Shown: piece by piece, positions 1 through 64,000 of the stretch
Position numbering within the stretch: position 1 is the first letter of the stretch
How the letters are laid out: each line of letters opens with the position of its first letter
Virus record (IMG/VR): IMGVR_UViG_2602042090_000006
Span: 9,728 to 73,727 of that record
DNA length: 64,000 nucleotides
From: a virus
Lineage: Duplodnaviria > Caudoviricetes
Strand: one strand, 5' to 3'
The notes under the pieces: generated by a model
What the model was told of the DNA's origin: nothing
The model's database searches: none
What the model saw: only the letters and a program-made list of their open reading frames with translations
Made by a program: the position numbers and the translations under genes

Positions 1-1357
1 CCAAGATCGCGCGCATGAGCTGCTGGACCTGACGATTGTGCGAGGTGGCGCCGAAGGAGATGTCGGCAAGGTTACGCTTGCCGTCGAGAACCTCGAAAGC
101 GTCATTTCGAACAACCGGCGCATCTTTGGCAACCCACGCCTCTTCCGGGTTCGGATACTTGCCCGTCACGCCGTTGATGGTCAGATCGACCGACGGGAAC
201 GGATCGAAGCCTGACGGTTCCGTGATGAGGGTGTCGGCGTCCGAGAAACCAAACACGGCTCCACCGAAGATCCCGTTCTTGATCTTGAAGACGCCGCCCT
301 GATCCGTCAGCCGTCCGTTCTGAGCCTTGCGAAACTCCTCGATGACAGTGAGCGGCGGCGTGTCGCCGGTGATCTCGTAACCGCCGCGCCACTGCGGTTC
401 TGTCGTTTTGTCCGCCCGCTCAACCAGACGGCCAGCCTCCTGGCATGCCGCAATCCAGTTCGAGGATGGCAGCCGCAGGGCGTTGACCTTCTGCCCGCCA
501 TAGAACCATTCGCCCTTGTAGCGAAGGCCTCGCAGGACGTTGTAGGTCATCACGCCGAGGTTATAGGACGGCTCGTGGGTGCTCTGATCGTCCCAACGAT
601 GAGTGCCATTCCCACCGTTCGTGCTGTCTCTGCGGATGTCGTAGAGCGGCAAAGGCGCCGGCTCGAACAGCACCTTCGGCTGGCCCTTGAAGTAATCGCG
701 TTCCCAGCGATAGGTCATGATGGCGTAGGGAATGCCGCGACCGATCATGGTCGCGTCCCACGGCCGCTTCTTGTCATCCTTGAACGTTTTGACGAGGAAG
801 GGGTCAGCGACCGTCTGCGAGCCGTCGTAGAACTTCACCCAGCAGTAATCGTGAACGTTCCCTTCGCTGTCGCGATATTCCTTCAGGGGATAGCCGCGCC
901 CGAAGACCGTGTCGGGCTCGTTCCATAGGATCGTGCACTTCTCGCCCTCGATCCAGATGCCGTCGAGACCCGAGACCGGCAGGTTGCCTAGCTCGATGAC
1001 CTCGGTGAAATAGGTGTTCGGCGTGTCGCCGTCGTAGTTTCCCCACGTGCCGTAGTATTTGCGTTTGCCGCGCGTAGCGAACTGGCCGATCGTCGTGGAG
1101 ACCGGCTTATCGTCGCCCACCTCTGCCTGGATTTTGGCGCCAACGGGCGGCGGCGCATCCGGCGCTGTTGCCATCGAATAAAGTGTCGTGGCGGCCGCCA
1201 GTGCCAGACTGACGACGGCATTGACGATACCGGAGCCACTAATGACGGCGCTGAAGACGCCGGCAACCGCGCCGATCAGCGGCCCGGCCGCAGCCGGGTC
1301 AGGCTGCAGCAGGAAGAACGTCAGGGCGGTTGTGGCGAGAGCGGCTTTCTTGAACAT
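1..1357 (-). CDS. Tail tip / host-specificity protein, N-terminal part (truncated by the window start)
   Basis: ATG at 1357 (MFKKAALATT...); homologous to the N-terminus of 37584..46361. Confidence 0.85.
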   Translation of the reverse strand, partial: MFKKAALATTALTFFLLQPDPAAAGPLIGAVAGVFSAVISGSGIVNAVVSLALAAATTLYSMATAPDAPPPVGAKIQAEVGDDKPVSTTIGQFATRGKRKYYGTWGNYDGDTPNTYFTEVIELGNLPVSGLDGIWIEGEKCTILWNEPDTVFGRGYPLKEYRDSEGNVHDYCWVKFYDGSQTVADPFLVKTFKDDKKRPWDATMIGRGIPYAIMTYRWERDYFKGQPKVLFEPAPLPLYDIRRDSTNGGNGTHRWDDQSTHEPSYNLGVMTYNVLRGLRYKGEWFYGGQKVNALRLPSSNWIAACQEAGRLVERADKTTEPQWRGGYEITGDTPPLTVIEEFRKAQNGRLTDQGGVFKIKNGIFGGAVFGFSDADTLITEPSGFDPFPSVDLTINGVTGKYPNPEEAWVAKDAPVVRNDAFEVLDGKRNLADISFGATSHNRQVQQLMRAIL

Positions 1358-1782
1358 CAGCCCACCCGAAAGGCGCGAACCGCCTTCTCTCGATCGACCG
1401 TCGCCAAGCCCCCTTCGCCCATCACCCAGATCCGGTCGAAGTCGAAGACACCGAGCACGTGGCGGAACTGCGTATCCGTGGGGATGGCGGCGATATCGCC
1501 CGTCTGCGCATCAACCGGATGCTCGTATTCGGGAAGCAATGACGCGGCGAAGTCGGCCAGATCATCAAAGCCGGCTGCGCGCATCAGACGATAGGCCGAG
1601 GCGGCATCGTGATAGTCCCCCTGATCCGGTACCGGCAGCTCGGCGCCCGTGATGGCCGTCACAGCCGCGATCGCCAGCTGACCGCAGTCGTTCTGCGCCC
1701 ATGAGAACGGTTTGCGGCGCATGTCGTTGAAGACATCGCAGAACGGTCCGATCCAGAGTTCGCGGCGCTTAAGCTCGATCAT
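1357..1782 (-). CDS. NlpC/P60-like tail tip protein
   Basis: FSWAQNDC and GDIAAIP..H motifs; position resembles lambda K; conserved in copy B. Confidence 0.75.
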   Translation of the reverse strand: MIELKRRELWIGPFCDVFNDMRRKPFSWAQNDCGQLAIAAVTAITGAELPVPDQGDYHDAASAYRLMRAAGFDDLADFAASLLPEYEHPVDAQTGDIAAIPTDTQFRHVLGVFDFDRIWVMGEGGLATVDREKAVRAFRVG

Positions 1783-2429
1783 TCTTCGCCCCAAGGTTCG
1801 ATCCAGTTGGCAACGGAGCCGGCATATTTTCCGAAGTTATCGACCTCGCCATTCGGCCCTTTGCGCTTCTTCTGTTCTTCGGCGCTGGACTTGGCGGGGT
1901 TCGGCCGGGTCAGGTTGACCACGGCGTCGTTGACGAGGCGGATCTCCAGCACTTCGCCGCCGCCGTCTTCAGCAGCCGACTGTATGCCTGCCCCGTCGAT
2001 GACGCCGAGGTAGTCGTTCTCAGGCATCGACGGGATCTGCCGCGTCTTCGGATCGAGAAGCACAACCCAGATCTCAAGCGAACCGGCACGGCAGTCGAGG
2101 CCCCGCGCCATGTCTTCGACGGCCGGGTTCAGCATCGTCATCGACACTGCGCGGGTGTTGACCTCGAGCGTCGAGGTGCTGATGCTTTCGCCCACGTCGA
2201 GGTCAACCTGCCCTTGGAAGGTGCGTGCGTAGACCACGCCGTCGATCAACGAGCGGACCTCGACCGTGATCGGCCGATCGCCAGACCAGAAGTTCTTCGT
2301 CTCCAGCGTGGTGTTGCCGTTCGCGTCGGGATAGGTGCGCGCGATCACGGATACGAACCAACGCGGCACGATGCCGTCCTGGGGTGCGTTCTGGAGCAAC
2401 GCGAAGAAGGCGGGATCGACTGTCTTCAT
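1779..2429 (-). CDS. Tail tip (hub-type) protein
   Basis: 216 aa, coupled to neighbours; conserved in copy B. Confidence 0.7.
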   Translation of the reverse strand: MKTVDPAFFALLQNAPQDGIVPRWFVSVIARTYPDANGNTTLETKNFWSGDRPITVEVRSLIDGVVYARTFQGQVDLDVGESISTSTLEVNTRAVSMTMLNPAVEDMARGLDCRAGSLEIWVVLLDPKTRQIPSMPENDYLGVIDGAGIQSAAEDGGGEVLEIRLVNDAVVNLTRPNPAKSSAEEQKKRKGPNGEVDNFGKYAGSVANWIEPWGEE

Positions 2430-3079
2430 GGCTTTTCGATCGCAGTGAAACCGGCGCCCTCGGTCAGGTGACGGCGCGCGCGGCCGGGCATGTGGCTGTC
2501 AGGCATGATGACCATGCGGCAGGCCGGCCGGGCGAAGATCGTGTTGGCGTTTACAGCCAAACCGTCGGGCACATTCGGGTAAATGCTGAGGACGGGCGTC
2601 ACGCCGTCGCTGCCCGCAACGCCGCGCTCGGAGATCTCGAGGAAAGCGTATTGAACGGGATTGCTGCCCCACGACACCTGAAACTTGTCCGCGATCGTGA
2701 GGACGTATCCGGCCGGAAACCCTTTAAAGCTGACCGAGCGACGATCCGTGCCGATCGTGGCGATCTGGATGACACGGCTGCCAAGGATGGTGCCGCGCGG
2801 ATCCATCGCCGGATAGGGCGACAGCGGGTCGAACATCCAGAATGCTTCTTGGGCACCGCGAAGGGCGCGGATCAGGGCGGCATACTGTTTCATTTCCGCG
2901 CTCGAGCGGCGATCGAGTTCTACCACGGCACGCCAAAGCGGGTCCGCCATCTCTGCCTGCCAGATGCGACCACTGGACTGTCCAGACAGGCTGTCACGCC
3001 GTTTTGCACCCCACTCGACGCTGGAGATGGGCAGACGATCGGCGAACGTTGGAAGGCTGTAAGGGAAGCTATGGGTCAT
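2426..3079 (-). CDS. Distal tail protein
   Basis: Immediately downstream of the tape measure gene; LRALRGAQEAFW.FDP motif; conserved in copy B. Confidence 0.7.
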   Translation of the reverse strand: MTHSFPYSLPTFADRLPISSVEWGAKRRDSLSGQSSGRIWQAEMADPLWRAVVELDRRSSAEMKQYAALIRALRGAQEAFWMFDPLSPYPAMDPRGTILGSRVIQIATIGTDRRSVSFKGFPAGYVLTIADKFQVSWGSNPVQYAFLEISERGVAGSDGVTPVLSIYPNVPDGLAVNANTIFARPACRMVIMPDSHMPGRARRHLTEGAGFTAIEKP

Positions 3080-6000
3080 TGGCCCCTCACATACGGGCGC
3101 TTCTTGATCTGTTCGAAGCGGGCCGGCAGGTTCTTGTCGTAGGCGCGAAGGCCCTTGGCAACGCCGCGATCGACGGCGTCCTCGATGTCGCGATCGCCGC
3201 GCGGGTTATCGACGTAGACGTTGATTTCGGACTTGCCGGAGCCTGCACGATCGTTGGCAGTCGACGCCATCCTGCTCTGGCCCTGCGAAGGATAAACCGA
3301 CGCCGGCGCTCCGATCTTGGCGACAAATCCACCCTTGTCGTAGCCGCGTCCGGAGTTGAGCCCATCCAGCATGCGCCGAACGCCTGGCTGCGCGACCACG
3401 CTGGCTTTGACAACATATTCCTGACCATGGACGAAGCCGGCTATATCGCTGCGCCCGCCGTTGCCGGTGTAGCCACCGACGTCGAACAGACCCTTGCCCG
3501 GATTGTTGACGGCCCAATTTGCCTGCGCACCGTTCGGTACGAAGTTTGGAAGGAACGCCGTCAGCAACGAGCCGAAGAGACCCCCGCCGCCGCCGCCGCC
3601 AGACGGGGCCGGCGGAAACCAGTTGGCTAAGTTCTGTCCTGCCTGCCCAAGGCCTTCACCAAAGCCACCTAGACCTTTGACGGCTGACGATGACGCACCT
3701 GCAAGACTGCCAACAGTCGTGCTGGCGTTCTGTCCGGTAGTCGCGAGCTTGTCTAAATTGCCGTTCGCGTTTCCGAGAGCCTCATTGAACTTATCAACAT
3801 AGGCGTTTCCTGTGGTCCCGAGGACGTCGGCACCTCGACCGCCTTTACCAACAGAACCCGGTCCCCCGAACCAAGCCTGCGCGGCGCCCGAGGGACCGTA
3901 CTTATCGACGTAGCCGCCGAAGCGGTGATTGAAAATGGCGTCCTGCGCAGACTTGTCTCCAAGGAATTGCGACGTAGACAGCCGGCGCCCTAGTGCAGCC
4001 TCCGACCATGGACCGATGTTGTTGCCCATCATCTGATAGGCGCCATAAGCACGGTCACCACTCCGGGTGATAGGACCGAGCGCGCCGTAGTTGCCACTGC
4101 TCTCGATCGACTGGATGGCCTTGGCGTAGGACGAAATATTTCCCAGCGGTTCGCGCGTGACAGGGATCAGCGGAGCTGCGTAGGACTCGAAGCCGCTTGC
4201 TTTCGGCGTGTTCTGATTGGCCGCGACCGGCGCACCTTTCAGGAAACGGCCGAGCACATCCGACAGCTCCGGACGATCGCCGCCCAGAAGCATGTTCTTG
4301 ATCGAGTTCGTGCCCAGCTCCTGGAAGAACTTGCCGACATCGCCGAGGAGGCCATTCAAAGCACCTTTGAAGTCCCCTTTAAGAAGCGAGCTGAAGACAT
4401 TGTCGATCGCGGTCTCGCCGGCTGACTGAAACATCTGCCAAGCAGCTGTCGCCTTTTCGACCTCGATCGTCTGGTTGGCGATCTCACGTGCATTGCGCCG
4501 GATCTGTTCGGCCTCGGCCGACAGAGCCGAATAGCCGCGTGCCCGGATCATCTGCTCGGCTTCGAGAACCGCCAGCGCCTTTTCGCGTTCGGCCGTGCTG
4601 GCGCCGACGAGTGTCTTCTCAAGGCGCAAGCGCTCCAGATCGTCGTCCTGCCCCCTGATGACGTCGATCGCGCCGGCGCGGCGTTGCTCAAGTTCGCTGG
4701 CAGCGGCTGCGTCCTTGGCAGCCGCCAGCGCCTCGGCCAGCTTCTTCTGTTCCTCGCCCTGGGCAGCCGCCGCAGCGGCGGCAAGCGGGCGGAGCTGGAT
4801 TTCCGTGCGCAGAAGAGCCTCGGCTTGGCTCGCCGTGATATTGCCGGCCGCGACCTGATCGTTAAGGCGGCGCCGTGCTTCGACCTCCTCGACCAGCTCG
4901 GCCGACTGAAGGCGGGAGGCGGCGAGCGTCTCCTGGATGACGCGGTTGCGTGCAGCGGCAATGCGGGACGATGCCTCGGCCGTGGTGATTTCCTCACCGG
5001 CCAGCTGCAGGCGCTCACGATCAGCCATCAGGCCCGCGAGCACGATAGGGTTTCGCTCCGTCTGAATGCGGATGTCGAGCGCGGCAAGCTGATTGGCGCG
5101 CTCCTGCGCCGGGATCAAGGTTTCCAGCGCACGCTTCTTGGCGTCGATCGTTGCCGTTATGTCGGCGCGTTGGCTGTCGAGAAGGCCCGGCGCATCCAGC
5201 CCGCTTTGCGCCTTGACGAGGCTGTCCTCAAGATCGCGGCGGGCGCGGGCTGCCGCCGTTGCCGGGCTGGCGTTGGCGGTGTCGAGTGCGCCTCGAGCAG
5301 CGGCACGGCGCTTTTCCTGTTCGCGATCGCGCGCTTCGTTGCCGCGCCGCTCCATGTCTTCCTGGCGAAGACGTTCCAGTTCGGCCCGACGTTCCTCTAC
5401 TTCGCTGTCAAAGCTGCCATCGCCGAAAATGGTGCCTTTGCTCTTCTGCTGTTGCCGAAGCGCAGCGGCGTACAACTCAGTTGCTTCGCTCAAAGCGTCA
5501 GCCGGCGATGGCCCGCTCAAAGCCCGATCGATGGATTTCCCCATCCAGTCGTAGGCATCGCTTGCGGCCTTTGACACACTGTTCCAAGCACGACCAAGCG
5601 CCGTGGTCGCTTCGCTGGCGTTAGCCAGCCGGCCTGGAAGAGCAGCCAGCAGGACCTGCTGCGCTTCGGTGAGCCGGTTCTGTGCCGTCAGGCGGCGCGC
5701 ATACTCGGCCGTCGCAGCATCGATCAGCCCATACTGGCGATAGAGGGTGTCGATCGCCTTGGACGGATCTGCGAACATCTCGGCCAGTGCCGCGCCCGCC
5801 TCATCGGCCGACACACCGATCGTCGCGCCGAAATTCTTGCTGATCGCGATCAGCTGCTCGAAGTTCTCCGAGGCGATCCGGCCGGTCCGTAGGAACTGCG
5901 CTTCCATTGTGCGGGCCGACGCGACGGAGATCCCGGCCGCCGCTGCGCCGTTCTGAGCCGCCGCTTCCATGCTCGCGGCACTGCCGGCAGTCGCGCGACC

Positions 6001-7239
6001 AATCCCGGACGCTGCGGTCTCGACTTCCTTGATGGAGCCGAGATAGTCGTTCCAGGCCATGGCGCCGAGGACGACGGCCGCTGTCGTGCCGGCAATACCG
6101 ACCCGCAGCGGCGTGATCGCGGCCATGGCTGCCTTGGCGGCATTTCCCATGCTGCCGTAGATCTGCATGGCCTGCGGACCCTGCTGTAGAATGACCTGCG
6201 AGATAGGCATGCCCAGCGCCAGCGACTGGACGGTGTCCACGCCCTGCGTGAAGAGGTTGGCCTGTTGGTCCGGACGCAGGCCCTTGCTACCCGCGATGCC
6301 CTTGCGCGACTGGATCAGCCCGAGCGTCGCCTGACGCTCGCGGCTGATCGCAGCCGTCATTTCATCATGCGAAATCGCACCGACCCTGTTGGCCTGACGG
6401 ATGTCCTCGATCGTCTTGCGATAGGTCGTGAGAGCCGCATAGCGCGGATTGTAGGCCTGCCGCAGCCGATCGCGTTCGTCCATGAAGGCGGTGATGTCAG
6501 CGCTGCGGTCCGGCTGGATCATCTGCGACTGGACGATGGACTGTGCGGACTGTTTGCGTCGGGCAGCAAGGCGTTCGGCAGCACCTGCCTGCTCTTCCAT
6601 GGCGCGGGTTTCGCGGATCCTCGCATCGATGGCGGTGGACGCCGAGATCGCGCCGACGCGCTCGGCCTCGTTAATGTCGAGCAGAGCCTTGCGATGGCGT
6701 TCCATCAAGGCGAACATCGGATCGAACCGCGCCTGCAGGCGGTCCATCTCCTTCAGGTACGCCTCGATATCGGCGCCACGGTTCGGCGTGATCGTCCTCG
6801 CTTCAACGATCGATTGCGCCTGCTGCTTCTGGCGTGCCGCAAGCCGCTCGGCGGCACCCGCCTGTTCCTGCATCGCGCGCGTCTCGCGGATCCGCGCCTC
6901 GATCGCGGTGGAGGCCGAGATCGCGCCGACCTTCTCGGCGTTGGCGATATCGGTCAACGCCTGCCGATGGCGCTGCATGACAGCGAACATCGGATCGAAG
7001 CGCGCCTGCAGCCGGTCCATCTCACGGCCATACGCGGCGATATCGTCCAACTTGGTCGTGTTGTTGTTGGCAGCTTCCTTGAGCTTGCCGAGTGCCGTGG
7101 TGACGGCCTGGACCTTCGGCGCGACCGCCTCGGCCTGCTTGCCGATCGCCGCAACGGCATTGCGCGCTTCCGTGCCGCCAGACTTGGCGCCGGAGGGATC
7201 GACGGTGACGCCGATCGCGATGCGATAGGCGGCCGTCAT
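3076..7239 (-). CDS. Tail tape measure protein with C-terminal lysozyme-like domain
   Basis: 1387 aa, Ala-rich and helical; lambda-type TMP motif (QGVDTVQSLALGMP..QVILQQGPQ); GGYTG..AGFVHGQEYV tail motif; IQSIESSGNY...GAYQ segment. Confidence 0.92.
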   Translation of the reverse strand: MTAAYRIAIGVTVDPSGAKSGGTEARNAVAAIGKQAEAVAPKVQAVTTALGKLKEAANNNTTKLDDIAAYGREMDRLQARFDPMFAVMQRHRQALTDIANAEKVGAISASTAIEARIRETRAMQEQAGAAERLAARQKQQAQSIVEARTITPNRGADIEAYLKEMDRLQARFDPMFALMERHRKALLDINEAERVGAISASTAIDARIRETRAMEEQAGAAERLAARRKQSAQSIVQSQMIQPDRSADITAFMDERDRLRQAYNPRYAALTTYRKTIEDIRQANRVGAISHDEMTAAISRERQATLGLIQSRKGIAGSKGLRPDQQANLFTQGVDTVQSLALGMPISQVILQQGPQAMQIYGSMGNAAKAAMAAITPLRVGIAGTTAAVVLGAMAWNDYLGSIKEVETAASGIGRATAGSAASMEAAAQNGAAAAGISVASARTMEAQFLRTGRIASENFEQLIAISKNFGATIGVSADEAGAALAEMFADPSKAIDTLYRQYGLIDAATAEYARRLTAQNRLTEAQQVLLAALPGRLANASEATTALGRAWNSVSKAASDAYDWMGKSIDRALSGPSPADALSEATELYAAALRQQQKSKGTIFGDGSFDSEVEERRAELERLRQEDMERRGNEARDREQEKRRAAARGALDTANASPATAAARARRDLEDSLVKAQSGLDAPGLLDSQRADITATIDAKKRALETLIPAQERANQLAALDIRIQTERNPIVLAGLMADRERLQLAGEEITTAEASSRIAAARNRVIQETLAASRLQSAELVEEVEARRRLNDQVAAGNITASQAEALLRTEIQLRPLAAAAAAAQGEEQKKLAEALAAAKDAAAASELEQRRAGAIDVIRGQDDDLERLRLEKTLVGASTAEREKALAVLEAEQMIRARGYSALSAEAEQIRRNAREIANQTIEVEKATAAWQMFQSAGETAIDNVFSSLLKGDFKGALNGLLGDVGKFFQELGTNSIKNMLLGGDRPELSDVLGRFLKGAPVAANQNTPKASGFESYAAPLIPVTREPLGNISSYAKAIQSIESSGNYGALGPITRSGDRAYGAYQMMGNNIGPWSEAALGRRLSTSQFLGDKSAQDAIFNHRFGGYVDKYGPSGAAQAWFGGPGSVGKGGRGADVLGTTGNAYVDKFNEALGNANGNLDKLATTGQNASTTVGSLAGASSSAVKGLGGFGEGLGQAGQNLANWFPPAPSGGGGGGGLFGSLLTAFLPNFVPNGAQANWAVNNPGKGLFDVGGYTGNGGRSDIAGFVHGQEYVVKASVVAQPGVRRMLDGLNSGRGYDKGGFVAKIGAPASVYPSQGQSRMASTANDRAGSGKSEINVYVDNPRGDRDIEDAVDRGVAKGLRAYDKNLPARFEQIKKRPYVRGQ

Positions 7240-7640
7240 TCCTCGTCATCCTCGGCGGAGGCCGGGTCGCCGTCGTTGAAGAGCGGCAGCACGGCGTCCT
7301 CGATGACGCGAAGATCCCGGAACACGTCGGGCTCATAGCCCTCGGCATCGAGCACGATCTTGCAGGCGGCGTAGTCGAGGCCAATGAACAAGACGCCGTT
7401 CTTGTTCGACGCCGCTCTCCACTGCGTCGAGCACGCGATGAAGCCGGAAAGACTGGCGGCGTTCTGGATCACGAGGGCAATCTCATCGTCGTTGGGTTCA
7501 GCATCGTCATCGTCCATGACGAACGTCACGCCGAGCTTCTGGGACTGCTGGCGGAGATCGTCATCGATGATGGTGGCACGGGAGGGATCGACGCGACCGA
7601 GGCGGACGTATGTCCACGCGACGGCCGCGTCCGTCAGTTT
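7236..7640 (-). CDS. Tail assembly chaperone T segment (reached by -1 frameshift)
   Basis: The -1 frame is open from the slippery site into ORF 7236..7529 (TQWR...GLDYAA motif). Confidence 0.8.
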   Translation of the reverse strand, partial: KLTDAAVAWTYVRLGRVDPSRATIIDDDLRQQSQKLGVTFVMDDDDAEPNDDEIALVIQNAASLSGFIACSTQWRAASNKNGVLFIGLDYAACKIVLDAEGYEPDVFRDLRVIEDAVLPLFNDGDPASAEDDEE

Positions 7641-8047
7641 TTTAGGCGGGCCTTGTCGAGCGTAACGGCGTCCTGGTACGCCTTCACGATCGCCACTCTG
7701 ACCCGCTCATGTGCCCAGACGGCCGTAAAGGTCTCCGGGCTGAACGCCAGCGGTTCGCCGTTCTCGTCGGCAATCTTGCGCCAGTCCCGCACCAGCCGGC
7801 GTGCTGCCGCCTCGTCGTGGTCAGCAACGCGGGCCATGATCTCGACCATCTCGGCATCTGTCGTCTCGGCGTTGATCTCCGCAAGGATGGCTGCACGCTC
7901 GCGGGCCGAGTTCCGGTTGATCTCTTCGGGCAGTAGCTCGAACTGGATCTCGAACGTATGCTCGACGGTTTTCCCCATCCGGTTCGCGTCGGGTTCCGTG
8001 ACCTTGACCGGCCACCAGAAGGCGAGGTTTTCGACGAGCTTGAACAT
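7634..8047 (-). CDS. Tail assembly chaperone (lambda G-like)
   Basis: Lies between tail tube and TMP; ends CTA AAA AAC TGA. Confidence 0.85.
   Translation of the reverse strand: MFKLVENLAFWWPVKVTEPDANRMGKTVEHTFEIQFELLPEEINRNSARERAAILAEINAETTDAEMVEIMARVADHDEAAARRLVRDWRKIADENGEPLAFSPETFTAVWAHERVRVAIVKAYQDAVTLDKARLKN
7637..7643 (-). other. Programmed -1 frameshift slippery heptamer A AAA AAC
   Basis: X XXY YYZ pattern just before the stop codon; identical at 52632-52638. Confidence 0.85.
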
Positions 8048-8114
8048 GCGGGCGTCTTTCTGAACGTTGCCCCGAAAGGGCTTTGAAGGGAGTTTGCAGG
8101 CGGGCTGCCGGCCG

Positions 8115-9044
8115 TCACATGACGGTCAGCAGGAACTCGTCATTGCCGGCGACCGGCGTTGCCATCAGCGGCAGGGTGTTGTTGATCCGCTTGCGCGTCT
8201 CGCCGTACTTCGGCCGGCCGATCTGGACGGCCTGCATGCCGAACTTGACGATGTTGCCACCCTGCTTCCCATGCTGGGCCGCAAGGATGCCGAGATCGCC
8301 GGCTTCGGACTTGGCAAACCAGTTGACCGCAGAAAGCGCATCGGCACGCATGATCGCCGACCCGGTCATCATGCGATCGACATGCTCGATGGCTTCCTCG
8401 TTGATCAGAAAGTCCGGCTCGATCTGGTTGCCGATGTCGAACGTGATGCCTTCGGTACCGCCGGCATAACCGTGCAGCGAAAAGGTCGTGTTCGCCTTGT
8501 TGACGGGAACCGCCTTCTTGAATGCCGTCGTTGTCAGGGTCGGCAGGGCGGCATCCGAGACCACACCCAGAAGACCGGTCAGGACGAACCGGAAGCGGGG
8601 AATGGCGAGCGGCGCCATGTTGAGCGTCCACGTCCCGCGCGCACCGAGCAGGATGTGCTGGACGCCGTCGCCATTCCAGCGCACCGACACGCTTTCCTGC
8701 GCCTTGGAGATCGGATTGTACTGAACATCGGTCGTGGCCGTGATGACCTCGCGCATGGCGCAGGCCCGCATCAGCACGCCCCAAGGCGGCGGGGTTCCGG
8801 GCGTGCCGGATCCTGCCACTTCCACTTCGCCGGAGAGCGTGCCGTAGGTTCCAACCAGCGTAACGCCCTGGTGGCCCATGTAGGGAAGGACGAGGTCGCG
8901 GCTGACCTCCTGACCGGCAGACGGATCGAAGTCCACATCGGTCATGACCATTGCGTTAGCCGCGCCGGTCGGAATGCTGTCCTCGCCGTAGATAGTCTCG
9001 GACTTGACGAGGATGGCGCGGTTTCGCCAGTAGCGCTTTGCCAT
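8115..9044 (-). CDS. Major tail tube protein (siphophage type)
   Basis: 309 aa; K.E..YG.D..P N-terminal motif; no sheath gene present. Confidence 0.85.
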   Translation of the reverse strand: MAKRYWRNRAILVKSETIYGEDSIPTGAANAMVMTDVDFDPSAGQEVSRDLVLPYMGHQGVTLVGTYGTLSGEVEVAGSGTPGTPPPWGVLMRACAMREVITATTDVQYNPISKAQESVSVRWNGDGVQHILLGARGTWTLNMAPLAIPRFRFVLTGLLGVVSDAALPTLTTTAFKKAVPVNKANTTFSLHGYAGGTEGITFDIGNQIEPDFLINEEAIEHVDRMMTGSAIMRADALSAVNWFAKSEAGDLGILAAQHGKQGGNIVKFGMQAVQIGRPKYGETRKRINNTLPLMATPVAGNDEFLLTVM

Positions 9045-9046
9045 GG

Positions 9047-9280
9047 TCAGGAGTTCCTCTTCCGCGTGGTGGGCGCGGCTTCGTCAGATGTGACGGCCGG
9101 TGTTTCTTCGATCGCCGGCGCATCGCTCGTGGCGACGGCCGGCGCCGTCTGCTCGGGTGCAGCTGTCGCGGCGTCCGCCTCGGGCGCGGCGGGCTTCGGC
9201 TCTTCCGTGCGGCTGACGAGCTGCAACGAGCCATCGGGTTGGCGGACGTAGCTGCCGCCGCCTTCATGATCGGTCATCAT
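9047..9280 (-). CDS. Small hypothetical virion-region protein
   Basis: GGSYVRQPDGSLQLV followed by an Ala/Pro/Thr-rich tail; conserved in copy B. Confidence 0.7.
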   Translation of the reverse strand: MMTDHEGGGSYVRQPDGSLQLVSRTEEPKPAAPEADAATAAPEQTAPAVATSDAPAIEETPAVTSDEAAPTTRKRNS

Positions 9281-9702
9281 TCGGTCTCCAGGTAGCGGCT
9301 CGTCTGCCACGTCTGCACATAGACGGTGACACCGTTGCCAAGCGGCGCGGCCTGTGCCGACACCAGTTCGAAAAGGTCGCCTCGGGGATCGACCGACCAG
9401 CCAGCAAGCGCCTGCTCGATCGCGCCCTTCATCGTGTCGAAGTCGAGCGCACGTTGCGCGCCCTGGACGTCAGCATGCCGGCGCAGGACGAGCGCCACGA
9501 GGATCTGCGCGTGCACGAGCTGCTCGAAGCCACCCATCGCCAGCGTGTTAGGCTCGGCCTGCTCGCGGTAAGGGATGACGAAGACGGTCCCGTTCTTTGG
9601 AGCCGTCCCTGCGCTGATCGAGGCAAGATCCTCGACCGGCAGCACGTCGGAAACCGCCGTGCCTAGCTCGCTCTTCAAACGGGTGATGACGGCCGCGATC
9701 AA
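9277..9702 (-). CDS. Tail terminator (Mu gp37-like)
   Basis: Position and ALAGW motif; identical protein in copy B. Confidence 0.75.
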   Translation of the reverse strand: MIAAVITRLKSELGTAVSDVLPVEDLASISAGTAPKNGTVFVIPYREQAEPNTLAMGGFEQLVHAQILVALVLRRHADVQGAQRALDFDTMKGAIEQALAGWSVDPRGDLFELVSAQAAPLGNGVTVYVQTWQTSRYLETE

Positions 9703-10124
9703 AGCCAGCCCTCCATCTTCTCGCGGGAGAAGACGGGTTCGGGCCCATCGACCCGGATGCCGTCCGAGGTGGATTGCGCCGGCGCGATGCCGTCAGCGCC
9801 GGGAAGAGCGATCAGGCCGCGTGCCGCCTGCTGAAGAGCCGCCATCGCATCCTTGTAATCCCGCACCACGTAGTCGGGCGGACCGTTGCGATGCAGATGG
9901 TAGCGCGCGATCGAGACCGCCCAGGTGGACACGATGGCCGCAACGCTCGACAGCGGCAGGCGGAAGCGAACGGCCAGATAGCCGTTCACCGCGTTGTCGG
10001 CATGGGTGAGCGACGCCTCGACGACATCGGGATCCGCAGCGCCGTCCCCGTCGCGATCCGCGACCTGAAGGATTTCATCCAGGCCGGCGCGTTCGATCAG
10101 ATCTTCGAGCGAGGCGTAGTGCAT
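9699..10124 (-). CDS. Head-tail connector (Mu gp36/DUF1320-like)
   Basis: YASLEDLIER...VNGYLAVRFRLPL...IARYHLH...YKDAMAAL motifs. Confidence 0.85.
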   Translation of the reverse strand: MHYASLEDLIERAGLDEILQVADRDGDGAADPDVVEASLTHADNAVNGYLAVRFRLPLSSVAAIVSTWAVSIARYHLHRNGPPDYVVRDYKDAMAALQQAARGLIALPGADGIAPAQSTSDGIRVDGPEPVFSREKMEGWL

Positions 10125-10990
10125 CAGACTTCGAAGCCCTCGTCCCACGTGGAGGCGATCGCCAGCGTGTCGAGCAGCTCGGCGTGCTCTCCGATAGTCA
10201 GGTCGATCGTGTCGCCGATGTCCTTCAGCACGTTGTTCTGCCGGGTGCGGCCGGTGAGAATGAACCGGCGCTTCTCGTGGGTGTAGGCGGGACGAGCGCC
10301 CTCGACATCGGCAATGCGCGCAACGCGCAGCGCACTGATCTGGGTCTGAAGCTCGGAGGCCATCTTGACCAGATCACCGACGATCTCAGCCGGATCGTCC
10401 ATCGGATGCCAGCCCTGCAGCGGACCGAGGCCGGCGTGCGTGTCGATGGCGCGCAGGAGCGAAAGGCCGACCGTGGCCTTGTCGATCAGATCGTCAATGT
10501 CCGTGCAGCCCGTCATGTCGAGCGCATATTTCAGGGCGCGCAGATCCAGCGCCTCGTTGCTGGTCGCAACCGGGTCGGCCGCACCCGCGACCAGGACAGC
10601 CGTTCCGCCGTCGGTCCCCTGCGGGATGTCCACGACGGCCCCGTCCATGGGACGCGCGGTGACGCCGCCTGCGAGCAGCGCTGGAACCGAGGCGCTCGCC
10701 ACGATCCCACCGGCTTGGATTTTGGACGCCGTGATCGCGTTCGAGGCGAGCTGATCGGCGGTGACCGTCCCATCTCCGATTTCACTGGCGGTGACGGCCT
10801 CCGCTGGGAAACCGCCTATGCTCCCGGTCTGGATGTTCGAGCCATCGATAACGGTCCCGTCCGGCCCGTTCATGCCGGACGGGTCGGATGCTGCCACGGG
10901 AGGAGTGGCGGCATCCAGCGCCGTGCCCAGGACGTCGGTCCCGGTTTCTTCTGCGATCGGCGCGCTGGATGATGTGATCTTCTTGGCCAT
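10124..10990 (-). CDS. Hypothetical head-region protein with a fibre-like repeat segment
   Basis: 288 aa; conserved in copy B; contains VTADQLASNAITASKI repeats. Confidence 0.7.
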   Translation of the reverse strand: MAKKITSSSAPIAEETGTDVLGTALDAATPPVAASDPSGMNGPDGTVIDGSNIQTGSIGGFPAEAVTASEIGDGTVTADQLASNAITASKIQAGGIVASASVPALLAGGVTARPMDGAVVDIPQGTDGGTAVLVAGAADPVATSNEALDLRALKYALDMTGCTDIDDLIDKATVGLSLLRAIDTHAGLGPLQGWHPMDDPAEIVGDLVKMASELQTQISALRVARIADVEGARPAYTHEKRRFILTGRTRQNNVLKDIGDTIDLTIGEHAELLDTLAIASTWDEGFEV

Positions 10991-11005
10991 GAACGGTTTC
11001 CCTTC

Positions 11006-11051
11006 GAGCTTTCGGAAAGGAACCGGCCATCCGGTCCCTTTCGAAAAGCTC
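11006..11051. repeat. Long imperfect inverted repeat (hairpin) downstream of the capsid-associated membrane gene
   Basis: GAGCTTTCGGAAAGGAACCGG-CCAT-CCGGTCCCTTTCGAAAAGCTC; also present in copy B near 56001-56046. Confidence 0.7.
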
Positions 11052-11095
11052 CGGCCGATTGCGCGGCCGGAGTTCAGTCATTCCCGCCGCCCGCC

Positions 11096-11347
11096 TTAGC
11101 GAGCGGTCAGGCTGAGACCATGCGTGCGGTAGCTGTGGCGGTAGACGGGCTTCAGGGCATCGATGACGAGGAACACGACGACGCCGAAGATCGGGGCCAT
11201 CACGATGAGCGCGGCGGCCGAGGGCGTGTCCCGCAAAAACGTCATGGCAAGCTTGATGACCGGATAGGCGACGTAGACAGCTGCGCTGACGATGGCGAAA
11301 ACCACGGCGCCGATGACGGAAAAGCTGGATCGGAGACAATATTTCAT
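11096..11347 (-). CDS. Small two-TM membrane protein
   Basis: 83 aa, hydrophobic, good SD; identical protein at 56091..56342. Confidence 0.65.
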   Translation of the reverse strand: MKYCLRSSFSVIGAVVFAIVSAAVYVAYPVIKLAMTFLRDTPSAAALIVMAPIFGVVVFLVIDALKPVYRHSYRTHGLSLTAR

Positions 11348-11424
11348 GCTGGTCCCTTCGGGCGTTATCCTCCGGCCGGCTGGCCGAAGGGAGAGCGTGG
11401 CCTGACGGTCAGGCCGAGGCCAAC

Positions 11425-12360
11425 TCAGGCGGCGACATTCTGGAAGAAGTAGCCAAGCTCCGGAGCCGACACGACTTCGGCAACGCTTTCGCCGGAGCGC
11501 ACACGGCGCGATCCGCGAAGGCCGATCTTCGGCTCGTCCATCGAGCCGGCAACGCGGTTGCCGAACTGAGCCGTCCAGCCCCATGTCGGCACTTCGCCCA
11601 TGCTCGACACGATCTTCTCGCGACGGATCAGGGCGCAATGCTTGCCCCAGAGGCGGTAGCGCACTGCCGGCTGGCCCGGACGAGCTGCATTGGCAAATCC
11701 GGAGCCGACGACGATGTCATCAAGTTCGAGGAGATCGGCGACAGCACGCTTGTCGGCGAGACCATCGGCAACGCCGGATGTCGTGAGTGCCCGCAGAACG
11801 TTCGGGTTCTGGCGCATCTGCGACCAAGCCAGCCGGCCCATGACAGCAACGTTCGCACGCATGACCATGCTGTCGAGCGCATCCGTGACGGCGCGGATCG
11901 GCTTGCTGTCAGCGTGGCTCCACTGAGAAGCGCCGGTCAGAACCTCGCGGTTTGCGAGCGGATAGGTCAGCGGGTTGAACGTCTTGTCGGCAACGCGCTT
12001 CTCGCGATCCAGCTCGACGATGTTGGTCAGCTGCTGGACGGCGAAAGCTTCCGGGTCGTAACCGGCCGGCGCCTGCATGATGTCGGCGATCGGAATGATG
12101 GCGTCCTGGCCGTAGTCGGCCGTGGCGGCCGTCACTTCCGTGCCGCCGAACTCCATGATGTTCGGCTCGGACTTACGGCCGACCTTGGTGTCAGGGATCG
12201 TGATCGTCTGGTCGAAGCCGAAGACCATGTACTTAAAGGTCTCAGCCGTCAGACGCGGCTCGAGGCGAGGCATGACCTGATCGGCGATCAGTTCCCCATT
12301 CTTGAAGGCAACGGCGATGCCGGTCAGAACCGGATCGACGGGAAACGGCTGTCCAGCCAT
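11425..12360 (-). CDS. Major capsid protein
   Basis: 311 aa; VDPVLT.IA.....IAD.V.P start typical of this capsid family; follows the protease and cement genes. Confidence 0.9.
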   Translation of the reverse strand: MAGQPFPVDPVLTGIAVAFKNGELIADQVMPRLEPRLTAETFKYMVFGFDQTITIPDTKVGRKSEPNIMEFGGTEVTAATADYGQDAIIPIADIMQAPAGYDPEAFAVQQLTNIVELDREKRVADKTFNPLTYPLANREVLTGASQWSHADSKPIRAVTDALDSMVMRANVAVMGRLAWSQMRQNPNVLRALTTSGVADGLADKRAVADLLELDDIVVGSGFANAARPGQPAVRYRLWGKHCALIRREKIVSSMGEVPTWGWTAQFGNRVAGSMDEPKIGLRGSRRVRSGESVAEVVSAPELGYFFQNVAA

Positions 12361-12393
12361 ACGTAAGTGCTCCTGCGGGTGTCGATCCGGGCC

Positions 12394-12765
12394 TTAGCCC
12401 TGGATGCGATGGGGGTTGATGAAGGCCTTGGCGATGTCGCCAGCAACGCCGCTTGTAAGGACGCGACCGACGATGAAGTGGTTGACGCCCGCGCCGGGTG
12501 CGGCGGCAACGGCCTTGCCACTAGCGTCTGCCGTGATGCCGGCGCCGGGTGCGACCGTGCCGCCGACGACGACTTCGGCCGGGCCGAACAGCACGACATC
12601 GACGCGCTGGCCGATCTTGGCGCCGTTCGGGTAATCGACGACGCCGGCGATCACGTCGGTTGGCGCCGTCGCCAGCGCGACCTCGCCATCGTTGGCGGTG
12701 AACTTGACCTGGGCGCGATGGGCAAGATCGGTCGAGGCGATGAAGGCTTTGATGAACGGGTTCAT
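12394..12765 (-). CDS. Capsid cement/decoration protein (DUF2190-like)
   Basis: 123 aa, Ala/Gly/Val-rich; lies between protease and capsid genes. Confidence 0.75.
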   Translation of the reverse strand: MNPFIKAFIASTDLAHRAQVKFTANDGEVALATAPTDVIAGVVDYPNGAKIGQRVDVVLFGPAEVVVGGTVAPGAGITADASGKAVAAAPGAGVNHFIVGRVLTSGVAGDIAKAFINPHRIQG

Positions 12766-12775
12766 GCGGCGGTCC

Positions 12776-13891
12776 TCAGCGGCGGTTCTTCAGGCGCATC
12801 GCAGCCGTGGCGGGATCGATGTCCTCGCCGCGTTCCTTCGCAGCCTTGATTTCGGTCTGGATCGCGATGGCGACCTGATTGCTGTCCGAAAAGTCCGGAC
12901 CATTGCCGTTCGCCAGTTCCGTTGTTTCGACGGGCACGGGCAGCTTTTCGAGCAACTCGCGGAAGGCGCCGCGCGGCGATGTCGTCTTCTGAGCGCCGGC
13001 TTCCGAAAAGGTCAGCACGTCGTCGGACATTTCCGAGAACAGCGCGATCGCGGTGTCCTTCAGCCCGATCGGCAGACGGCCGGCTGCGATGACACCTTCG
13101 ACGAACGCGCTGTCAGCCGCAGCCTGGGCCTTGGTGTTGGCCTCGGAGAAGGTCGTTTCGCGCGCCTTGATGGCGGCCTCACGAGCGTCGAGTTCGGCAA
13201 GCCGCTCGGCCTCCGTCTTCTGGACGTTGGTCATGGAAAGATCCTTGGTGGTTTCAGAGAAGGTCGGCCGCACCTCTTCCTCGCGCGCTTCAGCACGCAT
13301 GGAGGCGGCGTTTTCGTTGATCTGGTCGATCTCGTATTGCGGGATGATCCGATCGGCGGTCGCGATGTCGGCCGTCTCGATGAAGTAGTCGCGCATGCCC
13401 CGGAAGAGCCGGCCGATGCTGTCCATCGTCCAGGCGGTGCGCCAAGGCGTCTCGGCAAACTCCAGCACGAGATCCGTCGCTTCCGCGAACTCGATGCCGG
13501 CCAGACCTTTGACGGCCGGTGGCTCGGCGCCGAGGAAGCCGACATGACGAAGATGGTAGGAGCCCGGCGTCGGGTTGCCGGGTGCGGCCGGATCGTAGAG
13601 CGCAGCCGACACCTTCAGGAACTTGCCGTCTCGCACCATCTCGGAAAAGGACGGGTCGAGGCGATCGGGTTCGGCGACGAGGCGTCCGTCTTTCACCGAC
13701 AGCGCCTTCACCCAGCCGAAAGCCGGCGCGTTCGTCTTCGGATGACCGACAACGATCGGCGCCTGATGGTTGGCCGGATCGTAAGAGGAGGCGATCGCCG
13801 CAACATCGGCGTCGGAGAAGGTGATCGCCTTCCCCTGCGTCGAAACATGGCTGCCGGTTTTGAAGATTTCGAACGGTTTCATGCCCGGCAT
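12776..13891 (-). CDS. Prohead protease/scaffold (Mu gpI-like)
   Basis: APIVVGHP...PAFGWV and LRHVGFLGAEPPAVKGL motifs; coiled-coil C-terminus. Confidence 0.88.
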   Translation of the reverse strand: MPGMKPFEIFKTGSHVSTQGKAITFSDADVAAIASSYDPANHQAPIVVGHPKTNAPAFGWVKALSVKDGRLVAEPDRLDPSFSEMVRDGKFLKVSAALYDPAAPGNPTPGSYHLRHVGFLGAEPPAVKGLAGIEFAEATDLVLEFAETPWRTAWTMDSIGRLFRGMRDYFIETADIATADRIIPQYEIDQINENAASMRAEAREEEVRPTFSETTKDLSMTNVQKTEAERLAELDAREAAIKARETTFSEANTKAQAAADSAFVEGVIAAGRLPIGLKDTAIALFSEMSDDVLTFSEAGAQKTTSPRGAFRELLEKLPVPVETTELANGNGPDFSDSNQVAIAIQTEIKAAKERGEDIDPATAAMRLKNRR

Positions 13892-13922
13892 CTAAGCCAA
13901 GGCGTGCCCCGCCGTCGGGACC

Positions 13923-13950
13923 GCGAAATCGCACACCGAGGAACAAAGGC
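13923..13950 (-). promoter_or_regulatory. Putative late-activator (Mor/C-type) site upstream of the protease gene
   Basis: GCGAAATCGCA-N6-GGAAC-AAAG, shared with 22037-22065 and 58920-58947. Confidence 0.6.
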
Positions 13951-14108
13951 TGGAAATCGGGACGGGAGGGCGGCAGCGCATGCCGGACACGATCTTCAGA
14001 TCGTTTTCAAAGCCGTTTCAAAGCCCTCTGGCGCGTTTGAACAGCCTGTGCGCCATCACCGGGCCTTAAAGCGCACCATTGGCCTCCTGAGGCCGTTTTG
14101 CAAGCACG

Positions 14109-14609
14109 CTATTTCTGCTCGATCGCATCGACGAAGTGATCCTTGACGATATCGAGGATAGCCGTAATCGACGCCTCGTTGAACCCGAGGAATTGCCGCT
14201 TGGGGATTTTCACGCTCTGAACCTTGAACGTCTGTCCGCCCATCGAGAACACCAGCGCCTCGGCTGTCTTCGGTCGGATCGTTCCGCCCTCATTGTGAAT
14301 CCGCGCATAGACTTCGTTCGAGCCGATCTCGACGCCGTCGCCGGCGAGCTGCCACACGATCTGGGAAAGGCTGCGCGTCTCACCCCGCAGGATGCCTGGG
14401 CCCTTCTTCGTCTTGGCATAGAGCGGATTGAGCGCGACCCACGGCGCGCCGTTCGGATCCTTCTGGTCGATGAAGCGGCGCCGAGTGACCTTGGCTTCGA
14501 ACTCGCCGATGTTCTTCAGCACAGGCTTGATGTTGCCCGCCGCTGCAAGCAGCCGTGCCAGCGCATCATTGATGGAGGCATCGTCGATCGTGATAGTCGC
14601 AGCGGTCAT
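14109..14609 (-). CDS. Virion morphogenesis protein (Mu gpG-like)
   Basis: RRF..QKDP.G.PW..L, GSN..YARIHNEGG and IPKRQFLG motifs. Confidence 0.9.
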   Translation of the reverse strand: MTAATITIDDASINDALARLLAAAGNIKPVLKNIGEFEAKVTRRRFIDQKDPNGAPWVALNPLYAKTKKGPGILRGETRSLSQIVWQLAGDGVEIGSNEVYARIHNEGGTIRPKTAEALVFSMGGQTFKVQSVKIPKRQFLGFNEASITAILDIVKDHFVDAIEQK

Positions 14610-14656
14610 TGCGTCGTCCCGTTGTTCTGCTCGGCTGCCAGTGCTATATTCTGGCT

Positions 14657-14732
14657 GTTGGTTGATCGAGGCGCCGGAGCCCTCCGTAGATCATCTGACG
14701 CAAAGCGCGCCCCGGCAGGCGCGCTTTTTCTA
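14657..14732 (+). ncRNA. Candidate small RNA, convergent with gpF-PBECR2
   Basis: Extended -10 TGCTATATT at 14642-14650; internal stem TGATC-GAGG...CCTC-GATCA; terminator hairpin with T-tract. Confidence 0.45.
14702..14732 (+). terminator. Rho-independent terminator, plus strand
   Basis: AAAGCGCGC-CCCGGCAG-GCGCGCTTTTTCT. Confidence 0.7.
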
Positions 14733-15974
14733 TTCAGCCCGTCGAAACAGAAGCGCACCACGCCGGTAATTCTGAAGGTAATCGTCCTTCGTATCGAAGC
14801 CGGTCACGGCCACCCAGCCCCTGTTGGTCCATTCGAAACGCACGAACAAGGCGCGGCCATCGGGCAGGATGATCCGCTTCAGGTAGGCACGGCGCAAGAC
14901 CACGCCACTTCTCATGGTCGCCCAATCCACCCAGATCTCGTCTGGCGCGATGATGGTATCGGCCAGCAGCTTGGCGTACTGGCCTCGGCCGCGTTTGTCG
15001 CTCTTCAGGCCGACGACGGTCCCGTCCGGCATGCGCTGCTCGAACAGGGACCGGCTGATGGTGATGAGCCCTCCGGACTTGTCGCGGAACGGGCCTTCGT
15101 CCTTCTTCAGGTTGAACCGCTTCAGGAAGCCCTCGACATAGGCTTTCGGCTCAAGCCCCTCCGGCATCAGGTCGCGGCTCTTGGCGGCGGTCGGCTCCGG
15201 GAGATCCGGCAGGTTGACCGGCGCCGGCGTATCCGGCCGATACGCTGGCAGCGGCTCTCGCAGCTCGGTTGGCACAACACCGTCGAGCCACTCCTTGCCG
15301 ACGTTGTATTCCCAGCCGCGATCGATGCCGCCGATCCGCTCTTCCTTCTCCCCGGTGCGAGGATCGATACCGTCATACCTGACCAGCTCGGGCGACTCGT
15401 CCGGCGCATCCTTGCCGAGCGCTTGCATCTCGCGTCGGGACAGAGCCTCGACATCGCAACCGCATCCCCAGCCATTCGGCGGGTAGATGCGGTCCCAGAT
15501 CGGATCGGTTGCGGCCCAGACCTTGCCGTCCCAGGCAAGGTGCTGAAGACGCGGATGCAGCGCGCCGGAATGGACGTACTGCCAGTAGGGCCGATACTTC
15601 AGGACATCGGGATCTGTGAGCTGCTTATAGCGCCCGGCCATATAGCTGGTGCGCATGTTTGTCGTGTAGATGATCCGCGCGCGCCATGCGCGCCGCTCGC
15701 CATCCGTCGATCCACGCGCATTAAAGAGCCAGCCCGTGCGATCGACGATGGCGTCAAAGTCCTTTTGAAACTCTTTGAAGCCCGTTCCCTGGACACGCGC
15801 TTTCTCGATCGCCGCCCGGAAATCTCCCAGCATGTCATCCCGCGTGACGCCGGCGACAGAAAAGCCGCGGACATGGGCTCCATGCTTCAGATCGTCATAG
15901 CGCCTGGTGGGCAGGTTGACCTTGCCGGCGACGAAGTCGATTGCCTCCTGAAACGGGATCTGCTCACCGGCCAT
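14730..15974 (-). CDS. Minor head protein Mu gpF fused to a C-terminal PBECR2-like nuclease domain
   Basis: YPPNGWGCGC.V MuF motif; C-terminal LLADTIIAPDEIW...RRAYLK...TGF...YL..YRRG.LL pattern. Confidence 0.85.
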   Translation of the reverse strand: MAGEQIPFQEAIDFVAGKVNLPTRRYDDLKHGAHVRGFSVAGVTRDDMLGDFRAAIEKARVQGTGFKEFQKDFDAIVDRTGWLFNARGSTDGERRAWRARIIYTTNMRTSYMAGRYKQLTDPDVLKYRPYWQYVHSGALHPRLQHLAWDGKVWAATDPIWDRIYPPNGWGCGCDVEALSRREMQALGKDAPDESPELVRYDGIDPRTGEKEERIGGIDRGWEYNVGKEWLDGVVPTELREPLPAYRPDTPAPVNLPDLPEPTAAKSRDLMPEGLEPKAYVEGFLKRFNLKKDEGPFRDKSGGLITISRSLFEQRMPDGTVVGLKSDKRGRGQYAKLLADTIIAPDEIWVDWATMRSGVVLRRAYLKRIILPDGRALFVRFEWTNRGWVAVTGFDTKDDYLQNYRRGALLFRRAE

Positions 15975-17442
15975 CGACGGATGCCACGCCTTCGAGCTGG
16001 GCGAGCAGCGCGGCCTGCTCGAGGAGCTGAGCCAGATCGTCTACGCCCATCTCCGACGACAGCCGTGCCAGCCGTAGCGTCAGATCGTCATAATCGCGCG
16101 CCTCGGCGAACTCGGTGCGGATCTGTCCGATCATGCTGTCGAACACGCCGGCGCCGGCGGTCTCCAGCTGGTCGGTCAGGTTGGCCACGACACGCTCGCT
16201 GTTGGAACGTGCCGGCGGGTCTGCGAAATCCAGATTATCGAGCGCGCCCTTGGCCGCAACGCCGGGCTTGCCCGGTTTGGTCTCCGGCGCCGGCTTCTCA
16301 ATCCATTCGCCGCCATAGGTGTCGTCGATGTACTGCGGGTCCTTCGGACGATAGCCCATCTTGTAGATCGTCTCGTCGCGCTTGATCTTCTCGTTGAGAT
16401 CCTCGGCCTCGGCGAAATCGCGCCAGACGTCGGGGATGCCGGCGCCGGGAAAGTTCAGCTCGACGATCCACCGGGCGATGGTGTCCTTGATGGTGGCGGA
16501 GATCAGATCGGCATCCGCCTTGGCGATCGCAACGCGCACCTCGTTGTGGACTTCGCCGAGCGATCGCGCGCCGCGCTCGCCGGAGTTCGTGGTCAACGTC
16601 TCACCGAGCACCGCCTCGCTCATAAGTTCGTCGAGGTATCGGTTCAGCTTCTCAAACACGTCGCCGCCGCCGGCCTTCGCCTCCAGCAGCTCTACGATGA
16701 CGTTTTCCGGTACCGCAATGCCGGTGTCGTTCGCCAGCTGCCGGATCGCGGCCAGCATCTCGTCCTGGCGTTGCTTGTCGTAGCCACCGGGATACGTGAT
16801 CTTCGTCGTCGGCGTGCCGTGTTTCTCGACGGCGCGCAGCCACTGTGCCAGTGCGTTGCGCTTCATCCATGCGGGCCAGTAGAGGACTTGCCCTATGCCG
16901 ACGCCATATGGATCGTCTTCATCGTCGTCGATCGAATGCCTGTGAACCACGAACTTCCGATCGGGAACCGGCACACCCTCGATCATGGCAGCGCGCGTCA
17001 GGAGCCGGAGTTTGCCGTCCATGTCGAACCGGAACCGGCGCTGCTTCTTGACCTTAACGGCCTGTAGCGTCCAGACGCCGGCGACATTGGCCCAGAGAAC
17101 CTCGGCAACGGAGAAGCCCTTCAGGACGGCGCCCAGCATGCCGCGTGTCAGCTTGTCGAAGTCGATCGCCTTCAGCTGGCGCTTGACTTCCTCGGCCGCG
17201 CGCTTGTCGAGATCGCTTTCCGATGCCTCGAAGACACTCCATTCGCGGCTGACCACTTCCAGCTTTCGCTTTTGCAGGATGGCGAAGGCATGCGGATCGC
17301 GCCGGATCTCGTCATAGAGCTGATGGCTCTTGCCAAGGCCACGCGTGCGCAGGATCTCGTCTGTCGGCTGCATGACGCCGGCGAACTCCGGGACGAACGG
17401 GTCCGTCCGGATCGTTGCGATCTCCATGGTGGTTTCAGCCAT
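15964..17442 (-). CDS. Portal protein (Mu gp29/DUF935)
   Basis: PYGVGIG..LYWP and LGETLTT...SLGEVHNEVR motifs. Confidence 0.92.
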   Translation of the reverse strand: MAETTMEIATIRTDPFVPEFAGVMQPTDEILRTRGLGKSHQLYDEIRRDPHAFAILQKRKLEVVSREWSVFEASESDLDKRAAEEVKRQLKAIDFDKLTRGMLGAVLKGFSVAEVLWANVAGVWTLQAVKVKKQRRFRFDMDGKLRLLTRAAMIEGVPVPDRKFVVHRHSIDDDEDDPYGVGIGQVLYWPAWMKRNALAQWLRAVEKHGTPTTKITYPGGYDKQRQDEMLAAIRQLANDTGIAVPENVIVELLEAKAGGGDVFEKLNRYLDELMSEAVLGETLTTNSGERGARSLGEVHNEVRVAIAKADADLISATIKDTIARWIVELNFPGAGIPDVWRDFAEAEDLNEKIKRDETIYKMGYRPKDPQYIDDTYGGEWIEKPAPETKPGKPGVAAKGALDNLDFADPPARSNSERVVANLTDQLETAGAGVFDSMIGQIRTEFAEARDYDDLTLRLARLSSEMGVDDLAQLLEQAALLAQLEGVASVDGR

Positions 17443-17443
17443 C

Positions 17444-19069
17444 TCAGTACCCCGTAAATGCGGAAAGATCGGATCGGGCGGCTACGGCGCCGTAAGCTCC
17501 GGTCGCGTCCGTGAACTGGCCGGCTGTCGGACGGTCATCCCCTGTCACGCCGGCGCCAACTTCGCCGCCTTCCTGCTCACTGGCATAAACTGCCAACGCT
17601 CCGGCGACGGCACTGTCGCCATGGCGCGCGAAACCGTCTGCCCCTTGCGTGCGAGCATCGTCCGGCACCTTGGCAATGCCCTTGGTCATCTTCAGCAGAC
17701 GGTAATCGCCGAGCACGTCGTCATCGAGCGGCAGCTCAAACGTGCCGTCTTCGAAGCCGGCTTTCAGCTTCGGCATGTTGAGCATGTACCATTGCTGCGA
17801 GAGCTTGATCTCCGAGACGAACGACGCGCCGAACGCCTGCCGTGCCGCCTCGGCATGCGCCGCACCGTTGCCGGTAGCGTCAAAAGCCGCGTGGAAGAAG
17901 CGCGGCAAATGCTTTCGCAGGAAGAGGATGATCTGGCGCTGGCTCTCGAACGGCACGTTGCGCAGCTCGAGGAGGAACGGCGTGCGCAGGCTGGTGTCGA
18001 GACGCACCTGAAACGGATGGATCACGGACAAGTCGCCCGATCGGCCGAAGTCCTGGCCGAAGCCGGACCGCATCGTCGGATCGAGACGCTTCAGATGCGG
18101 CAGGAGCTGCTCGGTGCAGAAGTCCGCGATCTCCGCATCTCGAAGCTCTTTCGGCCAATCGACAAAGCCTTCCGGCGACGCCCAGCGAATAACCGGAATG
18201 TCTTCCTTCATCCGCGACATGATCAGTGATCGGGTAAGGAACGCGCCCGACGACATCGATGGGATGCAGAACAGCTCCTCGTCAGCGCCGGCGCCATAGA
18301 ACTTGATGATGTCCTGGCGCCAGTCGGCCTCCGCCTCGGCCGACCACGGCTTGCCGGTCACATAGGCGATCCGCTCGTAGAGCCCCTGCTGCAGCGCCGT
18401 GTCGAAATCGATGCGCAGATGCTTGTAGCTCTGCCGGCCGGCAGGGATCTCTTGGATCTGTTCGTTGAAGTGGTTGTCAAAGCCATCATGCGTGGAGCAG
18501 ACGATGACCTGTCCGCCCCACATTAGGAACGCGAGCGCCGCCTTTAGCAGTTCTTCGAGGCTGTCAACGAAGGCCGCTTCGTCGATCATGACGACGCCCT
18601 GCTTACCGCGCAGGGTGCGCGGCGCCGATGACAGGCCGACGATTTCGAAGCCCGACGAGAACTTGATCCGGAATGCCTGAATGGCGCGCTCGCCATCCTT
18701 GTCCGAGTCGTCCCAGATGAATTCCTGCATCTCCAGCGCGGCTTGGCTGAAGGCGCGGGCCCACATGGCGCAGGCGTCGATGAACTCGCGCGTCATCTCC
18801 TGGCTATAGGAGATGTACATGAAGTCCATGCCGCCGGCTTCGCGGGCACGCGCTGCGCGCAGGACGGCATAGGCTGCGCACGCCCATGTCAGGCCGATAC
18901 GGCGCGACTTCTCGACGAAGAGAACGCGGCAGGCCGTTGTCTCGAGGAGGGCGAGCGTCTGCTGCTGGTACGGCAACAGCGCCTTGCGGGCGCCGATCCG
19001 GTTGATGACGGCATCGGTCGAGATGCGGCGCGCCTCGGCCCATTGCTCTTTGCTGATAGGGCCGCTCAT
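17444..19069 (-). CDS. terL: Terminase large subunit (Mu gp28-like)
   Basis: EKSRRIGLTW Walker A, IDEAAF Walker B, GQDFGR.GD nuclease motif, HGD.A.A.ALA. Confidence 0.95.
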   Translation of the reverse strand: MSGPISKEQWAEARRISTDAVINRIGARKALLPYQQQTLALLETTACRVLFVEKSRRIGLTWACAAYAVLRAARAREAGGMDFMYISYSQEMTREFIDACAMWARAFSQAALEMQEFIWDDSDKDGERAIQAFRIKFSSGFEIVGLSSAPRTLRGKQGVVMIDEAAFVDSLEELLKAALAFLMWGGQVIVCSTHDGFDNHFNEQIQEIPAGRQSYKHLRIDFDTALQQGLYERIAYVTGKPWSAEAEADWRQDIIKFYGAGADEELFCIPSMSSGAFLTRSLIMSRMKEDIPVIRWASPEGFVDWPKELRDAEIADFCTEQLLPHLKRLDPTMRSGFGQDFGRSGDLSVIHPFQVRLDTSLRTPFLLELRNVPFESQRQIILFLRKHLPRFFHAAFDATGNGAAHAEAARQAFGASFVSEIKLSQQWYMLNMPKLKAGFEDGTFELPLDDDVLGDYRLLKMTKGIAKVPDDARTQGADGFARHGDSAVAGALAVYASEQEGGEVGAGVTGDDRPTAGQFTDATGAYGAVAARSDLSAFTGY

Positions 19070-19677
19070 TTCGTCCCCACGCCAAGAATCTGATCAAGGA
19101 TCTCACTGGCCGTTTCGTCAGACAGGCCCTTCGAGCGCTGGACGAGTTTGACGGCTTCCTCAGCCTTGGAGGCAAAATCGGCCTCGACCTTCTGGCGCCT
19201 GGCTGTCGAGACGCCCTGCGCTTGGCTGGCAGCGCGCAGCGCATTCGCCAGCGCCATGGCGCCCTTCGGATCGAGGCCCGCCTCGCCGGCATTGGTCAGC
19301 AGTTCGAAGATCAGCGTCTTGATCGCTTCGGCCGCAATCAGCGTCAGATCGTCGGAGGATTTCGCATCCCACTTCTCGGCAATCGTCGCAGCGATCTCGC
19401 GCGTCTGATTGAGCCGGTTGGAGAGCGTGGCAAGCTTGATCGAATAGCGATTGAAGGCCGAGAACGACGGGATCGTGAACTCCAGCTCGCCGCGATGCTC
19501 CCGCTTCAGGGCCTCCAGCTCGGCGAAGAAGTCCTGATAGATATCGATCTGCGTCCGGTCACGGTCCTGCAGATCGGCCGCTGCCTTTGCAACGATCGAT
19601 GCGCACTCTTCCGGCAGAAGCTCGATACCGGAGAGCCGACTACGCATGCGAGCTACCGGCCGGCGGGATGACGGCAC
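19066..19677 (-). CDS. Terminase small subunit (Mu gp27/DUF3486-like); start uncertain
   Basis: RLS.IELLP and S.SAFNRY motifs; directly precedes terL. Confidence 0.8.
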   Translation of the reverse strand: MPSSRRPVARMRSRLSGIELLPEECASIVAKAAADLQDRDRTQIDIYQDFFAELEALKREHRGELEFTIPSFSAFNRYSIKLATLSNRLNQTREIAATIAEKWDAKSSDDLTLIAAEAIKTLIFELLTNAGEAGLDPKGAMALANALRAASQAQGVSTARRQKVEADFASKAEEAVKLVQRSKGLSDETASEILDQILGVGTK

Positions 19678-19981
19678 GTGACGGACGCTTCACGCCCTCG
19701 ATGATCGTCTCACGAAGAAGGTGGCGCCAGCCGAGATCGGTCAGCGTCCCGATCTTGACCGAGCCGGCATCAACGATCGTGATGGCGCCCATCATGCGGA
19801 GATAATCCATCTCGCCGTGGATCCACGACCGAGGCTGGCGGATGACGAACGTCTGCAACACAAGTTCAATCGTGCTGCTCGACAGGCTCTCATTTACCTG
19901 TTCGGAGAGGGCTCGCAATATAATGAGACGCGCATCTTCGCGCATGACTTTGTCGTAGTCGACTCCGATCGGGATCATCAA
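19640..19981 (-). CDS. Mu gp26-like winged-helix protein
   Basis: EDARLIILRAL...LTDLG...GVKRPS motifs. Confidence 0.75.
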   Translation of the reverse strand: MMIPIGVDYDKVMREDARLIILRALSEQVNESLSSSTIELVLQTFVIRQPRSWIHGEMDYLRMMGAITIVDAGSVKIGTLTDLGWRHLLRETIIEGVKRPSRAVIPPAGSSHA

Positions 19982-20367
19982 CTGGCCTTCTTCATCTGAT
20001 CAATCAACACGTCGTTCAGCCGCTCGCCGATCGCCTGGATCGGCTTCAGCTTTTCGTCCATCGACGAAAATCGTCCTTCCAGCACCGCATCCTGCTTATC
20101 CAGCCGGCTGACGATGGTCATCATCGTCATCTCCATGCGGTGCGTCGTTTCCTTGTCGGGAATGTGCTTCATGTCGTTCTCGATCGCCTGGATGCGTCGA
20201 TCGTGCTCGATCAGTTTGGCCTCGACTTTGTCGGCCCGTTGCTCGAGCTTTTTTTCTCCGGACGAGAGCAAATTCTTGATCAGGATGATGAAGTTGACGA
20301 TCGCCATAATGACGACGATCCACGACATGAGCGGGGCAAGATCGAGAGCAACATTTGATGCGTTCAC
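19978..20367 (-). CDS. DUF2730-like membrane-anchored coiled-coil protein
   Basis: N-terminal TM plus coiled coil (RIQAIENDMKHIP); Mu gp25 position. Confidence 0.75.
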   Translation of the reverse strand: MNASNVALDLAPLMSWIVVIMAIVNFIILIKNLLSSGEKKLEQRADKVEAKLIEHDRRIQAIENDMKHIPDKETTHRMEMTMMTIVSRLDKQDAVLEGRFSSMDEKLKPIQAIGERLNDVLIDQMKKAS

Positions 20368-20585
20368 CGGTGATACTTCTCTGCTTCAACGAACGTCTGG
20401 CAATCAGTGCACCTGCGGGCGGCTGGATATGCAAGACGGCGTTTTTCGGGGATCGGATGATCGCATGCGATGCAGAGGATCGTTCCGGTCTGCGAGAGCG
20501 CGATGCTTGCAGCTATAACGCCGGCATCGCGCTCCTGTTCAGCTCTTGCCGCAGCAAGCTCAAACATGGCCTCGGAGTTAGTCAC
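20364..20585 (-). CDS. TraR/DksA-type C4 zinc-finger protein; start approximate
   Basis: CIAC...IPEKRRLAYPAARRCTDCQ. Confidence 0.8.
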   Translation of the reverse strand: MTNSEAMFELAAARAEQERDAGVIAASIALSQTGTILCIACDHPIPEKRRLAYPAARRCTDCQTFVEAEKYHR

Positions 20586-21099
20586 GCTGAAGGGGACCCG
20601 GATCGAGAACCACACCTGCCACCGGATGCGAAATCGGCGATCCAGTATAGCCACCGCGCCCCGACGTCCGACGCAACGCTTCCAGCCCCTTATGAACACC
20701 CTTTTCGACTTGCTCCATGACCGTGTCCGGCGTCACGGCACTGCTCACCACCACCTGTAGACGATCGTTCGGAGTTTCCACGGCGCCGGGCAGTGTCGGC
20801 AGGGCGAGAATATGCGGCTCAAGCAGACTGTGAATATCCGGCCGCGACAGTTTGCCGAACCGCTTCAGCGCATCCGGGACCGAGCGCAGCACATAGTCGA
20901 TGGCATCGTCTGCCGATCCGCCCGGCTGGAGCAACAGCTTTGCGCCATTCGCCAAGGCCGACTGGAGCGCGTCCCGGTGCTTGGCTTCGATCTGGATGCC
21001 AGTCCAGCGGTAGAAGACCGCCGAGATGGCGCTCAACAGGGCGATAACGATGAAGTCGAACAGCGGCGGCAGCAGCTGCGTCAGAATAAGCTCTTTCAT
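20578..21099 (-). CDS. Putative holin
   Basis: N-terminal TM, HRDALQSAL..GA motif; immediately follows the endolysin. Confidence 0.65.
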   Translation of the reverse strand: MKELILTQLLPPLFDFIVIALLSAISAVFYRWTGIQIEAKHRDALQSALANGAKLLLQPGGSADDAIDYVLRSVPDALKRFGKLSRPDIHSLLEPHILALPTLPGAVETPNDRLQVVVSSAVTPDTVMEQVEKGVHKGLEALRRTSGRGGYTGSPISHPVAGVVLDPGPLQRD

Positions 21100-21956
21100 G
21101 CGGCGATATCCTCGGCGGGTGTGTAGGGCTGGATCATGGCGAGCGTCTCCCTGCCGACGATGCCATCGACGACAAGGCCACGGGCGCGCTGGAAGGTTTT
21201 CACGGCTGCTTCCGTGCCGGGACCAAAGTCGCCATCGACCGTGAGCAGGTAATGGCCGGCAGCCGCGAGGCCGCGCTGCAACTGATCAACGGCCGGGCCC
21301 TTGGACCCGCGCCGCAAGATCGTGACCGCATTTGGCGTGTTCTGGTTTGCCGCGATCAGCTTGACCTGCAGCTCTGTGACAACGGACTTCGCCTTGCCGA
21401 GCTTCAGGCGGCGATCGTCGAGGCCATTGCGGCCTCCGTTCACGACCTTCGTCACCGCGATCAGGTCATCGCGATCGGCGATGTCATTGAGCTTCTTGGT
21501 TGACCAGAAGAAGAACACGGCCCACGCCGCCCATGGGAATTCGGCGACCAGCTCGGGCTGCGCCTCGAAATCGGGGCAGTTCGGCTGAATGTCGCGCATC
21601 CAGATGGTGAAGCGGCGATAGTTGTCGCGTCCGGTGAGCTGCAGCGGGCAGCGACCCTTGAAGCGCTTGCCATCGCCGGCCTTGACGTTGCCGAGATCCT
21701 TTCGGTTTTCGTAGGCCGCACCTGACGCATACTCCTCGAGCGTGCAGAACCCGTCGCATTCATGGGCGACCTGTGCGAGCAGGTGCGCGATGCGCAGGGC
21801 GGAGGTCACCTCGAACCGGATCAGCATTTCAGGGAGGATCGCGGCGAAGCCGGCGATGATGGCCTTCTGCTTCTGCCCGATCAGACCCGTCGAACGCGGC
21901 ACGATGGCGTAAAGCGACGAGGCGTCAACCGAGGAAGCGAGAGTTGGGAGAGGCAT
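21096..21956 (-). CDS. Endolysin: GH19-type glycoside hydrolase plus C-terminal peptidoglycan-binding domain
   Basis: LAQVAHE, DLGN..GDG.RFKGR..LQLTGR.NY, VNGG.NGL; VDGDFGPGTEAAVKTFQ...LVVDGIVG. Confidence 0.9.
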   Translation of the reverse strand: MPLPTLASSVDASSLYAIVPRSTGLIGQKQKAIIAGFAAILPEMLIRFEVTSALRIAHLLAQVAHECDGFCTLEEYASGAAYENRKDLGNVKAGDGKRFKGRCPLQLTGRDNYRRFTIWMRDIQPNCPDFEAQPELVAEFPWAAWAVFFFWSTKKLNDIADRDDLIAVTKVVNGGRNGLDDRRLKLGKAKSVVTELQVKLIAANQNTPNAVTILRRGSKGPAVDQLQRGLAAAGHYLLTVDGDFGPGTEAAVKTFQRARGLVVDGIVGRETLAMIQPYTPAEDIAA

Positions 21957-22036
21957 GAAAAGACGTTCCTGTCGGGGGTGCGAATGGGAGCACCGATGGA
22001 ACTGTCTTGGATCATTGAAGAGAGTGGGTCATGGGT

Positions 22037-22065
22037 GCGAAATCGCAGCCCCACGGAACTAAAGC
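22037..22065 (-). promoter_or_regulatory. Putative late-activator site upstream of the lysis genes
   Basis: TGCGA-AA-TCGCA palindrome followed by N7-GGAAC-TAAAG. Confidence 0.6.
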
Positions 22066-22457
22066 AGCTTTAACTGCGGGTCAGCCGGCGGTCGTCTGCG
22101 ACGGTGCTCGGCGACGGTGTTCTGCGAGACGCCCAGCGTACGGACGATCTCATTCGTTGAATAGCCCTTCTCGATAAGATCGGCAATGGCGGCGGCGCGG
22201 CGGCGTTTGTCGCCAGCAATCGCCTGCGGGATCTCGATCTTCATAGAGCCATAGGCGGCAGCAATCTTTTCCGCCGCTTCCAGACCGACAACCTGAGCAA
22301 GCCAGTGATCAGCGGTCACCTGTTCTGGAATGTAAACGCGCTCTCCTGGCCGGGCCCGCCCAAGCGCAATCGCCGCTTCCTCACCCGCAACATTAGCGAT
22401 GCGGTTCAGAAGCGGCGTGAGCCAGACGCGGTCAGAGGGATGCTCGCCCGATGTCAT
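22059..22457 (-). CDS. Mor/C-family transcription activator
   Basis: G.EAA..L....G..VYIP motif and C-terminal HTH; last gene before lysis. Confidence 0.8.
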   Translation of the reverse strand: MTSGEHPSDRVWLTPLLNRIANVAGEEAAIALGRARPGERVYIPEQVTADHWLAQVVGLEAAEKIAAAYGSMKIEIPQAIAGDKRRRAAAIADLIEKGYSTNEIVRTLGVSQNTVAEHRRRRPPADPQLKLL

Positions 22458-22888
22458 CGTGATGAACCGGCTCCCCAAATGATAGTGACACCAGAGAACA
22501 GACCAAGCGGGTTATGCTGGCACCAGAAGATCGCCATGTTCCCGAGAGCCGTGTTGCTATCGAGATCCGCAGAGACGGCGCCGATGCGATCCGGAGAAAA
22601 GCCGTCATCGATGGCGAACGCCTCCGCATCATCGCGACCGAGCTTGCAGCCGTCGAGTTCGATCATTGTGATGCCGCGCGGCGTGGTCTCGATCAGGATT
22701 GGCAGCACCGAAACACAGATCGGATCGACGGCAAGGAGCTTGCGGCAATATCGTGTCCGCATGCCCTCAAAGAGCTGCACGGCTTCCTCCGGACGCGCAT
22801 GACGCTTCCGGTCGGCGCGAACGGTCTGGTGCTTTTGACGTAGCTCGATCTGCGGTGCAAAGATCTTCTTGAAGCTGTAGGCGACCAT
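22454..22888 (-). CDS. ASCH-like protein
   Basis: MVAYSFK..F..I...KHQTVR and FAIDDGF motifs. Confidence 0.7.
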   Translation of the reverse strand: MVAYSFKKIFAPQIELRQKHQTVRADRKRHARPEEAVQLFEGMRTRYCRKLLAVDPICVSVLPILIETTPRGITMIELDGCKLGRDDAEAFAIDDGFSPDRIGAVSADLDSNTALGNMAIFWCQHNPLGLFSGVTIIWGAGSSR

Positions 22889-23532
22889 CAGCGTGTCCCC
22901 TTCTTTTCCCGAATGCGTCGGCCGAAGGCGTTCATGACCGTGATCCATTCGTCCGAGGTCAGCGATCGACCGGAAACCTGCTGACCGAGGATGCCTTTCA
23001 CTGCATCCCAGAAGGCGCGAGGGATCTTGGCTTCCACGGCGCCGACCAGAATGACCCACTGTGCCTGGGCAATGCGGTAGCCGTCCGCGCGCTGCCACGG
23101 CTGCAGCGCCGAGTGAACGCTCCAGTCCACGCTGGCCTCGCGGCTGAGCCACTTTTTCAGCGCCTCGATCACCTTGCGGGAGTCTTCGGCGTCCTGAAGC
23201 CATCGCACATGATCGATACCGGTCTGCGCCTTAACAAACGCGATCAGCGCCGCGTCGTCGCGATCGCGGACAACGCCGAGATTGAAGCCAGCGATCCAAA
23301 GCGCCTGCAGCTTTCCGGCGTACCTACCGGATAGCTTCTGTCGGCCGTTCTGGCGACGCTCGATTGGCTTGAAACCAAGCCGGCGAAACTCAGCGATGAC
23401 AGCCTGACGCTCTTCCTCGGTCATGTCCTTTGCCGAGGATTTGCCGGTGATGAGTTTGAGCTTGGCTCGGTAGACATCGTCGTCCAGGCCGAGCTGCTTC
23501 TGCGCAACCTTGATGGCGGCGATCGAACTCAT
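22888..23532 (-). CDS. gemA: GemA / gp16 (DUF1018) regulatory protein
   Basis: IKVAQKQLGLDDDVYR..L...TGKSS and KVIEALKKW motifs. Confidence 0.88.
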   Translation of the reverse strand: MSSIAAIKVAQKQLGLDDDVYRAKLKLITGKSSAKDMTEEERQAVIAEFRRLGFKPIERRQNGRQKLSGRYAGKLQALWIAGFNLGVVRDRDDAALIAFVKAQTGIDHVRWLQDAEDSRKVIEALKKWLSREASVDWSVHSALQPWQRADGYRIAQAQWVILVGAVEAKIPRAFWDAVKGILGQQVSGRSLTSDEWITVMNAFGRRIREKKGTR

Positions 23533-23714
23533 GAGAACTTCTCCCACAATGCCTGGGCGATCACAGTGAGGTTGATGCTCATGAGCTTGTCATCATCGAT
23601 CTTCCTCACGGCCAACGTGCCAAGAGCCGCAGCCGGAAGGATGACGAAACCCTGTTTCTGGTGCTCTTCGACGAGGCACTCGACGATCTCCTCGAGGGTG
23701 CGGAAGTGTCTCAT
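23529..23714 (-). CDS. Hypothetical protein
   Basis: 61 aa; overlaps both neighbours by 4 nt. Confidence 0.55.
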   Translation of the reverse strand: MRHFRTLEEIVECLVEEHQKQGFVILPAAALGTLAVRKIDDDKLMSINLTVIAQALWEKFS

Positions 23715-24400
23715 TCTGTCCACCCCCCGATCAGGAGCTGCTCGGACCGCTCCTGGCCGACACCCCGCGACAGATGCGCATCTGCACCGGCACGCCATCC
23801 GGCACCCTCGGCAGCGTCGAACCGCGATTTGTGCTGCTTCAGCTTGACCGATCGGCTCTCAGGGTATCGGCGGTCCCGCTCCTGTTGCGCGAGAGTGGTC
23901 GCCTGCTCTGAGATCGTTTCGCTGAACAGTTCGAACAGGCGCAGGCGCAGCCGCCGTACAAGCCCGAGCGTAAAGTCGTCCGCTGCCTGCCGCTTCGTCT
24001 TGGCCGATCGGCGCCGGCGATAGAACTCGCCTGTCCGAAACTTCTTCAGCTCGCTGTCGATCACGGTGTTGCACACGTCGAACAGGTAGACCGCGACGTC
24101 CGGCCACGGTTCGGCACCAGTGAACGAAATCTCCCTGCCGTTCGGTGTAGTGCTGGTGATCGCGGCCGTGTTGGTTACAGACGCGATCACCGGCCAGAGC
24201 CGAGCGCGGATAGACGTGGACGCGCTCTTCGTAGGCTTGCCCTTCTCTGTCATCAGCAGCGTGTGCTGATCGAGGCCGTGCTCACGCATGAGGGCTGCAG
24301 CCTTTGACGCGGCTTCAATGGCCTCCGCCTCGGTGCAGCCGCGCGACACCGTCCTATTCAGGAGCGCCTTGATCTTGTTGCGGATCGTATCGTTGGTCAT
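23711..24400 (-). CDS. DUF2786-domain protein
   Basis: KIKALL....GCTEAEA..A..KAAALM.EHGL motif. Confidence 0.8.
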   Translation of the reverse strand: MTNDTIRNKIKALLNRTVSRGCTEAEAIEAASKAAALMREHGLDQHTLLMTEKGKPTKSASTSIRARLWPVIASVTNTAAITSTTPNGREISFTGAEPWPDVAVYLFDVCNTVIDSELKKFRTGEFYRRRRSAKTKRQAADDFTLGLVRRLRLRLFELFSETISEQATTLAQQERDRRYPESRSVKLKQHKSRFDAAEGAGWRAGADAHLSRGVGQERSEQLLIGGWTE

Positions 24401-24666
24401 GCTGCCACCTCGTCATTTTCGCGCTCAATCAGGTCGGCCGACTTGAAGAAGATTGGGGTAAAGACCCGAGCGAAGACATGCTCGACAGTCCAGCCGAGGG
24501 CCTGCCGCTCTGCCCACTTCGCCGCACTGGTCGGGTCGCTGGATGGGAATGATGCCTCGATCGCAGCAGCAGCCGTGGCACGGTAGGTGTGCCCGAGAAG
24601 CGAGCCGGCCGCGTTGCACAACGCATAGCCTTGTGAATAGGAGGTTATCGGACGGGGAGCGCTCAT
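24397..24666 (-). CDS. Hypothetical protein
   Basis: ATGA-coupled within the early operon. Confidence 0.55.
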   Translation of the reverse strand: MSAPRPITSYSQGYALCNAAGSLLGHTYRATAAAAIEASFPSSDPTSAAKWAERQALGWTVEHVFARVFTPIFFKSADLIERENDEVAA

Positions 24667-24890
24667 GATTGATACGCCTCCCGGCCCGCTTCGGTAACCT
24701 CATAGAGAGACGCCGAGAAAGCATCACGGTCGATCAGGCCGAGTGCGATGAGGCCGTGAACTGTACGGCTGTCGTGGACCTTCTTTTCTCCGCACACAAA
24801 GTTGCCGGACACCAATCGAAGTCTGGCGCCGTTAATCATCCGGCAGAGGACGCTTTCCTGGGCGACGGACAGTTTCTTTCCCTTCGTCAT
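24663..24890 (-). CDS. Hypothetical winged-helix-like protein
   Basis: TV..LI.LGLI...YEVTEAGREA pattern; strong SD. Confidence 0.6.
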   Translation of the reverse strand: MTKGKKLSVAQESVLCRMINGARLRLVSGNFVCGEKKVHDSRTVHGLIALGLIDRDAFSASLYEVTEAGREAYQS

Positions 24891-25037
24891 TGCCCGCCCT
24901 CTTCAGTTCCAAAGACTGCGAAACCGTAGCCTTTACGAAGCGATCCAGAACCTGCGAGAGTGTGGCTCTGCGACCGGCGGGAACCGGTCGCAGAGCCTCT
25001 CAATCCCTCAAAGACAGCATTCGAAGGATCGAAAACA

Positions 25038-25319
25038 ATGGAAGAAGCCAAGGAAATTATCGCTCGCTTGCAGGCGCTGGAATATGTGGTCGAGTTACTC
25101 CTCTCTCGGGAAATGGTACGAAGCCCGAGCTTAAGAGACTCAGTAAGGGAGCAGGCCGACCAGATCGCTGCAGAAGACAGGACTGCGAAAGATGATGAGG
25201 ATCCTGAGTTCATTGAGGCTCACCTTCACTATCTCGAGCGTCTTCTACGCGACGGCTTGAAAGCCGCTCAGGCGTGGGACGACCATAAGGTTGGCGAAGA
25301 AGCGGCCTTAAGGACGTAG
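25038..25319 (+). CDS. Hypothetical moron-like protein on the opposite strand
   Basis: GAAGGA SD; natural-looking helical protein (MEEAKEIIARLQALE...); lower GC than flanks. Confidence 0.55.
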   Translation: MEEAKEIIARLQALEYVVELLLSREMVRSPSLRDSVREQADQIAAEDRTAKDDEDPEFIEAHLHYLERLLRDGLKAAQAWDDHKVGEEAALRT

Positions 25320-25884
25320 GCAGCTGCCCCACATTCGGTTGGGGTGCGGAGCCGTCTTCGATGGGCAGCGGCGACCAGTGCGTGAATGTGCCACTCGACT
25401 CATACGGCGAGTAGACATGCCGACCGTCATGACGTTTCTCATCGATGTCGTCGGTGAAGATATCAAAGGGATCGTCCGGCCAGACGAAATCGTCGAACTC
25501 TTCATGCCAGCGCACGATGACATAACGGTCCCATGTGCCGCCGGGCGCCGGTCCCCGATAGGCAAGGAACCATGTCCCGTCTTTTGGCGCGCTCTCGATG
25601 GGGTAACGCCCAACCAGATCTGCCTGGGGTGATGGGGCGGCGATGATGCTTGTGATGTAACCGTAAAAGTTGGAACCGGCCCACATGTCAGACTGATCGT
25701 CATAATTCGATCCGTCGAACATGGCGTAGAAGGCGTCGGTGACTTCGGCACGAACCTGCGTTTCACTCATCGCCGAGATGCGCGGCATGTCTTCGTCTGA
25801 CATGCCGGCATCGTTTAGCATTTCGAGGCGATCCTTCTCCGGGATATCGGAGATCTCAATCTCAAAGGATAGGGTGAGTTTCAT
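25210..25884 (-). CDS. Hypothetical protein with a DUF551-like domain
   Basis: PIESAPKDGT...THWSPLP motif. Confidence 0.65.
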   Translation of the reverse strand: MKLTLSFEIEISDIPEKDRLEMLNDAGMSDEDMPRISAMSETQVRAEVTDAFYAMFDGSNYDDQSDMWAGSNFYGYITSIIAAPSPQADLVGRYPIESAPKDGTWFLAYRGPAPGGTWDRYVIVRWHEEFDDFVWPDDPFDIFTDDIDEKRHDGRHVYSPYESSGTFTHWSPLPIEDGSAPQPNVGQLPTSLRPLLRQPYGRPTPERLSSRRVEDARDSEGEPQ

Positions 25885-25894
25885 GGTCTCGCCC

Positions 25895-26554
25895 TCACGC
25901 CTTGGCCAGATCGATGGTCACGGCCTTGAACTCGTCCGTGATCCGTTCGCGACGATAGAAGCGGACATACTGCTTTGAGCCCGTCACGCGCATCGCATCG
26001 CGGATGGCATCCATGGCGCGCTTCCACCGCGGATCGTCAATCTCGTGCCGCATCAGCATGAAGATCTCCGAACGGTTGATCTTGCCCTCGCTGTCGGTGT
26101 TGAACGCGCGCGTGACGATCGACTGGATCTCCGGCCGGCTATCGCTCGACCATTCATTCAGGCATTCGTCGATCAGGCTCTTGGCAATGTGCAGTTCCGA
26201 CCCGAAGTCGATCAGCTCCTGCACCTGCACCTGAACCTTCATGAGCCCATCGAACGTCTGATACGTCCGGTTGCCCTTCGCGCCGCCGACCTTCGCTTTG
26301 TACTCCTGCGCAATCAGGGCGTCGAAGTCGCCGAGATCCGTCATGGTGTGGCCACGGAACCGGGCGATCTGCTCATTCAGCGAGACGGCAAAACCCATGA
26401 TCTTGCGAACAGTCTCGTCTTCGAGCTGGTGCTGCGGCTTGACCATCGAGAGCGGGACGTAAGAGCCCTTCGCATCCACCATGAAGTCCCGGCCGTTGAT
26501 GGCGATCACGCCGTCGTTGCGTTCTTCCAGAATTACTGCGTCCATTTTCATCAT
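25895..26554 (-). CDS. DUF3164-family protein
   Basis: GG.KGN.T..TFDG..KV and W.RAMDAIRDA....GSK.YVRFY motifs. Confidence 0.85.
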   Translation of the reverse strand: MMKMDAVILEERNDGVIAINGRDFMVDAKGSYVPLSMVKPQHQLEDETVRKIMGFAVSLNEQIARFRGHTMTDLGDFDALIAQEYKAKVGGAKGNRTYQTFDGLMKVQVQVQELIDFGSELHIAKSLIDECLNEWSSDSRPEIQSIVTRAFNTDSEGKINRSEIFMLMRHEIDDPRWKRAMDAIRDAMRVTGSKQYVRFYRRERITDEFKAVTIDLAKA

Positions 26555-26844
26555 CCTTTTTTGAACGCGTCGTCAGCGTTCTTGAGGTCTTTGGCGGTAG
26601 CAACCACATGATCGCGGGCTGCCTTCTCGCCGGGTGTGTACTGAGCCTGTTCGAAACGGGAGATGGCCCGTTTCAGGCGTTCGATGGAGAGGCGGACCGC
26701 CCGTAGGCGGCTCCGCGTGGTGGCTTCATCGCGGTTGGCGGCTTCGATCAGCCGGACGTTCACGATGTCGTCGATCTCCGGCTGAAGCCGTCTGAGGAGG
26801 TCCGCTTTCGGGAAGGCGAACAGAAGGTCGAGCGTGTCCTTCAT
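26551..26844 (-). CDS. Hypothetical protein
   Basis: MKDTLDLLF...; GGAGG SD; coupled start. Confidence 0.6.
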   Translation of the reverse strand: MKDTLDLLFAFPKADLLRRLQPEIDDIVNVRLIEAANRDEATTRSRLRAVRLSIERLKRAISRFEQAQYTPGEKAARDHVVATAKDLKNADDAFKKG

Positions 26845-27134
26845 GCTGCATCGCCTCCTCCGTTCCATGTCGGCTTCGGAGCCTCGGGCCGACGGAACGG
26901 CACGATGTTGCCGCCGACCACGACGAGCTGCGGCCGTGGAGAGGCCAATGTCAGCTCGCGAGACAGGAAGCGGTTTTCCTCCTCCTCGCCTGTCGCCAGT
27001 TCGATCACCGTGTTCAGCTGGGTCAGGAGAGCAGCGACGTCCTCGCCGCTGAACGTGCCGCCGCCATGAACGAACGGCTTCAGCTGGTTGCGGATGGCGG
27101 TTGCGTGGTGCGATGCCTTGGCGCTGAATTTCAT
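26841..27134 (-). CDS. Hypothetical protein
   Basis: 97 aa, coupled; ends GGDAA. Confidence 0.65.
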   Translation of the reverse strand: MKFSAKASHHATAIRNQLKPFVHGGGTFSGEDVAALLTQLNTVIELATGEEEENRFLSRELTLASPRPQLVVVGGNIVPFRRPEAPKPTWNGGGDAA

Positions 27135-27415
27135 GACTTCCTCCCGAAATCTGGACGGATGATCGTGCCCGCTGACGGCAGCATGTCGGCCAAGGTGTCC
27201 GTGGCGGTCTGTTCGATGCGGGTGCGGTACTCGCGGCCGGCTTCGGTCTCGCGAAGGATGGAAAGCTCAAGCTCCATGCTCGCCGCGAGCTTTTCGAGGA
27301 TGCGGAGTTTGTGATCCAACACGCCTGCGAAAACGGAACCAGCAAGCACGTCCTTGGCACCGTCACGCAGTTGGCCGAGTTCCGTGCTCAGGGTCTGGTC
27401 GAGCGCCCTCCTCAT
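27131..27415 (-). CDS. Hypothetical protein
   Basis: Coupled to the MuB stop (MRRALDQTLS...). Confidence 0.6.
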   Translation of the reverse strand: MRRALDQTLSTELGQLRDGAKDVLAGSVFAGVLDHKLRILEKLAASMELELSILRETEAGREYRTRIEQTATDTLADMLPSAGTIIRPDFGRKS

Positions 27416-28437
27416 GAGATGTCTCCCAGATCCCGGTTCTTCCAAGCCATCTGCAGGTGCTTGAGCGTGACCTCGTCGCCGTCGCCGATCGCGGCCATGG
27501 TGGCCAGCTTCATGGTGCGGTCGATCTGCCGGAGCGCGCCCGGCTTCAGAGCGATACCAAGCAGGAACCGGATCATGTCATCGTCCTGGACGTCCCATGC
27601 CGCGATCAGCGTGCGCGCATCGTCGCCACGGCTCGGCTCACGCTTCAGGCGCTTGTCGAAGCGAGAGAGCACCTGCGCGCGGCTGGAAACCGACCGCGAC
27701 CGTTCCTTCATGAAGTCGCCGGCCGTGTCCTCGTTTCCGAGAAGCGCGACACCGCACTTGTTGATATCGACGAAGTGCCGGAGCTGATTGATCGCATCCG
27801 GCAAGAGGTTCTGCGCCTCGTCGATGATCAGGATCGAACCGTCGCCGATCCGCTGCAGCTTCCGGCCGATGGCCCGCACCAGGCGCGCCGGATTGTGCTC
27901 CGAAACATCCAGTTCTGCGGCCAGCTCGACGAGCATGCCGTGCACCGTCTTCGTGTTCGGACTGATCGTGGCGAGATACGCATGCGGCCGGGTCAGGCAG
28001 AAATGACGTGCCGCCGTGGTCTTGCCGACGCCGGCATCGAGCGTGATGGCAACGAAGCCCGCCGTCACCTGAGCATAGGCGAGCGTTTCGAGGATCTCGC
28101 GCGCAACCAGCGTCTGCTGGAAAACAGGCGAGACAGGAACACGGGAGGCAAGGCCCGAGCTTTCCTCGAGCGCCGCCAGCCAGTTGCTGACCTGATTGTT
28201 CTGGTTGACGAGAACGCCGAGATACTTGCCCGACGCCCACTGCGAGAAGGTGCCGTCCGGAATGTTCGTCCGGCGGGCGATCGCCGTCTTGTTCCAGCCA
28301 TTCGCCGTGGCCACGCCGATGACGCGCGAGATCAGGGTGCGCCAGATCTCGACGTCCTGCGCCGGGTGCTTGGCCAGAAACTCGGCTGTCGGCTGCGGGT
28401 GATCCCATCCGCTACTTGTGCCTGTGGTATTTTTCAT
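27412..28437 (-). CDS. MuB-like AAA+ transposition ATPase
   Basis: N-terminal HTH; AGVGKT Walker A; ILIIDEAQ Walker B; follows the transposase. Confidence 0.93.
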   Translation of the reverse strand: MKNTTGTSSGWDHPQPTAEFLAKHPAQDVEIWRTLISRVIGVATANGWNKTAIARRTNIPDGTFSQWASGKYLGVLVNQNNQVSNWLAALEESSGLASRVPVSPVFQQTLVAREILETLAYAQVTAGFVAITLDAGVGKTTAARHFCLTRPHAYLATISPNTKTVHGMLVELAAELDVSEHNPARLVRAIGRKLQRIGDGSILIIDEAQNLLPDAINQLRHFVDINKCGVALLGNEDTAGDFMKERSRSVSSRAQVLSRFDKRLKREPSRGDDARTLIAAWDVQDDDMIRFLLGIALKPGALRQIDRTMKLATMAAIGDGDEVTLKHLQMAWKNRDLGDIS

Positions 28438-28465
28438 CTACTTGGTTCCTTGCATAGAGACTTCC

Positions 28466-28497
28466 GGGCGCCCCTTCGTTGTGGCGCCCATTTTTTT
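28466..28497 (+). terminator. Plus-strand terminator between A and B (antisense to the operon)
   Basis: GGGCGCC-10 nt-GGCGCCC-ATTTTTTT. Confidence 0.6.
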
Positions 28498-28514
28498 GGT
28501 CGGAACCGTACGCA

Positions 28515-30536
28515 TTACTTTTCGGCTCTGGTCTTACGGCCGGGCTTTACTGACCCTGCCGCTGTCTTCCCCGTGGGGAATGGGATGATCGCGCTCTCCT
28601 CGCCCATGATCCGGGCAAGTCCGCGCGAGAAACTGTTTTCAAATTCGCCTTCACCGATCGCCTCGGCCGAGACGGCCGGAGCGAGGTTGCTGCCCGTGAT
28701 GAGGCGGGTGACGACGGGGCGCGGCGCCGGTGTCTCCGGGCGCTTCTCAGCCTTCTGGGCCTTGGCATAGATGTCGGCCAGCTTGCCGGCTTCGATCGTG
28801 CGGTTGAGTTCCAGCAACGACTTCGTTGCCTTGGCGTGATCGGAGGCCTGCCGTGCCGTCTGACGAGCAGCGGCTTGGCAGTCGAAACCAGTGGGGAGCA
28901 CGCACTCCGCGTCACCAATGAACCGGCCGGCGCCGTCGTAGAGCTTGACGGCACCATGCAGGTTTGCCGGATCGAACCGCATGGTCAGCTTTTTGCCGAT
29001 CCACTGATTGAGTACCGGAGCCCAATAGCGGTTGCCGGCGTAGTGGACCGCACCATCCGGCTTGCGAGCGGTGATGTTCTCGGCCGCAAGCATCCAGAGC
29101 GCGCGCTGCGCCGTGCTGGAGTAGCGCAGGATGGTCGAGGGTTCGGCGACGGACTCCGCAAACACGGCGTTGAAGCTGCGGCCATCGGCCATCTCTGTCT
29201 GACGGCCCTCGCGAGCATTGTGCTCTTCGACCATTGCCGAGACATGCTCCTGAAGCACATCGAGCTTCACGGCACGGCGTCCATAATCCTCGGGCTTCTC
29301 GGCAACGTTCGGGCCTGTGTAGGCCCCGGCCATGGCGGGATGCCGCGAAATCTCGTCGGCCAGATCCTTCCAGGCGCGTTCGATCGGCTTTGACCGGCCA
29401 GAATACGGCTTGGTGAAGTGCGCCTCGATGTCGAGCGTCTTCAGGAGGCCGGCGACCTCGTCTTCCGTGATCTTGTACCGGTTCCGGGCCTTGGCGCCGC
29501 CAGAGATCTTCTTCGAAGCGAACGCTTTCCCGTTGTCCATGTAGATGTGGTAGGGCAGCGCGCCGTCCGCGTTCTCGATCATCGCGCCGATGCAGGAGCG
29601 CACCGCTTCCCACGTCTCGGCTTCAGACAGGATCCACGACAGCACCTTGCGGGAGTAAATGTCTTGGATCCCGATGAGGATGACGCGCACCGGCACCTTC
29701 TTCCAGGGCACACGCACGAACAGATCGAGCTTGTGACCATCGGTGTTGACCATCTGCATGGCATGAAGATGCGCGACAGAGCGGGTCTGCGCCGGGAACA
29801 GCCGGGCGGCGGCTTCCTTGCCCTCACGGGCCAATATCTGGACAGCTTTCGGAACCTCAGCTTCGAGGCGCCGGCGCAGCGTGCGCTCGGAAGGGATCGG
29901 CGACCAGCCGTTCGCCTTGGCCGCAGTCATCATCCGGCGGAAGCAGGACGAAAACTTCGGCTTGCCCGACCGCAGGTAGTCCGACTTCAGGACCTCCCAG
30001 GCGTCAGCATGACAATCGGCAAGATCTGCGACAACACCGTTGACCGCAGGCGAGAAGGACGGTGCCAGCGCTGCGAGCCAGTCGGCCCGCGCGTGGCCTT
30101 CGACCATCTGACGCCAGTTGTAGTAGGTCCTCTCCGCGACATCGGCCATACGGGTGCAGTGCCTGACGGCAACCGTCGTCCCGATGCCGGACTTCTCCAT
30201 GTCGTCGACCGCGATTAACACGTTGAAACGCTTCCGGCAGATGTCCTTGTGCTCGTCGGTCAGGGCCTCAAAGCGGCCCCAAAGCAGCTTCGAAGCATCC
30301 TTGACGTCTGCTGCGGTCAGATCCGTATTCAGGAAGGCGAGCTTCTGCCGCGCCTCTTTCGGCAGCAGTGAGTAGTGATATTTGAGGCCACCGCCTTGCT
30401 TGGCGATAGCTGCCACTTTCCCGGCCTGATGATCCCATCCCGCGCGATCCGCATGGTCGCGGATACGCCGGACAGACGTAGGAAGGCCCGGCAACTTTGC
30501 CTCGGCGAGTTCAGGGATGGTGAACCACTCTTTCAT
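28515..30536 (-). CDS. MuA-like DDE transposase
   Basis: 673 aa; N-terminal Mu DNA-binding domain; catalytic NTDGH, YMDNG and KPIERAW motifs. Confidence 0.95.
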   Translation of the reverse strand: MKEWFTIPELAEAKLPGLPTSVRRIRDHADRAGWDHQAGKVAAIAKQGGGLKYHYSLLPKEARQKLAFLNTDLTAADVKDASKLLWGRFEALTDEHKDICRKRFNVLIAVDDMEKSGIGTTVAVRHCTRMADVAERTYYNWRQMVEGHARADWLAALAPSFSPAVNGVVADLADCHADAWEVLKSDYLRSGKPKFSSCFRRMMTAAKANGWSPIPSERTLRRRLEAEVPKAVQILAREGKEAAARLFPAQTRSVAHLHAMQMVNTDGHKLDLFVRVPWKKVPVRVILIGIQDIYSRKVLSWILSEAETWEAVRSCIGAMIENADGALPYHIYMDNGKAFASKKISGGAKARNRYKITEDEVAGLLKTLDIEAHFTKPYSGRSKPIERAWKDLADEISRHPAMAGAYTGPNVAEKPEDYGRRAVKLDVLQEHVSAMVEEHNAREGRQTEMADGRSFNAVFAESVAEPSTILRYSSTAQRALWMLAAENITARKPDGAVHYAGNRYWAPVLNQWIGKKLTMRFDPANLHGAVKLYDGAGRFIGDAECVLPTGFDCQAAARQTARQASDHAKATKSLLELNRTIEAGKLADIYAKAQKAEKRPETPAPRPVVTRLITGSNLAPAVSAEAIGEGEFENSFSRGLARIMGEESAIIPFPTGKTAAGSVKPGRKTRAEK

Positions 30537-30994
30537 CAGCGGCCCCGTCGCTTGATCGTGACGGGACGCGCCTGCAGTGTCTTCAGTTCGGCTGCCAGCT
30601 CGCGTTGCTCCTGCTGAAGGCGTGCGATCTCGGCAAGCCGGGCCTCGTCGCCTTCGAGCAGGATCAAGCCATCCTCACTGAGCACCACATCCCAAAGCCA
30701 GACGGCTCCGGTTGCCCGAACGAACGCCTTGAAGCGCACGAGGCTGATGTCGTGGGCCGTCTTGCTCTCGGCCGTGTAGGCATCGAGCGCGCCTTTCGAC
30801 ACGGACGACAGGCCGAGGTAGTGAGCCATGCGGGTGGCGATCGTGGGCCGATCGTACGGGCATTCGCGGATGGCGCGGGCCATCTCGCGCTTCAGCAGCG
30901 AGCGGAAACGATCGAGGTCGATCTGCTCGGCAGCCTGCCGTACGGGAAACACAGCTTCGGCGAAGAAGTCGAACTGGTGAGGATCGCGCTTCAT
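30536..30994 (-). CDS. Putative DNA-binding regulator
   Basis: IA.RM..YLG...VSK..LDAYTAES; sits directly before A. Confidence 0.7.
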   Translation of the reverse strand: MKRDPHQFDFFAEAVFPVRQAAEQIDLDRFRSLLKREMARAIRECPYDRPTIATRMAHYLGLSSVSKGALDAYTAESKTAHDISLVRFKAFVRATGAVWLWDVVLSEDGLILLEGDEARLAEIARLQQEQRELAAELKTLQARPVTIKRRGR

Positions 30995-31818
30995 GCTGCA
31001 CGCTCCAGAAACGAGAAGTCCGAGTTCGAGCCGATATGGTCGAGGAACCGGCGCTGCGTCTCCTCGTCGGCCTTGCTCCAGAGCGCTGCCATCTTTTCGA
31101 AGACGGCCTGCTGCGGATCGACCTCGGCTTTCGGAGCCTTCAGCATCTGCAAAACCGGCTTGATGTCCGGGCTTTCCCGAAGGGCGTTCGCTACCCTCAG
31201 CTGATCGTCGGCCGACAGCTTTGCCAGCTTGAGCAGCATGGACTGATCGCCTTCGGCATCTGTCCCCCGCACGGCGTGACGCAGTACCGGATGAAGGTTC
31301 TGGCCAATACGTGTTGCGCGTTTGTAGGTGTTCTCTCCGAAACCCAGTCGTTCCTGGACTGCTCTCGACAACTCTCTTCCAGAGGAAAACATCGTAGGGT
31401 CATCGTGACCCTTCGAGTTCTTCAGGTGTCGCGTCTTATCGATTTTGCCGTTTTTCTCCTCCCACAACTCGCGATACTTCATGACGAAGATGGCGCGATC
31501 GAGCGGGTTCAGCTCGTTGCGATAGAGGTTCTCGGAGATCTCCAGCAGCTGCGCTTCTTGCGCATCTGCCTCGACGATGATGGCGTCGATTTCGGACCAA
31601 CCGAGCAGCTTGGCTGCCGTCGTGCGGTAGCCGCCGGCGACCAGCGTGAAGGGCGTAGCGCCCTTGTTCTTTGCAGGCGTCCTGCGGATCATGATCGGGC
31701 TGATCTGGCCGCGCTCGGTAAGCGAGGCCGCGAGCATTTCAACATAGGCCGGGTCGATCGGCCGGAGCCGGTCACCGATATGAATGTCTGAGAGGGGTGC
31801 ACGGATGAACTCGGCCAT
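30991..31818 (-). CDS. ParB N-terminal-domain protein with HTH
   Basis: LAASL.E.GQISPI.I..., LVAGGYR..A, EISENL.R.EL..LDRA motifs. Confidence 0.85.
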   Translation of the reverse strand: MAEFIRAPLSDIHIGDRLRPIDPAYVEMLAASLTERGQISPIMIRRTPAKNKGATPFTLVAGGYRTTAAKLLGWSEIDAIIVEADAQEAQLLEISENLYRNELNPLDRAIFVMKYRELWEEKNGKIDKTRHLKNSKGHDDPTMFSSGRELSRAVQERLGFGENTYKRATRIGQNLHPVLRHAVRGTDAEGDQSMLLKLAKLSADDQLRVANALRESPDIKPVLQMLKAPKAEVDPQQAVFEKMAALWSKADEETQRRFLDHIGSNSDFSFLERAA

Positions 31819-32186
31819 TACGCGGCATCCTCGACGGCTTCATGCAGGGCGGTCGTGAACAGGTCTTGCGCGCGGGCGGCGATCGCGCGGTACGTCCGCT
31901 CGAACACAGGCTCGTCGCAGCGATAATCGACCGTGCGGACGGCCTGACCGACCATCGTGCGACCGACACCGAGCAGCACCATCACGCGACGGCGCGGGAT
32001 ACCGAACTGGACCATGAGGACATGGATGGCGACCTGCCGAGCAAGCGCGGCGTCCAGCATATCGACCGGCGGATTGATGATGAACCGGAGCGGCAGGTGG
32101 CTGAAATGCGACCGGCTGGCACGATAAGCGGCAGCGACCATCGCCTGCAGCCGCTCTTCAGCGGAAAACGGGTTGAGATGGCTCAC
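31818..32186 (-). CDS. HTH protein resembling DnaA C-terminal domain IV; start approximate
   Basis: ARQVAIHVL...IP......LGVGRTMVGQAVRTV pattern. Confidence 0.6.
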   Translation of the reverse strand: MSHLNPFSAEERLQAMVAAAYRASRSHFSHLPLRFIINPPVDMLDAALARQVAIHVLMVQFGIPRRRVMVLLGVGRTMVGQAVRTVDYRCDEPVFERTYRAIAARAQDLFTTALHEAVEDAA

Positions 32187-32470
32187 AGGCTGGCCCTCGC
32201 AACGCTGAAGATGACCGCGAGGAGACCCATGGCAGCGACGCCAAAGATCAAGGTCGTGTCGGCAGCACGGCAGATCGACGAGCGAGCCGGGATGAACGGG
32301 TTACTGCCAAATTCGGGCGTCACTTTCGCCATAGGCTTGAGCGCGGAAACGCGAGAGACTTCAGTTGTGGCGCGGACGGCGCCGTGACTGACGGCCGGGG
32401 ACTTCGGGTCCCTGCGGCAAGTGTCGCGGTAGGCTAGAGCAGACGGTCGTTCGTTCGCGCCCACCATCAC
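32183..32470 (-). CDS. Hypothetical protein with C-terminal TM; start uncertain
   Basis: Fills the gap after ner; hydrophobic C-terminus. Confidence 0.45.
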   Translation of the reverse strand: MMVGANERPSALAYRDTCRRDPKSPAVSHGAVRATTEVSRVSALKPMAKVTPEFGSNPFIPARSSICRAADTTLIFGVAAMGLLAVIFSVARASL

Positions 32471-32733
32471 GCGGCACTCCGGCCGGCGTTGGCATACTTG
32501 GGCGAAAGGATCTTGGATGTCGTCTTGGGATAACGATCAGGAAAAAGCTGCTCGACGGGTTCGCCGAGGAAGTCGGCAATCGCCTGCTCGGATTTCGCGT
32601 TGGGGCGGTTCCAGATCGTGCGGAAACCCCCAGGACTGACATTGTTGATTTCTGCCAGTTTCGTTAAGGTCATCCCACGGCGGCGAAGTTCGCCGAGGAT
32701 GGCGTGACGGTCCCACTTTCGGGGCTTGGTCAT
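32467..32733 (-). CDS. ner: Ner-like transcriptional regulator
   Basis: WDRHAILGELRRRGMTLTKLA...EQAIADFLG.....LFPDRY; divergent from the repressor. Confidence 0.88.
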   Translation of the reverse strand: MTKPRKWDRHAILGELRRRGMTLTKLAEINNVSPGGFRTIWNRPNAKSEQAIADFLGEPVEQLFPDRYPKTTSKILSPKYANAGRSAA

Positions 32734-32831
32734 CCGGTTTCTCCTGCGAAAAGCGGATGTTGGCGCATCCGCTTTTTGTTGAATGTTGTTGAGCACAAGC
32801 AGCCCGCATTACGCGGCTGCTATTGATAGAG

Positions 32832-32875
32832 GTAAAGCGGTTTTATGGCTTTGTAAAGCGTAAAGCGGCTCTATG
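32832..32875. promoter_or_regulatory. Candidate repressor operators in the divergent promoter region
   Basis: GTAAAGCGGTTTTATG (32832) and GTAAAGCGGCTCTATG (32860), plus a third TAAAGCG. Confidence 0.55.
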
Positions 32876-32884
32876 TTTTAAAAT

Positions 32885-33580
32885 ATGGCGCGTCCTGAAT
32901 CCGCACCTAAGACCGAGCTGGCAGCACGGCTTCGAGAGTTTCGCCGACAGATGGGCGATCCTGAACGAGATGAATTTGCGCGCGGGCTGGGCGTCGGAAA
33001 GACAACGCTTGCCTCGTACGAACGAGGCGAGACCGAGCCGACAGCCTCAGTGTTGAACGCCTATCGGGAAAAGTATGGTGCTAACTTGATTTGGTTTGTC
33101 ACCGGCAAAGGCGAAGCCGTTGAGGCCAACCAGCGCGTACAACCGGCTGATCTACCGGCTGAGTTCATCCGCTTGCCGCAGTACGATGTCGCAGCCTCAG
33201 CCGGGCGGGGTGTGATTTCGTACGTAGAACACGCCGCTAACGAGGTGACGTTCGAGAAGCGGTTCCTTCGTGCTCTCGGTGCGCAGCCTGAAAGCTGTTT
33301 CCTCATGTGGGCGAAGGGGGACAGCATGTTGCCGACCTTTCCAGATGGGGCCATGCTGATCGTCGATCAAAGCCAACAGACTGTCGATGACGGCCGGATC
33401 TACGTCTTTAACGCTGAGGGCAATTTGCTCGTGAAACGCGCCAGATGGCGCTTTGACGGCAGTCTCGACCTGATGTCGGACAACGTTGCCGGAAATTACC
33501 CGGTAGAAAGCTTCGTGACAGACCGCATCGTCGATCTGATCGTGGTCGGACGCGTTGTATGGTACGGCCGTTCCGCATAG
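32885..33580 (+). CDS. CI-like repressor (XRE HTH plus S24 autopeptidase)
   Basis: HTH with YERGETEP; ASAG cleavage site; GDSM catalytic Ser; VKR Lys. Confidence 0.93.
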   Translation: MARPESAPKTELAARLREFRRQMGDPERDEFARGLGVGKTTLASYERGETEPTASVLNAYREKYGANLIWFVTGKGEAVEANQRVQPADLPAEFIRLPQYDVAASAGRGVISYVEHAANEVTFEKRFLRALGAQPESCFLMWAKGDSMLPTFPDGAMLIVDQSQQTVDDGRIYVFNAEGNLLVKRARWRFDGSLDLMSDNVAGNYPVESFVTDRIVDLIVVGRVVWYGRSA

Positions 33581-33650
33581 GTCAATTTTCCTAGCGTAAG
33601 GTAGCTTGTGAGAATCTTTTCCACAGCCGATTGACTCCCGATAACTAGGG

Positions 33651-33665
33651 GAACAAACTAGGAAC
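33651..33665 (+). promoter_or_regulatory. Alphaproteobacterial LexA (SOS) box overlapping a promoter
   Basis: GAAC-AAACTAG-GAAC; TTGACT -35 at 33631. Confidence 0.8.
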
Positions 33666-33694
33666 ATCCGCAGCTTTAAAGCAAGGAGTTCCAG

Positions 33695-33949
33695 ATGGCG
33701 TTGCAGACCAAATATATCATTGTGCCCTTCAAAAGAGTGAAGGGAGGAGCGATTGTCCCAGGTGAGATGCGAGCGGCATCGAACGAAGCTTCTGCCGAAC
33801 GGATCGCTGAAGCGATGTCAGAAAGGTTTGCCGGAACCGCTGCTTTCGAAGTTCTTGCTGATATGGAAACGGGCGAAATGACCAGCCCGCGACTGCTCTG
33901 CAAATTTGGCAGCATCGTTGATTTCACAGAGGACGCAGCAGCAGCATGA
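33695..33949 (+). CDS. Hypothetical protein, SOS-box operon gene 1
   Basis: AAGGAG SD; 84 aa. Confidence 0.8.
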   Translation: MALQTKYIIVPFKRVKGGAIVPGEMRAASNEASAERIAEAMSERFAGTAAFEVLADMETGEMTSPRLLCKFGSIVDFTEDAAAA

Positions 33950-34158
33950 ACGCCCCGTCCGAGATCGTCCCTACCCCTCATGCCCCTGAGATGACAGAGC
34001 TTCAGCAGGTGCTGGCTTACCATAACGGGAACACAGTTGCGGCTGTCGAAACTTTGCTCAAGGATTGCCGCCATCTTCGTGAGCAACTCACCTTGGCAGG
34101 TGCTGCCGCCAGCATCGGCTTCACACGCGGTTGGCGACCGGTAGCCGACAGGGACTAG
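33946..34158 (+). CDS. Hypothetical protein, SOS-box operon gene 2
   Basis: ATGA-coupled; helical; ends GFTRGW. Confidence 0.75.
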   Translation: MNAPSEIVPTPHAPEMTELQQVLAYHNGNTVAAVETLLKDCRHLREQLTLAGAAASIGFTRGWRPVADRD

Positions 34159-34160
34159 CC

Positions 34161-34484
34161 GTGCCAGACACTAATGGCCCGAGCAAGAAGATCCGCCGCT
34201 GGACGCTTCGAGAAGCGGCGGATGCTGGCCAGCTGGTCAAACTGATCTGCACATACTGCAAGACTATGAAGCGGTTCACTGCCAGCGACGTTCACCGCCT
34301 CTGTGGCGACCTCACTCTCTACCAGTTCCCGGAGCGGTTCCGCTGTGAGAAATGCGGGAAGAAGGATTATCTGGTGGCAGACTTTGAGGCGCACTACGGA
34401 CCGAATGTTGGCAAGGTGAAGATCCGCCGCCTCGAGCGGATCAAGATCATTCACCGGCCGATCTGGAAGGACGACATCATTTGA
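34161..34484 (+). CDS. Zinc-ribbon protein, SOS-box operon gene 3
   Basis: CTYC...CEKC; GTG start. Confidence 0.75.
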   Translation: MPDTNGPSKKIRRWTLREAADAGQLVKLICTYCKTMKRFTASDVHRLCGDLTLYQFPERFRCEKCGKKDYLVADFEAHYGPNVGKVKIRRLERIKIIHRPIWKDDII

Positions 34485-34573
34485 GCACCGTCCTTCTTAA
34501 ATCAGGCCGTTTTCAAGCTAAACGGCGAGAAACGTTGCGAAATTTCAAGTGAGGACGCACCGTCCTTCTTAAA
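34485..34573 (+). repeat. 17-bp direct repeat GCACCGTCCTTCTTAAA (34485-34501 and 34557-34573)
   Basis: Exact copies 72 bp apart in the non-coding end region. Confidence 0.85.
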
Positions 34574-34648
34574 ATTGACTTGGGGCTGCCAAATCGCCGT
34601 TCCAGGCCGAAATCCTCAGCCAACGCCGTTCGCATCCACATCGTTATA

Positions 34649-34661
34649 AATCAATGATTTG
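34649..34661 (+). promoter_or_regulatory. IHF consensus site near the prophage end
   Basis: AATCAATGATTTG matches WATCAANNNNTTR. Confidence 0.6.
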
Positions 34662-34865
34662 AAGAGCCGTAAAAGGCATTTCGAGGGATCTTGAAGCCCT
34701 CTTCACAGCCGCAGGCAAATTCAGCGAAAATTGCCACATCGGCCTGATTTCGCGGCCGACCCGCTGTCAAAAACTCTTGCCGATCATCCCACGCGATCGT
34801 CGCACAAACCGTTATCATTCAACGGCTTCCCGCAAAATCCCGCAGGTTCCCAGATAATCCCGGTT

Positions 34866-34921
34866 ATTGCAGATAGGTGTGACAGACAACACCGGTGTAG
34901 CCGGACGCGACTTTTTGCAAT
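34866..34921. repeat. Abutting terminal inverted repeats of the two prophage ends with a CCGG spacer
   Basis: TGTTGTCTGTCACACCTATCTGCAAT (minus strand from 34891) vs TGTAGCCGGACGCGACTTTTTGCAAT (plus strand from 34896): 17/26 identical, ungapped. Confidence 0.8.
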
Positions 34922-34999
34922 TTTGACACCGGGTTTTGCAGATACTGAGTTCTGCAAATGCACTGACAAAATGTCTTCAAAGCCTGCTCAACGGCTCGG

Positions 35000-35290
35000 C
35001 TAGTTAAGCCAGCCGTCCCTAAAGAGTTGAGCTCGTGCTTTGGCGCACTGTTCCCAATCGATTTCTCTTTTTTCTTTAAGGGACTCGTCCCGCACCTCCG
35101 CCATTTGAGCGGCAGCGAGTTCACCCATCAGGGAGCGAAGCCACTCTTGGGTTTGGGGTCCGATCGTAATCTTACATTCTTTCACCCGGATCATCACGTC
35201 CAGAATGGCGATCTTACCTGTGACCTGTGCCACTGCCGTCTCACTCACGAACGACAGCGAGGTTATGAAAAAAAGTCCAAGAGCACGCAT
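35000..35290 (-). CDS. Small exported protein (moron)
   Basis: Signal-peptide-like N-terminus (AVA cleavage); two Cys; lower GC. Confidence 0.65.
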   Translation of the reverse strand: MRALGLFFITSLSFVSETAVAQVTGKIAILDVMIRVKECKITIGPQTQEWLRSLMGELAAAQMAEVRDESLKEKREIDWEQCAKARAQLFRDGWLN

Positions 35291-36093
35291 TAAGACCTCA
35301 CAATCAGTTCACGGGCCTGAACGCCTTTGCCGCCCGCGACAGAATAAAGCAGATCCACATCAACAACGTCAAATGCGCCAAACAGCTGCCGCGTCTGAGG
35401 GGCATCGTTGATCGATAGGACGAAATTCCCCTTCAGCCTACCGAGGCGTTCGGCCATCACCTCGAACTGATCACGTCCGAACAGGGCAGCACCATAGTCG
35501 CCCTCGCTGCCGAAGTATGGCGGGTCGAGATAGAAGAGCGCGCCGGGCCGATCGTAACGATCGATAAAGGCCAGCCAGTCGAGGTTCTCGATCACCACAC
35601 CGGCAAGGCGCTCATGCACGTCCTCGAGCATAGGAGCAAGCCGCGTGAGATTGAACCGAGACCCGCCCTCGTGCACCACACCGAACGTCTGGCCCGATAC
35701 CTTGCCGCCGAAGGCAAGCTTCTGGAGATAGATGAAGCGCGCTGCGCGTTCGAGGTCCGTCAGCGTAGAGGGGTCGCACGCCTTCAAGCGCTCGAACTCG
35801 CGACGGCTGGTGATCTGGAATTTGAGGCAATCCATGAACTGCGGATAGTGCCGCTGAAGGATGCGAAACAGGTTCACGACGTCCCCGTTTCTGTCGTTGA
35901 TGACCTCATGCCGAGGCGCCGATCGGCGACGGAAGAACACGCCGCCCATGCCTACGAACGGCTCTGCATAGGTCGTGTGCGGAATGTCGGCGATCATCTT
36001 GACCAAGCGCGGGGCCAAGGTCCGTTTTCCACCGATCCATGCGGCTGGTGGCTGGGTATTAACTACGTCTCTAAAGCCGTCTTCAAAGGGCAT
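35290..36093 (-). CDS. Dam-family (D12 class) DNA adenine methyltransferase at the mom position
   Basis: WIGGK, EPFVGMGGVF, EVIND and LDPPY motifs. Confidence 0.93.
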   Translation of the reverse strand: MPFEDGFRDVVNTQPPAAWIGGKRTLAPRLVKMIADIPHTTYAEPFVGMGGVFFRRRSAPRHEVINDRNGDVVNLFRILQRHYPQFMDCLKFQITSRREFERLKACDPSTLTDLERAARFIYLQKLAFGGKVSGQTFGVVHEGGSRFNLTRLAPMLEDVHERLAGVVIENLDWLAFIDRYDRPGALFYLDPPYFGSEGDYGAALFGRDQFEVMAERLGRLKGNFVLSINDAPQTRQLFGAFDVVDVDLLYSVAGGKGVQARELIVRS

Positions 36094-36116
36094 TTAAAAG
36101 GTTCTCAGAATCATGC

Positions 36117-36222
36117 CACACAGGGCTGCCTCGAAAGAGGTCTGGGTGTGACAGTTATCCTAACTGGCTGTCGGAAGGGTCTGGCGTCGAAACTTGGCCC
36201 GTCCTCGGAGGTTTGCCTCCGG
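36117..36222 (+). ncRNA. Candidate multi-stem structured RNA upstream of the methylase
   Basis: Four adjacent stems, including CCTC-GAAA-GAGG, CAGTTA-TCC-TAACTG and CGGAGG-TTTG-CCTCCG. Confidence 0.45.
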
Positions 36223-36234
36223 CACCTGGTGCTT

Positions 36235-36269
36235 GGCTTGCGGAGATCCATCTGAGATCTCCGCAAGCC
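36235..36269. repeat. Perfect 14-bp inverted repeat
   Basis: GGCTTGCGGAGATC-CATCTGA-GATCTCCGCAAGCC. Confidence 0.85.
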
Positions 36270-36283
36270 GTGTCGCTGAGGTA

Positions 36284-36568
36284 TCAGTTGATCGTCTGTT
36301 CCGCTGTCTCTTGCACAACCGGCTCGGCCGCGACCGGCGCTTCCGGCCGGTTCGGGTTGAGCTTGCGATCGACATATTCAGGCTCGTACTTCTGGAGCAG
36401 GGCATAGGCCTCCGTCAGCTGGGCCGAAATCGTGTCGAAGCCCTGGGCGAGCATATCGCACTCGTTCTGGAGAGCTTCGTTACGGCGCTTCATCGAGTTG
36501 ATCATCATGTGCATGCTGAGTTTCCTTGTGAGGTTGTTCTGGATGGAAAGTCGGGATCGGCGTGTCAT
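36284..36568 (-). CDS. Hypothetical coiled-coil protein
   Basis: ATGA-coupled (MTRRSRLSIQ...). Confidence 0.6.
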   Translation of the reverse strand: MTRRSRLSIQNNLTRKLSMHMMINSMKRRNEALQNECDMLAQGFDTISAQLTEAYALLQKYEPEYVDRKLNPNRPEAPVAAEPVVQETAEQTIN

Positions 36569-37251
36569 TCGGCCGACCAGTTGACCTCGGCGGCTGCGGT
36601 GATGGCCTGTGCGGTTTCTGCCGCCGCAATCGCCTTTTTCGCAGCCATACGCTTGGCCTCGACGCCTGCCGAGATGTGCTGCCATCCTGTGAAGGTATCG
36701 ACGATCTGATGTGCCTTCTCAGCCTTGGTCATCCCGTCGGCTTCGGCTTCAGCCACGATGTGAGGGATATCCGCGTCCGGGACGCCGGCGAAAGCGACCT
36801 TTGCGCGAGCCTCATCGAGCTTCTGCTGATAGGCCATGATCTGACCAAAGCCCGGCGTGATGAACTGCATCCGGTATGCCTCGGCCGCGCGATCGATCTT
36901 CACCACGGCTTCGGCCCGAAGCGCATCGAGATCGACCTCCGCTGGAGCCGGGCTCCACTGGTCGATGTAGGTTTTCAGGCCGTCCGGGATCGCCGGCCAA
37001 TCGTTGGTGAAGCCGTCGAAGAGTGCGTCTTCGGCCTTGGTCAGCTGGCCGCGCAACGCGTCCGCGTCCGGGCCCGACAGCTCGGCCAGCATCTTGCCCG
37101 CCGTCTGATACCAGAACTCGGATGCGCTGAGGATCTGCTGTCGGCCGAGCCAGATGGCAGCGGCAACGGCCCAGCGCGAGGGCTTCTTCTGTTTCAGGCT
37201 CTCGACGACGCCGTCGGCCATGGACTCGTACATGCTATCGATGTTGTACAT
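36565..37251 (-). CDS. Putative tail fibre assembly protein
   Basis: C-terminal Y.QK..EA...E.KR.AAK.AI.AA pattern seen in fibre-associated proteins; AAGAGG SD. Confidence 0.65.
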   Translation of the reverse strand: MYNIDSMYESMADGVVESLKQKKPSRWAVAAAIWLGRQQILSASEFWYQTAGKMLAELSGPDADALRGQLTKAEDALFDGFTNDWPAIPDGLKTYIDQWSPAPAEVDLDALRAEAVVKIDRAAEAYRMQFITPGFGQIMAYQQKLDEARAKVAFAGVPDADIPHIVAEAEADGMTKAEKAHQIVDTFTGWQHISAGVEAKRMAAKKAIAAAETAQAITAAAEVNWSAE

Positions 37252-37284
37252 TGCTTTTCCTCTTGGTGGTTTCAGGTAGGCACG

Positions 37285-37587
37285 TCATCGGGATCGCCGT
37301 GGTGATCTCCACGGCAGGGCATCCAGAATTTGCTGATCGGGGCTGACTTGAGCGACTTCCGGCTCAACCGGCACAATCTCAAGCGTTCGCGGATCGACGC
37401 GAATGTCTGTGACGGAAAGCAGCCTTTCCGGAACACGAAGGCTGGGGTTGGCGTACCGGGCTGTCTCAGCGTCGTATTCCGCACGCCCGAAGGCATTGCC
37501 GTGGTCGGAGATGGAGCCTGTCACCGGGTCGTAAATCACGAACCACAGTTCCTGCTCTCCGGGTCCAATGCTGTCAGACTCGCTCAT
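37285..37587 (-). CDS. Hypothetical tail-associated protein
   Basis: Coupled to the giant tail gene; FVIYDPVTG.I motif. Confidence 0.6.
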   Translation of the reverse strand: MSESDSIGPGEQELWFVIYDPVTGSISDHGNAFGRAEYDAETARYANPSLRVPERLLSVTDIRVDPRTLEIVPVEPEVAQVSPDQQILDALPWRSPRRSR

Positions 37588-40500
37588 TTCTTCAACCTCG
37601 TGATCGTCCATGAGGTGCCGTCATTCGTCATGCCGGCGCTGCTGCCGAAATACCCCATGTCTTTATTGTTCGTTCGCATCGCGCCGCCGGACCCCATGAC
37701 GAACACGAGGGTAATCGTCACGTTCTGCGCGCTGCCGCCGTTGGTGAAGCTGCCGGAGATCGACTGGCTAGAGCAGCCGTAGGTATCGATGGCCGGCCCC
37801 GTGACTTTGATGGTGTCGAGGACCGTGCTGTTGATCTTCAGCTGCACGTCGCCGGCGTAGAACACTTCGGCGTTAACCCCTGTCATGGAGCCGCGAAGGT
37901 TCCAGAAGGCGTTGATGACGAGACGCTCTTCGGGTGCCAGCGTCAGTGTGCGCGTCAGCACCGTCGTCGTCGCCGACTTCGCCACGCTGCCGCCGCTCGT
38001 GTTGTAGTAGACATTCGAGATGGCGCCGTTGACCAGCTTCTCCCCGTTCAGGGTCGCATCGGTGATGTCGATGTTCGTGACCTTGATGTTCAGCGCCGAC
38101 AGGTTCGCGACACTGATTTTCTCGGCCGTAACGGCATTGGCTGCGATCTTGTCTGCCGTCACCGCGTTCGCGGCGATCATGCCGGCCGTGAGGGCGCCAT
38201 CTACGATCAGATCGCCGCCGTTGCGCTCGAAGCACCCCACGGCACCGAAGTAGACATTGCCGCCCGTTGTGTCCCGCTGGACAAACAGCTCGATGACGGC
38301 GGAAGCCGCTTCGCCGGGAGAAACCAGATTGACAGCCAGCGTACCCGTGCCGCCCGACCCTCGGTTGCCGGTGTTGATGTAATCAACGTAGCTCGCAATG
38401 TTCCCGCTGGCGTTCAGCCAGAGCACGCGGATCATGGCGTTGAAATTGTTGTTCGAGTAGATGGCGCCGGTGAAGCGGTAGGCAGTGCCGCCCTTTACCG
38501 GGAATGACCGGCTCTGGCAGTTCGTGTAGCCTCCGGAACCCCAGGGCCCAGCAGTGAAGGCCATTCCATTGTAGGACTGAAAGAGGCCGTGATCGCCCCA
38601 TACGACCCAGCCCGGAATGGTGCCGACCCACGCATCTGTCGTCGTCATCTGGTTGTCCGGGACCAGATTGTTGAAATCCGAGATGACGAGCTGCTTTGCG
38701 GTGATCGAGCCTGCCGCGATCTCGCGCGCACCCAGCGTGTTGGCCTGAAGCTTAGAGCCAGTGATCACGCCCGCCTGGATATTGTCGGCGGTGATCGCAT
38801 TGGCGGCAATCTTCCCCGCCACGACAGCATTCGCTCCGATTTTGTCAGAGCTGATGGCAAACGCCTGGATTTTGTCGGCGGTGATCGCGTTCGATGCGAT
38901 CTCGGTAGCGCTGATCGTGCCAACCGCGATGTGACCGGCGCCGATCGTGCGCGCATTGATCTCGTAGCCGGTGATCGTCGCAGCGATGAAGCTGTCAGCC
39001 GAGATGGTCCGGACCGCAATCTTGTCACCGGTTATCGTGCCACCGGCGATCTTCGCGGCCGTGATGGCGTTCGCGGCTAGCTGGTTGGTCGAGACCGCGC
39101 CGGCAGCGATCGTCGCTGCGGTCACGGCGTTAGCAGCGATTGTCCCGGCCGTCACAGCGTTTGCAGCAATCGTGCCTGCTGTCACCGCGTTCGCTGCGAT
39201 CTTCCCGGCCGTGATCGCATTTGCCGCGATCTTGTTGGCCGTAATCGCGTTGGTGACGATGTTGCCTTCGGAGATGACGGTCGTTCCGCCCTCGCTCCAA
39301 GGCGATGCTTCCAGCTGGTTGGCCGTCGCTTCGCCCAGATAGAACTTGGACGCCCAGGTGTAGGAGTTCGTGCCCCATGCCGCACTATGCCCCATGCACC
39401 GCAGGAAGAGCTGAACGTGCGTGGTTCCGGCCGGAGCCTGTCCTTTCACCCAGATCCGCTCATAGCTGGCCAACTGGCTGCCCGGATCGCCGTTCTGGTG
39501 CGTTGGCTTGTCCGCGAACGTATAGCCAATCGTCACGCCACCGTTGTTGACGTACTCGATGTGAAGGCGAGCATAATCAGACCGGTGCCCGTAGACATAA
39601 ACAGACGCTTCTAGCCATGAGCCCTGCGCAACCGGCCAACGCATAGGGATGTTGTTGTCTGCGGGATTTCGCGGGGACAGGTCGGCAAACTGGCCGTTGT
39701 TTTGCGCGCCCTCCTGCAGAACCTGAAATGCGCCGTCGATAGGCGTGAAGTTGTCGTTGCGCTTGAGGAACGACCAGTTCGCGCTGGACGCATAGATCCT
39801 CCAGTTGGTGATGTCGGCCTGGGCATTTGAGTTCGGGATCCAGTTCGTCCCTTTGCCGACGGCGAGCTTGTCTGCATAGATGGAGCCCGCAGCGATCTTG
39901 TCGGCAATGACCGCTCCAGCGGCGATCTGCCCCGCCGTGACGGCGCCGGCCGCAATGGTGCCGGTCGTAACCGCATTGGCCGCAATCGTGCCGGCCGTGA
40001 TCGCGTTTGCGGCAACCGTGCCGGCGGTTACTGCATTTGCCGCGATCTTGCCCGCGACAACAGCCCCGGAGGCAATGCTAGCCGCTTCCACGGCGCCGGC
40101 GCTGATTTTCCCGGCGGTGACTGCGTTCGCTGCAATCTCGCTTGCGGTAACGGCATTGGCTGCGATCTTCGCCGTGGTGATCGAGTCCGCCGCAAGGTGG
40201 ATGGTCGAGATCGATCCATCCACGACCAGCTCGGCACCCTCCGCCTTCCGCAGAGAAATGCGATCGATGATCAGGTAGCGCGTCGTTGACGGGCTGTGGT
40301 GGTAGATCTGCACCTTGCAATAGGTCGCAGAACCCGGAACCTGCGTCTTGCCGGAGCGCTTGTCCCAAGCGGCTGGAATAGACGCGTTGCCCTGCACATC
40401 GGTGTACTGCGGCGACGCAAGCGCTGTCTTGTTACGATCGAACCACAGGATGCGGTAATAGAAACCGAAACCTGAAGATCCGTCAGTCGTACGAACGGAC

Positions 40501-43500
40501 ACATCCCACGCCAGCCAGTCACCGGACGTCACGGGGATGAAGTCCTTCGTGACCATATTCATGGAGATGGTGCCGCCGGACCCCCCGTTTGTGCCGTTCT
40601 CCAGAACAAGCGACCAACGACCGGTCTGTGCGTCACCGACCCAGAGCCAGATATTTGCGCCGCCCGCACCGGAGCCGTTGTACATCGGATAGTTGGCGTC
40701 CCAGACCGATGTGAGCGCGCCTTGCTCAAACTGCCCGTCGGGAATGAAGTTTTCAAAATCCGTTAAGATGAGCTGCTTGGCCGAGATCGCGTTCGCGGCG
40801 ATATTGTTGGCCACGATTGCGTCAGCGGCGATTTTCCCCGCAACCACGGCATTGGCCGCAAGCTCATTGGCAGTGACGGCGCTGGCGGCCAGCTTTGCAG
40901 TCGTGATGGCGCCGGAAGCGATCTCGGTCGCGGAGATCACGCCCGCCGCGATCTTCCCGGCGACAACCGAGTTCACAGCCAGTTTGTCGGCGGTAACAGC
41001 CAAGGCATCGAGCTTCGCAGTCGTGATGGCGCCCGACGCAATCGTGCCGGCGGTGACGGCGCCAGCAGCGAGCTTGGCCGTCTCGATCGCGCCGGAGGCG
41101 ATCTTCGCGGCCGTAATCGCATTCGCCGCGATCTCATTGGCTGTGACAGCATTGGCAGCGATCTTGCCGGCTACGATGGCACCAGCAGCGATCTTGTTCG
41201 CAGTGATCGCATTGGTGACGATGTTGCCCTCGGTGATGAGGGTGATCGAACCTTCGCTCCACGGAGTAGGCTCGGACTGGTACTGCGTTGCTTCCCCGAC
41301 ATAGAAACGAGAGAACCATGTGTAGGAGTCGGTGCCATTTGCGGCACTATGACCAAAGCAGCGCAAAAAGATTTCGACATGCGTTGTGCCTGCCGGCGCC
41401 TGACCCTTTGCCCAAACCCGCTGATAGGCTGAAAGCTGGCTTCCAGGGTCCGAGTTCTGGTTTGTCGGCTTGGCATCCATGATGAAGCCGAGCGAGTTAC
41501 CGCCGTTATTGAAGCATTCGATATAGAGCTGAACGCCGTTCGAACGGTGCCCGAAAACATAGACGGACGCTTCCAGCCACGACAGCTGCGCAACAGGCCA
41601 GCGCATAGCGTAGTTGTTGTCGAACGGGCTTCGCGGGTTAACGTCTACGAAGGCTCCATCGAGCCGTGCGCCGCTCTGAAGAACGTAGAAGCAGCCATCG
41701 ATGGGTGAGTAGTTGTTGTTCGCCTTTCCAAAGTCCCAAGTCCCCCCCGACCGGAACTTGATGCCCCAGTTTGTCAGGTCGGCCTGAGCGTTCGAGTTCG
41801 AGACCCAGTTGACGCCCTTGCCGACGGCCAACTTCTCTGCGGTGATGATCCCTGCAGCGAGGTTCGCGGCGGAGACTGCACTCGCTGCAATGGTGCCAGC
41901 CGTGATGGCATTCGCAGCCACGGTACCGGCTGTAACGGCGCCGGCCGAAATCGTGCCGGCTGTCACGGCGTTGGTCGCGATCTTGCCAGCGATAACAGCG
42001 TTCGCCCCGATCGTTCCGGCCGTCACGGCGCCGGCGGCAAGCTTGGCCGTCTCGATGGCGCCGGCGGCGATCTTGACAGCGGTGATCGCATTCGCAGCGA
42101 TCGCGTCGGCCGTCACAGCGTTTGCTGCAATGGCGTTGGCCGTGATCGCAGCAGCCGACACATGCCGCGCGACGATCGCGCCATCGACGATCAGGGATGC
42201 TTCCGCCATCTCGACAAGCTGGATGTCGGAGATCAGCCAATAGCCTACGGCGTCCGTTCCGGTGTCCATGTACGGAACAGGCGTCGCGGTCTGCGTCCTG
42301 GAGCTGTCCGTCTTGAAGCGCCATTCGATCGTCTTGCCGGCAGCTGCCTGATATCCGGTGTCCGTCGCTGAAGCGATGACGCCCCCATCCGAGGCGGAGA
42401 TCGACATGTCGTTGATGACGAGCGCATTGAAGTTCTTGTTGCACCCGACGTTCTTCACGATAGCCGACGCGCGGTACCAGGTGTCCGGCGTCAGGGGAAA
42501 GCCGCGGGCGATCCAGCCATGGATGCGCGGGCCGGCGTTCGCCGCAGCAAGGGCGGCATTGAACTTCATGGCACCAGAGACGCGCATCGCTGCGACCTGG
42601 GCATCCGTGCTGGAGACGAACGTCACATAGGGAGCGTTTGGGGACCAATAGCCCGGATCTCCGTAGAACCGGTCAAGAATGAGGCTCGCGCCTACAGCGT
42701 TCGCGGCGATCGACATCTTGGATGCCGTGATCGCGTTGACGGCAATCTTGTCCGCCACGATGGCGCTCGCCTGAAGCTTCGGCGTCGAGATCGCATCATC
42801 GGCGATCTTCGTGTTCGTCACCGCGTTCGAGGCAAGCTTTGCCGCATCGACCGCGAGCGCCGCAAGCTTGGCGTTTGTGATGGCGAGATCGGCGATCTGT
42901 GTTCCGACAAGCTGGCCGGAAACCTTGGCGGCGGCAACGGCGGCGATCTGCGCATCCGTTAGCTGGCCCGTGACCTTGCCGGCCGCGATCGCTGCGATTT
43001 GTGTGTCGGCGATCGTGCCGCCGATATCCGGAGCCGCGACACTCGAAGTCCACGCGGCCCCATCAAACCGGTAGATCTTGCTATCGGTGCTCAAGAACAC
43101 GACCCGGCCCGCCGCATTGCCAGACGTCGGAAGCGAGGCGACGGTTTCTACGGGCTTCAGGCCTGTGCCGAACTTCGCGGCCGTGATGGCGGCATCGGCG
43201 ATTTGACTTGAGACCAGCGTGCCTGTGACCTTGGCCGCGCCGACGGCTGCAATCTGCGTATCGGTCAACTGGCCGGTGACCTTGGACGCGGAGAGTGCGG
43301 CCAGCTGGGCGTCCAGCAACGTGCCGGTGATGTCGCCGGCAGCCAAAGTGGAGACGAAGGCCGTGCCGTTGAAACGATAGATCTTGTCATCCGTCGTCAG
43401 GAAGACGATCCGGCCTTCGGTGTTGCCCGTGGTCGGCAGCGAGGACACGATTTCGATCGGACGAAGGCCGGCGGCAAACTTCGCGGTCGTAACGGCAGCG

Positions 43501-46361
43501 TCAGCGATCTTCCCAGCGATGACCGACCCATCCGCAAGCTTCGTCGCGTCAACGGCCAACGCCGCAAGCTTCGCATTCGATATCGCCAGATCAGCAATTT
43601 GCGTTCCAACGAGCTGGCCGGCGACCTTGGCAGCGGCGACGGCTGCGATCTGGGCATCCGTGAGCTGGCCTGTGATCTTCGAGGCCGCGAGGCTGGCGAT
43701 GTTGGCCTCGGCGATAGCACCGTTGATGTCGGCCGCATCGACGGTCGAGATCCAGCTCGTGCCGGTGTAGCGGTAGACCTTGCCGTCCGTGGTGAGGAAC
43801 GCCATGCGGCCTGCGGTGTTGCCCGTTGTCGGCAAAGCGGAGACGACTTCCACCGGGCGCAAGCCAGTGGCAAATTTGGCCGCCGTCACGGCTGCATCGG
43901 CAAGCTTGCCGGCTGTGATGGCGGCGTCGCTGATTTGCGTGCCGACGATCGTGCCCGTCAGGTCCACCGTCGGCACAGATGCCGTGTAGGCAGAGCCGTT
44001 CCAACGGTAGAGCTTGCCGTTGACGGTGATGACATCCTGCGATTTCGTGGTCGGTACGACGGTGCCAGAGATGACACCGACCGGCGCGATCCCGGAGGCA
44101 AACTTCGTTGCATCGACGGCCTGCGCCGCCAGCTTGTCGCGCTCGATCGCCGCGTCAGCGATCTTCGCGGCAATGACCGCACCGTCCATGATCTTGCTGA
44201 CAGAGACCGCAGCGTCAGCCAGCTTGGCCGTGATCACAGCGCGATCGGCCAGGATCTGTGCCGTGACGGCCGCTACCTCAAGCTTCGCAGTCGAGACGGC
44301 AGCATCTGCCAGCTTCAGACCAGTGACAGCCGCATCCATGATCTTGTTGGCCGAAACCGCAGCGTTGCCGATCTTGCTGGTGATGATGGCGCCGTCGAGG
44401 ACGTCGGCCGACGAGAACCCGATATTCGCCGTCGTCAGCGAGATCCAGGCCGAGTCCTCCGTCTTGCGCGGCGAGTAAGGGACGAGCTTTCCCTGCACCT
44501 CGTATTCGGTCGCCGGCAAGAGCCACATGCCGCTCAAGGGCCATTCGCTCGATGTCGGCCCGTAGGGGAACTGGTCGCTTTCGAAGACGACGACACCCGT
44601 CGCCTTCAGGCGAACACGGACCAGGACGCGCGCAACATCGGCGAGGTTGGTGGCGCAGGACACGATGATGACCGGCCGGCGGCTCCGGCCGTCCGGGTCC
44701 GTCAGAACATCGGCGCGGGCACCCCAGCCGGTCATCGGCTGCTTTGGGACATCGATGCGGCCGATCCAGCCGCTCGACACGACCTCCTGCATGGTCCGCG
44801 CCCAATCGTAGTCGGTCGGGTCGATCTCCTGCAGGGTGACGATCTGGTTCATGCCCATCTGACCACGGCGTTCCGTGACGAGGAAGCGCTTGTTCACATA
44901 GCCATTGTGCGGTGACGTCCAGGAGACGACATCGATGCCGGCCTCGAGCACATAGGCCATTGGAGGCAGAGGGAGCTGGTGACGGCGGAAACGGCGCGCC
45001 TCGGCCAAGATGGCGCGCATCAGCTGCTGGACCTGCCGATCGTGCGACGTCGCTCCGAAAGAGATGTCGGCGAGATTGCGCTTGCCGTCCAGAGCTTCAA
45101 ACGCGTCGTTGCGAACGACCGGCGCATCCTTGGCGACCCAAGCCTCTTCCGGGTTCGGATACTTGGCCGTCACCCCGTTGATGGTGAGATCGACGGAGGG
45201 GAACGGATCGAAGCCGGCCGGCTCGGTGATCAGGGTGTCGGCGTCCGAGAACCCAAAGACAGCTCCGCCGAAGATGCCGTTCTTCATCTTGAAGACGCCG
45301 CCCTGGTCGGTCAGCCGTCCGTTTTGCGCCTTGCGAAGCTCCTCGACGACAGTGAGCGGCACCATGTCGCCGGAGATCTCGTAACCGCCGCGCCACTGCG
45401 GCTCCGTCGTTTTGTCCGCCCGCTCGACCAAACGGCCGGCCTCCTGGCATGCAGCAATCCAGTTGGACGACGGCAGCCGGCGTGCGTTGACCTTTTGGCC
45501 GCCGTAGAACCATTCGCCCTTGTAGCGAAGGCCCCGCAGGACGTTGTAGGTCATCACGCCGAGGTTATAGGAGGGCTCGTGGGTGCTCGGATCATCCCAT
45601 CGATGGGTGCCGTTGCCGCCGTTCGTGCTGTCCTTGCGTATGTCGTAGAGCGGGAGAGGCGTCGGCTCAAACAGAACCTTCGGCTGTCCTTTGAAATAGT
45701 CGCGCTCCCAGCGATAGGTCATAATGGCATAGGGGATGCCACGCCCGACCATGGTTGCATCCCAAGGCCGATCCTCGTCTTCGCCGAATGTCTCTACAAG
45801 GAAAGGGTCAGCGACCGTCTGCAAGCCGCTATAGAACTTCACCCAGCAGTAATCGTGAACGGTCCCTTCGGTGTCGCGGAATTCTTTGAGCGGATAGCCT
45901 CGCCCGAACACCGCGTCAGGCTCATTCCAAAGGATCGTGCACTTCTCGCCCTCGATCCAGATGCCATCGAGGCCGGGGAGCGGGAGGTTGCCCAGCTCAA
46001 TGACTTCCGTGAAATACGTGTTTGGTGTGTCACCGTCGTAATTACCCCACGTGCCGTAGTACTTGCGCTTCCCGCGCGTGGCGAACTGACCGATCGTCGT
46101 CGAGACCGGCTTGTCATCGCCAACATCCGCCTGGATCTTGGCGCCCACTGGTGGCGGCGCATCCGGTGCGGTGGCCATCTGCCAAAGCGTCGTGGCGGCA
46201 GCCAGCGCCAGACTGACCACGGCATTGACGATACCGGAGCCACTGATGACGGCGCTGAAGACGCCGGCAATGGCACCGATCAGCGGACCAGCGGCTGCGG
46301 GGTCGGGCTGAAGCAGGAAAAACGTCAGGGCGGTTGTGGCGAGAGCGGCTTTCTTGAACAT
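37584..46361 (-). CDS. Giant tail tip / receptor-binding protein (2925 aa)
   Basis: N-terminal tail-tip hub of about 650 aa; long (A/G)xxTAxKIA repeat tracts; five inserted globular beta-rich domains. Confidence 0.9.
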   Translation of the reverse strand: MFKKAALATTALTFFLLQPDPAAAGPLIGAIAGVFSAVISGSGIVNAVVSLALAAATTLWQMATAPDAPPPVGAKIQADVGDDKPVSTTIGQFATRGKRKYYGTWGNYDGDTPNTYFTEVIELGNLPLPGLDGIWIEGEKCTILWNEPDAVFGRGYPLKEFRDTEGTVHDYCWVKFYSGLQTVADPFLVETFGEDEDRPWDATMVGRGIPYAIMTYRWERDYFKGQPKVLFEPTPLPLYDIRKDSTNGGNGTHRWDDPSTHEPSYNLGVMTYNVLRGLRYKGEWFYGGQKVNARRLPSSNWIAACQEAGRLVERADKTTEPQWRGGYEISGDMVPLTVVEELRKAQNGRLTDQGGVFKMKNGIFGGAVFGFSDADTLITEPAGFDPFPSVDLTINGVTAKYPNPEEAWVAKDAPVVRNDAFEALDGKRNLADISFGATSHDRQVQQLMRAILAEARRFRRHQLPLPPMAYVLEAGIDVVSWTSPHNGYVNKRFLVTERRGQMGMNQIVTLQEIDPTDYDWARTMQEVVSSGWIGRIDVPKQPMTGWGARADVLTDPDGRSRRPVIIVSCATNLADVARVLVRVRLKATGVVVFESDQFPYGPTSSEWPLSGMWLLPATEYEVQGKLVPYSPRKTEDSAWISLTTANIGFSSADVLDGAIITSKIGNAAVSANKIMDAAVTGLKLADAAVSTAKLEVAAVTAQILADRAVITAKLADAAVSVSKIMDGAVIAAKIADAAIERDKLAAQAVDATKFASGIAPVGVISGTVVPTTKSQDVITVNGKLYRWNGSAYTASVPTVDLTGTIVGTQISDAAITAGKLADAAVTAAKFATGLRPVEVVSALPTTGNTAGRMAFLTTDGKVYRYTGTSWISTVDAADINGAIAEANIASLAASKITGQLTDAQIAAVAAAKVAGQLVGTQIADLAISNAKLAALAVDATKLADGSVIAGKIADAAVTTAKFAAGLRPIEIVSSLPTTGNTEGRIVFLTTDDKIYRFNGTAFVSTLAAGDITGTLLDAQLAALSASKVTGQLTDTQIAAVGAAKVTGTLVSSQIADAAITAAKFGTGLKPVETVASLPTSGNAAGRVVFLSTDSKIYRFDGAAWTSSVAAPDIGGTIADTQIAAIAAGKVTGQLTDAQIAAVAAAKVSGQLVGTQIADLAITNAKLAALAVDAAKLASNAVTNTKIADDAISTPKLQASAIVADKIAVNAITASKMSIAANAVGASLILDRFYGDPGYWSPNAPYVTFVSSTDAQVAAMRVSGAMKFNAALAAANAGPRIHGWIARGFPLTPDTWYRASAIVKNVGCNKNFNALVINDMSISASDGGVIASATDTGYQAAAGKTIEWRFKTDSSRTQTATPVPYMDTGTDAVGYWLISDIQLVEMAEASLIVDGAIVARHVSAAAITANAIAANAVTADAIAANAITAVKIAAGAIETAKLAAGAVTAGTIGANAVIAGKIATNAVTAGTISAGAVTAGTVAANAITAGTIAASAVSAANLAAGIITAEKLAVGKGVNWVSNSNAQADLTNWGIKFRSGGTWDFGKANNNYSPIDGCFYVLQSGARLDGAFVDVNPRSPFDNNYAMRWPVAQLSWLEASVYVFGHRSNGVQLYIECFNNGGNSLGFIMDAKPTNQNSDPGSQLSAYQRVWAKGQAPAGTTHVEIFLRCFGHSAANGTDSYTWFSRFYVGEATQYQSEPTPWSEGSITLITEGNIVTNAITANKIAAGAIVAGKIAANAVTANEIAANAITAAKIASGAIETAKLAAGAVTAGTIASGAITTAKLDALAVTADKLAVNSVVAGKIAAGVISATEIASGAITTAKLAASAVTANELAANAVVAGKIAADAIVANNIAANAISAKQLILTDFENFIPDGQFEQGALTSVWDANYPMYNGSGAGGANIWLWVGDAQTGRWSLVLENGTNGGSGGTISMNMVTKDFIPVTSGDWLAWDVSVRTTDGSSGFGFYYRILWFDRNKTALASPQYTDVQGNASIPAAWDKRSGKTQVPGSATYCKVQIYHHSPSTTRYLIIDRISLRKAEGAELVVDGSISTIHLAADSITTAKIAANAVTASEIAANAVTAGKISAGAVEAASIASGAVVAGKIAANAVTAGTVAANAITAGTIAANAVTTGTIAAGAVTAGQIAAGAVIADKIAAGSIYADKLAVGKGTNWIPNSNAQADITNWRIYASSANWSFLKRNDNFTPIDGAFQVLQEGAQNNGQFADLSPRNPADNNIPMRWPVAQGSWLEASVYVYGHRSDYARLHIEYVNNGGVTIGYTFADKPTHQNGDPGSQLASYERIWVKGQAPAGTTHVQLFLRCMGHSAAWGTNSYTWASKFYLGEATANQLEASPWSEGGTTVISEGNIVTNAITANKIAANAITAGKIAANAVTAGTIAANAVTAGTIAANAVTAATIAAGAVSTNQLAANAITAAKIAGGTITGDKIAVRTISADSFIAATITGYEINARTIGAGHIAVGTISATEIASNAITADKIQAFAISSDKIGANAVVAGKIAANAITADNIQAGVITGSKLQANTLGAREIAAGSITAKQLVISDFNNLVPDNQMTTTDAWVGTIPGWVVWGDHGLFQSYNGMAFTAGPWGSGGYTNCQSRSFPVKGGTAYRFTGAIYSNNNFNAMIRVLWLNASGNIASYVDYINTGNRGSGGTGTLAVNLVSPGEAASAVIELFVQRDTTGGNVYFGAVGCFERNGGDLIVDGALTAGMIAANAVTADKIAANAVTAEKISVANLSALNIKVTNIDITDATLNGEKLVNGAISNVYYNTSGGSVAKSATTTVLTRTLTLAPEERLVINAFWNLRGSMTGVNAEVFYAGDVQLKINSTVLDTIKVTGPAIDTYGCSSQSISGSFTNGGSAQNVTITLVFVMGSGGAMRTNNKDMGYFGSSAGMTNDGTSWTITRLKK

Positions 46362-46786
46362 CAGCCCACCCTGAAGGCGCGAACCGCCTTCTCGCGATCG
46401 ACGCTAGCAAGGCCCGCCTCGCCCATCACCCAGATCCGATCGAAGTCGAACACGCCGAGCACGTGGCGGAACTGCGTATCCGTCGGAATAGCGGCGATAT
46501 CGCCTGTCTGCGCATCAACCGGATGGTCATGTTCGGGAAGCAACGACGCGGCGAAGTCGGCCAGATCCTCAAAGCCGGCCGCGCGCATCAGACGATAGGC
46601 CGACACGGCATCGTTATAGTCGCCCTGATCGGGCACGGGCAGCTCGGCGCCGGTGATGGCGATCACGGATGCAATGGCAAGCTGTCCGCAATCGTTCTGC
46701 GCCCAGGCGAACGGCTTCCGGCGGATGTCGTCGAAGACATCGCAGAAGGGTCCGATCCAGAGTTCGCGGCGCTTCAGCTCAATCAT
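46361..46786 (-). CDS. NlpC/P60-like tail tip protein (copy B)
   Basis: Homologue of 1357..1782. Confidence 0.75.
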   Translation of the reverse strand: MIELKRRELWIGPFCDVFDDIRRKPFAWAQNDCGQLAIASVIAITGAELPVPDQGDYNDAVSAYRLMRAAGFEDLADFAASLLPEHDHPVDAQTGDIAAIPTDTQFRHVLGVFDFDRIWVMGEAGLASVDREKAVRAFRVG

Positions 46787-47433
46787 TCTTCGCCCCAGGG
46801 TTCGATCCAGTTGGCAACGGAGCCGGCATATTTTCCGAAGTTATCGACCTCGCCGTTCGGGCCCTTCCGCTTCTTCTGCTCTTCGGCGCTGGACTTGGCT
46901 GGGTTCGGCCGGGTCAGGTTGACCATGGCGTCGTTGACGAGGCGGATCTCCAGCACTTCGCCGCCGCCGTCTTCAGCGGCCGTCTGCACGCTCGCGCCGT
47001 CAATGACGCCGAGGTAATCGTTCTCGGGCATCGAGGAGAGCTGGCGCGTCGTCGGATCGAGAAGGCCAATCCAGATTTCGAGCGAGCCCGCGCGGCAATC
47101 AAGGCCACGCGACATGTCCTCGACGGCCGGGTTGAGCATCGTCATGGAGACCGTGCGGGTGTTGACCTCAAGCGTCGAGGTGCTGACGCTCTCGCCCGTG
47201 TCGAGGTCAACCTGCCCTTGGAAGGTACGGGCATAGACCTCACCGTCGATCAGCGATCGAACCTCAACTGTCACCGGCCGATCACCGGACCAAAAGGACT
47301 TCGTCTCCAGCGAGGTATTGCCGTTCGCGTCGGGGTAGGTGCGCGCGATCACGGATACGAACCAGCGCGGCACGATGCCGTCCTGGGGCGCGTTTTGCAG
47401 CAAAGCAAAGAAGGCGGGATCGACTGTCTTCAT
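46783..47433 (-). CDS. Tail tip protein (copy B)
   Basis: Homologue of 1779..2429. Confidence 0.7.
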   Translation of the reverse strand: MKTVDPAFFALLQNAPQDGIVPRWFVSVIARTYPDANGNTSLETKSFWSGDRPVTVEVRSLIDGEVYARTFQGQVDLDTGESVSTSTLEVNTRTVSMTMLNPAVEDMSRGLDCRAGSLEIWIGLLDPTTRQLSSMPENDYLGVIDGASVQTAAEDGGGEVLEIRLVNDAMVNLTRPNPAKSSAEEQKKRKGPNGEVDNFGKYAGSVANWIEPWGEE

Positions 47434-48083
47434 GGCTTTTCGATCGCTGTGAAACCGGCGCCCTCTGTCAGGTGACGGCGCGCGCGGCCCGGCATGTGGC
47501 TGTCCGGCATGATGACCATGCGGCAGGCCGGCCGGGCGAAGATCGTGGTGGCGTTGACAGCCAGGCCGTCCGGCACATTCGGGAAGATGCTCAGTGCCGG
47601 CGTCACCCCGTTGCTGCCTGCAACACCGCGCTCAGATATCTCGAGGAAGGCGTATTGAACGGGATTGCTGCCCCACGACACCTGAAACTTGTCGGCGATC
47701 GTAAGGACGTAGCCGGCCGGAAAACCCTTGAAGCTCATCGAGCGGCGGTCCGTCCCGATCGTGTTGATCTGAATAAGGCGGCTGCCGAGGATCGTCCCGC
47801 GCGGGTCCGTGGCCGGATAAGGCGACAGCGGGTCGAACAGCCAGAAGGCCTCCTGGGCACCGCGAAGGGCGCGGATCAGGGCGGCGTACTGTTTCATCTC
47901 GGCACTCGAGCGGCGATCGAGTTCCACCACGGCGCGCCAAAGCGGGTCGGCCATCTCGGTCTGCCAGATGCGACCGCTGCCCTGTCCGGACAGGCTGTCA
48001 CGACGCTTGATGCCCCACTCGACGCTGGAGATAGGAAGCCGATCGGCGAATGTCGGAAGGCTGTAGGGGAAGCTGAGGGTCAT
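47430..48083 (-). CDS. Distal tail protein (copy B)
   Basis: Homologue of 2426..3079. Confidence 0.7.
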   Translation of the reverse strand: MTLSFPYSLPTFADRLPISSVEWGIKRRDSLSGQGSGRIWQTEMADPLWRAVVELDRRSSAEMKQYAALIRALRGAQEAFWLFDPLSPYPATDPRGTILGSRLIQINTIGTDRRSMSFKGFPAGYVLTIADKFQVSWGSNPVQYAFLEISERGVAGSNGVTPALSIFPNVPDGLAVNATTIFARPACRMVIMPDSHMPGRARRHLTEGAGFTAIEKP

Positions 48084-51000
48084 TGGCCCCTCACATACGG
48101 GCGCTTCTTGATCTGATCGAAGCGGGCCGGCAGGTTCTTGTCGTAGGCGCGAAGGCCCTTGGCGACACCCCGATCAACGGCGTCCTCGATGTCGCGATCG
48201 CCGCGCGGGTTATCGACGTAGACGTTGATTTCAGACTTGCCGGCACGCACCGGGTCGTTGGCAGCCGACGCCATCCTGCTCTGGCCCTGTGAGGGGTAAA
48301 CAGAAGCCGGCGCGCCGATCTTGGCGACAAAGCCTCCCTTGTCATAGCCGCGTCCGGAGTTCAGACCTTCGAGCATACGGCGAACGCCGGGCTGTGCGAC
48401 GACGCTGGCCTTGACGACGTATTCTTGCCCATGGACGAAACCGGCAATATCGCCCCGTCCGCCGTTCCCGGTGTAGCCGCCGACGTCGTACAGACCCTTG
48501 CCCGGATTGTTGACGGCGAACGTGGACTGCGCGCCGTTCGGCACGAAGGTCGGGAGAAAGGCTGTCAGCAGCGAGCCGAGAATTCCGCCGCCGCCAGACG
48601 ATGGTGCGGCCGGGAAGAAATTGGCCATGTTCTGACCGACCTGTCCGAGACCGCTCCCGAACGTGCCGAGCCCTTCCGTAGCAACCGATGCCGTGCTCGA
48701 AAGATTTCCGACCGTCTTGCTTGCGGACTGGCCCGTCGTCGCCAGCTTTTCCAGCGCCTTGGACGCCGTATCGGCGCCTTCATTATTCTTCCCGATGCCG
48801 TCCCAATTGCCGATACCGACGCGCTTCGCGCCATACCAAGCGCCCCAGCCGTTCTGTGATGCCTGCTGGAGAGCAAACTTGGTTGCCTCGGGGCCGTTTG
48901 CCGCCAGCGCCGGGTCCAGACCGGTCTGCTTCTGGAAGACATTCCCCAGACCGCCGCCCTTGTAGAGCTGAAACGGTCCGTAGGATTGTTCACGGATACC
49001 GTTCTTCACGTAGCCAGACTGCAGGTTCCAACTGCTCAAGCCGCCTTCGGATTGAGCAACCCTCACCGCAGTGTCGGCATTGATGTTGTATTTCGGTGCC
49101 CAGGTGCGGATGAAGGATTCGACATCCGTTACGGCGCCCAGCGGTTCGCGTGTGACAGGGATCAGCGGAGCGGCGTAGGACTGAAAGCCGCTTGCTGTCG
49201 GTGTGTTCTGGTTGGCCGCGACCGGCGCACCTTTCAGGAAACGGCCGAGCACATCCGACAGCTCCGGACGATCGCCGCCCAGAAGCATGTTTTTGATCGA
49301 GTTCGAGCCCAGCTCCTGGAAGAACTTGCCGACATCACCGAGAAGGCCGTTCAACGCACCTTTGAAGTCGCCTTTAAGAAGCGAGCCGAGGACGTTGTCG
49401 ATCGCGGTTTCGCCGGCGGACTGGAACATCTGCCATGCCGCCGTGGCCTTCTCGACCTCCGCTGTCTGGTTGGCGATCTCCCGCGCGTTGCGCCGGATCT
49501 GCTCGGCCTCGGCCGACAGAGCCGAATAGCCGCGCGCCCGGATCATCTGCTCGGCTTCGAGAACCGCCAAAGCCTTTTCGCGTTCGGCCGTGCTGGCGCC
49601 GACCAGCGTCTTCTCAAGGCGCAAGCGCTCCAGATCGTCATCCTGCCCCTTGATGACGTCGATCGCGCCGGCGCGGCGTTGCTCAAGCTCGCTGGCAGCT
49701 GCCGCATCCTTCGCAGCCGCCAGCGCCTCGGCCAGCTTCCTCTGTTCCTCGCCCTGGGCAGCGGCCGCAGCGGCGGCAAGCGGGCGGAGTTGGATTTCCG
49801 TGCGCAGAAGAGCCTCGGCTTGGCTCGCCGTGATATTGCCGGCCGCGACCTGATCGTTAAGGCGGCGCCGTGCTTCGACCTCCTCGACCAGCTCGGCCGA
49901 CTGAAGGCGGGAGGCGGCGAGCGTCTCTTGGATGACGCGGTTGCGTGCAGCGGCAATGCGGGACGATGCCTCGGCCGTGGTGATTTCCTCACCGGCCAGC
50001 TGCAGGCGCTCCCGATCAGCCATCAAGCCTGCGAGCACCACAGGGTTTCGTTCCGTCTGGATGCGGATGTCGAGTGCCGCGAGTTGGTTGGCGCGCTCCT
50101 GCGCCGGGATCAGGGTTTCGAGCGCGCGCTTCTTGGCGTCGATCGTGGCCGTTATGTCAGCGCGTTGGCTGTCGAGAAGACCAGGTGCGTCAAGGCCGCT
50201 TTGGGCCTTGATGAGGCTGTCCTCAAGATCGCGGCGGGCACGCGCTGCCGCCGTTGCCGGGCTGGCGTTGGCGGTGTCGAGTGCGCCTCGAGCCGCGGCA
50301 CGGCGCTTTTCCTGTTCGCGATCGCGCGCCTCGTTGCCGCGCCGCTCCATGTCTTCCTGCCGGAGACGTTCGAGTTCGGTACGCGCCGTTTCTACGTCGC
50401 TGTCGAAAAAGCCGTCGCCGAGTATGCTGCCCTTACTCTTGGCCTGAGATCGCCTCGCCGCATCATATCTTTCGGTCGCTTCAGCCAGAGCGTCGGCCGG
50501 AGACGGGCCGTTGAAAGACCGATCGATGGATTTCCCCATCCAGTCGTAAGCATCACTCGCAGCCTTGGCGACACTGTTCCAAGCACGACCAAGCGCCGTG
50601 GTCGCTTCGCTGGCGTTGGCCAGCCGGCCCGGAAGAGCAGCCAGCAAGACCTGCTGCGCTTCAGTGAGCCGGTTCTGTGCCGTCAGGCGGCGCGCATACT
50701 CGGCGGTCGCCGCATCGACCAGCCCATATTGGCGGTAGAGGGTGTCGATCGCCTTGGACGGATCGGCGAACATCTCGGCCAGTGCCGCGCCCGCCTCGTC
50801 GGCCGACACGCCGATCGTCGCGCCGAAATTCTTGCTGATGGCGATCAGCTGCTCGAAGTTCTCCGAGGCGATCCGGCCGGTCCGCAGGAACTGCGCTTCC
50901 ATCGTACGGGCCGACGCGACGGAGATCCCGGCCGCCGCTGCGCCGTTCTGAGCCGCCGCCTCCATGCTCGCGGCACTGCCGGCAGTCGCGCGACCAATCC

Positions 51001-52234
51001 CGGACGCTGCGGTCTCGACTTCCTTGATGGAGCCGAGATAGTCGTTCCAGGCCATGGCGCCGAGGACGACGGCCGCTGTCGTGCCGGCAATACCGACCCG
51101 CAGCGGCGTGATCGCGGCCATGGCTGCCTTGGCGGCATTTCCCATGCTGCCGTAGATCTGCATGGCCTGCGGACCCTGCTGCAGAATGACCTGGGTGATG
51201 GGCATGCCCAGCGCCAGCGACTGGACGGTGTCCACGCCTTGCGTGAAGAGGTTTGCCTGTTGGTCCGGACGCAGGCCCTTGCTACCCGTGATGCCCTTGC
51301 GCGACTGGATCAGCCCGAGCGTCGCCTGACGCTCACGGCTGATCGCCGCCGTCATCTCGTCGTGCGAGATCGCGCCGACCCTGTTGGCCTGACGGATGTC
51401 CTCGATTGTCTTGCGATAGGCCGTGAGAGCCGCATAGCGCGGATTGTAGGCCTGCCGCAGCCGATCGCGTTCGTCCATGAAGGCGGTGATGTCAGCGCTG
51501 CGGTCCGGCTGGATCATCTGCGACTGGACGATGGACTGTGCAGACTGCTTACGCCGGGCAGCGAGGCGCTCGGCCGCACCGGCCTGCTCTTCCATAGCCC
51601 GTGTTTCGCGGATCCTCGCATCAATGGCGGTGGACGCCGAGATCGCACCGACGCGCTCGGCCTCGTTGATATCGAGGAGCGCCTTGCGATGGCGTTCCAT
51701 CAAGGCGAACATCGGATCGAACCGCGCCTGCAGGCGGTCCATCTCCTTCAGGTACGCCTCGATATCGGCGCCACGGTTCGGCGTGATCGTCCTCGCTTCA
51801 ACGATCGATTGCGCCTGCTGCTTCTGGCGTGCCGCAAGCCGCTCGGCGGCACCCGCCTGTTCCTGCATCGCGCGCGTCTCGCGGATCCGCGCCTCGATCG
51901 CGGTTGAGGCCGAGATTGCGCCGACCTTCTCGGCATTGGCGATATCGGTCAACGCCTGCCGATGGCGCTGCATGACCGCGAACATCGGATCGAAGCGCGC
52001 CTGCAGGCGGTCCATCTCGCGGCCATAGGCGGAGAGATCGTCCAAGCGGGTCGTGTTGTTGTTGGCAGCTTCCTTGAGCTTGCCGAGCGCCGTCGTGACA
52101 GCCTGGACCTTCGGCGCGACCGCCTCCGCCTGCTTACCGATGGCCGCGACGGCATTGCGCGCCTCCGTGCCGCCGGTCTTGGCGCCGGACGGATCGACGG
52201 TGACGCCGATCGCGATGCGATAGGCGGCCGTCAT
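48080..52234 (-). CDS. Tape measure protein (copy B) with a different lytic-transglycosylase-like domain
   Basis: Homologue of 3076..7239 apart from the RVAQSEGG...GPFQL...GWGAW segment. Confidence 0.92.
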   Translation of the reverse strand: MTAAYRIAIGVTVDPSGAKTGGTEARNAVAAIGKQAEAVAPKVQAVTTALGKLKEAANNNTTRLDDLSAYGREMDRLQARFDPMFAVMQRHRQALTDIANAEKVGAISASTAIEARIRETRAMQEQAGAAERLAARQKQQAQSIVEARTITPNRGADIEAYLKEMDRLQARFDPMFALMERHRKALLDINEAERVGAISASTAIDARIRETRAMEEQAGAAERLAARRKQSAQSIVQSQMIQPDRSADITAFMDERDRLRQAYNPRYAALTAYRKTIEDIRQANRVGAISHDEMTAAISRERQATLGLIQSRKGITGSKGLRPDQQANLFTQGVDTVQSLALGMPITQVILQQGPQAMQIYGSMGNAAKAAMAAITPLRVGIAGTTAAVVLGAMAWNDYLGSIKEVETAASGIGRATAGSAASMEAAAQNGAAAAGISVASARTMEAQFLRTGRIASENFEQLIAISKNFGATIGVSADEAGAALAEMFADPSKAIDTLYRQYGLVDAATAEYARRLTAQNRLTEAQQVLLAALPGRLANASEATTALGRAWNSVAKAASDAYDWMGKSIDRSFNGPSPADALAEATERYDAARRSQAKSKGSILGDGFFDSDVETARTELERLRQEDMERRGNEARDREQEKRRAAARGALDTANASPATAAARARRDLEDSLIKAQSGLDAPGLLDSQRADITATIDAKKRALETLIPAQERANQLAALDIRIQTERNPVVLAGLMADRERLQLAGEEITTAEASSRIAAARNRVIQETLAASRLQSAELVEEVEARRRLNDQVAAGNITASQAEALLRTEIQLRPLAAAAAAAQGEEQRKLAEALAAAKDAAAASELEQRRAGAIDVIKGQDDDLERLRLEKTLVGASTAEREKALAVLEAEQMIRARGYSALSAEAEQIRRNAREIANQTAEVEKATAAWQMFQSAGETAIDNVLGSLLKGDFKGALNGLLGDVGKFFQELGSNSIKNMLLGGDRPELSDVLGRFLKGAPVAANQNTPTASGFQSYAAPLIPVTREPLGAVTDVESFIRTWAPKYNINADTAVRVAQSEGGLSSWNLQSGYVKNGIREQSYGPFQLYKGGGLGNVFQKQTGLDPALAANGPEATKFALQQASQNGWGAWYGAKRVGIGNWDGIGKNNEGADTASKALEKLATTGQSASKTVGNLSSTASVATEGLGTFGSGLGQVGQNMANFFPAAPSSGGGGILGSLLTAFLPTFVPNGAQSTFAVNNPGKGLYDVGGYTGNGGRGDIAGFVHGQEYVVKASVVAQPGVRRMLEGLNSGRGYDKGGFVAKIGAPASVYPSQGQSRMASAANDPVRAGKSEINVYVDNPRGDRDIEDAVDRGVAKGLRAYDKNLPARFDQIKKRPYVRGQ

Positions 52235-52635
52235 TCCTCGTCCTCCTCGGCGGAGGCCGGGTCGCCGTCGTTGAAGAGCGGCAGGACGGCGTCCTCGATG
52301 ACGCGAAGATCCCGGAACACGTCGGGCTCATAGCCCTCGGCATCGAGCACGATCTTGCAGGCGGCATAGTCGAGGCCAATGAACAAGACGCCGTTCTTGT
52401 TCGACGCCGCTCTCCACTGCGTCGAGCACGCGATGAAACCGGAAAGACTGGCGGCGTTCTGGATCACGAGGGCAATCTCATCGTCGTCGGGTTCAGCATC
52501 GTCATCGTCCATGACGAACGTCACGCCGAGCTTCTGGGACTGCTGGCGGAGATCGTCATCGATGATGGTGGCACGGGAGGGATCGACGCGACCGAGGCGG
52601 ACGTATGTCCACGCGACGGCCGCGTCCGTCAGTTT
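52231..52635 (-). CDS. Tail chaperone T segment (copy B, -1 frameshift)
   Basis: As in copy A. Confidence 0.8.
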   Translation of the reverse strand, partial: KLTDAAVAWTYVRLGRVDPSRATIIDDDLRQQSQKLGVTFVMDDDDAEPDDDEIALVIQNAASLSGFIACSTQWRAASNKNGVLFIGLDYAACKIVLDAEGYEPDVFRDLRVIEDAVLPLFNDGDPASAEEDEE

Positions 52636-53042
52636 TTTAGGCGGGCCTTGTCGAGCGTGACGGCGTCCTGGTAGGCCTTCACGATCGCCACCCTGACCCG
52701 CTCATGTGCCCAGACGGCCGTAAAGGTCTCGGCGGAGAAATTCAGCGGGTTTCCCATCTCGTCAGCGATCTTGCGCCAGTCGCGGACCAGCCGGCGTGCT
52801 GCCGCTTCGTCGTGTTCAGCAACACGGGCCATGATCTCGACCATCTCGGCGTCTGTGGTTTCGGAGTTGATCTCCGAAAGGATCGCTGCACGTTCCCGGG
52901 CCGAGTCCCGGTTGATCTCTTCGGGCAGTAGCTCGAACTGGATCTCGAACGTGTGCTCGACCGTTTTCCCCATCCGGTTCGGGTCGGGTTCCGTGACCTT
53001 CACCGGCCACCAGAAGGCGAGGTTTTCGACGAGCTTGAACAT
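52629..53042 (-). CDS. Tail assembly chaperone (copy B)
   Basis: Homologue of 7634..8047. Confidence 0.85.
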   Translation of the reverse strand: MFKLVENLAFWWPVKVTEPDPNRMGKTVEHTFEIQFELLPEEINRDSARERAAILSEINSETTDAEMVEIMARVAEHDEAAARRLVRDWRKIADEMGNPLNFSAETFTAVWAHERVRVAIVKAYQDAVTLDKARLKN

Positions 53043-53109
53043 GCGGGCGTCTTTCTGAACGTTGCCCCGAAAGGGCTTTGAAACAAGTTTGAAGGCGGGC
53101 TGCTGGCCG

Positions 53110-54039
53110 TCACATGACGGTCAGCAGGAACTCGTCATTGCCGGCGACCGGCGTTGCCATCAGCGGAAGGGTGTTGTTGATCCGCTTGCGCGTCTCGCCA
53201 TACTTCGGCCGGCCGATCTGGACGGCCTGCATGCCGAACTTGACGATGTTGCCACCCTGCTTCCCATGCTGGGCTGCAAGGATGCCGAGATCGCCGGCTT
53301 CGGACTTGGCAAACCAATTGACGGACGAAAGTGCATCGGCACGCATGATCGCCGACCCGGTCATCATGCGATCGACATGCTCGATGGCTTCCTCGTTGAT
53401 CAGGAAGTCCGGCTCGATCTGGTTGCCGATATCGAACGTGATGCCTTCGGTACCGCCGGCATAACCGTGCAGCGAGAAGGTCGTGTTCGCCTTGTTGACG
53501 GGAACCGCCTTCTTGAACGCCGCTGTCGTCAGGGTCGGCAGGGCGGCATCCGAGACCACACCCAAGAGGCCGGTCAGGACGAACCGGAAACGGGGAATGG
53601 CAAGCGGCGCCATGTTCAGCGTCCACGTCCCGCGTGCGCCAAGAAGGATGTGCTGAACGCCGTCGCCATTCCAGCGCACCGACACGCTTTCCTGCGCCTT
53701 GGAGATCGGATTGTACTGAACATCGGTCGCGGCCGTGATGACCTCGCGCATGGCGCAGGCCCGCATCAGCACGCCCCAAGCGGGCGCTGTGCCCGGTGTG
53801 CCGGACCCAGCCACTTCCACTTCGCCGGAGAGCGTGCCGTAGGTTCCAACCAGCGTAACGCCCTGATGTCCCATATACGGAAGGACGAGGTCGCGGCTGA
53901 CCTCCTGACCGGCAGACGGATCGAAGTCCACGTCGGTCATGACCATCGCGTTTGCCGCGCCGGTCGGAATGCTGTCCTCGCCGTAGATCGTCTCGGACTT
54001 GACGAGGATGGCGCGGTTTCGCCAGTAGCGCTTTGCCAT
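53110..54039 (-). CDS. Major tail tube protein (copy B)
   Basis: Homologue of 8115..9044. Confidence 0.85.
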   Translation of the reverse strand: MAKRYWRNRAILVKSETIYGEDSIPTGAANAMVMTDVDFDPSAGQEVSRDLVLPYMGHQGVTLVGTYGTLSGEVEVAGSGTPGTAPAWGVLMRACAMREVITAATDVQYNPISKAQESVSVRWNGDGVQHILLGARGTWTLNMAPLAIPRFRFVLTGLLGVVSDAALPTLTTAAFKKAVPVNKANTTFSLHGYAGGTEGITFDIGNQIEPDFLINEEAIEHVDRMMTGSAIMRADALSSVNWFAKSEAGDLGILAAQHGKQGGNIVKFGMQAVQIGRPKYGETRKRINNTLPLMATPVAGNDEFLLTVM

Positions 54040-54041
54040 GA

Positions 54042-54275
54042 TCAGGGGTTCCTTTTCCGCGTGGTGGGCACGGGTTCGTCAGATGTGACGGCCGATGTCT
54101 CTTCGGTCACCGGCGCATCGCTCGCGACGACGGCCGGCGCCGTCTGCCCAGGTGCAGCTGTCGCGGCGTCCGGCTCTGGCACGGCGGGTTTCGGCTCTTC
54201 CGTGCGGCTGACGAGCTGCAACGAGCCATCGGGTTGGCGGACGTAGCTGCCGCCGCCTTCATGATCGGTCATCAT
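54042..54275 (-). CDS. Small hypothetical protein (copy B)
   Basis: Homologue of 9047..9280. Confidence 0.7.
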   Translation of the reverse strand: MMTDHEGGGSYVRQPDGSLQLVSRTEEPKPAVPEPDAATAAPGQTAPAVVASDAPVTEETSAVTSDEPVPTTRKRNP

Positions 54276-54697
54276 TCGGTCTCCAGGTAGCGGCTCGTCT
54301 GCCACGTCTGCACATAGACGGTGACACCGTTGCCAAGCGGCGCGGCCTGTGCCGACACCAGTTCGAAAAGGTCGCCTCGGGGATCGACCGACCAGCCGGC
54401 AAGCGCCTGCTCGATCGCGCCCTTCATCGTGTCGAAGTCGAGCGCACGTTGCGCGCCCTGGACGTCGGCATGCCGGCGCAGGACAAGCGCCACGAGGATT
54501 TGCGCGTGCACGAGCTGCTCGAAACCACCCATCGCAAGCGTGTTGGGCTCGGCCTGCTCGCGGTAAGGGATGACGAAGACGGTCCCGTTCTTTGGAGCCG
54601 TCCCTGCGCTGATCGAGGCAAGATCCTCGACCGGCAGCACGTCGGAAACCGCCGTGCCTAGCTCGCTCTTCAGACGGGTGATGACGGCCGCGATCAA
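54272..54697 (-). CDS. Tail terminator (copy B)
   Basis: Identical protein to 9277..9702. Confidence 0.75.
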   Translation of the reverse strand: MIAAVITRLKSELGTAVSDVLPVEDLASISAGTAPKNGTVFVIPYREQAEPNTLAMGGFEQLVHAQILVALVLRRHADVQGAQRALDFDTMKGAIEQALAGWSVDPRGDLFELVSAQAAPLGNGVTVYVQTWQTSRYLETE

Positions 54698-55119
54698 AGC
54701 CAGCCCTCCATCTTCTCGCGAGAGAAGACGGGTTCGGGCCCATCGACCCGGATGCCGTCCGAGGTGGATTGCGCCGGCGCGATGCCGTCAGCGCCGGGAA
54801 GAGCGATCATGCCGCGCGCCGCCTGCTGAAGAGCCGCCATCGCATCCTTGTAATCCCGCACCACGTAGTCGGGCGGACCGTTGCGATGCAGATGGTAGCG
54901 CGCGATCGAGACCGCCCAGGTGGACACGATGGCCGCAACGCTCGACAGCGGCAGGCGGAAGCGAACGGCCAGATAGCCGTTCACCGCGTTGTCGGCATGG
55001 GTGAGCGACGCCTCGACGACATCGGGATCTGCAGCGCCGTCCCCGTCGCGATCGGCGATCTGGAGGATTTCATCCAGGCCGGCGCGTTCGATCAGATCTT
55101 CGAGCGAGGCGTAGTGCAT
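54694..55119 (-). CDS. Head-tail connector gp36-like (copy B)
   Basis: Homologue of 9699..10124. Confidence 0.85.
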   Translation of the reverse strand: MHYASLEDLIERAGLDEILQIADRDGDGAADPDVVEASLTHADNAVNGYLAVRFRLPLSSVAAIVSTWAVSIARYHLHRNGPPDYVVRDYKDAMAALQQAARGMIALPGADGIAPAQSTSDGIRVDGPEPVFSREKMEGWL

Positions 55120-55985
55120 CAGACCGCGAAGCCCTCGTCCCACGTGGAGGCGATCGCCAGCGTATCGAGCAGCTCGGCATGCTCGACGACGGTCAGGTCG
55201 ATCGTGTCGCCGATATCCTTCAGCACGTTGTTCTGCCGGGTGCGGCCCGTGAGAATGAACCGGCGCTTCTCGTGGGTGTAGGCGGGACGAGCGCCCTCGA
55301 CATCGGCAATGCGCGCAACGCGCAGCGCACTGATCTGGGTCTGAAGCTCGGAGGCCATGTTGACCAGATCGCCGACGATCTCGGCCGGATCGTCCATCGG
55401 ATGCCAGCCCTGCAGCGGACCGAGGCCGGCGTGCGTGTCGATGGCGCGCAGGAGCGAAAGGCCGACCGTGGCCTTATCGATCAGGTCGTCGATGTCCGTG
55501 CAGCCCGTCATGTCGAGCGCATATTTCAGGGCGCGCAGATCCAGCGCCTCGTTGCTGGTCGCAACCGGGTCGGCCGCACCCGCGACCAGAACAGCCGTTC
55601 CGCCGTCGGTCCCCTGCGGGATGTCCACGACGGCACCTTCCATGGGACGCGCGGTGACGCCGCCTGCGAGCAGCGCTGGAACCGAGGCGCTCGCCACGAT
55701 CCCACCGGCTTGGATTTTGGACGCCGTGATCGCGTTCGAAGCGAGCTGATCGGCGGTGACCGTGCCATCTCCGATTTCACTGGCGGTGACGGCCTCCGCT
55801 GGGAAACCGCCTATGCTCCCGGTCTGGATGTTCGAGCCATGGATAACGGTCCCGTCCGGCCCGTTCATGCCGGACGGGTCGGATGCTGCCACGGGAGGAG
55901 TGGCGGCATCCAGCGCCGTGCCCAGGACGTCGGTCCCGGCTTCTTCTGCGATCGGCGCGCTGGATGATGTGATCTTCTTGGCCAT
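55119..55985 (-). CDS. Hypothetical head-region protein (copy B)
   Basis: Homologue of 10124..10990. Confidence 0.7.
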   Translation of the reverse strand: MAKKITSSSAPIAEEAGTDVLGTALDAATPPVAASDPSGMNGPDGTVIHGSNIQTGSIGGFPAEAVTASEIGDGTVTADQLASNAITASKIQAGGIVASASVPALLAGGVTARPMEGAVVDIPQGTDGGTAVLVAGAADPVATSNEALDLRALKYALDMTGCTDIDDLIDKATVGLSLLRAIDTHAGLGPLQGWHPMDDPAEIVGDLVNMASELQTQISALRVARIADVEGARPAYTHEKRRFILTGRTRQNNVLKDIGDTIDLTVVEHAELLDTLAIASTWDEGFAV

Positions 55986-56090
55986 GAACGGTTTCCCTTC
56001 GAGCTTTCGGAAAGGAACCGGCCATCCGGTCCCTTTCGAAAAGCTCCGGCCGATTGCGCGGCCGGAGTTCAGTCATTCCCGCCGCCCGCC

Positions 56091-56342
56091 TTAGCGAGCG
56101 GTCAGGCTGAGACCATGCGTGCGGTAGCTGTGGCGGTAGACGGGCTTCAGGGCATCGATGACGAGGAACACGACGACGCCGAAGATCGGGGCCATCACGA
56201 TGAGCGCGGCGGCCGAGGGCGTGTCCCGCAAAAACGTCATGGCAAGCTTGATGACCGGATAGGCGACGTAGACGGCTGCGCTGACGATGGCGAAAACCAC
56301 GGCGCCGATGACGGAAAAGCTGGATCGGAGACAATATTTCAT
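56091..56342 (-). CDS. Small membrane protein (copy B)
   Basis: Identical to 11096..11347. Confidence 0.65.
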   Translation of the reverse strand: MKYCLRSSFSVIGAVVFAIVSAAVYVAYPVIKLAMTFLRDTPSAAALIVMAPIFGVVVFLVIDALKPVYRHSYRTHGLSLTAR

Positions 56343-56421
56343 GCTGGTCCCTTCGGGTGTTATCCTCCGGCCGGCTGGCCAAAGGGGAGAGCGTGGGCCT
56401 GACGGTCAGGCTGAGGCCAAC

Positions 56422-57357
56422 TCAGGCGGCGACGTTCTGGAAGAAGTAGCCAAGCTCCGGAGCCGACACGACTTCGGCAACGCTTTCGCCAGCGCGCACC
56501 CGGCGCGATCCGCGAAGGCCGATCTTTGGTTCGTCGATCGAGCCGGCGACGCGGGTACCGAACTGAGCCGTCCAGCCCCACGTGGGCACCTCGCCCATGC
56601 TCGACACGATCTTCTCACGGCGGATCAGGGCGCAATGCTTGCCCCAGAGGCGGTAGCGCACGGCCGGCTGGCCGGGACGCGCCGCATTGGCAAAGCCGGA
56701 GCCGACGACGATGTCATCAAGCTCGAGGAGATCGGCAACGGCGCGCTTGTCGGCGAGACCATCGGCAACGCCCGACGTTGTAAGCGCCCGCAGAACGTTG
56801 GGGTTCTGGCGCATCTGAGACCAAGCCAGCCGGCCCATGACAGCAACGTTCGCACGCATGACCATGCTGTCGAGCGCATCCGTGACGGCGCGGATCGGCT
56901 TGCTGTCGGCGTGGCTCCACTGCGAGGTGCCAGACAGAACCTCACGGTTCGTGGTGGGGTAGCTCAGCGGGTTGAACGTCTTGTCGGCGACACGCTTCTC
57001 GCGATCCAGCTCGACGATGTTGGTCAGCTGCTGGACGGCGAAGGCTTCCGGGTCGTAACCGGCCGGCGCCTGCATGATGTCGGCGATCGGAATGATGGCG
57101 TCCTGACCGTAGTCGGCCGTCGCGCCCGTCACTTCTGTGCCGCCGAACTCCATGATGTTCGGCTCGGACTTACGGCCGACCTTGGTGTCAGGGATCGTGA
57201 TCGTCTGGTCGAAGCCGAAGACCATGTACTTGAAGGTCTCGGCCGTCAGACGCGGCTCGAGGCGAGGCATGACCTGATCGGCGATCAGTTCCCCATTCTT
57301 GAAGGCAACGGCGATGCCGGTCAGAACCGGATCGACGGGAAACGGCTGTCCAGCCAT
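56422..57357 (-). CDS. Major capsid protein (copy B)
   Basis: Homologue of 11425..12360. Confidence 0.9.
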   Translation of the reverse strand: MAGQPFPVDPVLTGIAVAFKNGELIADQVMPRLEPRLTAETFKYMVFGFDQTITIPDTKVGRKSEPNIMEFGGTEVTGATADYGQDAIIPIADIMQAPAGYDPEAFAVQQLTNIVELDREKRVADKTFNPLSYPTTNREVLSGTSQWSHADSKPIRAVTDALDSMVMRANVAVMGRLAWSQMRQNPNVLRALTTSGVADGLADKRAVADLLELDDIVVGSGFANAARPGQPAVRYRLWGKHCALIRREKIVSSMGEVPTWGWTAQFGTRVAGSIDEPKIGLRGSRRVRAGESVAEVVSAPELGYFFQNVAA

Positions 57358-57390
57358 ACGTAAGTGCTCCTGCGGGTGTCGATCCGGGCC

Positions 57391-57762
57391 TTAGCCCTGG
57401 ATGCGATGGGGGTTGATGAAGGCCTTGGCGATATCGCCGGAAACGCCGCCTGTGAGGACGCGACCGACGATGAAGTGATTGACGCCTGCGCCGGGGGCGG
57501 CAGCGACGGCCTTGCCGTTGGCGTCGGCCGTGATGCCGGCGCCGGGCGTCACGGTCCCGCCGACCAGAATTTCGGCTGGGCCGAACAGCACGACATCGAC
57601 GCGCTGGCCGATCTTGGCGCCGTTCGGGTAATCGACAACGCCAGCGATCACGTCGGTTGGTGCCGTCGCCAGCGCGACCTCGCCATCGATGGCGGTGAAC
57701 TTGACCTGGGCGCGATGGGCGAGATCGGTCGAGGCGATGAAGGCTTTGATGAACGGGTTCAT
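57391..57762 (-). CDS. Capsid cement protein (copy B)
   Basis: Homologue of 12394..12765. Confidence 0.75.
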   Translation of the reverse strand: MNPFIKAFIASTDLAHRAQVKFTAIDGEVALATAPTDVIAGVVDYPNGAKIGQRVDVVLFGPAEILVGGTVTPGAGITADANGKAVAAAPGAGVNHFIVGRVLTGGVSGDIAKAFINPHRIQG

Positions 57763-57772
57763 GCGGCGGTCC

Positions 57773-58888
57773 TCAGCGGCGGTTCTTCAGGCGCATCGCA
57801 GCTGTGGCGGGATCGATGTCCTCGCCACGTTCCTTCGCAGCCTTGATTTCGGTCTGGATCGCGATGGCGACCTGATTGCTGTCCGAGAAGTCCGGACCAT
57901 TGCCGTTTGCCAGTTCCGTCGTTTCGACGGGCACGGGCAGCTTTTCGAGCAGCTCGCGAAAGGCGCCGCGCGGCGACGTCGTCTTCTGAGCGCCTGCTTC
58001 CGAGAAGGTCAGCACCTCGTCGGACATTTCCGAAAACAGCGCGATGGCGGTGTCCTTCAGGCCGATCGGGAGACGGCCGGCTGCGATGATGCCTTCGACA
58101 AAGGCGCTATCGGCCTGAGCCTGGGCCCTGGTGTTGGCCTCGGAGAAGGTCGTTTCGCGGGCCTTGATCGCGGCTTCACGAGCATCGAGTTCGGCAAGCC
58201 GCTCGGCCTCCGTCTTCTGGACGTTGGTCATGGAAAGATCCTTGATGGTTTCAGAGAAGGTCGGCCGCACCTCTTCCTCACGCGCTTCAGCACGCATGGA
58301 GGCAGCGTTGTCCGTGATCTGGTCGATCTCGTATTGCGGGATGATCCGATCGGCCGTCGCGATGTCGGCCGTCTCGATGAAGTAGTCGCGCATGCCCCGG
58401 AAGAGCCGGCCGATGCTGTCCATCGTCCAAGCGGTGCGCCAAGGCGTCTCGGCAAACTCCAGAATAAGGTCCGTCGCTTCAGCGAATTCGATCCCGGCCA
58501 AACCTTTGACGGCCGGTGGCTCGGCGCCGAGGAAGCCGACATGACGAAGATGGTAGGAGCCGGGCGTCGGGTTTCCGGGTGCGGCTGGATCGTAGAGCGC
58601 GGCCGAGACCTTCAGGAACTTGCCGTCGCGCACCATCTCAGAAAAGGACGGGTCGAGGCGATCAGGCTCGGCGACGAGGCGCCCGTCTTTCACCGACAGC
58701 GCCTTCACCCAGCCGAATGCCGGCGCGTTCGTCTTCGGATGACCGACAACGATCGGCGCCTGATGGTTGGCCGGATCGTAAGAGGAGGCGATCGCCGCAA
58801 CATCGGCGTCGGAGAAGGTGATCGCCTTCCCCTGCGTCGAAACATGGCTGCCGGTTTTGAAGATTTCGAACGGTTTCATGCCCGGCAT
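57773..58888 (-). CDS. Prohead protease/scaffold (copy B)
   Basis: Homologue of 12776..13891. Confidence 0.88.
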   Translation of the reverse strand: MPGMKPFEIFKTGSHVSTQGKAITFSDADVAAIASSYDPANHQAPIVVGHPKTNAPAFGWVKALSVKDGRLVAEPDRLDPSFSEMVRDGKFLKVSAALYDPAAPGNPTPGSYHLRHVGFLGAEPPAVKGLAGIEFAEATDLILEFAETPWRTAWTMDSIGRLFRGMRDYFIETADIATADRIIPQYEIDQITDNAASMRAEAREEEVRPTFSETIKDLSMTNVQKTEAERLAELDAREAAIKARETTFSEANTRAQAQADSAFVEGIIAAGRLPIGLKDTAIALFSEMSDEVLTFSEAGAQKTTSPRGAFRELLEKLPVPVETTELANGNGPDFSDSNQVAIAIQTEIKAAKERGEDIDPATAAMRLKNRR

Positions 58889-59105
58889 CTAAGCCAAGGC
58901 GTGCCCCGTCGTCGGGACCGCGAAATCGCACACCGAGGAACAAAGGCTGGAAATCCGGACGGGAGGGCAGCGGCGCATGCCGGACACGATCTTCAGATCG
59001 TTTTCAAAGCCGTTTCAAAGCCCTCTGGCGCGTTTGACCGACCTGTGCGCCATCACCGGGCCTTCAAGCGCACCATTGGCCTCCTGAAGCCCTTTTGCAA
59101 GCAGG

Positions 59106-59606
59106 CTATTTCTGCTCAATCGCCTCAACGAAGTGATCCTTGACGATGTCGAGGATAGCCGTAATCGACGCGTCATTGAACCCGAGGAATTGCCGCTTGG
59201 GGATTTTCACGCTCTGAACCTTGAACGTCTGTCCGCCCATGGAGAACACGAGCGCCTCGGCCGTCTTCGGTCGGATCGTTCCGCCCTCATTGTGGATCCG
59301 CGCATAGACTTCGTTCGATCCGATTTCGACGCCGTCGCCGGCGAGCTGCCAGACGATTTGGGAAAGGCTCCGGGTCTCTCCGCGCAGGATGCCTGGGCCC
59401 TTCTTCGTCTTGGCATAGAGCGGATTGAGCGCGACCCACGGCGCGCCGTCTGGATCCTTCTGATCGACGAAGCGGCGCCGGGTGACCTTGGCTTCGAACT
59501 CGCCGATGTTCTTCAGCGCTGGCTTGATGTTGCCGGCCGCTGCCAGAAGGCGCGCCAGCGCATCGTTGATGGAGGCATCGTCGATCGTGATTGTCGCAGC
59601 GGCCAT
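59106..59606 (-). CDS. Mu gpG-like protein (copy B)
   Basis: Homologue of 14109..14609. Confidence 0.9.
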   Translation of the reverse strand: MAAATITIDDASINDALARLLAAAGNIKPALKNIGEFEAKVTRRRFVDQKDPDGAPWVALNPLYAKTKKGPGILRGETRSLSQIVWQLAGDGVEIGSNEVYARIHNEGGTIRPKTAEALVFSMGGQTFKVQSVKIPKRQFLGFNDASITAILDIVKDHFVEAIEQK

Positions 59607-59653
59607 TGCGTCGTCCCGTTGTTCTGCTCGACAGCCAGTGCTATATTCTGGCT

Positions 59654-59729
59654 GTCGGTTGATCGAGGCGCCGGAGCCCTCCGTAGATCTTCTGACGCAA
59701 AGCGCGCCCCGGCAGGCGCGCTTTTTCTA
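59654..59729 (+). ncRNA. Candidate small RNA convergent with gpF-PBECR2 (copy B)
   Basis: Same -10 element, stem and terminator as copy A. Confidence 0.45.
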
Positions 59730-60971
59730 TTCCGGTCGGCGGTAGAGCAACGCTCCACGACGATAATTCCGAAGGTAATCGTCCTTCGTGTCGAAGCCGG
59801 TCACGGCCACCCAGCCCCTGTTGGTCCATTCGAAGCGCACGAACAGGGCACGGCCATCGGGCAGGATGATCCGCTTGAGGTAGGCACGGCGCAAGACCAC
59901 GCCGCTTTTCATGGCCGCCCAGTCCACCCAGATTTCGTCTGGCGCGATGATGGTATCGGCCAGCAGCTTGGCGTACTGGCCCCGGCCGCGTTTGTCGCTC
60001 TTCAGGCCGACGACGGTCCCGTCCGGCATGCGCTGCTCGAAGAGCGACCGGCTAATGGTGATGAGCCCGCCGGACTTATCGCGGAACGGGCCTTCGCCCT
60101 TCTTCAGGTCGAACCGCTTCAGGAAGCCTTCGACATAGGCTTTCGGCTCCAGGCCCTCCGGCATGAGGTCGCGGCTCTTGGCGACGGCCGGCGCGGGAAG
60201 ATCCGGCAGGTTGGCCGGCGCCGGCGCATCTGGCTGATACGCTGGCAGCGGCTCGCGCAGCTCGGTCGGCACGACACCGTCAAGCCATTCCTTGCCGACG
60301 TTGTATTCCCAGCCGCGACCGATGCCGCCGATCCGCTCTTCCTTCTCGCCGGTGCGAGGATCGATACCGTCATATCGGACCAGCTCGGGCGCCTCATCTG
60401 GCGCATCCTTGCCGAGCGCCTGCATCTCGCGCCGGGACAAAGCCTCGACATCGCAACCGCATCCCCAGCCATTCGGCGGGTAGATGCGGTCCCAGATCGG
60501 ATCGTTTGCTGCCCAGACCTTGCCGTCCCAGGCGAGGTGCTGAAGGCGCGGATGCAGCGCGCCGGAATGGACGTACTGCCAGTAGGGCCGATACTTCAGG
60601 ACATCAGGATCTGTGAGCTGCTTGTATCGCCCGGCCATGTAGCTGGTGCGCATGTTCGTCGTGTAGATGATCCGCGCGCGCCATGCGCGCCGCTCGCCAT
60701 CCGTCGATCCACGCGCATTAAAGAGCCAGCCCGTGCGATCGACGATGGCGTCAAAGTCCTTTTGAAACTCTTTGAAGCCCGTTCCCTGGACACGCGCTTT
60801 CTCGATCGCCGCCCGGAAATCTCCCAGCATGTCATCCCGCGTGACGCCGGCGACAGAAAAGCCGCGGACATGGGCTCCATGCTTCAGATCGTCATAGCGC
60901 CTGGTGGGCAGGTTGACCTTGCCGGCGACGAAGTCGATTGCCTCCTGAAACGGGATCTGCTCACCGGCCAT
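59727..60971 (-). CDS. gpF-PBECR2 fusion (copy B)
   Basis: Homologue of 14730..15974. Confidence 0.85.
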   Translation of the reverse strand: MAGEQIPFQEAIDFVAGKVNLPTRRYDDLKHGAHVRGFSVAGVTRDDMLGDFRAAIEKARVQGTGFKEFQKDFDAIVDRTGWLFNARGSTDGERRAWRARIIYTTNMRTSYMAGRYKQLTDPDVLKYRPYWQYVHSGALHPRLQHLAWDGKVWAANDPIWDRIYPPNGWGCGCDVEALSRREMQALGKDAPDEAPELVRYDGIDPRTGEKEERIGGIGRGWEYNVGKEWLDGVVPTELREPLPAYQPDAPAPANLPDLPAPAVAKSRDLMPEGLEPKAYVEGFLKRFDLKKGEGPFRDKSGGLITISRSLFEQRMPDGTVVGLKSDKRGRGQYAKLLADTIIAPDEIWVDWAAMKSGVVLRRAYLKRIILPDGRALFVRFEWTNRGWVAVTGFDTKDDYLRNYRRGALLYRRPE

Positions 60972-62438
60972 CGACGGATGCCACGCCTTCGAGCTGGGCG
61001 AGCAGCGCGGCCTGCTCGAGGAGCTGAGCCAGATCGTCTACGCCCATCTCCGACGACAGCCGTGCCAGCCGTAGCGTCAGATCGTCATAATCGCGCGCCT
61101 CGGCGAACTCGGTGCGGATCTGTCCGATCATGCTGTCGAACACGCCGGCGCCGGCGGTCTCCAGCTGGTCGGTCAGGTTGGCCACGACACGCTCGCTGTT
61201 GGAACGTGCCGGCGGGTCTGCGAAATCCAGATTATCGAGCGCGCCCTTGGCCGCAACGCCGGGCTTGCCCGGTTTGGTCTCCGGCGCCGGCTTCTCAATC
61301 CATTCGCCGCCATAGGTGTCGTCGATGTACTGCGGGTCCTTCGGACGATAGCCCATCTTGTAGATCGTCTCGTCGCGCTTGATCTTCTCGTTGAGATCCT
61401 CGGCCTCGGCGAAATCGCGCCAGACGTCGGGGATGCCGGCGCCGGGAAAGTTCAGCTCGACGATCCACCGGGCGATGGTGTCCTTGATGGTGGCGGAGAT
61501 CAGATCGGCATCCGCCTTGGCGATCGCAACGCGCACCTCGTTGTGGACTTCGCCGAGCGATCGCGCGCCGCGCTCGCCGGAGTTCGTGGTCAACGTCTCA
61601 CCGAGCACCGCCTCGCTCATAAGTTCGTCGAGGTATCGGTTCAGCTTCTCAAACACGTCGCCGCCGCCGGCCTTCGCCTCCAGCAGCTCTACGATGACGT
61701 TTTCCGGTACCGCAATGCCGGTGTCGTTCGCCAGCTGCCGGATCGCGGCCAGCATCTCGTCCTGGCGTTGCTTGTCGTAGCCACCGGGATACGTGATCTT
61801 CGTCGTCGGCGTGCCGTGTTTCTCGACGGCGCGCAGCCACTGTGCCAGTGCGTTGCGCTTCATCCATGCGGGCCAGTAGAGGACTTGCCCTATGCCGACG
61901 CCATATGGATCGTCTTCATCGTCGTCGATCGAATGCCTGTGAACCACGAACTTCCGATCGGGAACCGGCACACCCTCGATCATGGCAGCGCGCGTCAGGA
62001 GCCGGAGTTTGCCGTCCATGTCGAACCGGAACCGGCGCTGCTTCTTGACCTTAACGGCCTGTAGCGTCCAGACGCCGGCGACATTGGCCCAGAGAACCTC
62101 GGCAACGGAGAAGCCCTTCAGGACGGCGCCCAGCATGCCGCGTGTCAGCTTGTCGAAGTCGATCGCCTTCAGCTGGCGCTTGACTTCCTCGGCCGCGCGC
62201 TTGTCGAGATCGCTTTCCGATGCCTCGAAGACACTCCATTCGCGGCTGACCACTTCCAGCTTTCGCTTTTGCAGGATGGCGAAGGCATGCGGATCGCGCC
62301 GGATCTCGTCATAGAGCTGATGGCTCTTGCCAAGGCCACGCGTGCGCAGGATCTCGTCTGTCGGCTGCATGACGCCGGCGAACTCCGGGACGAACGGGTC
62401 CGTCCGGATCGTTGCGATCTCCATGGTGGTTCAGCCAT
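60961..62438 (-). CDS. Portal protein (copy B); 1-nt deletion near the start, probably a sequence error
   Basis: Protein identical to copy A from MEIATIR onward. Confidence 0.88.
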
Positions 62439-62439
62439 C

Positions 62440-64000
62440 TCAGTACCCCGTAAATGCGGAAAGATCGGATCGGGCGGCTACGGCGCCGTAAGCTCCGGTC
62501 GCGTCCGTGAACTGGCCGGCTGTCGGACGGTCATCCCCTGTCACGCCGGCGCCAACTTCGCCGCCTTCCTGCTCACTGGCATAAACTGCCAACGCTCCGG
62601 CGACGGCACTGTCGCCATGGCGCGCGAAACCGTCCCCCTTGCGTGCGAGCATCGTCCGGCACCTTGGCAATGCCCTTGGTCATCTTCAGCAGACGGTAAT
62701 CGCCGAGCACGTCGTCATCGAGCGGCAGCTCAAACGTGCCGTCTTCGAAGCCGGCTTTCAGCTTCGGCATGTTGAGCATGTACCATTGCTGCGAGAGCTT
62801 GATCTCCGAGACGAACGACGCGCCGAACGCCTGCCGTGCCGCCTCGGCATGCGCCGCACCGTTGCCGGTAGCGTCAAAAGCCGCGTGGAAGAAGCGCGGC
62901 AAATGCTTTCGCAGGAAGAGGATGATCTGGCGGGCTCTCGAACGGCACGTTGCGCAGCTCGAGGAGGAACGGCGTGCGCAGGCTGGTGTCGAGACGCACC
63001 TGAAACGGATGGATCACGGACAAGTCGCCCGATCGGCCGAAGTCCTGGCGAAGCCGGACCGCATCGTCGGATCGAGACGCTTCAGATGCGGCAGGAGCTG
63101 CTCGGTGCAGAAGTCCGCGATCTCCGCATCTCGAAGCTCTTTCGGCCATCGACAAAGCCTTCCGGCGACGCCCAGCGAATAACCGGAATGTCTTCCTTCA
63201 TCCGCGACATGATCAGTGATCGGGTAAGGAACGCGCCGACGACATCGATGGGATGCAGAACAGCTCCTCGTCAGCGCCGGCGCCATAGAACTTGATGATG
63301 TCCTGGCGCCAGTCGGCCTCCGCCTCGGCCGACCACGGCTTGCCGGTCACATAGGCGATCCGCTCGTAGAGCCCCTGCTGCAGCGCCGTGTCGAAATCGA
63401 TGCGCAGATGCTTGTAGCTCTGCCGGCCGGCAGGGATCTCTTGGATCTGTTCGTTGAAGTGGTTGTCAAAGCCATCATGCGTGGAGCAGACGATGACCTG
63501 TCCGCCCACATTAGGAACGCGAGCGCCGCCTTTAGCAGTTCTTCGAGGCTGTCAACGAAGGCCGCTTCGTCGATCATGACGACGCCCTGCTTACCGCGCA
63601 GGGTGCGCGGCGCCGATGACAGGCCGACGATTTCGAAGCCCGACGAGAACTTGATCCGGAATGCCTGAATGGCGCGCTCGCCATCCTTGTCCGAGTCGTC
63701 CCAGATGAATTCCTGCATCTCCAGCGCGGCTTGGCTGAAGGCGCGGGCCCACATGGCGCAGGCGTCGATGAACTCCGCGTCATCTCCTGGCTATAGGAGA
63801 TGTACATGAAGTCCATGCCGCCGGCTTCGCGGCACGCGCTGCGCGCAGGACGGCATAGGCTGCGCACGCCATGTCAGGCCGATACGGCGCGACTTCTCGA
63901 CGAAGAGAACGCGGCAGGCCGTTGTCTCGAGGAGGGCAGCGTCTGCTGCTGGTACGGCAACAGCGCCTTGCGGGCGCCGATCCGGTTGATGACGGCATCG
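62440..64000 (-). pseudogene. terL: Terminase large subunit (copy B), broken by about ten 1-2 nt deletions; likely consensus errors
   Basis: Collinear with 17444-19015; the differences I saw are deletions only. Confidence 0.7.

Follow-up and report, generated by a model that had tools for sequence, protein, structure and literature searches.

How do two distinct Mu-like genomes come to lie head-to-tail with only four base pairs between them? Classic Mu is described as inserting almost at random and as avoiding DNA beside its own ends (PMC7350765). Within the 64,000-nucleotide stretch analysed here, hereafter the window, CCGG separates the terminal CA of one prophage, copy A (34891), from the terminal TG of another, copy B (34896), so that the sequence reads ...GACAGACAACA(34891) CCGG TGTAGCCGGACG(34896...) and an 8-bp palindrome, CA-CCGG-TG, spans the seam. 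A sequence-only reading of the window had recognised this arrangement, and both the window sequence and self-BLAST confirm it. Its description of the termini held on recomputation: when 34866-34891 is reverse-complemented and set against 34896-34921 without gaps, 17 of 26 positions agree, and both sequences end in TGCAAT (binomial chance ~5e-5 at p=0.27 per base), and the further motifs were all found where it had placed them, TTGCAGATA at 34867 and 34936 and TCTGCAAA at 34951. The same reading offered two explanations, namely a family that builds tandem arrays by aiming for a particular site or for the terminus of a relative already in place, with a 5-bp target overlapping one terminal base, or the junction of a circle or concatemer.

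The termini of A and B are supported in two independent ways, by the limit of A's likeness to a third copy, C, and by contig breakpoints. The left ends of A and C cease to resemble one another directly after CA, and the left terminus ...CA[AG]ACAACA recurs in six relatives. Contigs of other public runs break precisely at 34891|34892 and 34895|34896: X2 contigs stop or diverge at the former position (34891), and one X5 contig diverges at the latter. The right end of B is 85% identical to that of A over 89 nt. Features of the seam and its surroundings are collected in Table 1.

Table 1. Coordinates of the seam, the two adjoining prophages and their principal genes, in window positions unless stated otherwise
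Feature	Position	Strand	Evidence or remark
Copy A, complete Mu-like prophage, 44,739 bp	1..34891 in window	-	Self-BLAST and reading of the ends
Copy B, Mu-like prophage without its early half	34896..64000	-	Continues to C1:5757-~6815, where IS21 cuts it off
MuB-type AAA+ target-capture protein, copy A, 341 aa	27412..28437	-	Pfam Phage-MuB_C 3.7e-21, AAA_22
MuA-type transposase, copy A, 673 aa	28515..30536	-	Pfam DDE_2 2.4e-37, HTH_Tnp_Mu_1/2, Mu-transpos_C
p122 / ParB-like / p152, between ner and A	31818-32186 / 30991-31818 / 30536-30994	-	Lineage-specific
Ner-like gene, copy A	32467-32796	-	Pfam HTH_35 1.1e-24
S24/HTH repressor, copy A	32885-33580	+	Pfam Peptidase_S24 and HTH_3
Copy A left (repressor-side) end	34692..34891	+	Terminates ...GTGACAGACAACA; TTGCAGATA repeat at 34867
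CCGGT, right-hand copy of A's 5-bp target duplication	34892..34896	.	Identical CCGGT outside A's right-end TG
Copy B right (methylase-side) end	34896..34984	+	TGTAGCCGGACGCGACTTTTTGCAATTTTGACAC..., TTGCAGATA at 34936, TCTGCAAA at 34951
Probable D12-class adenine methyltransferase, copy B right end	35290..36093	-	DNA 90-93% identical to the A and C genes

The seam belongs to an array of ~120 kb that runs, head-to-tail, from a tRNA-Met gene through 72 bp, A, CCGG, the truncated B and an IS21 element to C. Copy A begins 9,847 bp left of the window, with its right-end TG at G000:C1:3595275; beyond the IS21 element, C's right end begins at about its position 29, and C's left-end CA lies at C1:51846. 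A and B share stretches of 14.9 kb at 95.8% identity, 8.9 kb at 85.5% and 2 kb at 93%, with unrelated segments elsewhere, and at the extreme right end their likeness extends over about 90 nt only. The genome holds two Mu DDE_2 genes, one in A and one in C, and copy B gave no Mu DDE_2 match. For the methyltransferase at B's right end the Pfam evidence comes from the product of C's counterpart gene (MethyltransfD12, 3.4e-24). The repressors of A and C are unlike, sharing 29% identity only, and that of B is lost. On the host side, 7/7 same-genus genomes match the 600 bp leading to the tRNA at 79-97% identity, and in one of them, G004, the DNA right of C sits ~140 bp from the tRNA, a near-empty site.

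What lies outside the far end of copy A reveals how the two genomes were joined. Directly beyond its right-end TG, at window positions -9852..-9848, stands CCGGT, identical to the pentamer at 34892-34896 that is made up of the four 'spacer' bases and copy B's first T. This pentamer fits the Mu target consensus NYSRN (as does ACCGG, both as previously proposed), and it is one of the two outer-flank sequences that the sequence-only reading had named as favouring an overlapping 5-bp target duplication, part of its first explanation. Because CCGGT flanks A on both sides, with the right-hand copy consisting of CCGG and B's T, A's 5-bp target duplication overlaps the resident terminus, and the ends were thus joined by ordinary Mu-type 5-bp staggered-cut transposition. 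The target of this transposition overlapped the terminal base of a resident prophage, and CCGG is what remains of the duplicated pentamer once the neighbour's own base is set aside. The junction is probably the seam of two separately acquired, related Mu-type prophages in a three-prophage, head-to-tail array that starts 72 bp past a tRNA-Met(CAT) gene.

A duplication of this kind bears directly on the second explanation, in which an excised circle or concatemer, its ends joined, returned to the chromosome by homologous recombination or was placed there by the assembly. IS30, IS21 and IS911 form circle or dimer junctions in which both ends of one element lie a few base pairs apart with no target duplication; the TG and CA ends here, a few bases apart in a perfect palindrome, resemble them. 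The ends at this seam, in contrast, come from two phage genomes that are 85-96% identical (4-15% different) in their common parts and unrelated in other segments, and one of the two has its own matching 5-bp flanks. The array is moreover embedded in a chromosome, with a tRNA flank on one side and host DNA on the other that are both conserved in relatives, and like seams with other spacers occur in other assemblies. A circle junction is hence extremely unlikely, and this part of the earlier proposal is not supported.

An assembly artefact, with prophages from different loci misjoined via repeats, is in our view also very unlikely. The contig ends inside B, the copies share 14.9 kb at 95.8%, and 0/11 contig pieces listed from runs X1, X2, X4 and X5 bridge 34891-34896, which says nothing against the junction; nor did any public run contain at least half of the words sampled from the junction, the best shares being 0.24, 0.23, 0.21 and 0.17. 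Yet the contig end is an untrimmed circular overlap rather than a repeat break, since the last 5,756 bases repeat the first 5,756 at 99.72%, and for this reason the window's last base is also the contig's last. About 14 kb separates the junction from the long shared stretch, the sequences on either side of the junction (A's left end and B's extreme right end) occur nowhere else in the genome, and a chimeric join would not predict CCGGT at A's outer flank.

Two such prophages abut because insertions of this lineage fall time and again within one short stretch beyond particular tRNA genes. This pattern emerged from two samples that overlap in part and are counted separately, a family sample of 401 genomes and a collection scan of public genomes with the right-end motif (at least 120 sites, the sample being drawn by motif). 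The motif occurred 29 times in 23/401 genomes of the family sample, against 0 for a reversed-pattern control, and 16/28 oriented loci had a complete same-strand tRNA 15-102 bp upstream, with six more preceded by a tRNA 3' fragment. Among the 120 matches listed from the collection scan, 81 have a complete same-strand tRNA 12-252 bp upstream (within 125 bp in 78 cases), 15 follow a tRNA 3' fragment and four abut a left end; the rest comprise seven chance hits in unrelated phyla, one site without upstream sequence and 12 located elsewhere. No match listed had an opposite-strand tRNA (0 among 120), and orientation is invariant. Lysogenic insertion sites of the lineage thus form a non-random pattern, near tRNAs and in one orientation, as the proposal of site-directed targeting had anticipated for homologous prophages: 96 of the 120 matches listed follow a tRNA 3' end, four more abut a left end, and 12/112 sites are not near a tRNA, counts whose independence is overstated because the genomes are related.

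The tRNAs used are mostly of two non-initiator tRNA-Met types. At the 81 listed sites they comprise 67 Met-CAT, eight Ser, five Leu-TAG and one His, and the T-arm 17-mer GGGGGTTCGAGTCCCTC is exact in 47/81 of the target tRNAs and present with at most two mismatches in 75/81, including 5/5 Leu-TAG. Only 2/56 predicted tRNAs in the array's own genome carry GGGGGTTCGAGTCCCTC, both of them non-initiator Met-CAT. The T-arm correlation may merely mirror which tRNAs are used.

Within the zone, local pentamer choice is Mu-like, following NYSRN and often with a CCGG core. Flanking pentamers fit NYSRN at 56/112 sites among the matches listed, compared with 15.5% of nearby pentamers, and an identical pentamer stands on both sides in 6/6 relatives with MuA/MuB 33-38 kb from the right end (ACGGT, CTTCG, CTTGT, CTTTG, GCCGG and GTGGT), all of whose left ends read ...CA[AG]ACAACA. 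No MuA/MuB was found in 5/12 relatives in the DNA 29-49 kb from the right end, or in G285 at 29-43 kb, where the contig ends; such relatives may be remnants or of different length. Non-specific copies occur as well: in one assembly an identical right end recurs in six contexts, of which two are at tRNA-Met, and the phage contig there has ~3x coverage. Replicative transposition in lytic growth probably stays non-specific.

The distance from the tRNA is broad, with a cluster of 13 listed sites at 12-20 bp. We considered whether long spacers represent stacked, decayed right ends. At p<=0.01 against shuffles, right-end remnants were detected in 0/14 spacers of <=25 bp, 3/22 of 26-45 bp and 8/42 of >45 bp; with recognisable fragments in just 11/64 spacers >25 bp, most of the long distances are not accounted for by remnants of earlier insertions, and this account was rejected as a general explanation.

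Since right ends stand some tens of bases past tRNAs, and always in one orientation, successive phages appear to home to the same zone and push older residents outward. Applied to this array, C and B were probably resident when A arrived last, nearest the tRNA. The same mechanism could have run in reverse order, with A first inserting in host CCGGT and B later in ACCGG (A's last base plus CCGG), newcomers adding at the resident's left end. Both flanks of A would then read the same, and ACCGG is likewise an acceptable target; the duplication of B itself is unreadable here, as its left end and flank were deleted by IS21. This order requires, however, a host T after CCGG, whereas the G004 orthologue and the X5 DNA past an A-like left end read CCGG-ACAC in a by-eye alignment. 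B would also have inserted 45 kb away from the tRNA, in contrast to family right ends, which fall within ~125 bp, and A is intact while B and C are damaged. We therefore judge it unlikely that B came after A.

Several other assemblies contain comparable seams, with ends 5, 4, 16, 17 and 34 bp apart. In G143, a left end is followed by CTTGT and another right end, and CTTGT recurs at that prophage's right-end flank. L128/L132, a single contig, has a shared ATCAA duplication, with the two prophage ends 42.6 kb apart. The ends lie 4 bp apart in L108 and 17 bp apart in L183, and TGTA x4 separates them in L148; matching duplications were looked for and not found at the L108/L123, L148/L193 and L183 seams. 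Given that A and B have right ends 85% alike, an insertion of this sort should run up against classic Mu target immunity; the 4 bp between them, together with the other close seams, would depart from that feature if their transposases recognise each other's ends.

Close seams could alternatively mean that newcomers are drawn to the resident's right terminus, through bound transposase or repressor or through a CCGG-rich Mu target, with the tRNA mattering for the first arrival only. Partial copies of the right end's first 4-47 bases directly precede complete right ends at many loci, an identical 9-bp TGTAGCCGG is seen again at L087, L102, L188 and on a run X2 contig, and in G143 the newcomer's target directly adjoins the resident terminus. 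The contig with the ATCAA duplication points the other way: its tRNA-proximal ATCAA, 13-17 bp past the tRNA, stops 29 bp before the next right-end sequence, itself a 15-bp partial copy directly ahead of the other prophage's complete right end. In run X5, moreover, an A-like left end leads into the same CCGG, after which comes host-like DNA with no B, and 14 short spacers (<=25 bp) are without right-end remnants. Attraction to the terminus is in our estimation unlikely, and the evidence points to tRNA-anchored homing over attraction to a relative's end as such, which refines the site-or-relative proposal that the outer CCGGT and the non-random relatives otherwise bear out. Under tRNA-anchored homing, newcomers entering the outermost bases of a resident's right end would yield the short partial terminus copies, or 'stutters', seen in other genomes, which could arise when later recombination removes one tandem copy.

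Copy A otherwise belongs with the Mu-like phages (saltoviruses; D3112, B3). It shares with them a MuA-type DDE transposase, a MuB AAA+ protein, Ner and repressor genes, GemA and Mor, as well as TG...CA termini, imperfect inverted repeats, repeated internal motifs and a 5-bp NYSRN duplication. It differs from Mu in that lysogenic copies lie in a single orientation just past tRNA genes and abut a relative's end. The nearest isolates by MuA identity are the Sinorhizobium phages Aussie (52%) and StopSmel (50%) and Ochrobactrum phage POA1180 (48%); the available text of the POA1180 paper gives no insertion site, and in the accessible part of a paper citing the StopSmel/Aussie announcement the integration-site column is blank for both. 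A precedent for this lysogenic behaviour is the Mu-like phage phiA of marine Citromicrobium, for which 24/24 lysogens were integrated within a 40-bp zone and replicative insertions were genome-wide (PMC12486242, ISME Commun 2025). Also alphaproteobacterial, phiA resembles the present lineage in its 5-bp NYSRN duplications and narrow integration zone, but that zone is in a hypothetical protein gene and not a tRNA flank, and the available portion of the account mentions no tandem arrays, orientation rule or recognition motif (PMC12486242). A search of openly accessible full texts turned up no account of Mu-like phages that home to tRNA flanks or form tandem arrays.

Tn7-like elements make 5-bp duplications and stack at one attachment site. 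Their TnsD/TniQ homing, including that of the tRNA-homing CAST types I-B2 and I-D, is described as relying on relatives of MuA and MuB, namely a DDE transposase with an AAA+ regulator, for orientation-specific insertion tens of bases past a conserved 'safe' gene, and CyCAST homes 30-33 nt beyond the end of a tRNA-Leu gene (PMC10293859, PMC8649781). The present array, unlike these systems, contains no TniQ/TnsD and no second transposase set, its mobile unit is a 45-kb phage, and the tRNA distance is variable (12-125 bp at most of the sites listed) rather than fixed. TniQ (PF06527) matches in the genome fall on contigs C2 and C6 only, with none in the array, and Pfam and PHROG scans of A's early genes returned no TniQ/TnsD. 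A 271-aa ORF after MuB (26551-27366) was examined as a TniQ analogue and rejected, being Arg-rich, of low complexity, without a family match and kept only in the closest relatives.

Between ner and the transposase gene, p122, the ParB-like gene and p152 (families phrog_9734, phrog_3264 and phrog_2345) keep their order in 7/7 relatives examined, and could be accessory or target-selection factors. The p152 gene directly adjoins the transposase gene. It is found in only 4/50,697 phage records, which represent three phages (POA1180, Aussie and StopSmel). A profile search of p152 against solved structures gave 0 hits; its AlphaFold model has a mean pLDDT of 73.9, and the best Foldseek matches in the PDB, XRE/ClgR/C-protein HTH folds at E-values of 0.46-3, were non-significant, none reaching 0.001. 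The predicted structure offers only a hint that p152 may be a small helical DNA-binding protein.

Other routes to a tRNA flank found no footing. An RNA-guide or att-core relationship was rejected because exact tRNA-phage matches of >=10 nt never exceeded shuffled controls, in the full copy A or in the parts of six relatives searched (the 1.5 kb at the right end and the 20 kb with the early region); copy A and the tRNA share at most 10 nt without a mismatch, against 10-16 in shuffled controls, and a 77-nt match in G007 was discounted as the slice included the tRNA itself. Nor does copy A look like an integrase-type prophage seated within a tRNA gene: it is bordered by a 5-bp duplication with no att core, it leaves the tRNA undisrupted at a distance of 72 bp, and scans of its early region detected no integrase families.

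By analogy with TnsD in Tn7, a phage factor other than TniQ/TnsD might read the T-arm DNA GGGGGTTCGAGTCCCTC and recruit MuB and the transpososome directionally, a possibility that we put forward tentatively. With similar caution, we suggest that Rhizobiaceae and their neighbours may harbour a MuA/MuB lineage whose non-TniQ selector reads the T-arm GGGGGTTCGAGTCCCTC and directs orientation-specific integration downstream while lytic replication remains non-specific, with p122, the ParB-like protein and p152 as the candidate selector module and arrays and stutters as its footprints.

Mu is the textbook case of near-random transposition and target immunity; here, a Mu-type lineage homes beside tRNAs and tolerates a relative's end. 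Homing without TniQ/TnsD would mean that a MuA/MuB machine has arrived at programmed target choice by an independent route, and it would account for 100-kb prophage arrays and hybrid phages in rhizobia. For annotation, the right-end motif together with the tRNA gives exact prophage borders in many rhizobial genomes. The lineage also yields a testable recognition motif and a new candidate selector for the site-directed insertion of large DNA.

We examined the seam between copies A and B, two of three Mu-like prophages (A, B and C) in a head-to-tail array. A's left, repressor-side end, GGTGTGACAGACAACA, stops at 34891, CCGG follows, and B's right, methylase-side end, TGTAGCCGGACGCGACTTTTTGCAATTTTGACAC, opens at 34896. 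Read as its reverse complement, 34866-34891 agrees with 34896-34921 at 17 of 26 positions without gaps (chance ~5e-5), with TGCAAT ending both halves; the CCGG-separated ends, inverted repeat and repeat positions given by the sequence-only reading were thus borne out. That reading had also proposed, as one of two options, that the family targets a specific site or the end of a resident relative, building tandem arrays, and had named ACCGG or CCGGT at the outer flanks as favouring this option. CCGGT is what we found, at window −9852 to −9848, immediately before A's outer TG, and the five bases past A's CA are CCGG plus T, the opening base of B. Because CCGGT lies on both sides, copy A has Mu-type flanks, a perfect 5-bp direct repeat that fits NYSRN, and the 'four-base spacer' is the portion of A's duplication lying outside B.

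The A and B termini are backed by contigs from other public runs. A's final 30 left-end bases recur unchanged in one such contig, with divergence past 34891; in another, a match to B's right end starts exactly at 34896; and an A-like left end is followed by CCGG and then by DNA that looks host-like by eye when set beside a relative's sequence downstream of the same tRNA. No contig among those matching from other public runs bridges the junction. Within the array, likeness between A's left end and C's extends as far as the CA and stops there.

By sequence comparison, A and B are related, distinct genomes: identity is 95.8% across a 14.9-kb stretch, 85.5% across 8.9 kb and 93% across 2 kb, and likeness at the extreme right end is confined to ~90 nt. 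B, which starts right of the junction, has genes with 90-93% DNA identity to a D12 methylase gene. The window covers positions 3605123-3669122 of the chromosome contig, C1 (G000:C1), and its final base is also the contig's last; the first 5,756 bases of C1 recur as its last 5,756 (99.72% identity; window 58261-64000 versus C1:1-5756). Circular long-read assemblies usually show such an overlap when left untrimmed, as this chromosome was; the window ends at an assembly end rather than a biological one, and copy B therefore carries on at the contig start. There, an IS21 element (IstA 498 aa, IstB 295 aa) stands in place of B's early half and links B, cut in its gp27 region, to about position 29 of C's right end. 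The early half of B, the seam between B and C, and the terminus of C were apparently lost in a deletion associated with the IS. A genome search located Mu DDE_2 transposase genes in A and C only. The whole array spans ~120 kb in the order tRNA-Met(CAT), 72 bp, A, CCGG, truncated B, IS21, C, host. A's repressor shares only 29% identity with C's, so these phages are probably heteroimmune.

Features of the prophage array and the source chromosome (window coordinates unless prefixed; C1, chromosome contig; L002, C1 stretch just past the window end)
Feature	Position	Strand	Location
Copy A	from 9,847 bp before the window to 34891 (44,739 bp)		
Copy B	34896, across contig end, to about C1:6815		
Copy C	about right-end position 29 to left-end CA at C1:51846		
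IS21 element	L002 6786-9316		between B and C
MuA	28515-30536	-	copy A early region, left of junction
MuB	27412-28437	-	copy A early region
271-aa ORF	26551-27366	-	listed after MuB
Ner-like protein, S24/HTH repressor			copy A early region, left of junction
DUF3164, GemA, Mor, endolysin-like protein			copy A, left of junction
Repeat TTGCAGATA	34867 and 34936		
Repeat TCTGCAAA	34951		
YbjQ_1-family gene	L002 9401-9871	+	copy C extreme right end, beside methylase gene
tRNA gene bearing GGGGGTTCGAGTCCCTC	C1:2954721	complement	
tRNA gene bearing GGGGGTTCGAGTCCCTC	C1:3595126		

Two gene-level observations accompany this map. The slot that holds a YbjQ_1-family gene in C (Pfam 2.3e-22) contains unrelated small genes in A and B, marking the extreme right end as a variable cargo position. 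The N-terminal part of the 271-aa ORF is Arg-rich and of low complexity, and the real gene is probably limited to the last ~100 codons.

As for the order of events, A is favoured as the last arrival, being both closest to the tRNA and the sole intact copy. The host base following CCGG is A, not T, in two relatives, so the T in A's right-hand duplication is best explained as B's opening base. The reverse order, with B entering ACCGG, is a less likely possibility that would have yielded an identical sequence had the host base been T; IS21 has removed B's left end, which could have told the two orders apart. Whichever prophage came first, the seam arose by Mu-type insertion into a 5-bp target that overlapped the terminus of a resident.

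Classic Mu inserts nearly at random and shows immunity beside its own ends. Here, the 600 bp leading up to the tRNA end are conserved in all seven same-genus genomes searched, and the DNA beyond the tRNA is unconserved in the same seven. The host DNA found right of copy C sits ~140 bp from the tRNA in one relative (G004), a near-empty site, and right ends of this type also lie past the orthologous tRNA in two further species of the genus, at distances of 77 and 63 bp. We then surveyed 401 family genomes, followed by a species-level genome collection, with the right-end motif alone. The motif occurred 29 times in 23 of the 401 genomes (0 for a reversed-pattern control), and a complete same-strand tRNA ended 15-102 bp upstream at 16 of 28 oriented loci, with a tRNA 3′ fragment at a further six. 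The collection yielded at least 120 matching stretches and, after clustering, at least 120 sites. Among the matches listed, 81 of 120 sites follow a complete same-strand tRNA (67 Met-CAT, 8 Ser, 5 Leu-TAG, 1 His) by 12-252 bp, the distance being at most 125 bp in 78 of these; another 15 follow a tRNA 3′ fragment, presumably because an integrase-type island later inserted into the tRNA; four adjoin a left end; and the rest are 7 chance matches in unrelated phyla, 1 site without upstream sequence and 12 elsewhere. An opposite-strand tRNA was found at none of the 120 listed collection sites. By rough arithmetic, a random position has a ~0.1% chance of falling no more than 125 bp downstream of any of ~56 tRNA genes in a given orientation. 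Relatives' insertion sites are thus mostly tRNA-side and in one orientation (96 of 120 among the matches listed, a lineage-wide habit rather than 96 independent events, as the genomes are related and motif-selected), which again favours site targeting.

These tRNA-side copies are genuine Mu-type insertions. Six relatives have MuA and MuB at a distance of 33-38 kb from the right end, each with a left end reading ...CA[AG]ACAACA and an identical pentamer at both ends (ACGGT, CTTCG, CTTGT, CTTTG, GCCGG and GTGGT). Among the matches listed, 56 of 112 pentamers preceding TG fit NYSRN, versus 15.5% of nearby pentamers.

Other genomes carry seams of their own. One relative (G143) has a left end, CTTGT and then directly another right end, and CTTGT also sits before the same prophage's own right end, 20 bp past tRNA-Met. 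For a prophage 17 bp past tRNA-Met (L128/L132, one record), the ATCAA duplication reappears at a left end at 42.6 kb distance, itself 34 bp ahead of another right end. Three further seams are a 4-bp spacer at L108, TGTA four times over at L148 and a 17-bp spacer at L183; matching duplications were sought at these three and not found. Partial copies of the right end's first 4-47 bases stand immediately ahead of a complete right end at many loci, and could reflect newcomers inserting into the opening bases of a resident's terminus and later recombination between the tandem copies. The 9-bp TGTAGCCGG before A's flank recurs in three other loci (L087, L102, L188) and one metagenome contig. Separately, three and four complete right-end sequences are piled within 200-500 bp in G007 (L012) and G143 (L030), with the target duplication at the outermost, so these phages seem to carry extra right ends inside when moving. 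A GGTTAGCC motif recurs in the tRNA-Met-to-right-end spacers of L096, L099, L122 and L136, twice in some.

One assembly holds the same right end in six contexts (L077, L080, L100, L114, L124, L143), two at tRNA-Met and three elsewhere, and its 40-kb phage contig has ~3x the coverage of chromosome contigs. This fits non-specific replicative copies, and suggests a culture in which replicative transposition continues or several copies are present. A 2025 report describes a Citromicrobium Mu-like phage with a 40-bp integration zone in 24/24 lysogens and replicative insertions genome-wide (PMC12486242); its integrative/replicative split resembles the tRNA-side and non-specific replicative copies here.

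What selects the tRNA? The longest exact tRNA match in copy A is 10 nt, inside the shuffled-control range, making an att core or guide unlikely. A profile search of the array returned no TniQ, no second transposase set was found, and no integrase family appeared in scans of copy A's early genes. On the target side, the T-arm sequence GGGGGTTCGAGTCCCTC is, among the matches listed, exact in 47 of 81 target tRNAs and within two mismatches in 75, including 5/5 Leu-TAG genes. It is present in only 2 of 56 predicted tRNAs of the source genome, both non-initiator Met-CAT, the next best having two mismatches; the complement-strand one belongs to the other tRNA-Met type, the type targeted most often in other genomes, and is here unoccupied. 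These matches make the T-arm a concrete candidate recognition site, and it could instead merely mark which tRNAs get used. Alongside the T-arm as candidate site, the candidate phage target factors are p122, a ParB-like protein and p152, encoded between ner and A in an order kept in 7/7 relatives. The candidate selector p152 shows 59-99% identity where MuA shows 47-89%, and appears in only three phages (four records) of 50,697 phage records, all Mu-like and from Rhizobiales; its predicted model is helical, with weak, non-significant likeness to XRE-type HTH proteins.

Tn7-like elements home through TnsD/TniQ to safe sites, tRNA flanks among them; one CAST inserts 30-33 nt beyond a tRNA-Leu gene (PMC8649781, PMC10293859). 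The present lineage homes like Tn7-like elements with machinery like that of Mu, and a full-text literature search found no published description of such a tRNA-homing Mu-like lineage. Collectively, a real junction, CCGGT flanks and the tRNA-side homing of relatives uphold the option of site targeting with tandem arrays, and the seam belongs among the footprints of a Mu-type phage lineage whose homing target is the DNA beside tRNA genes, its selector a matter of candidates.
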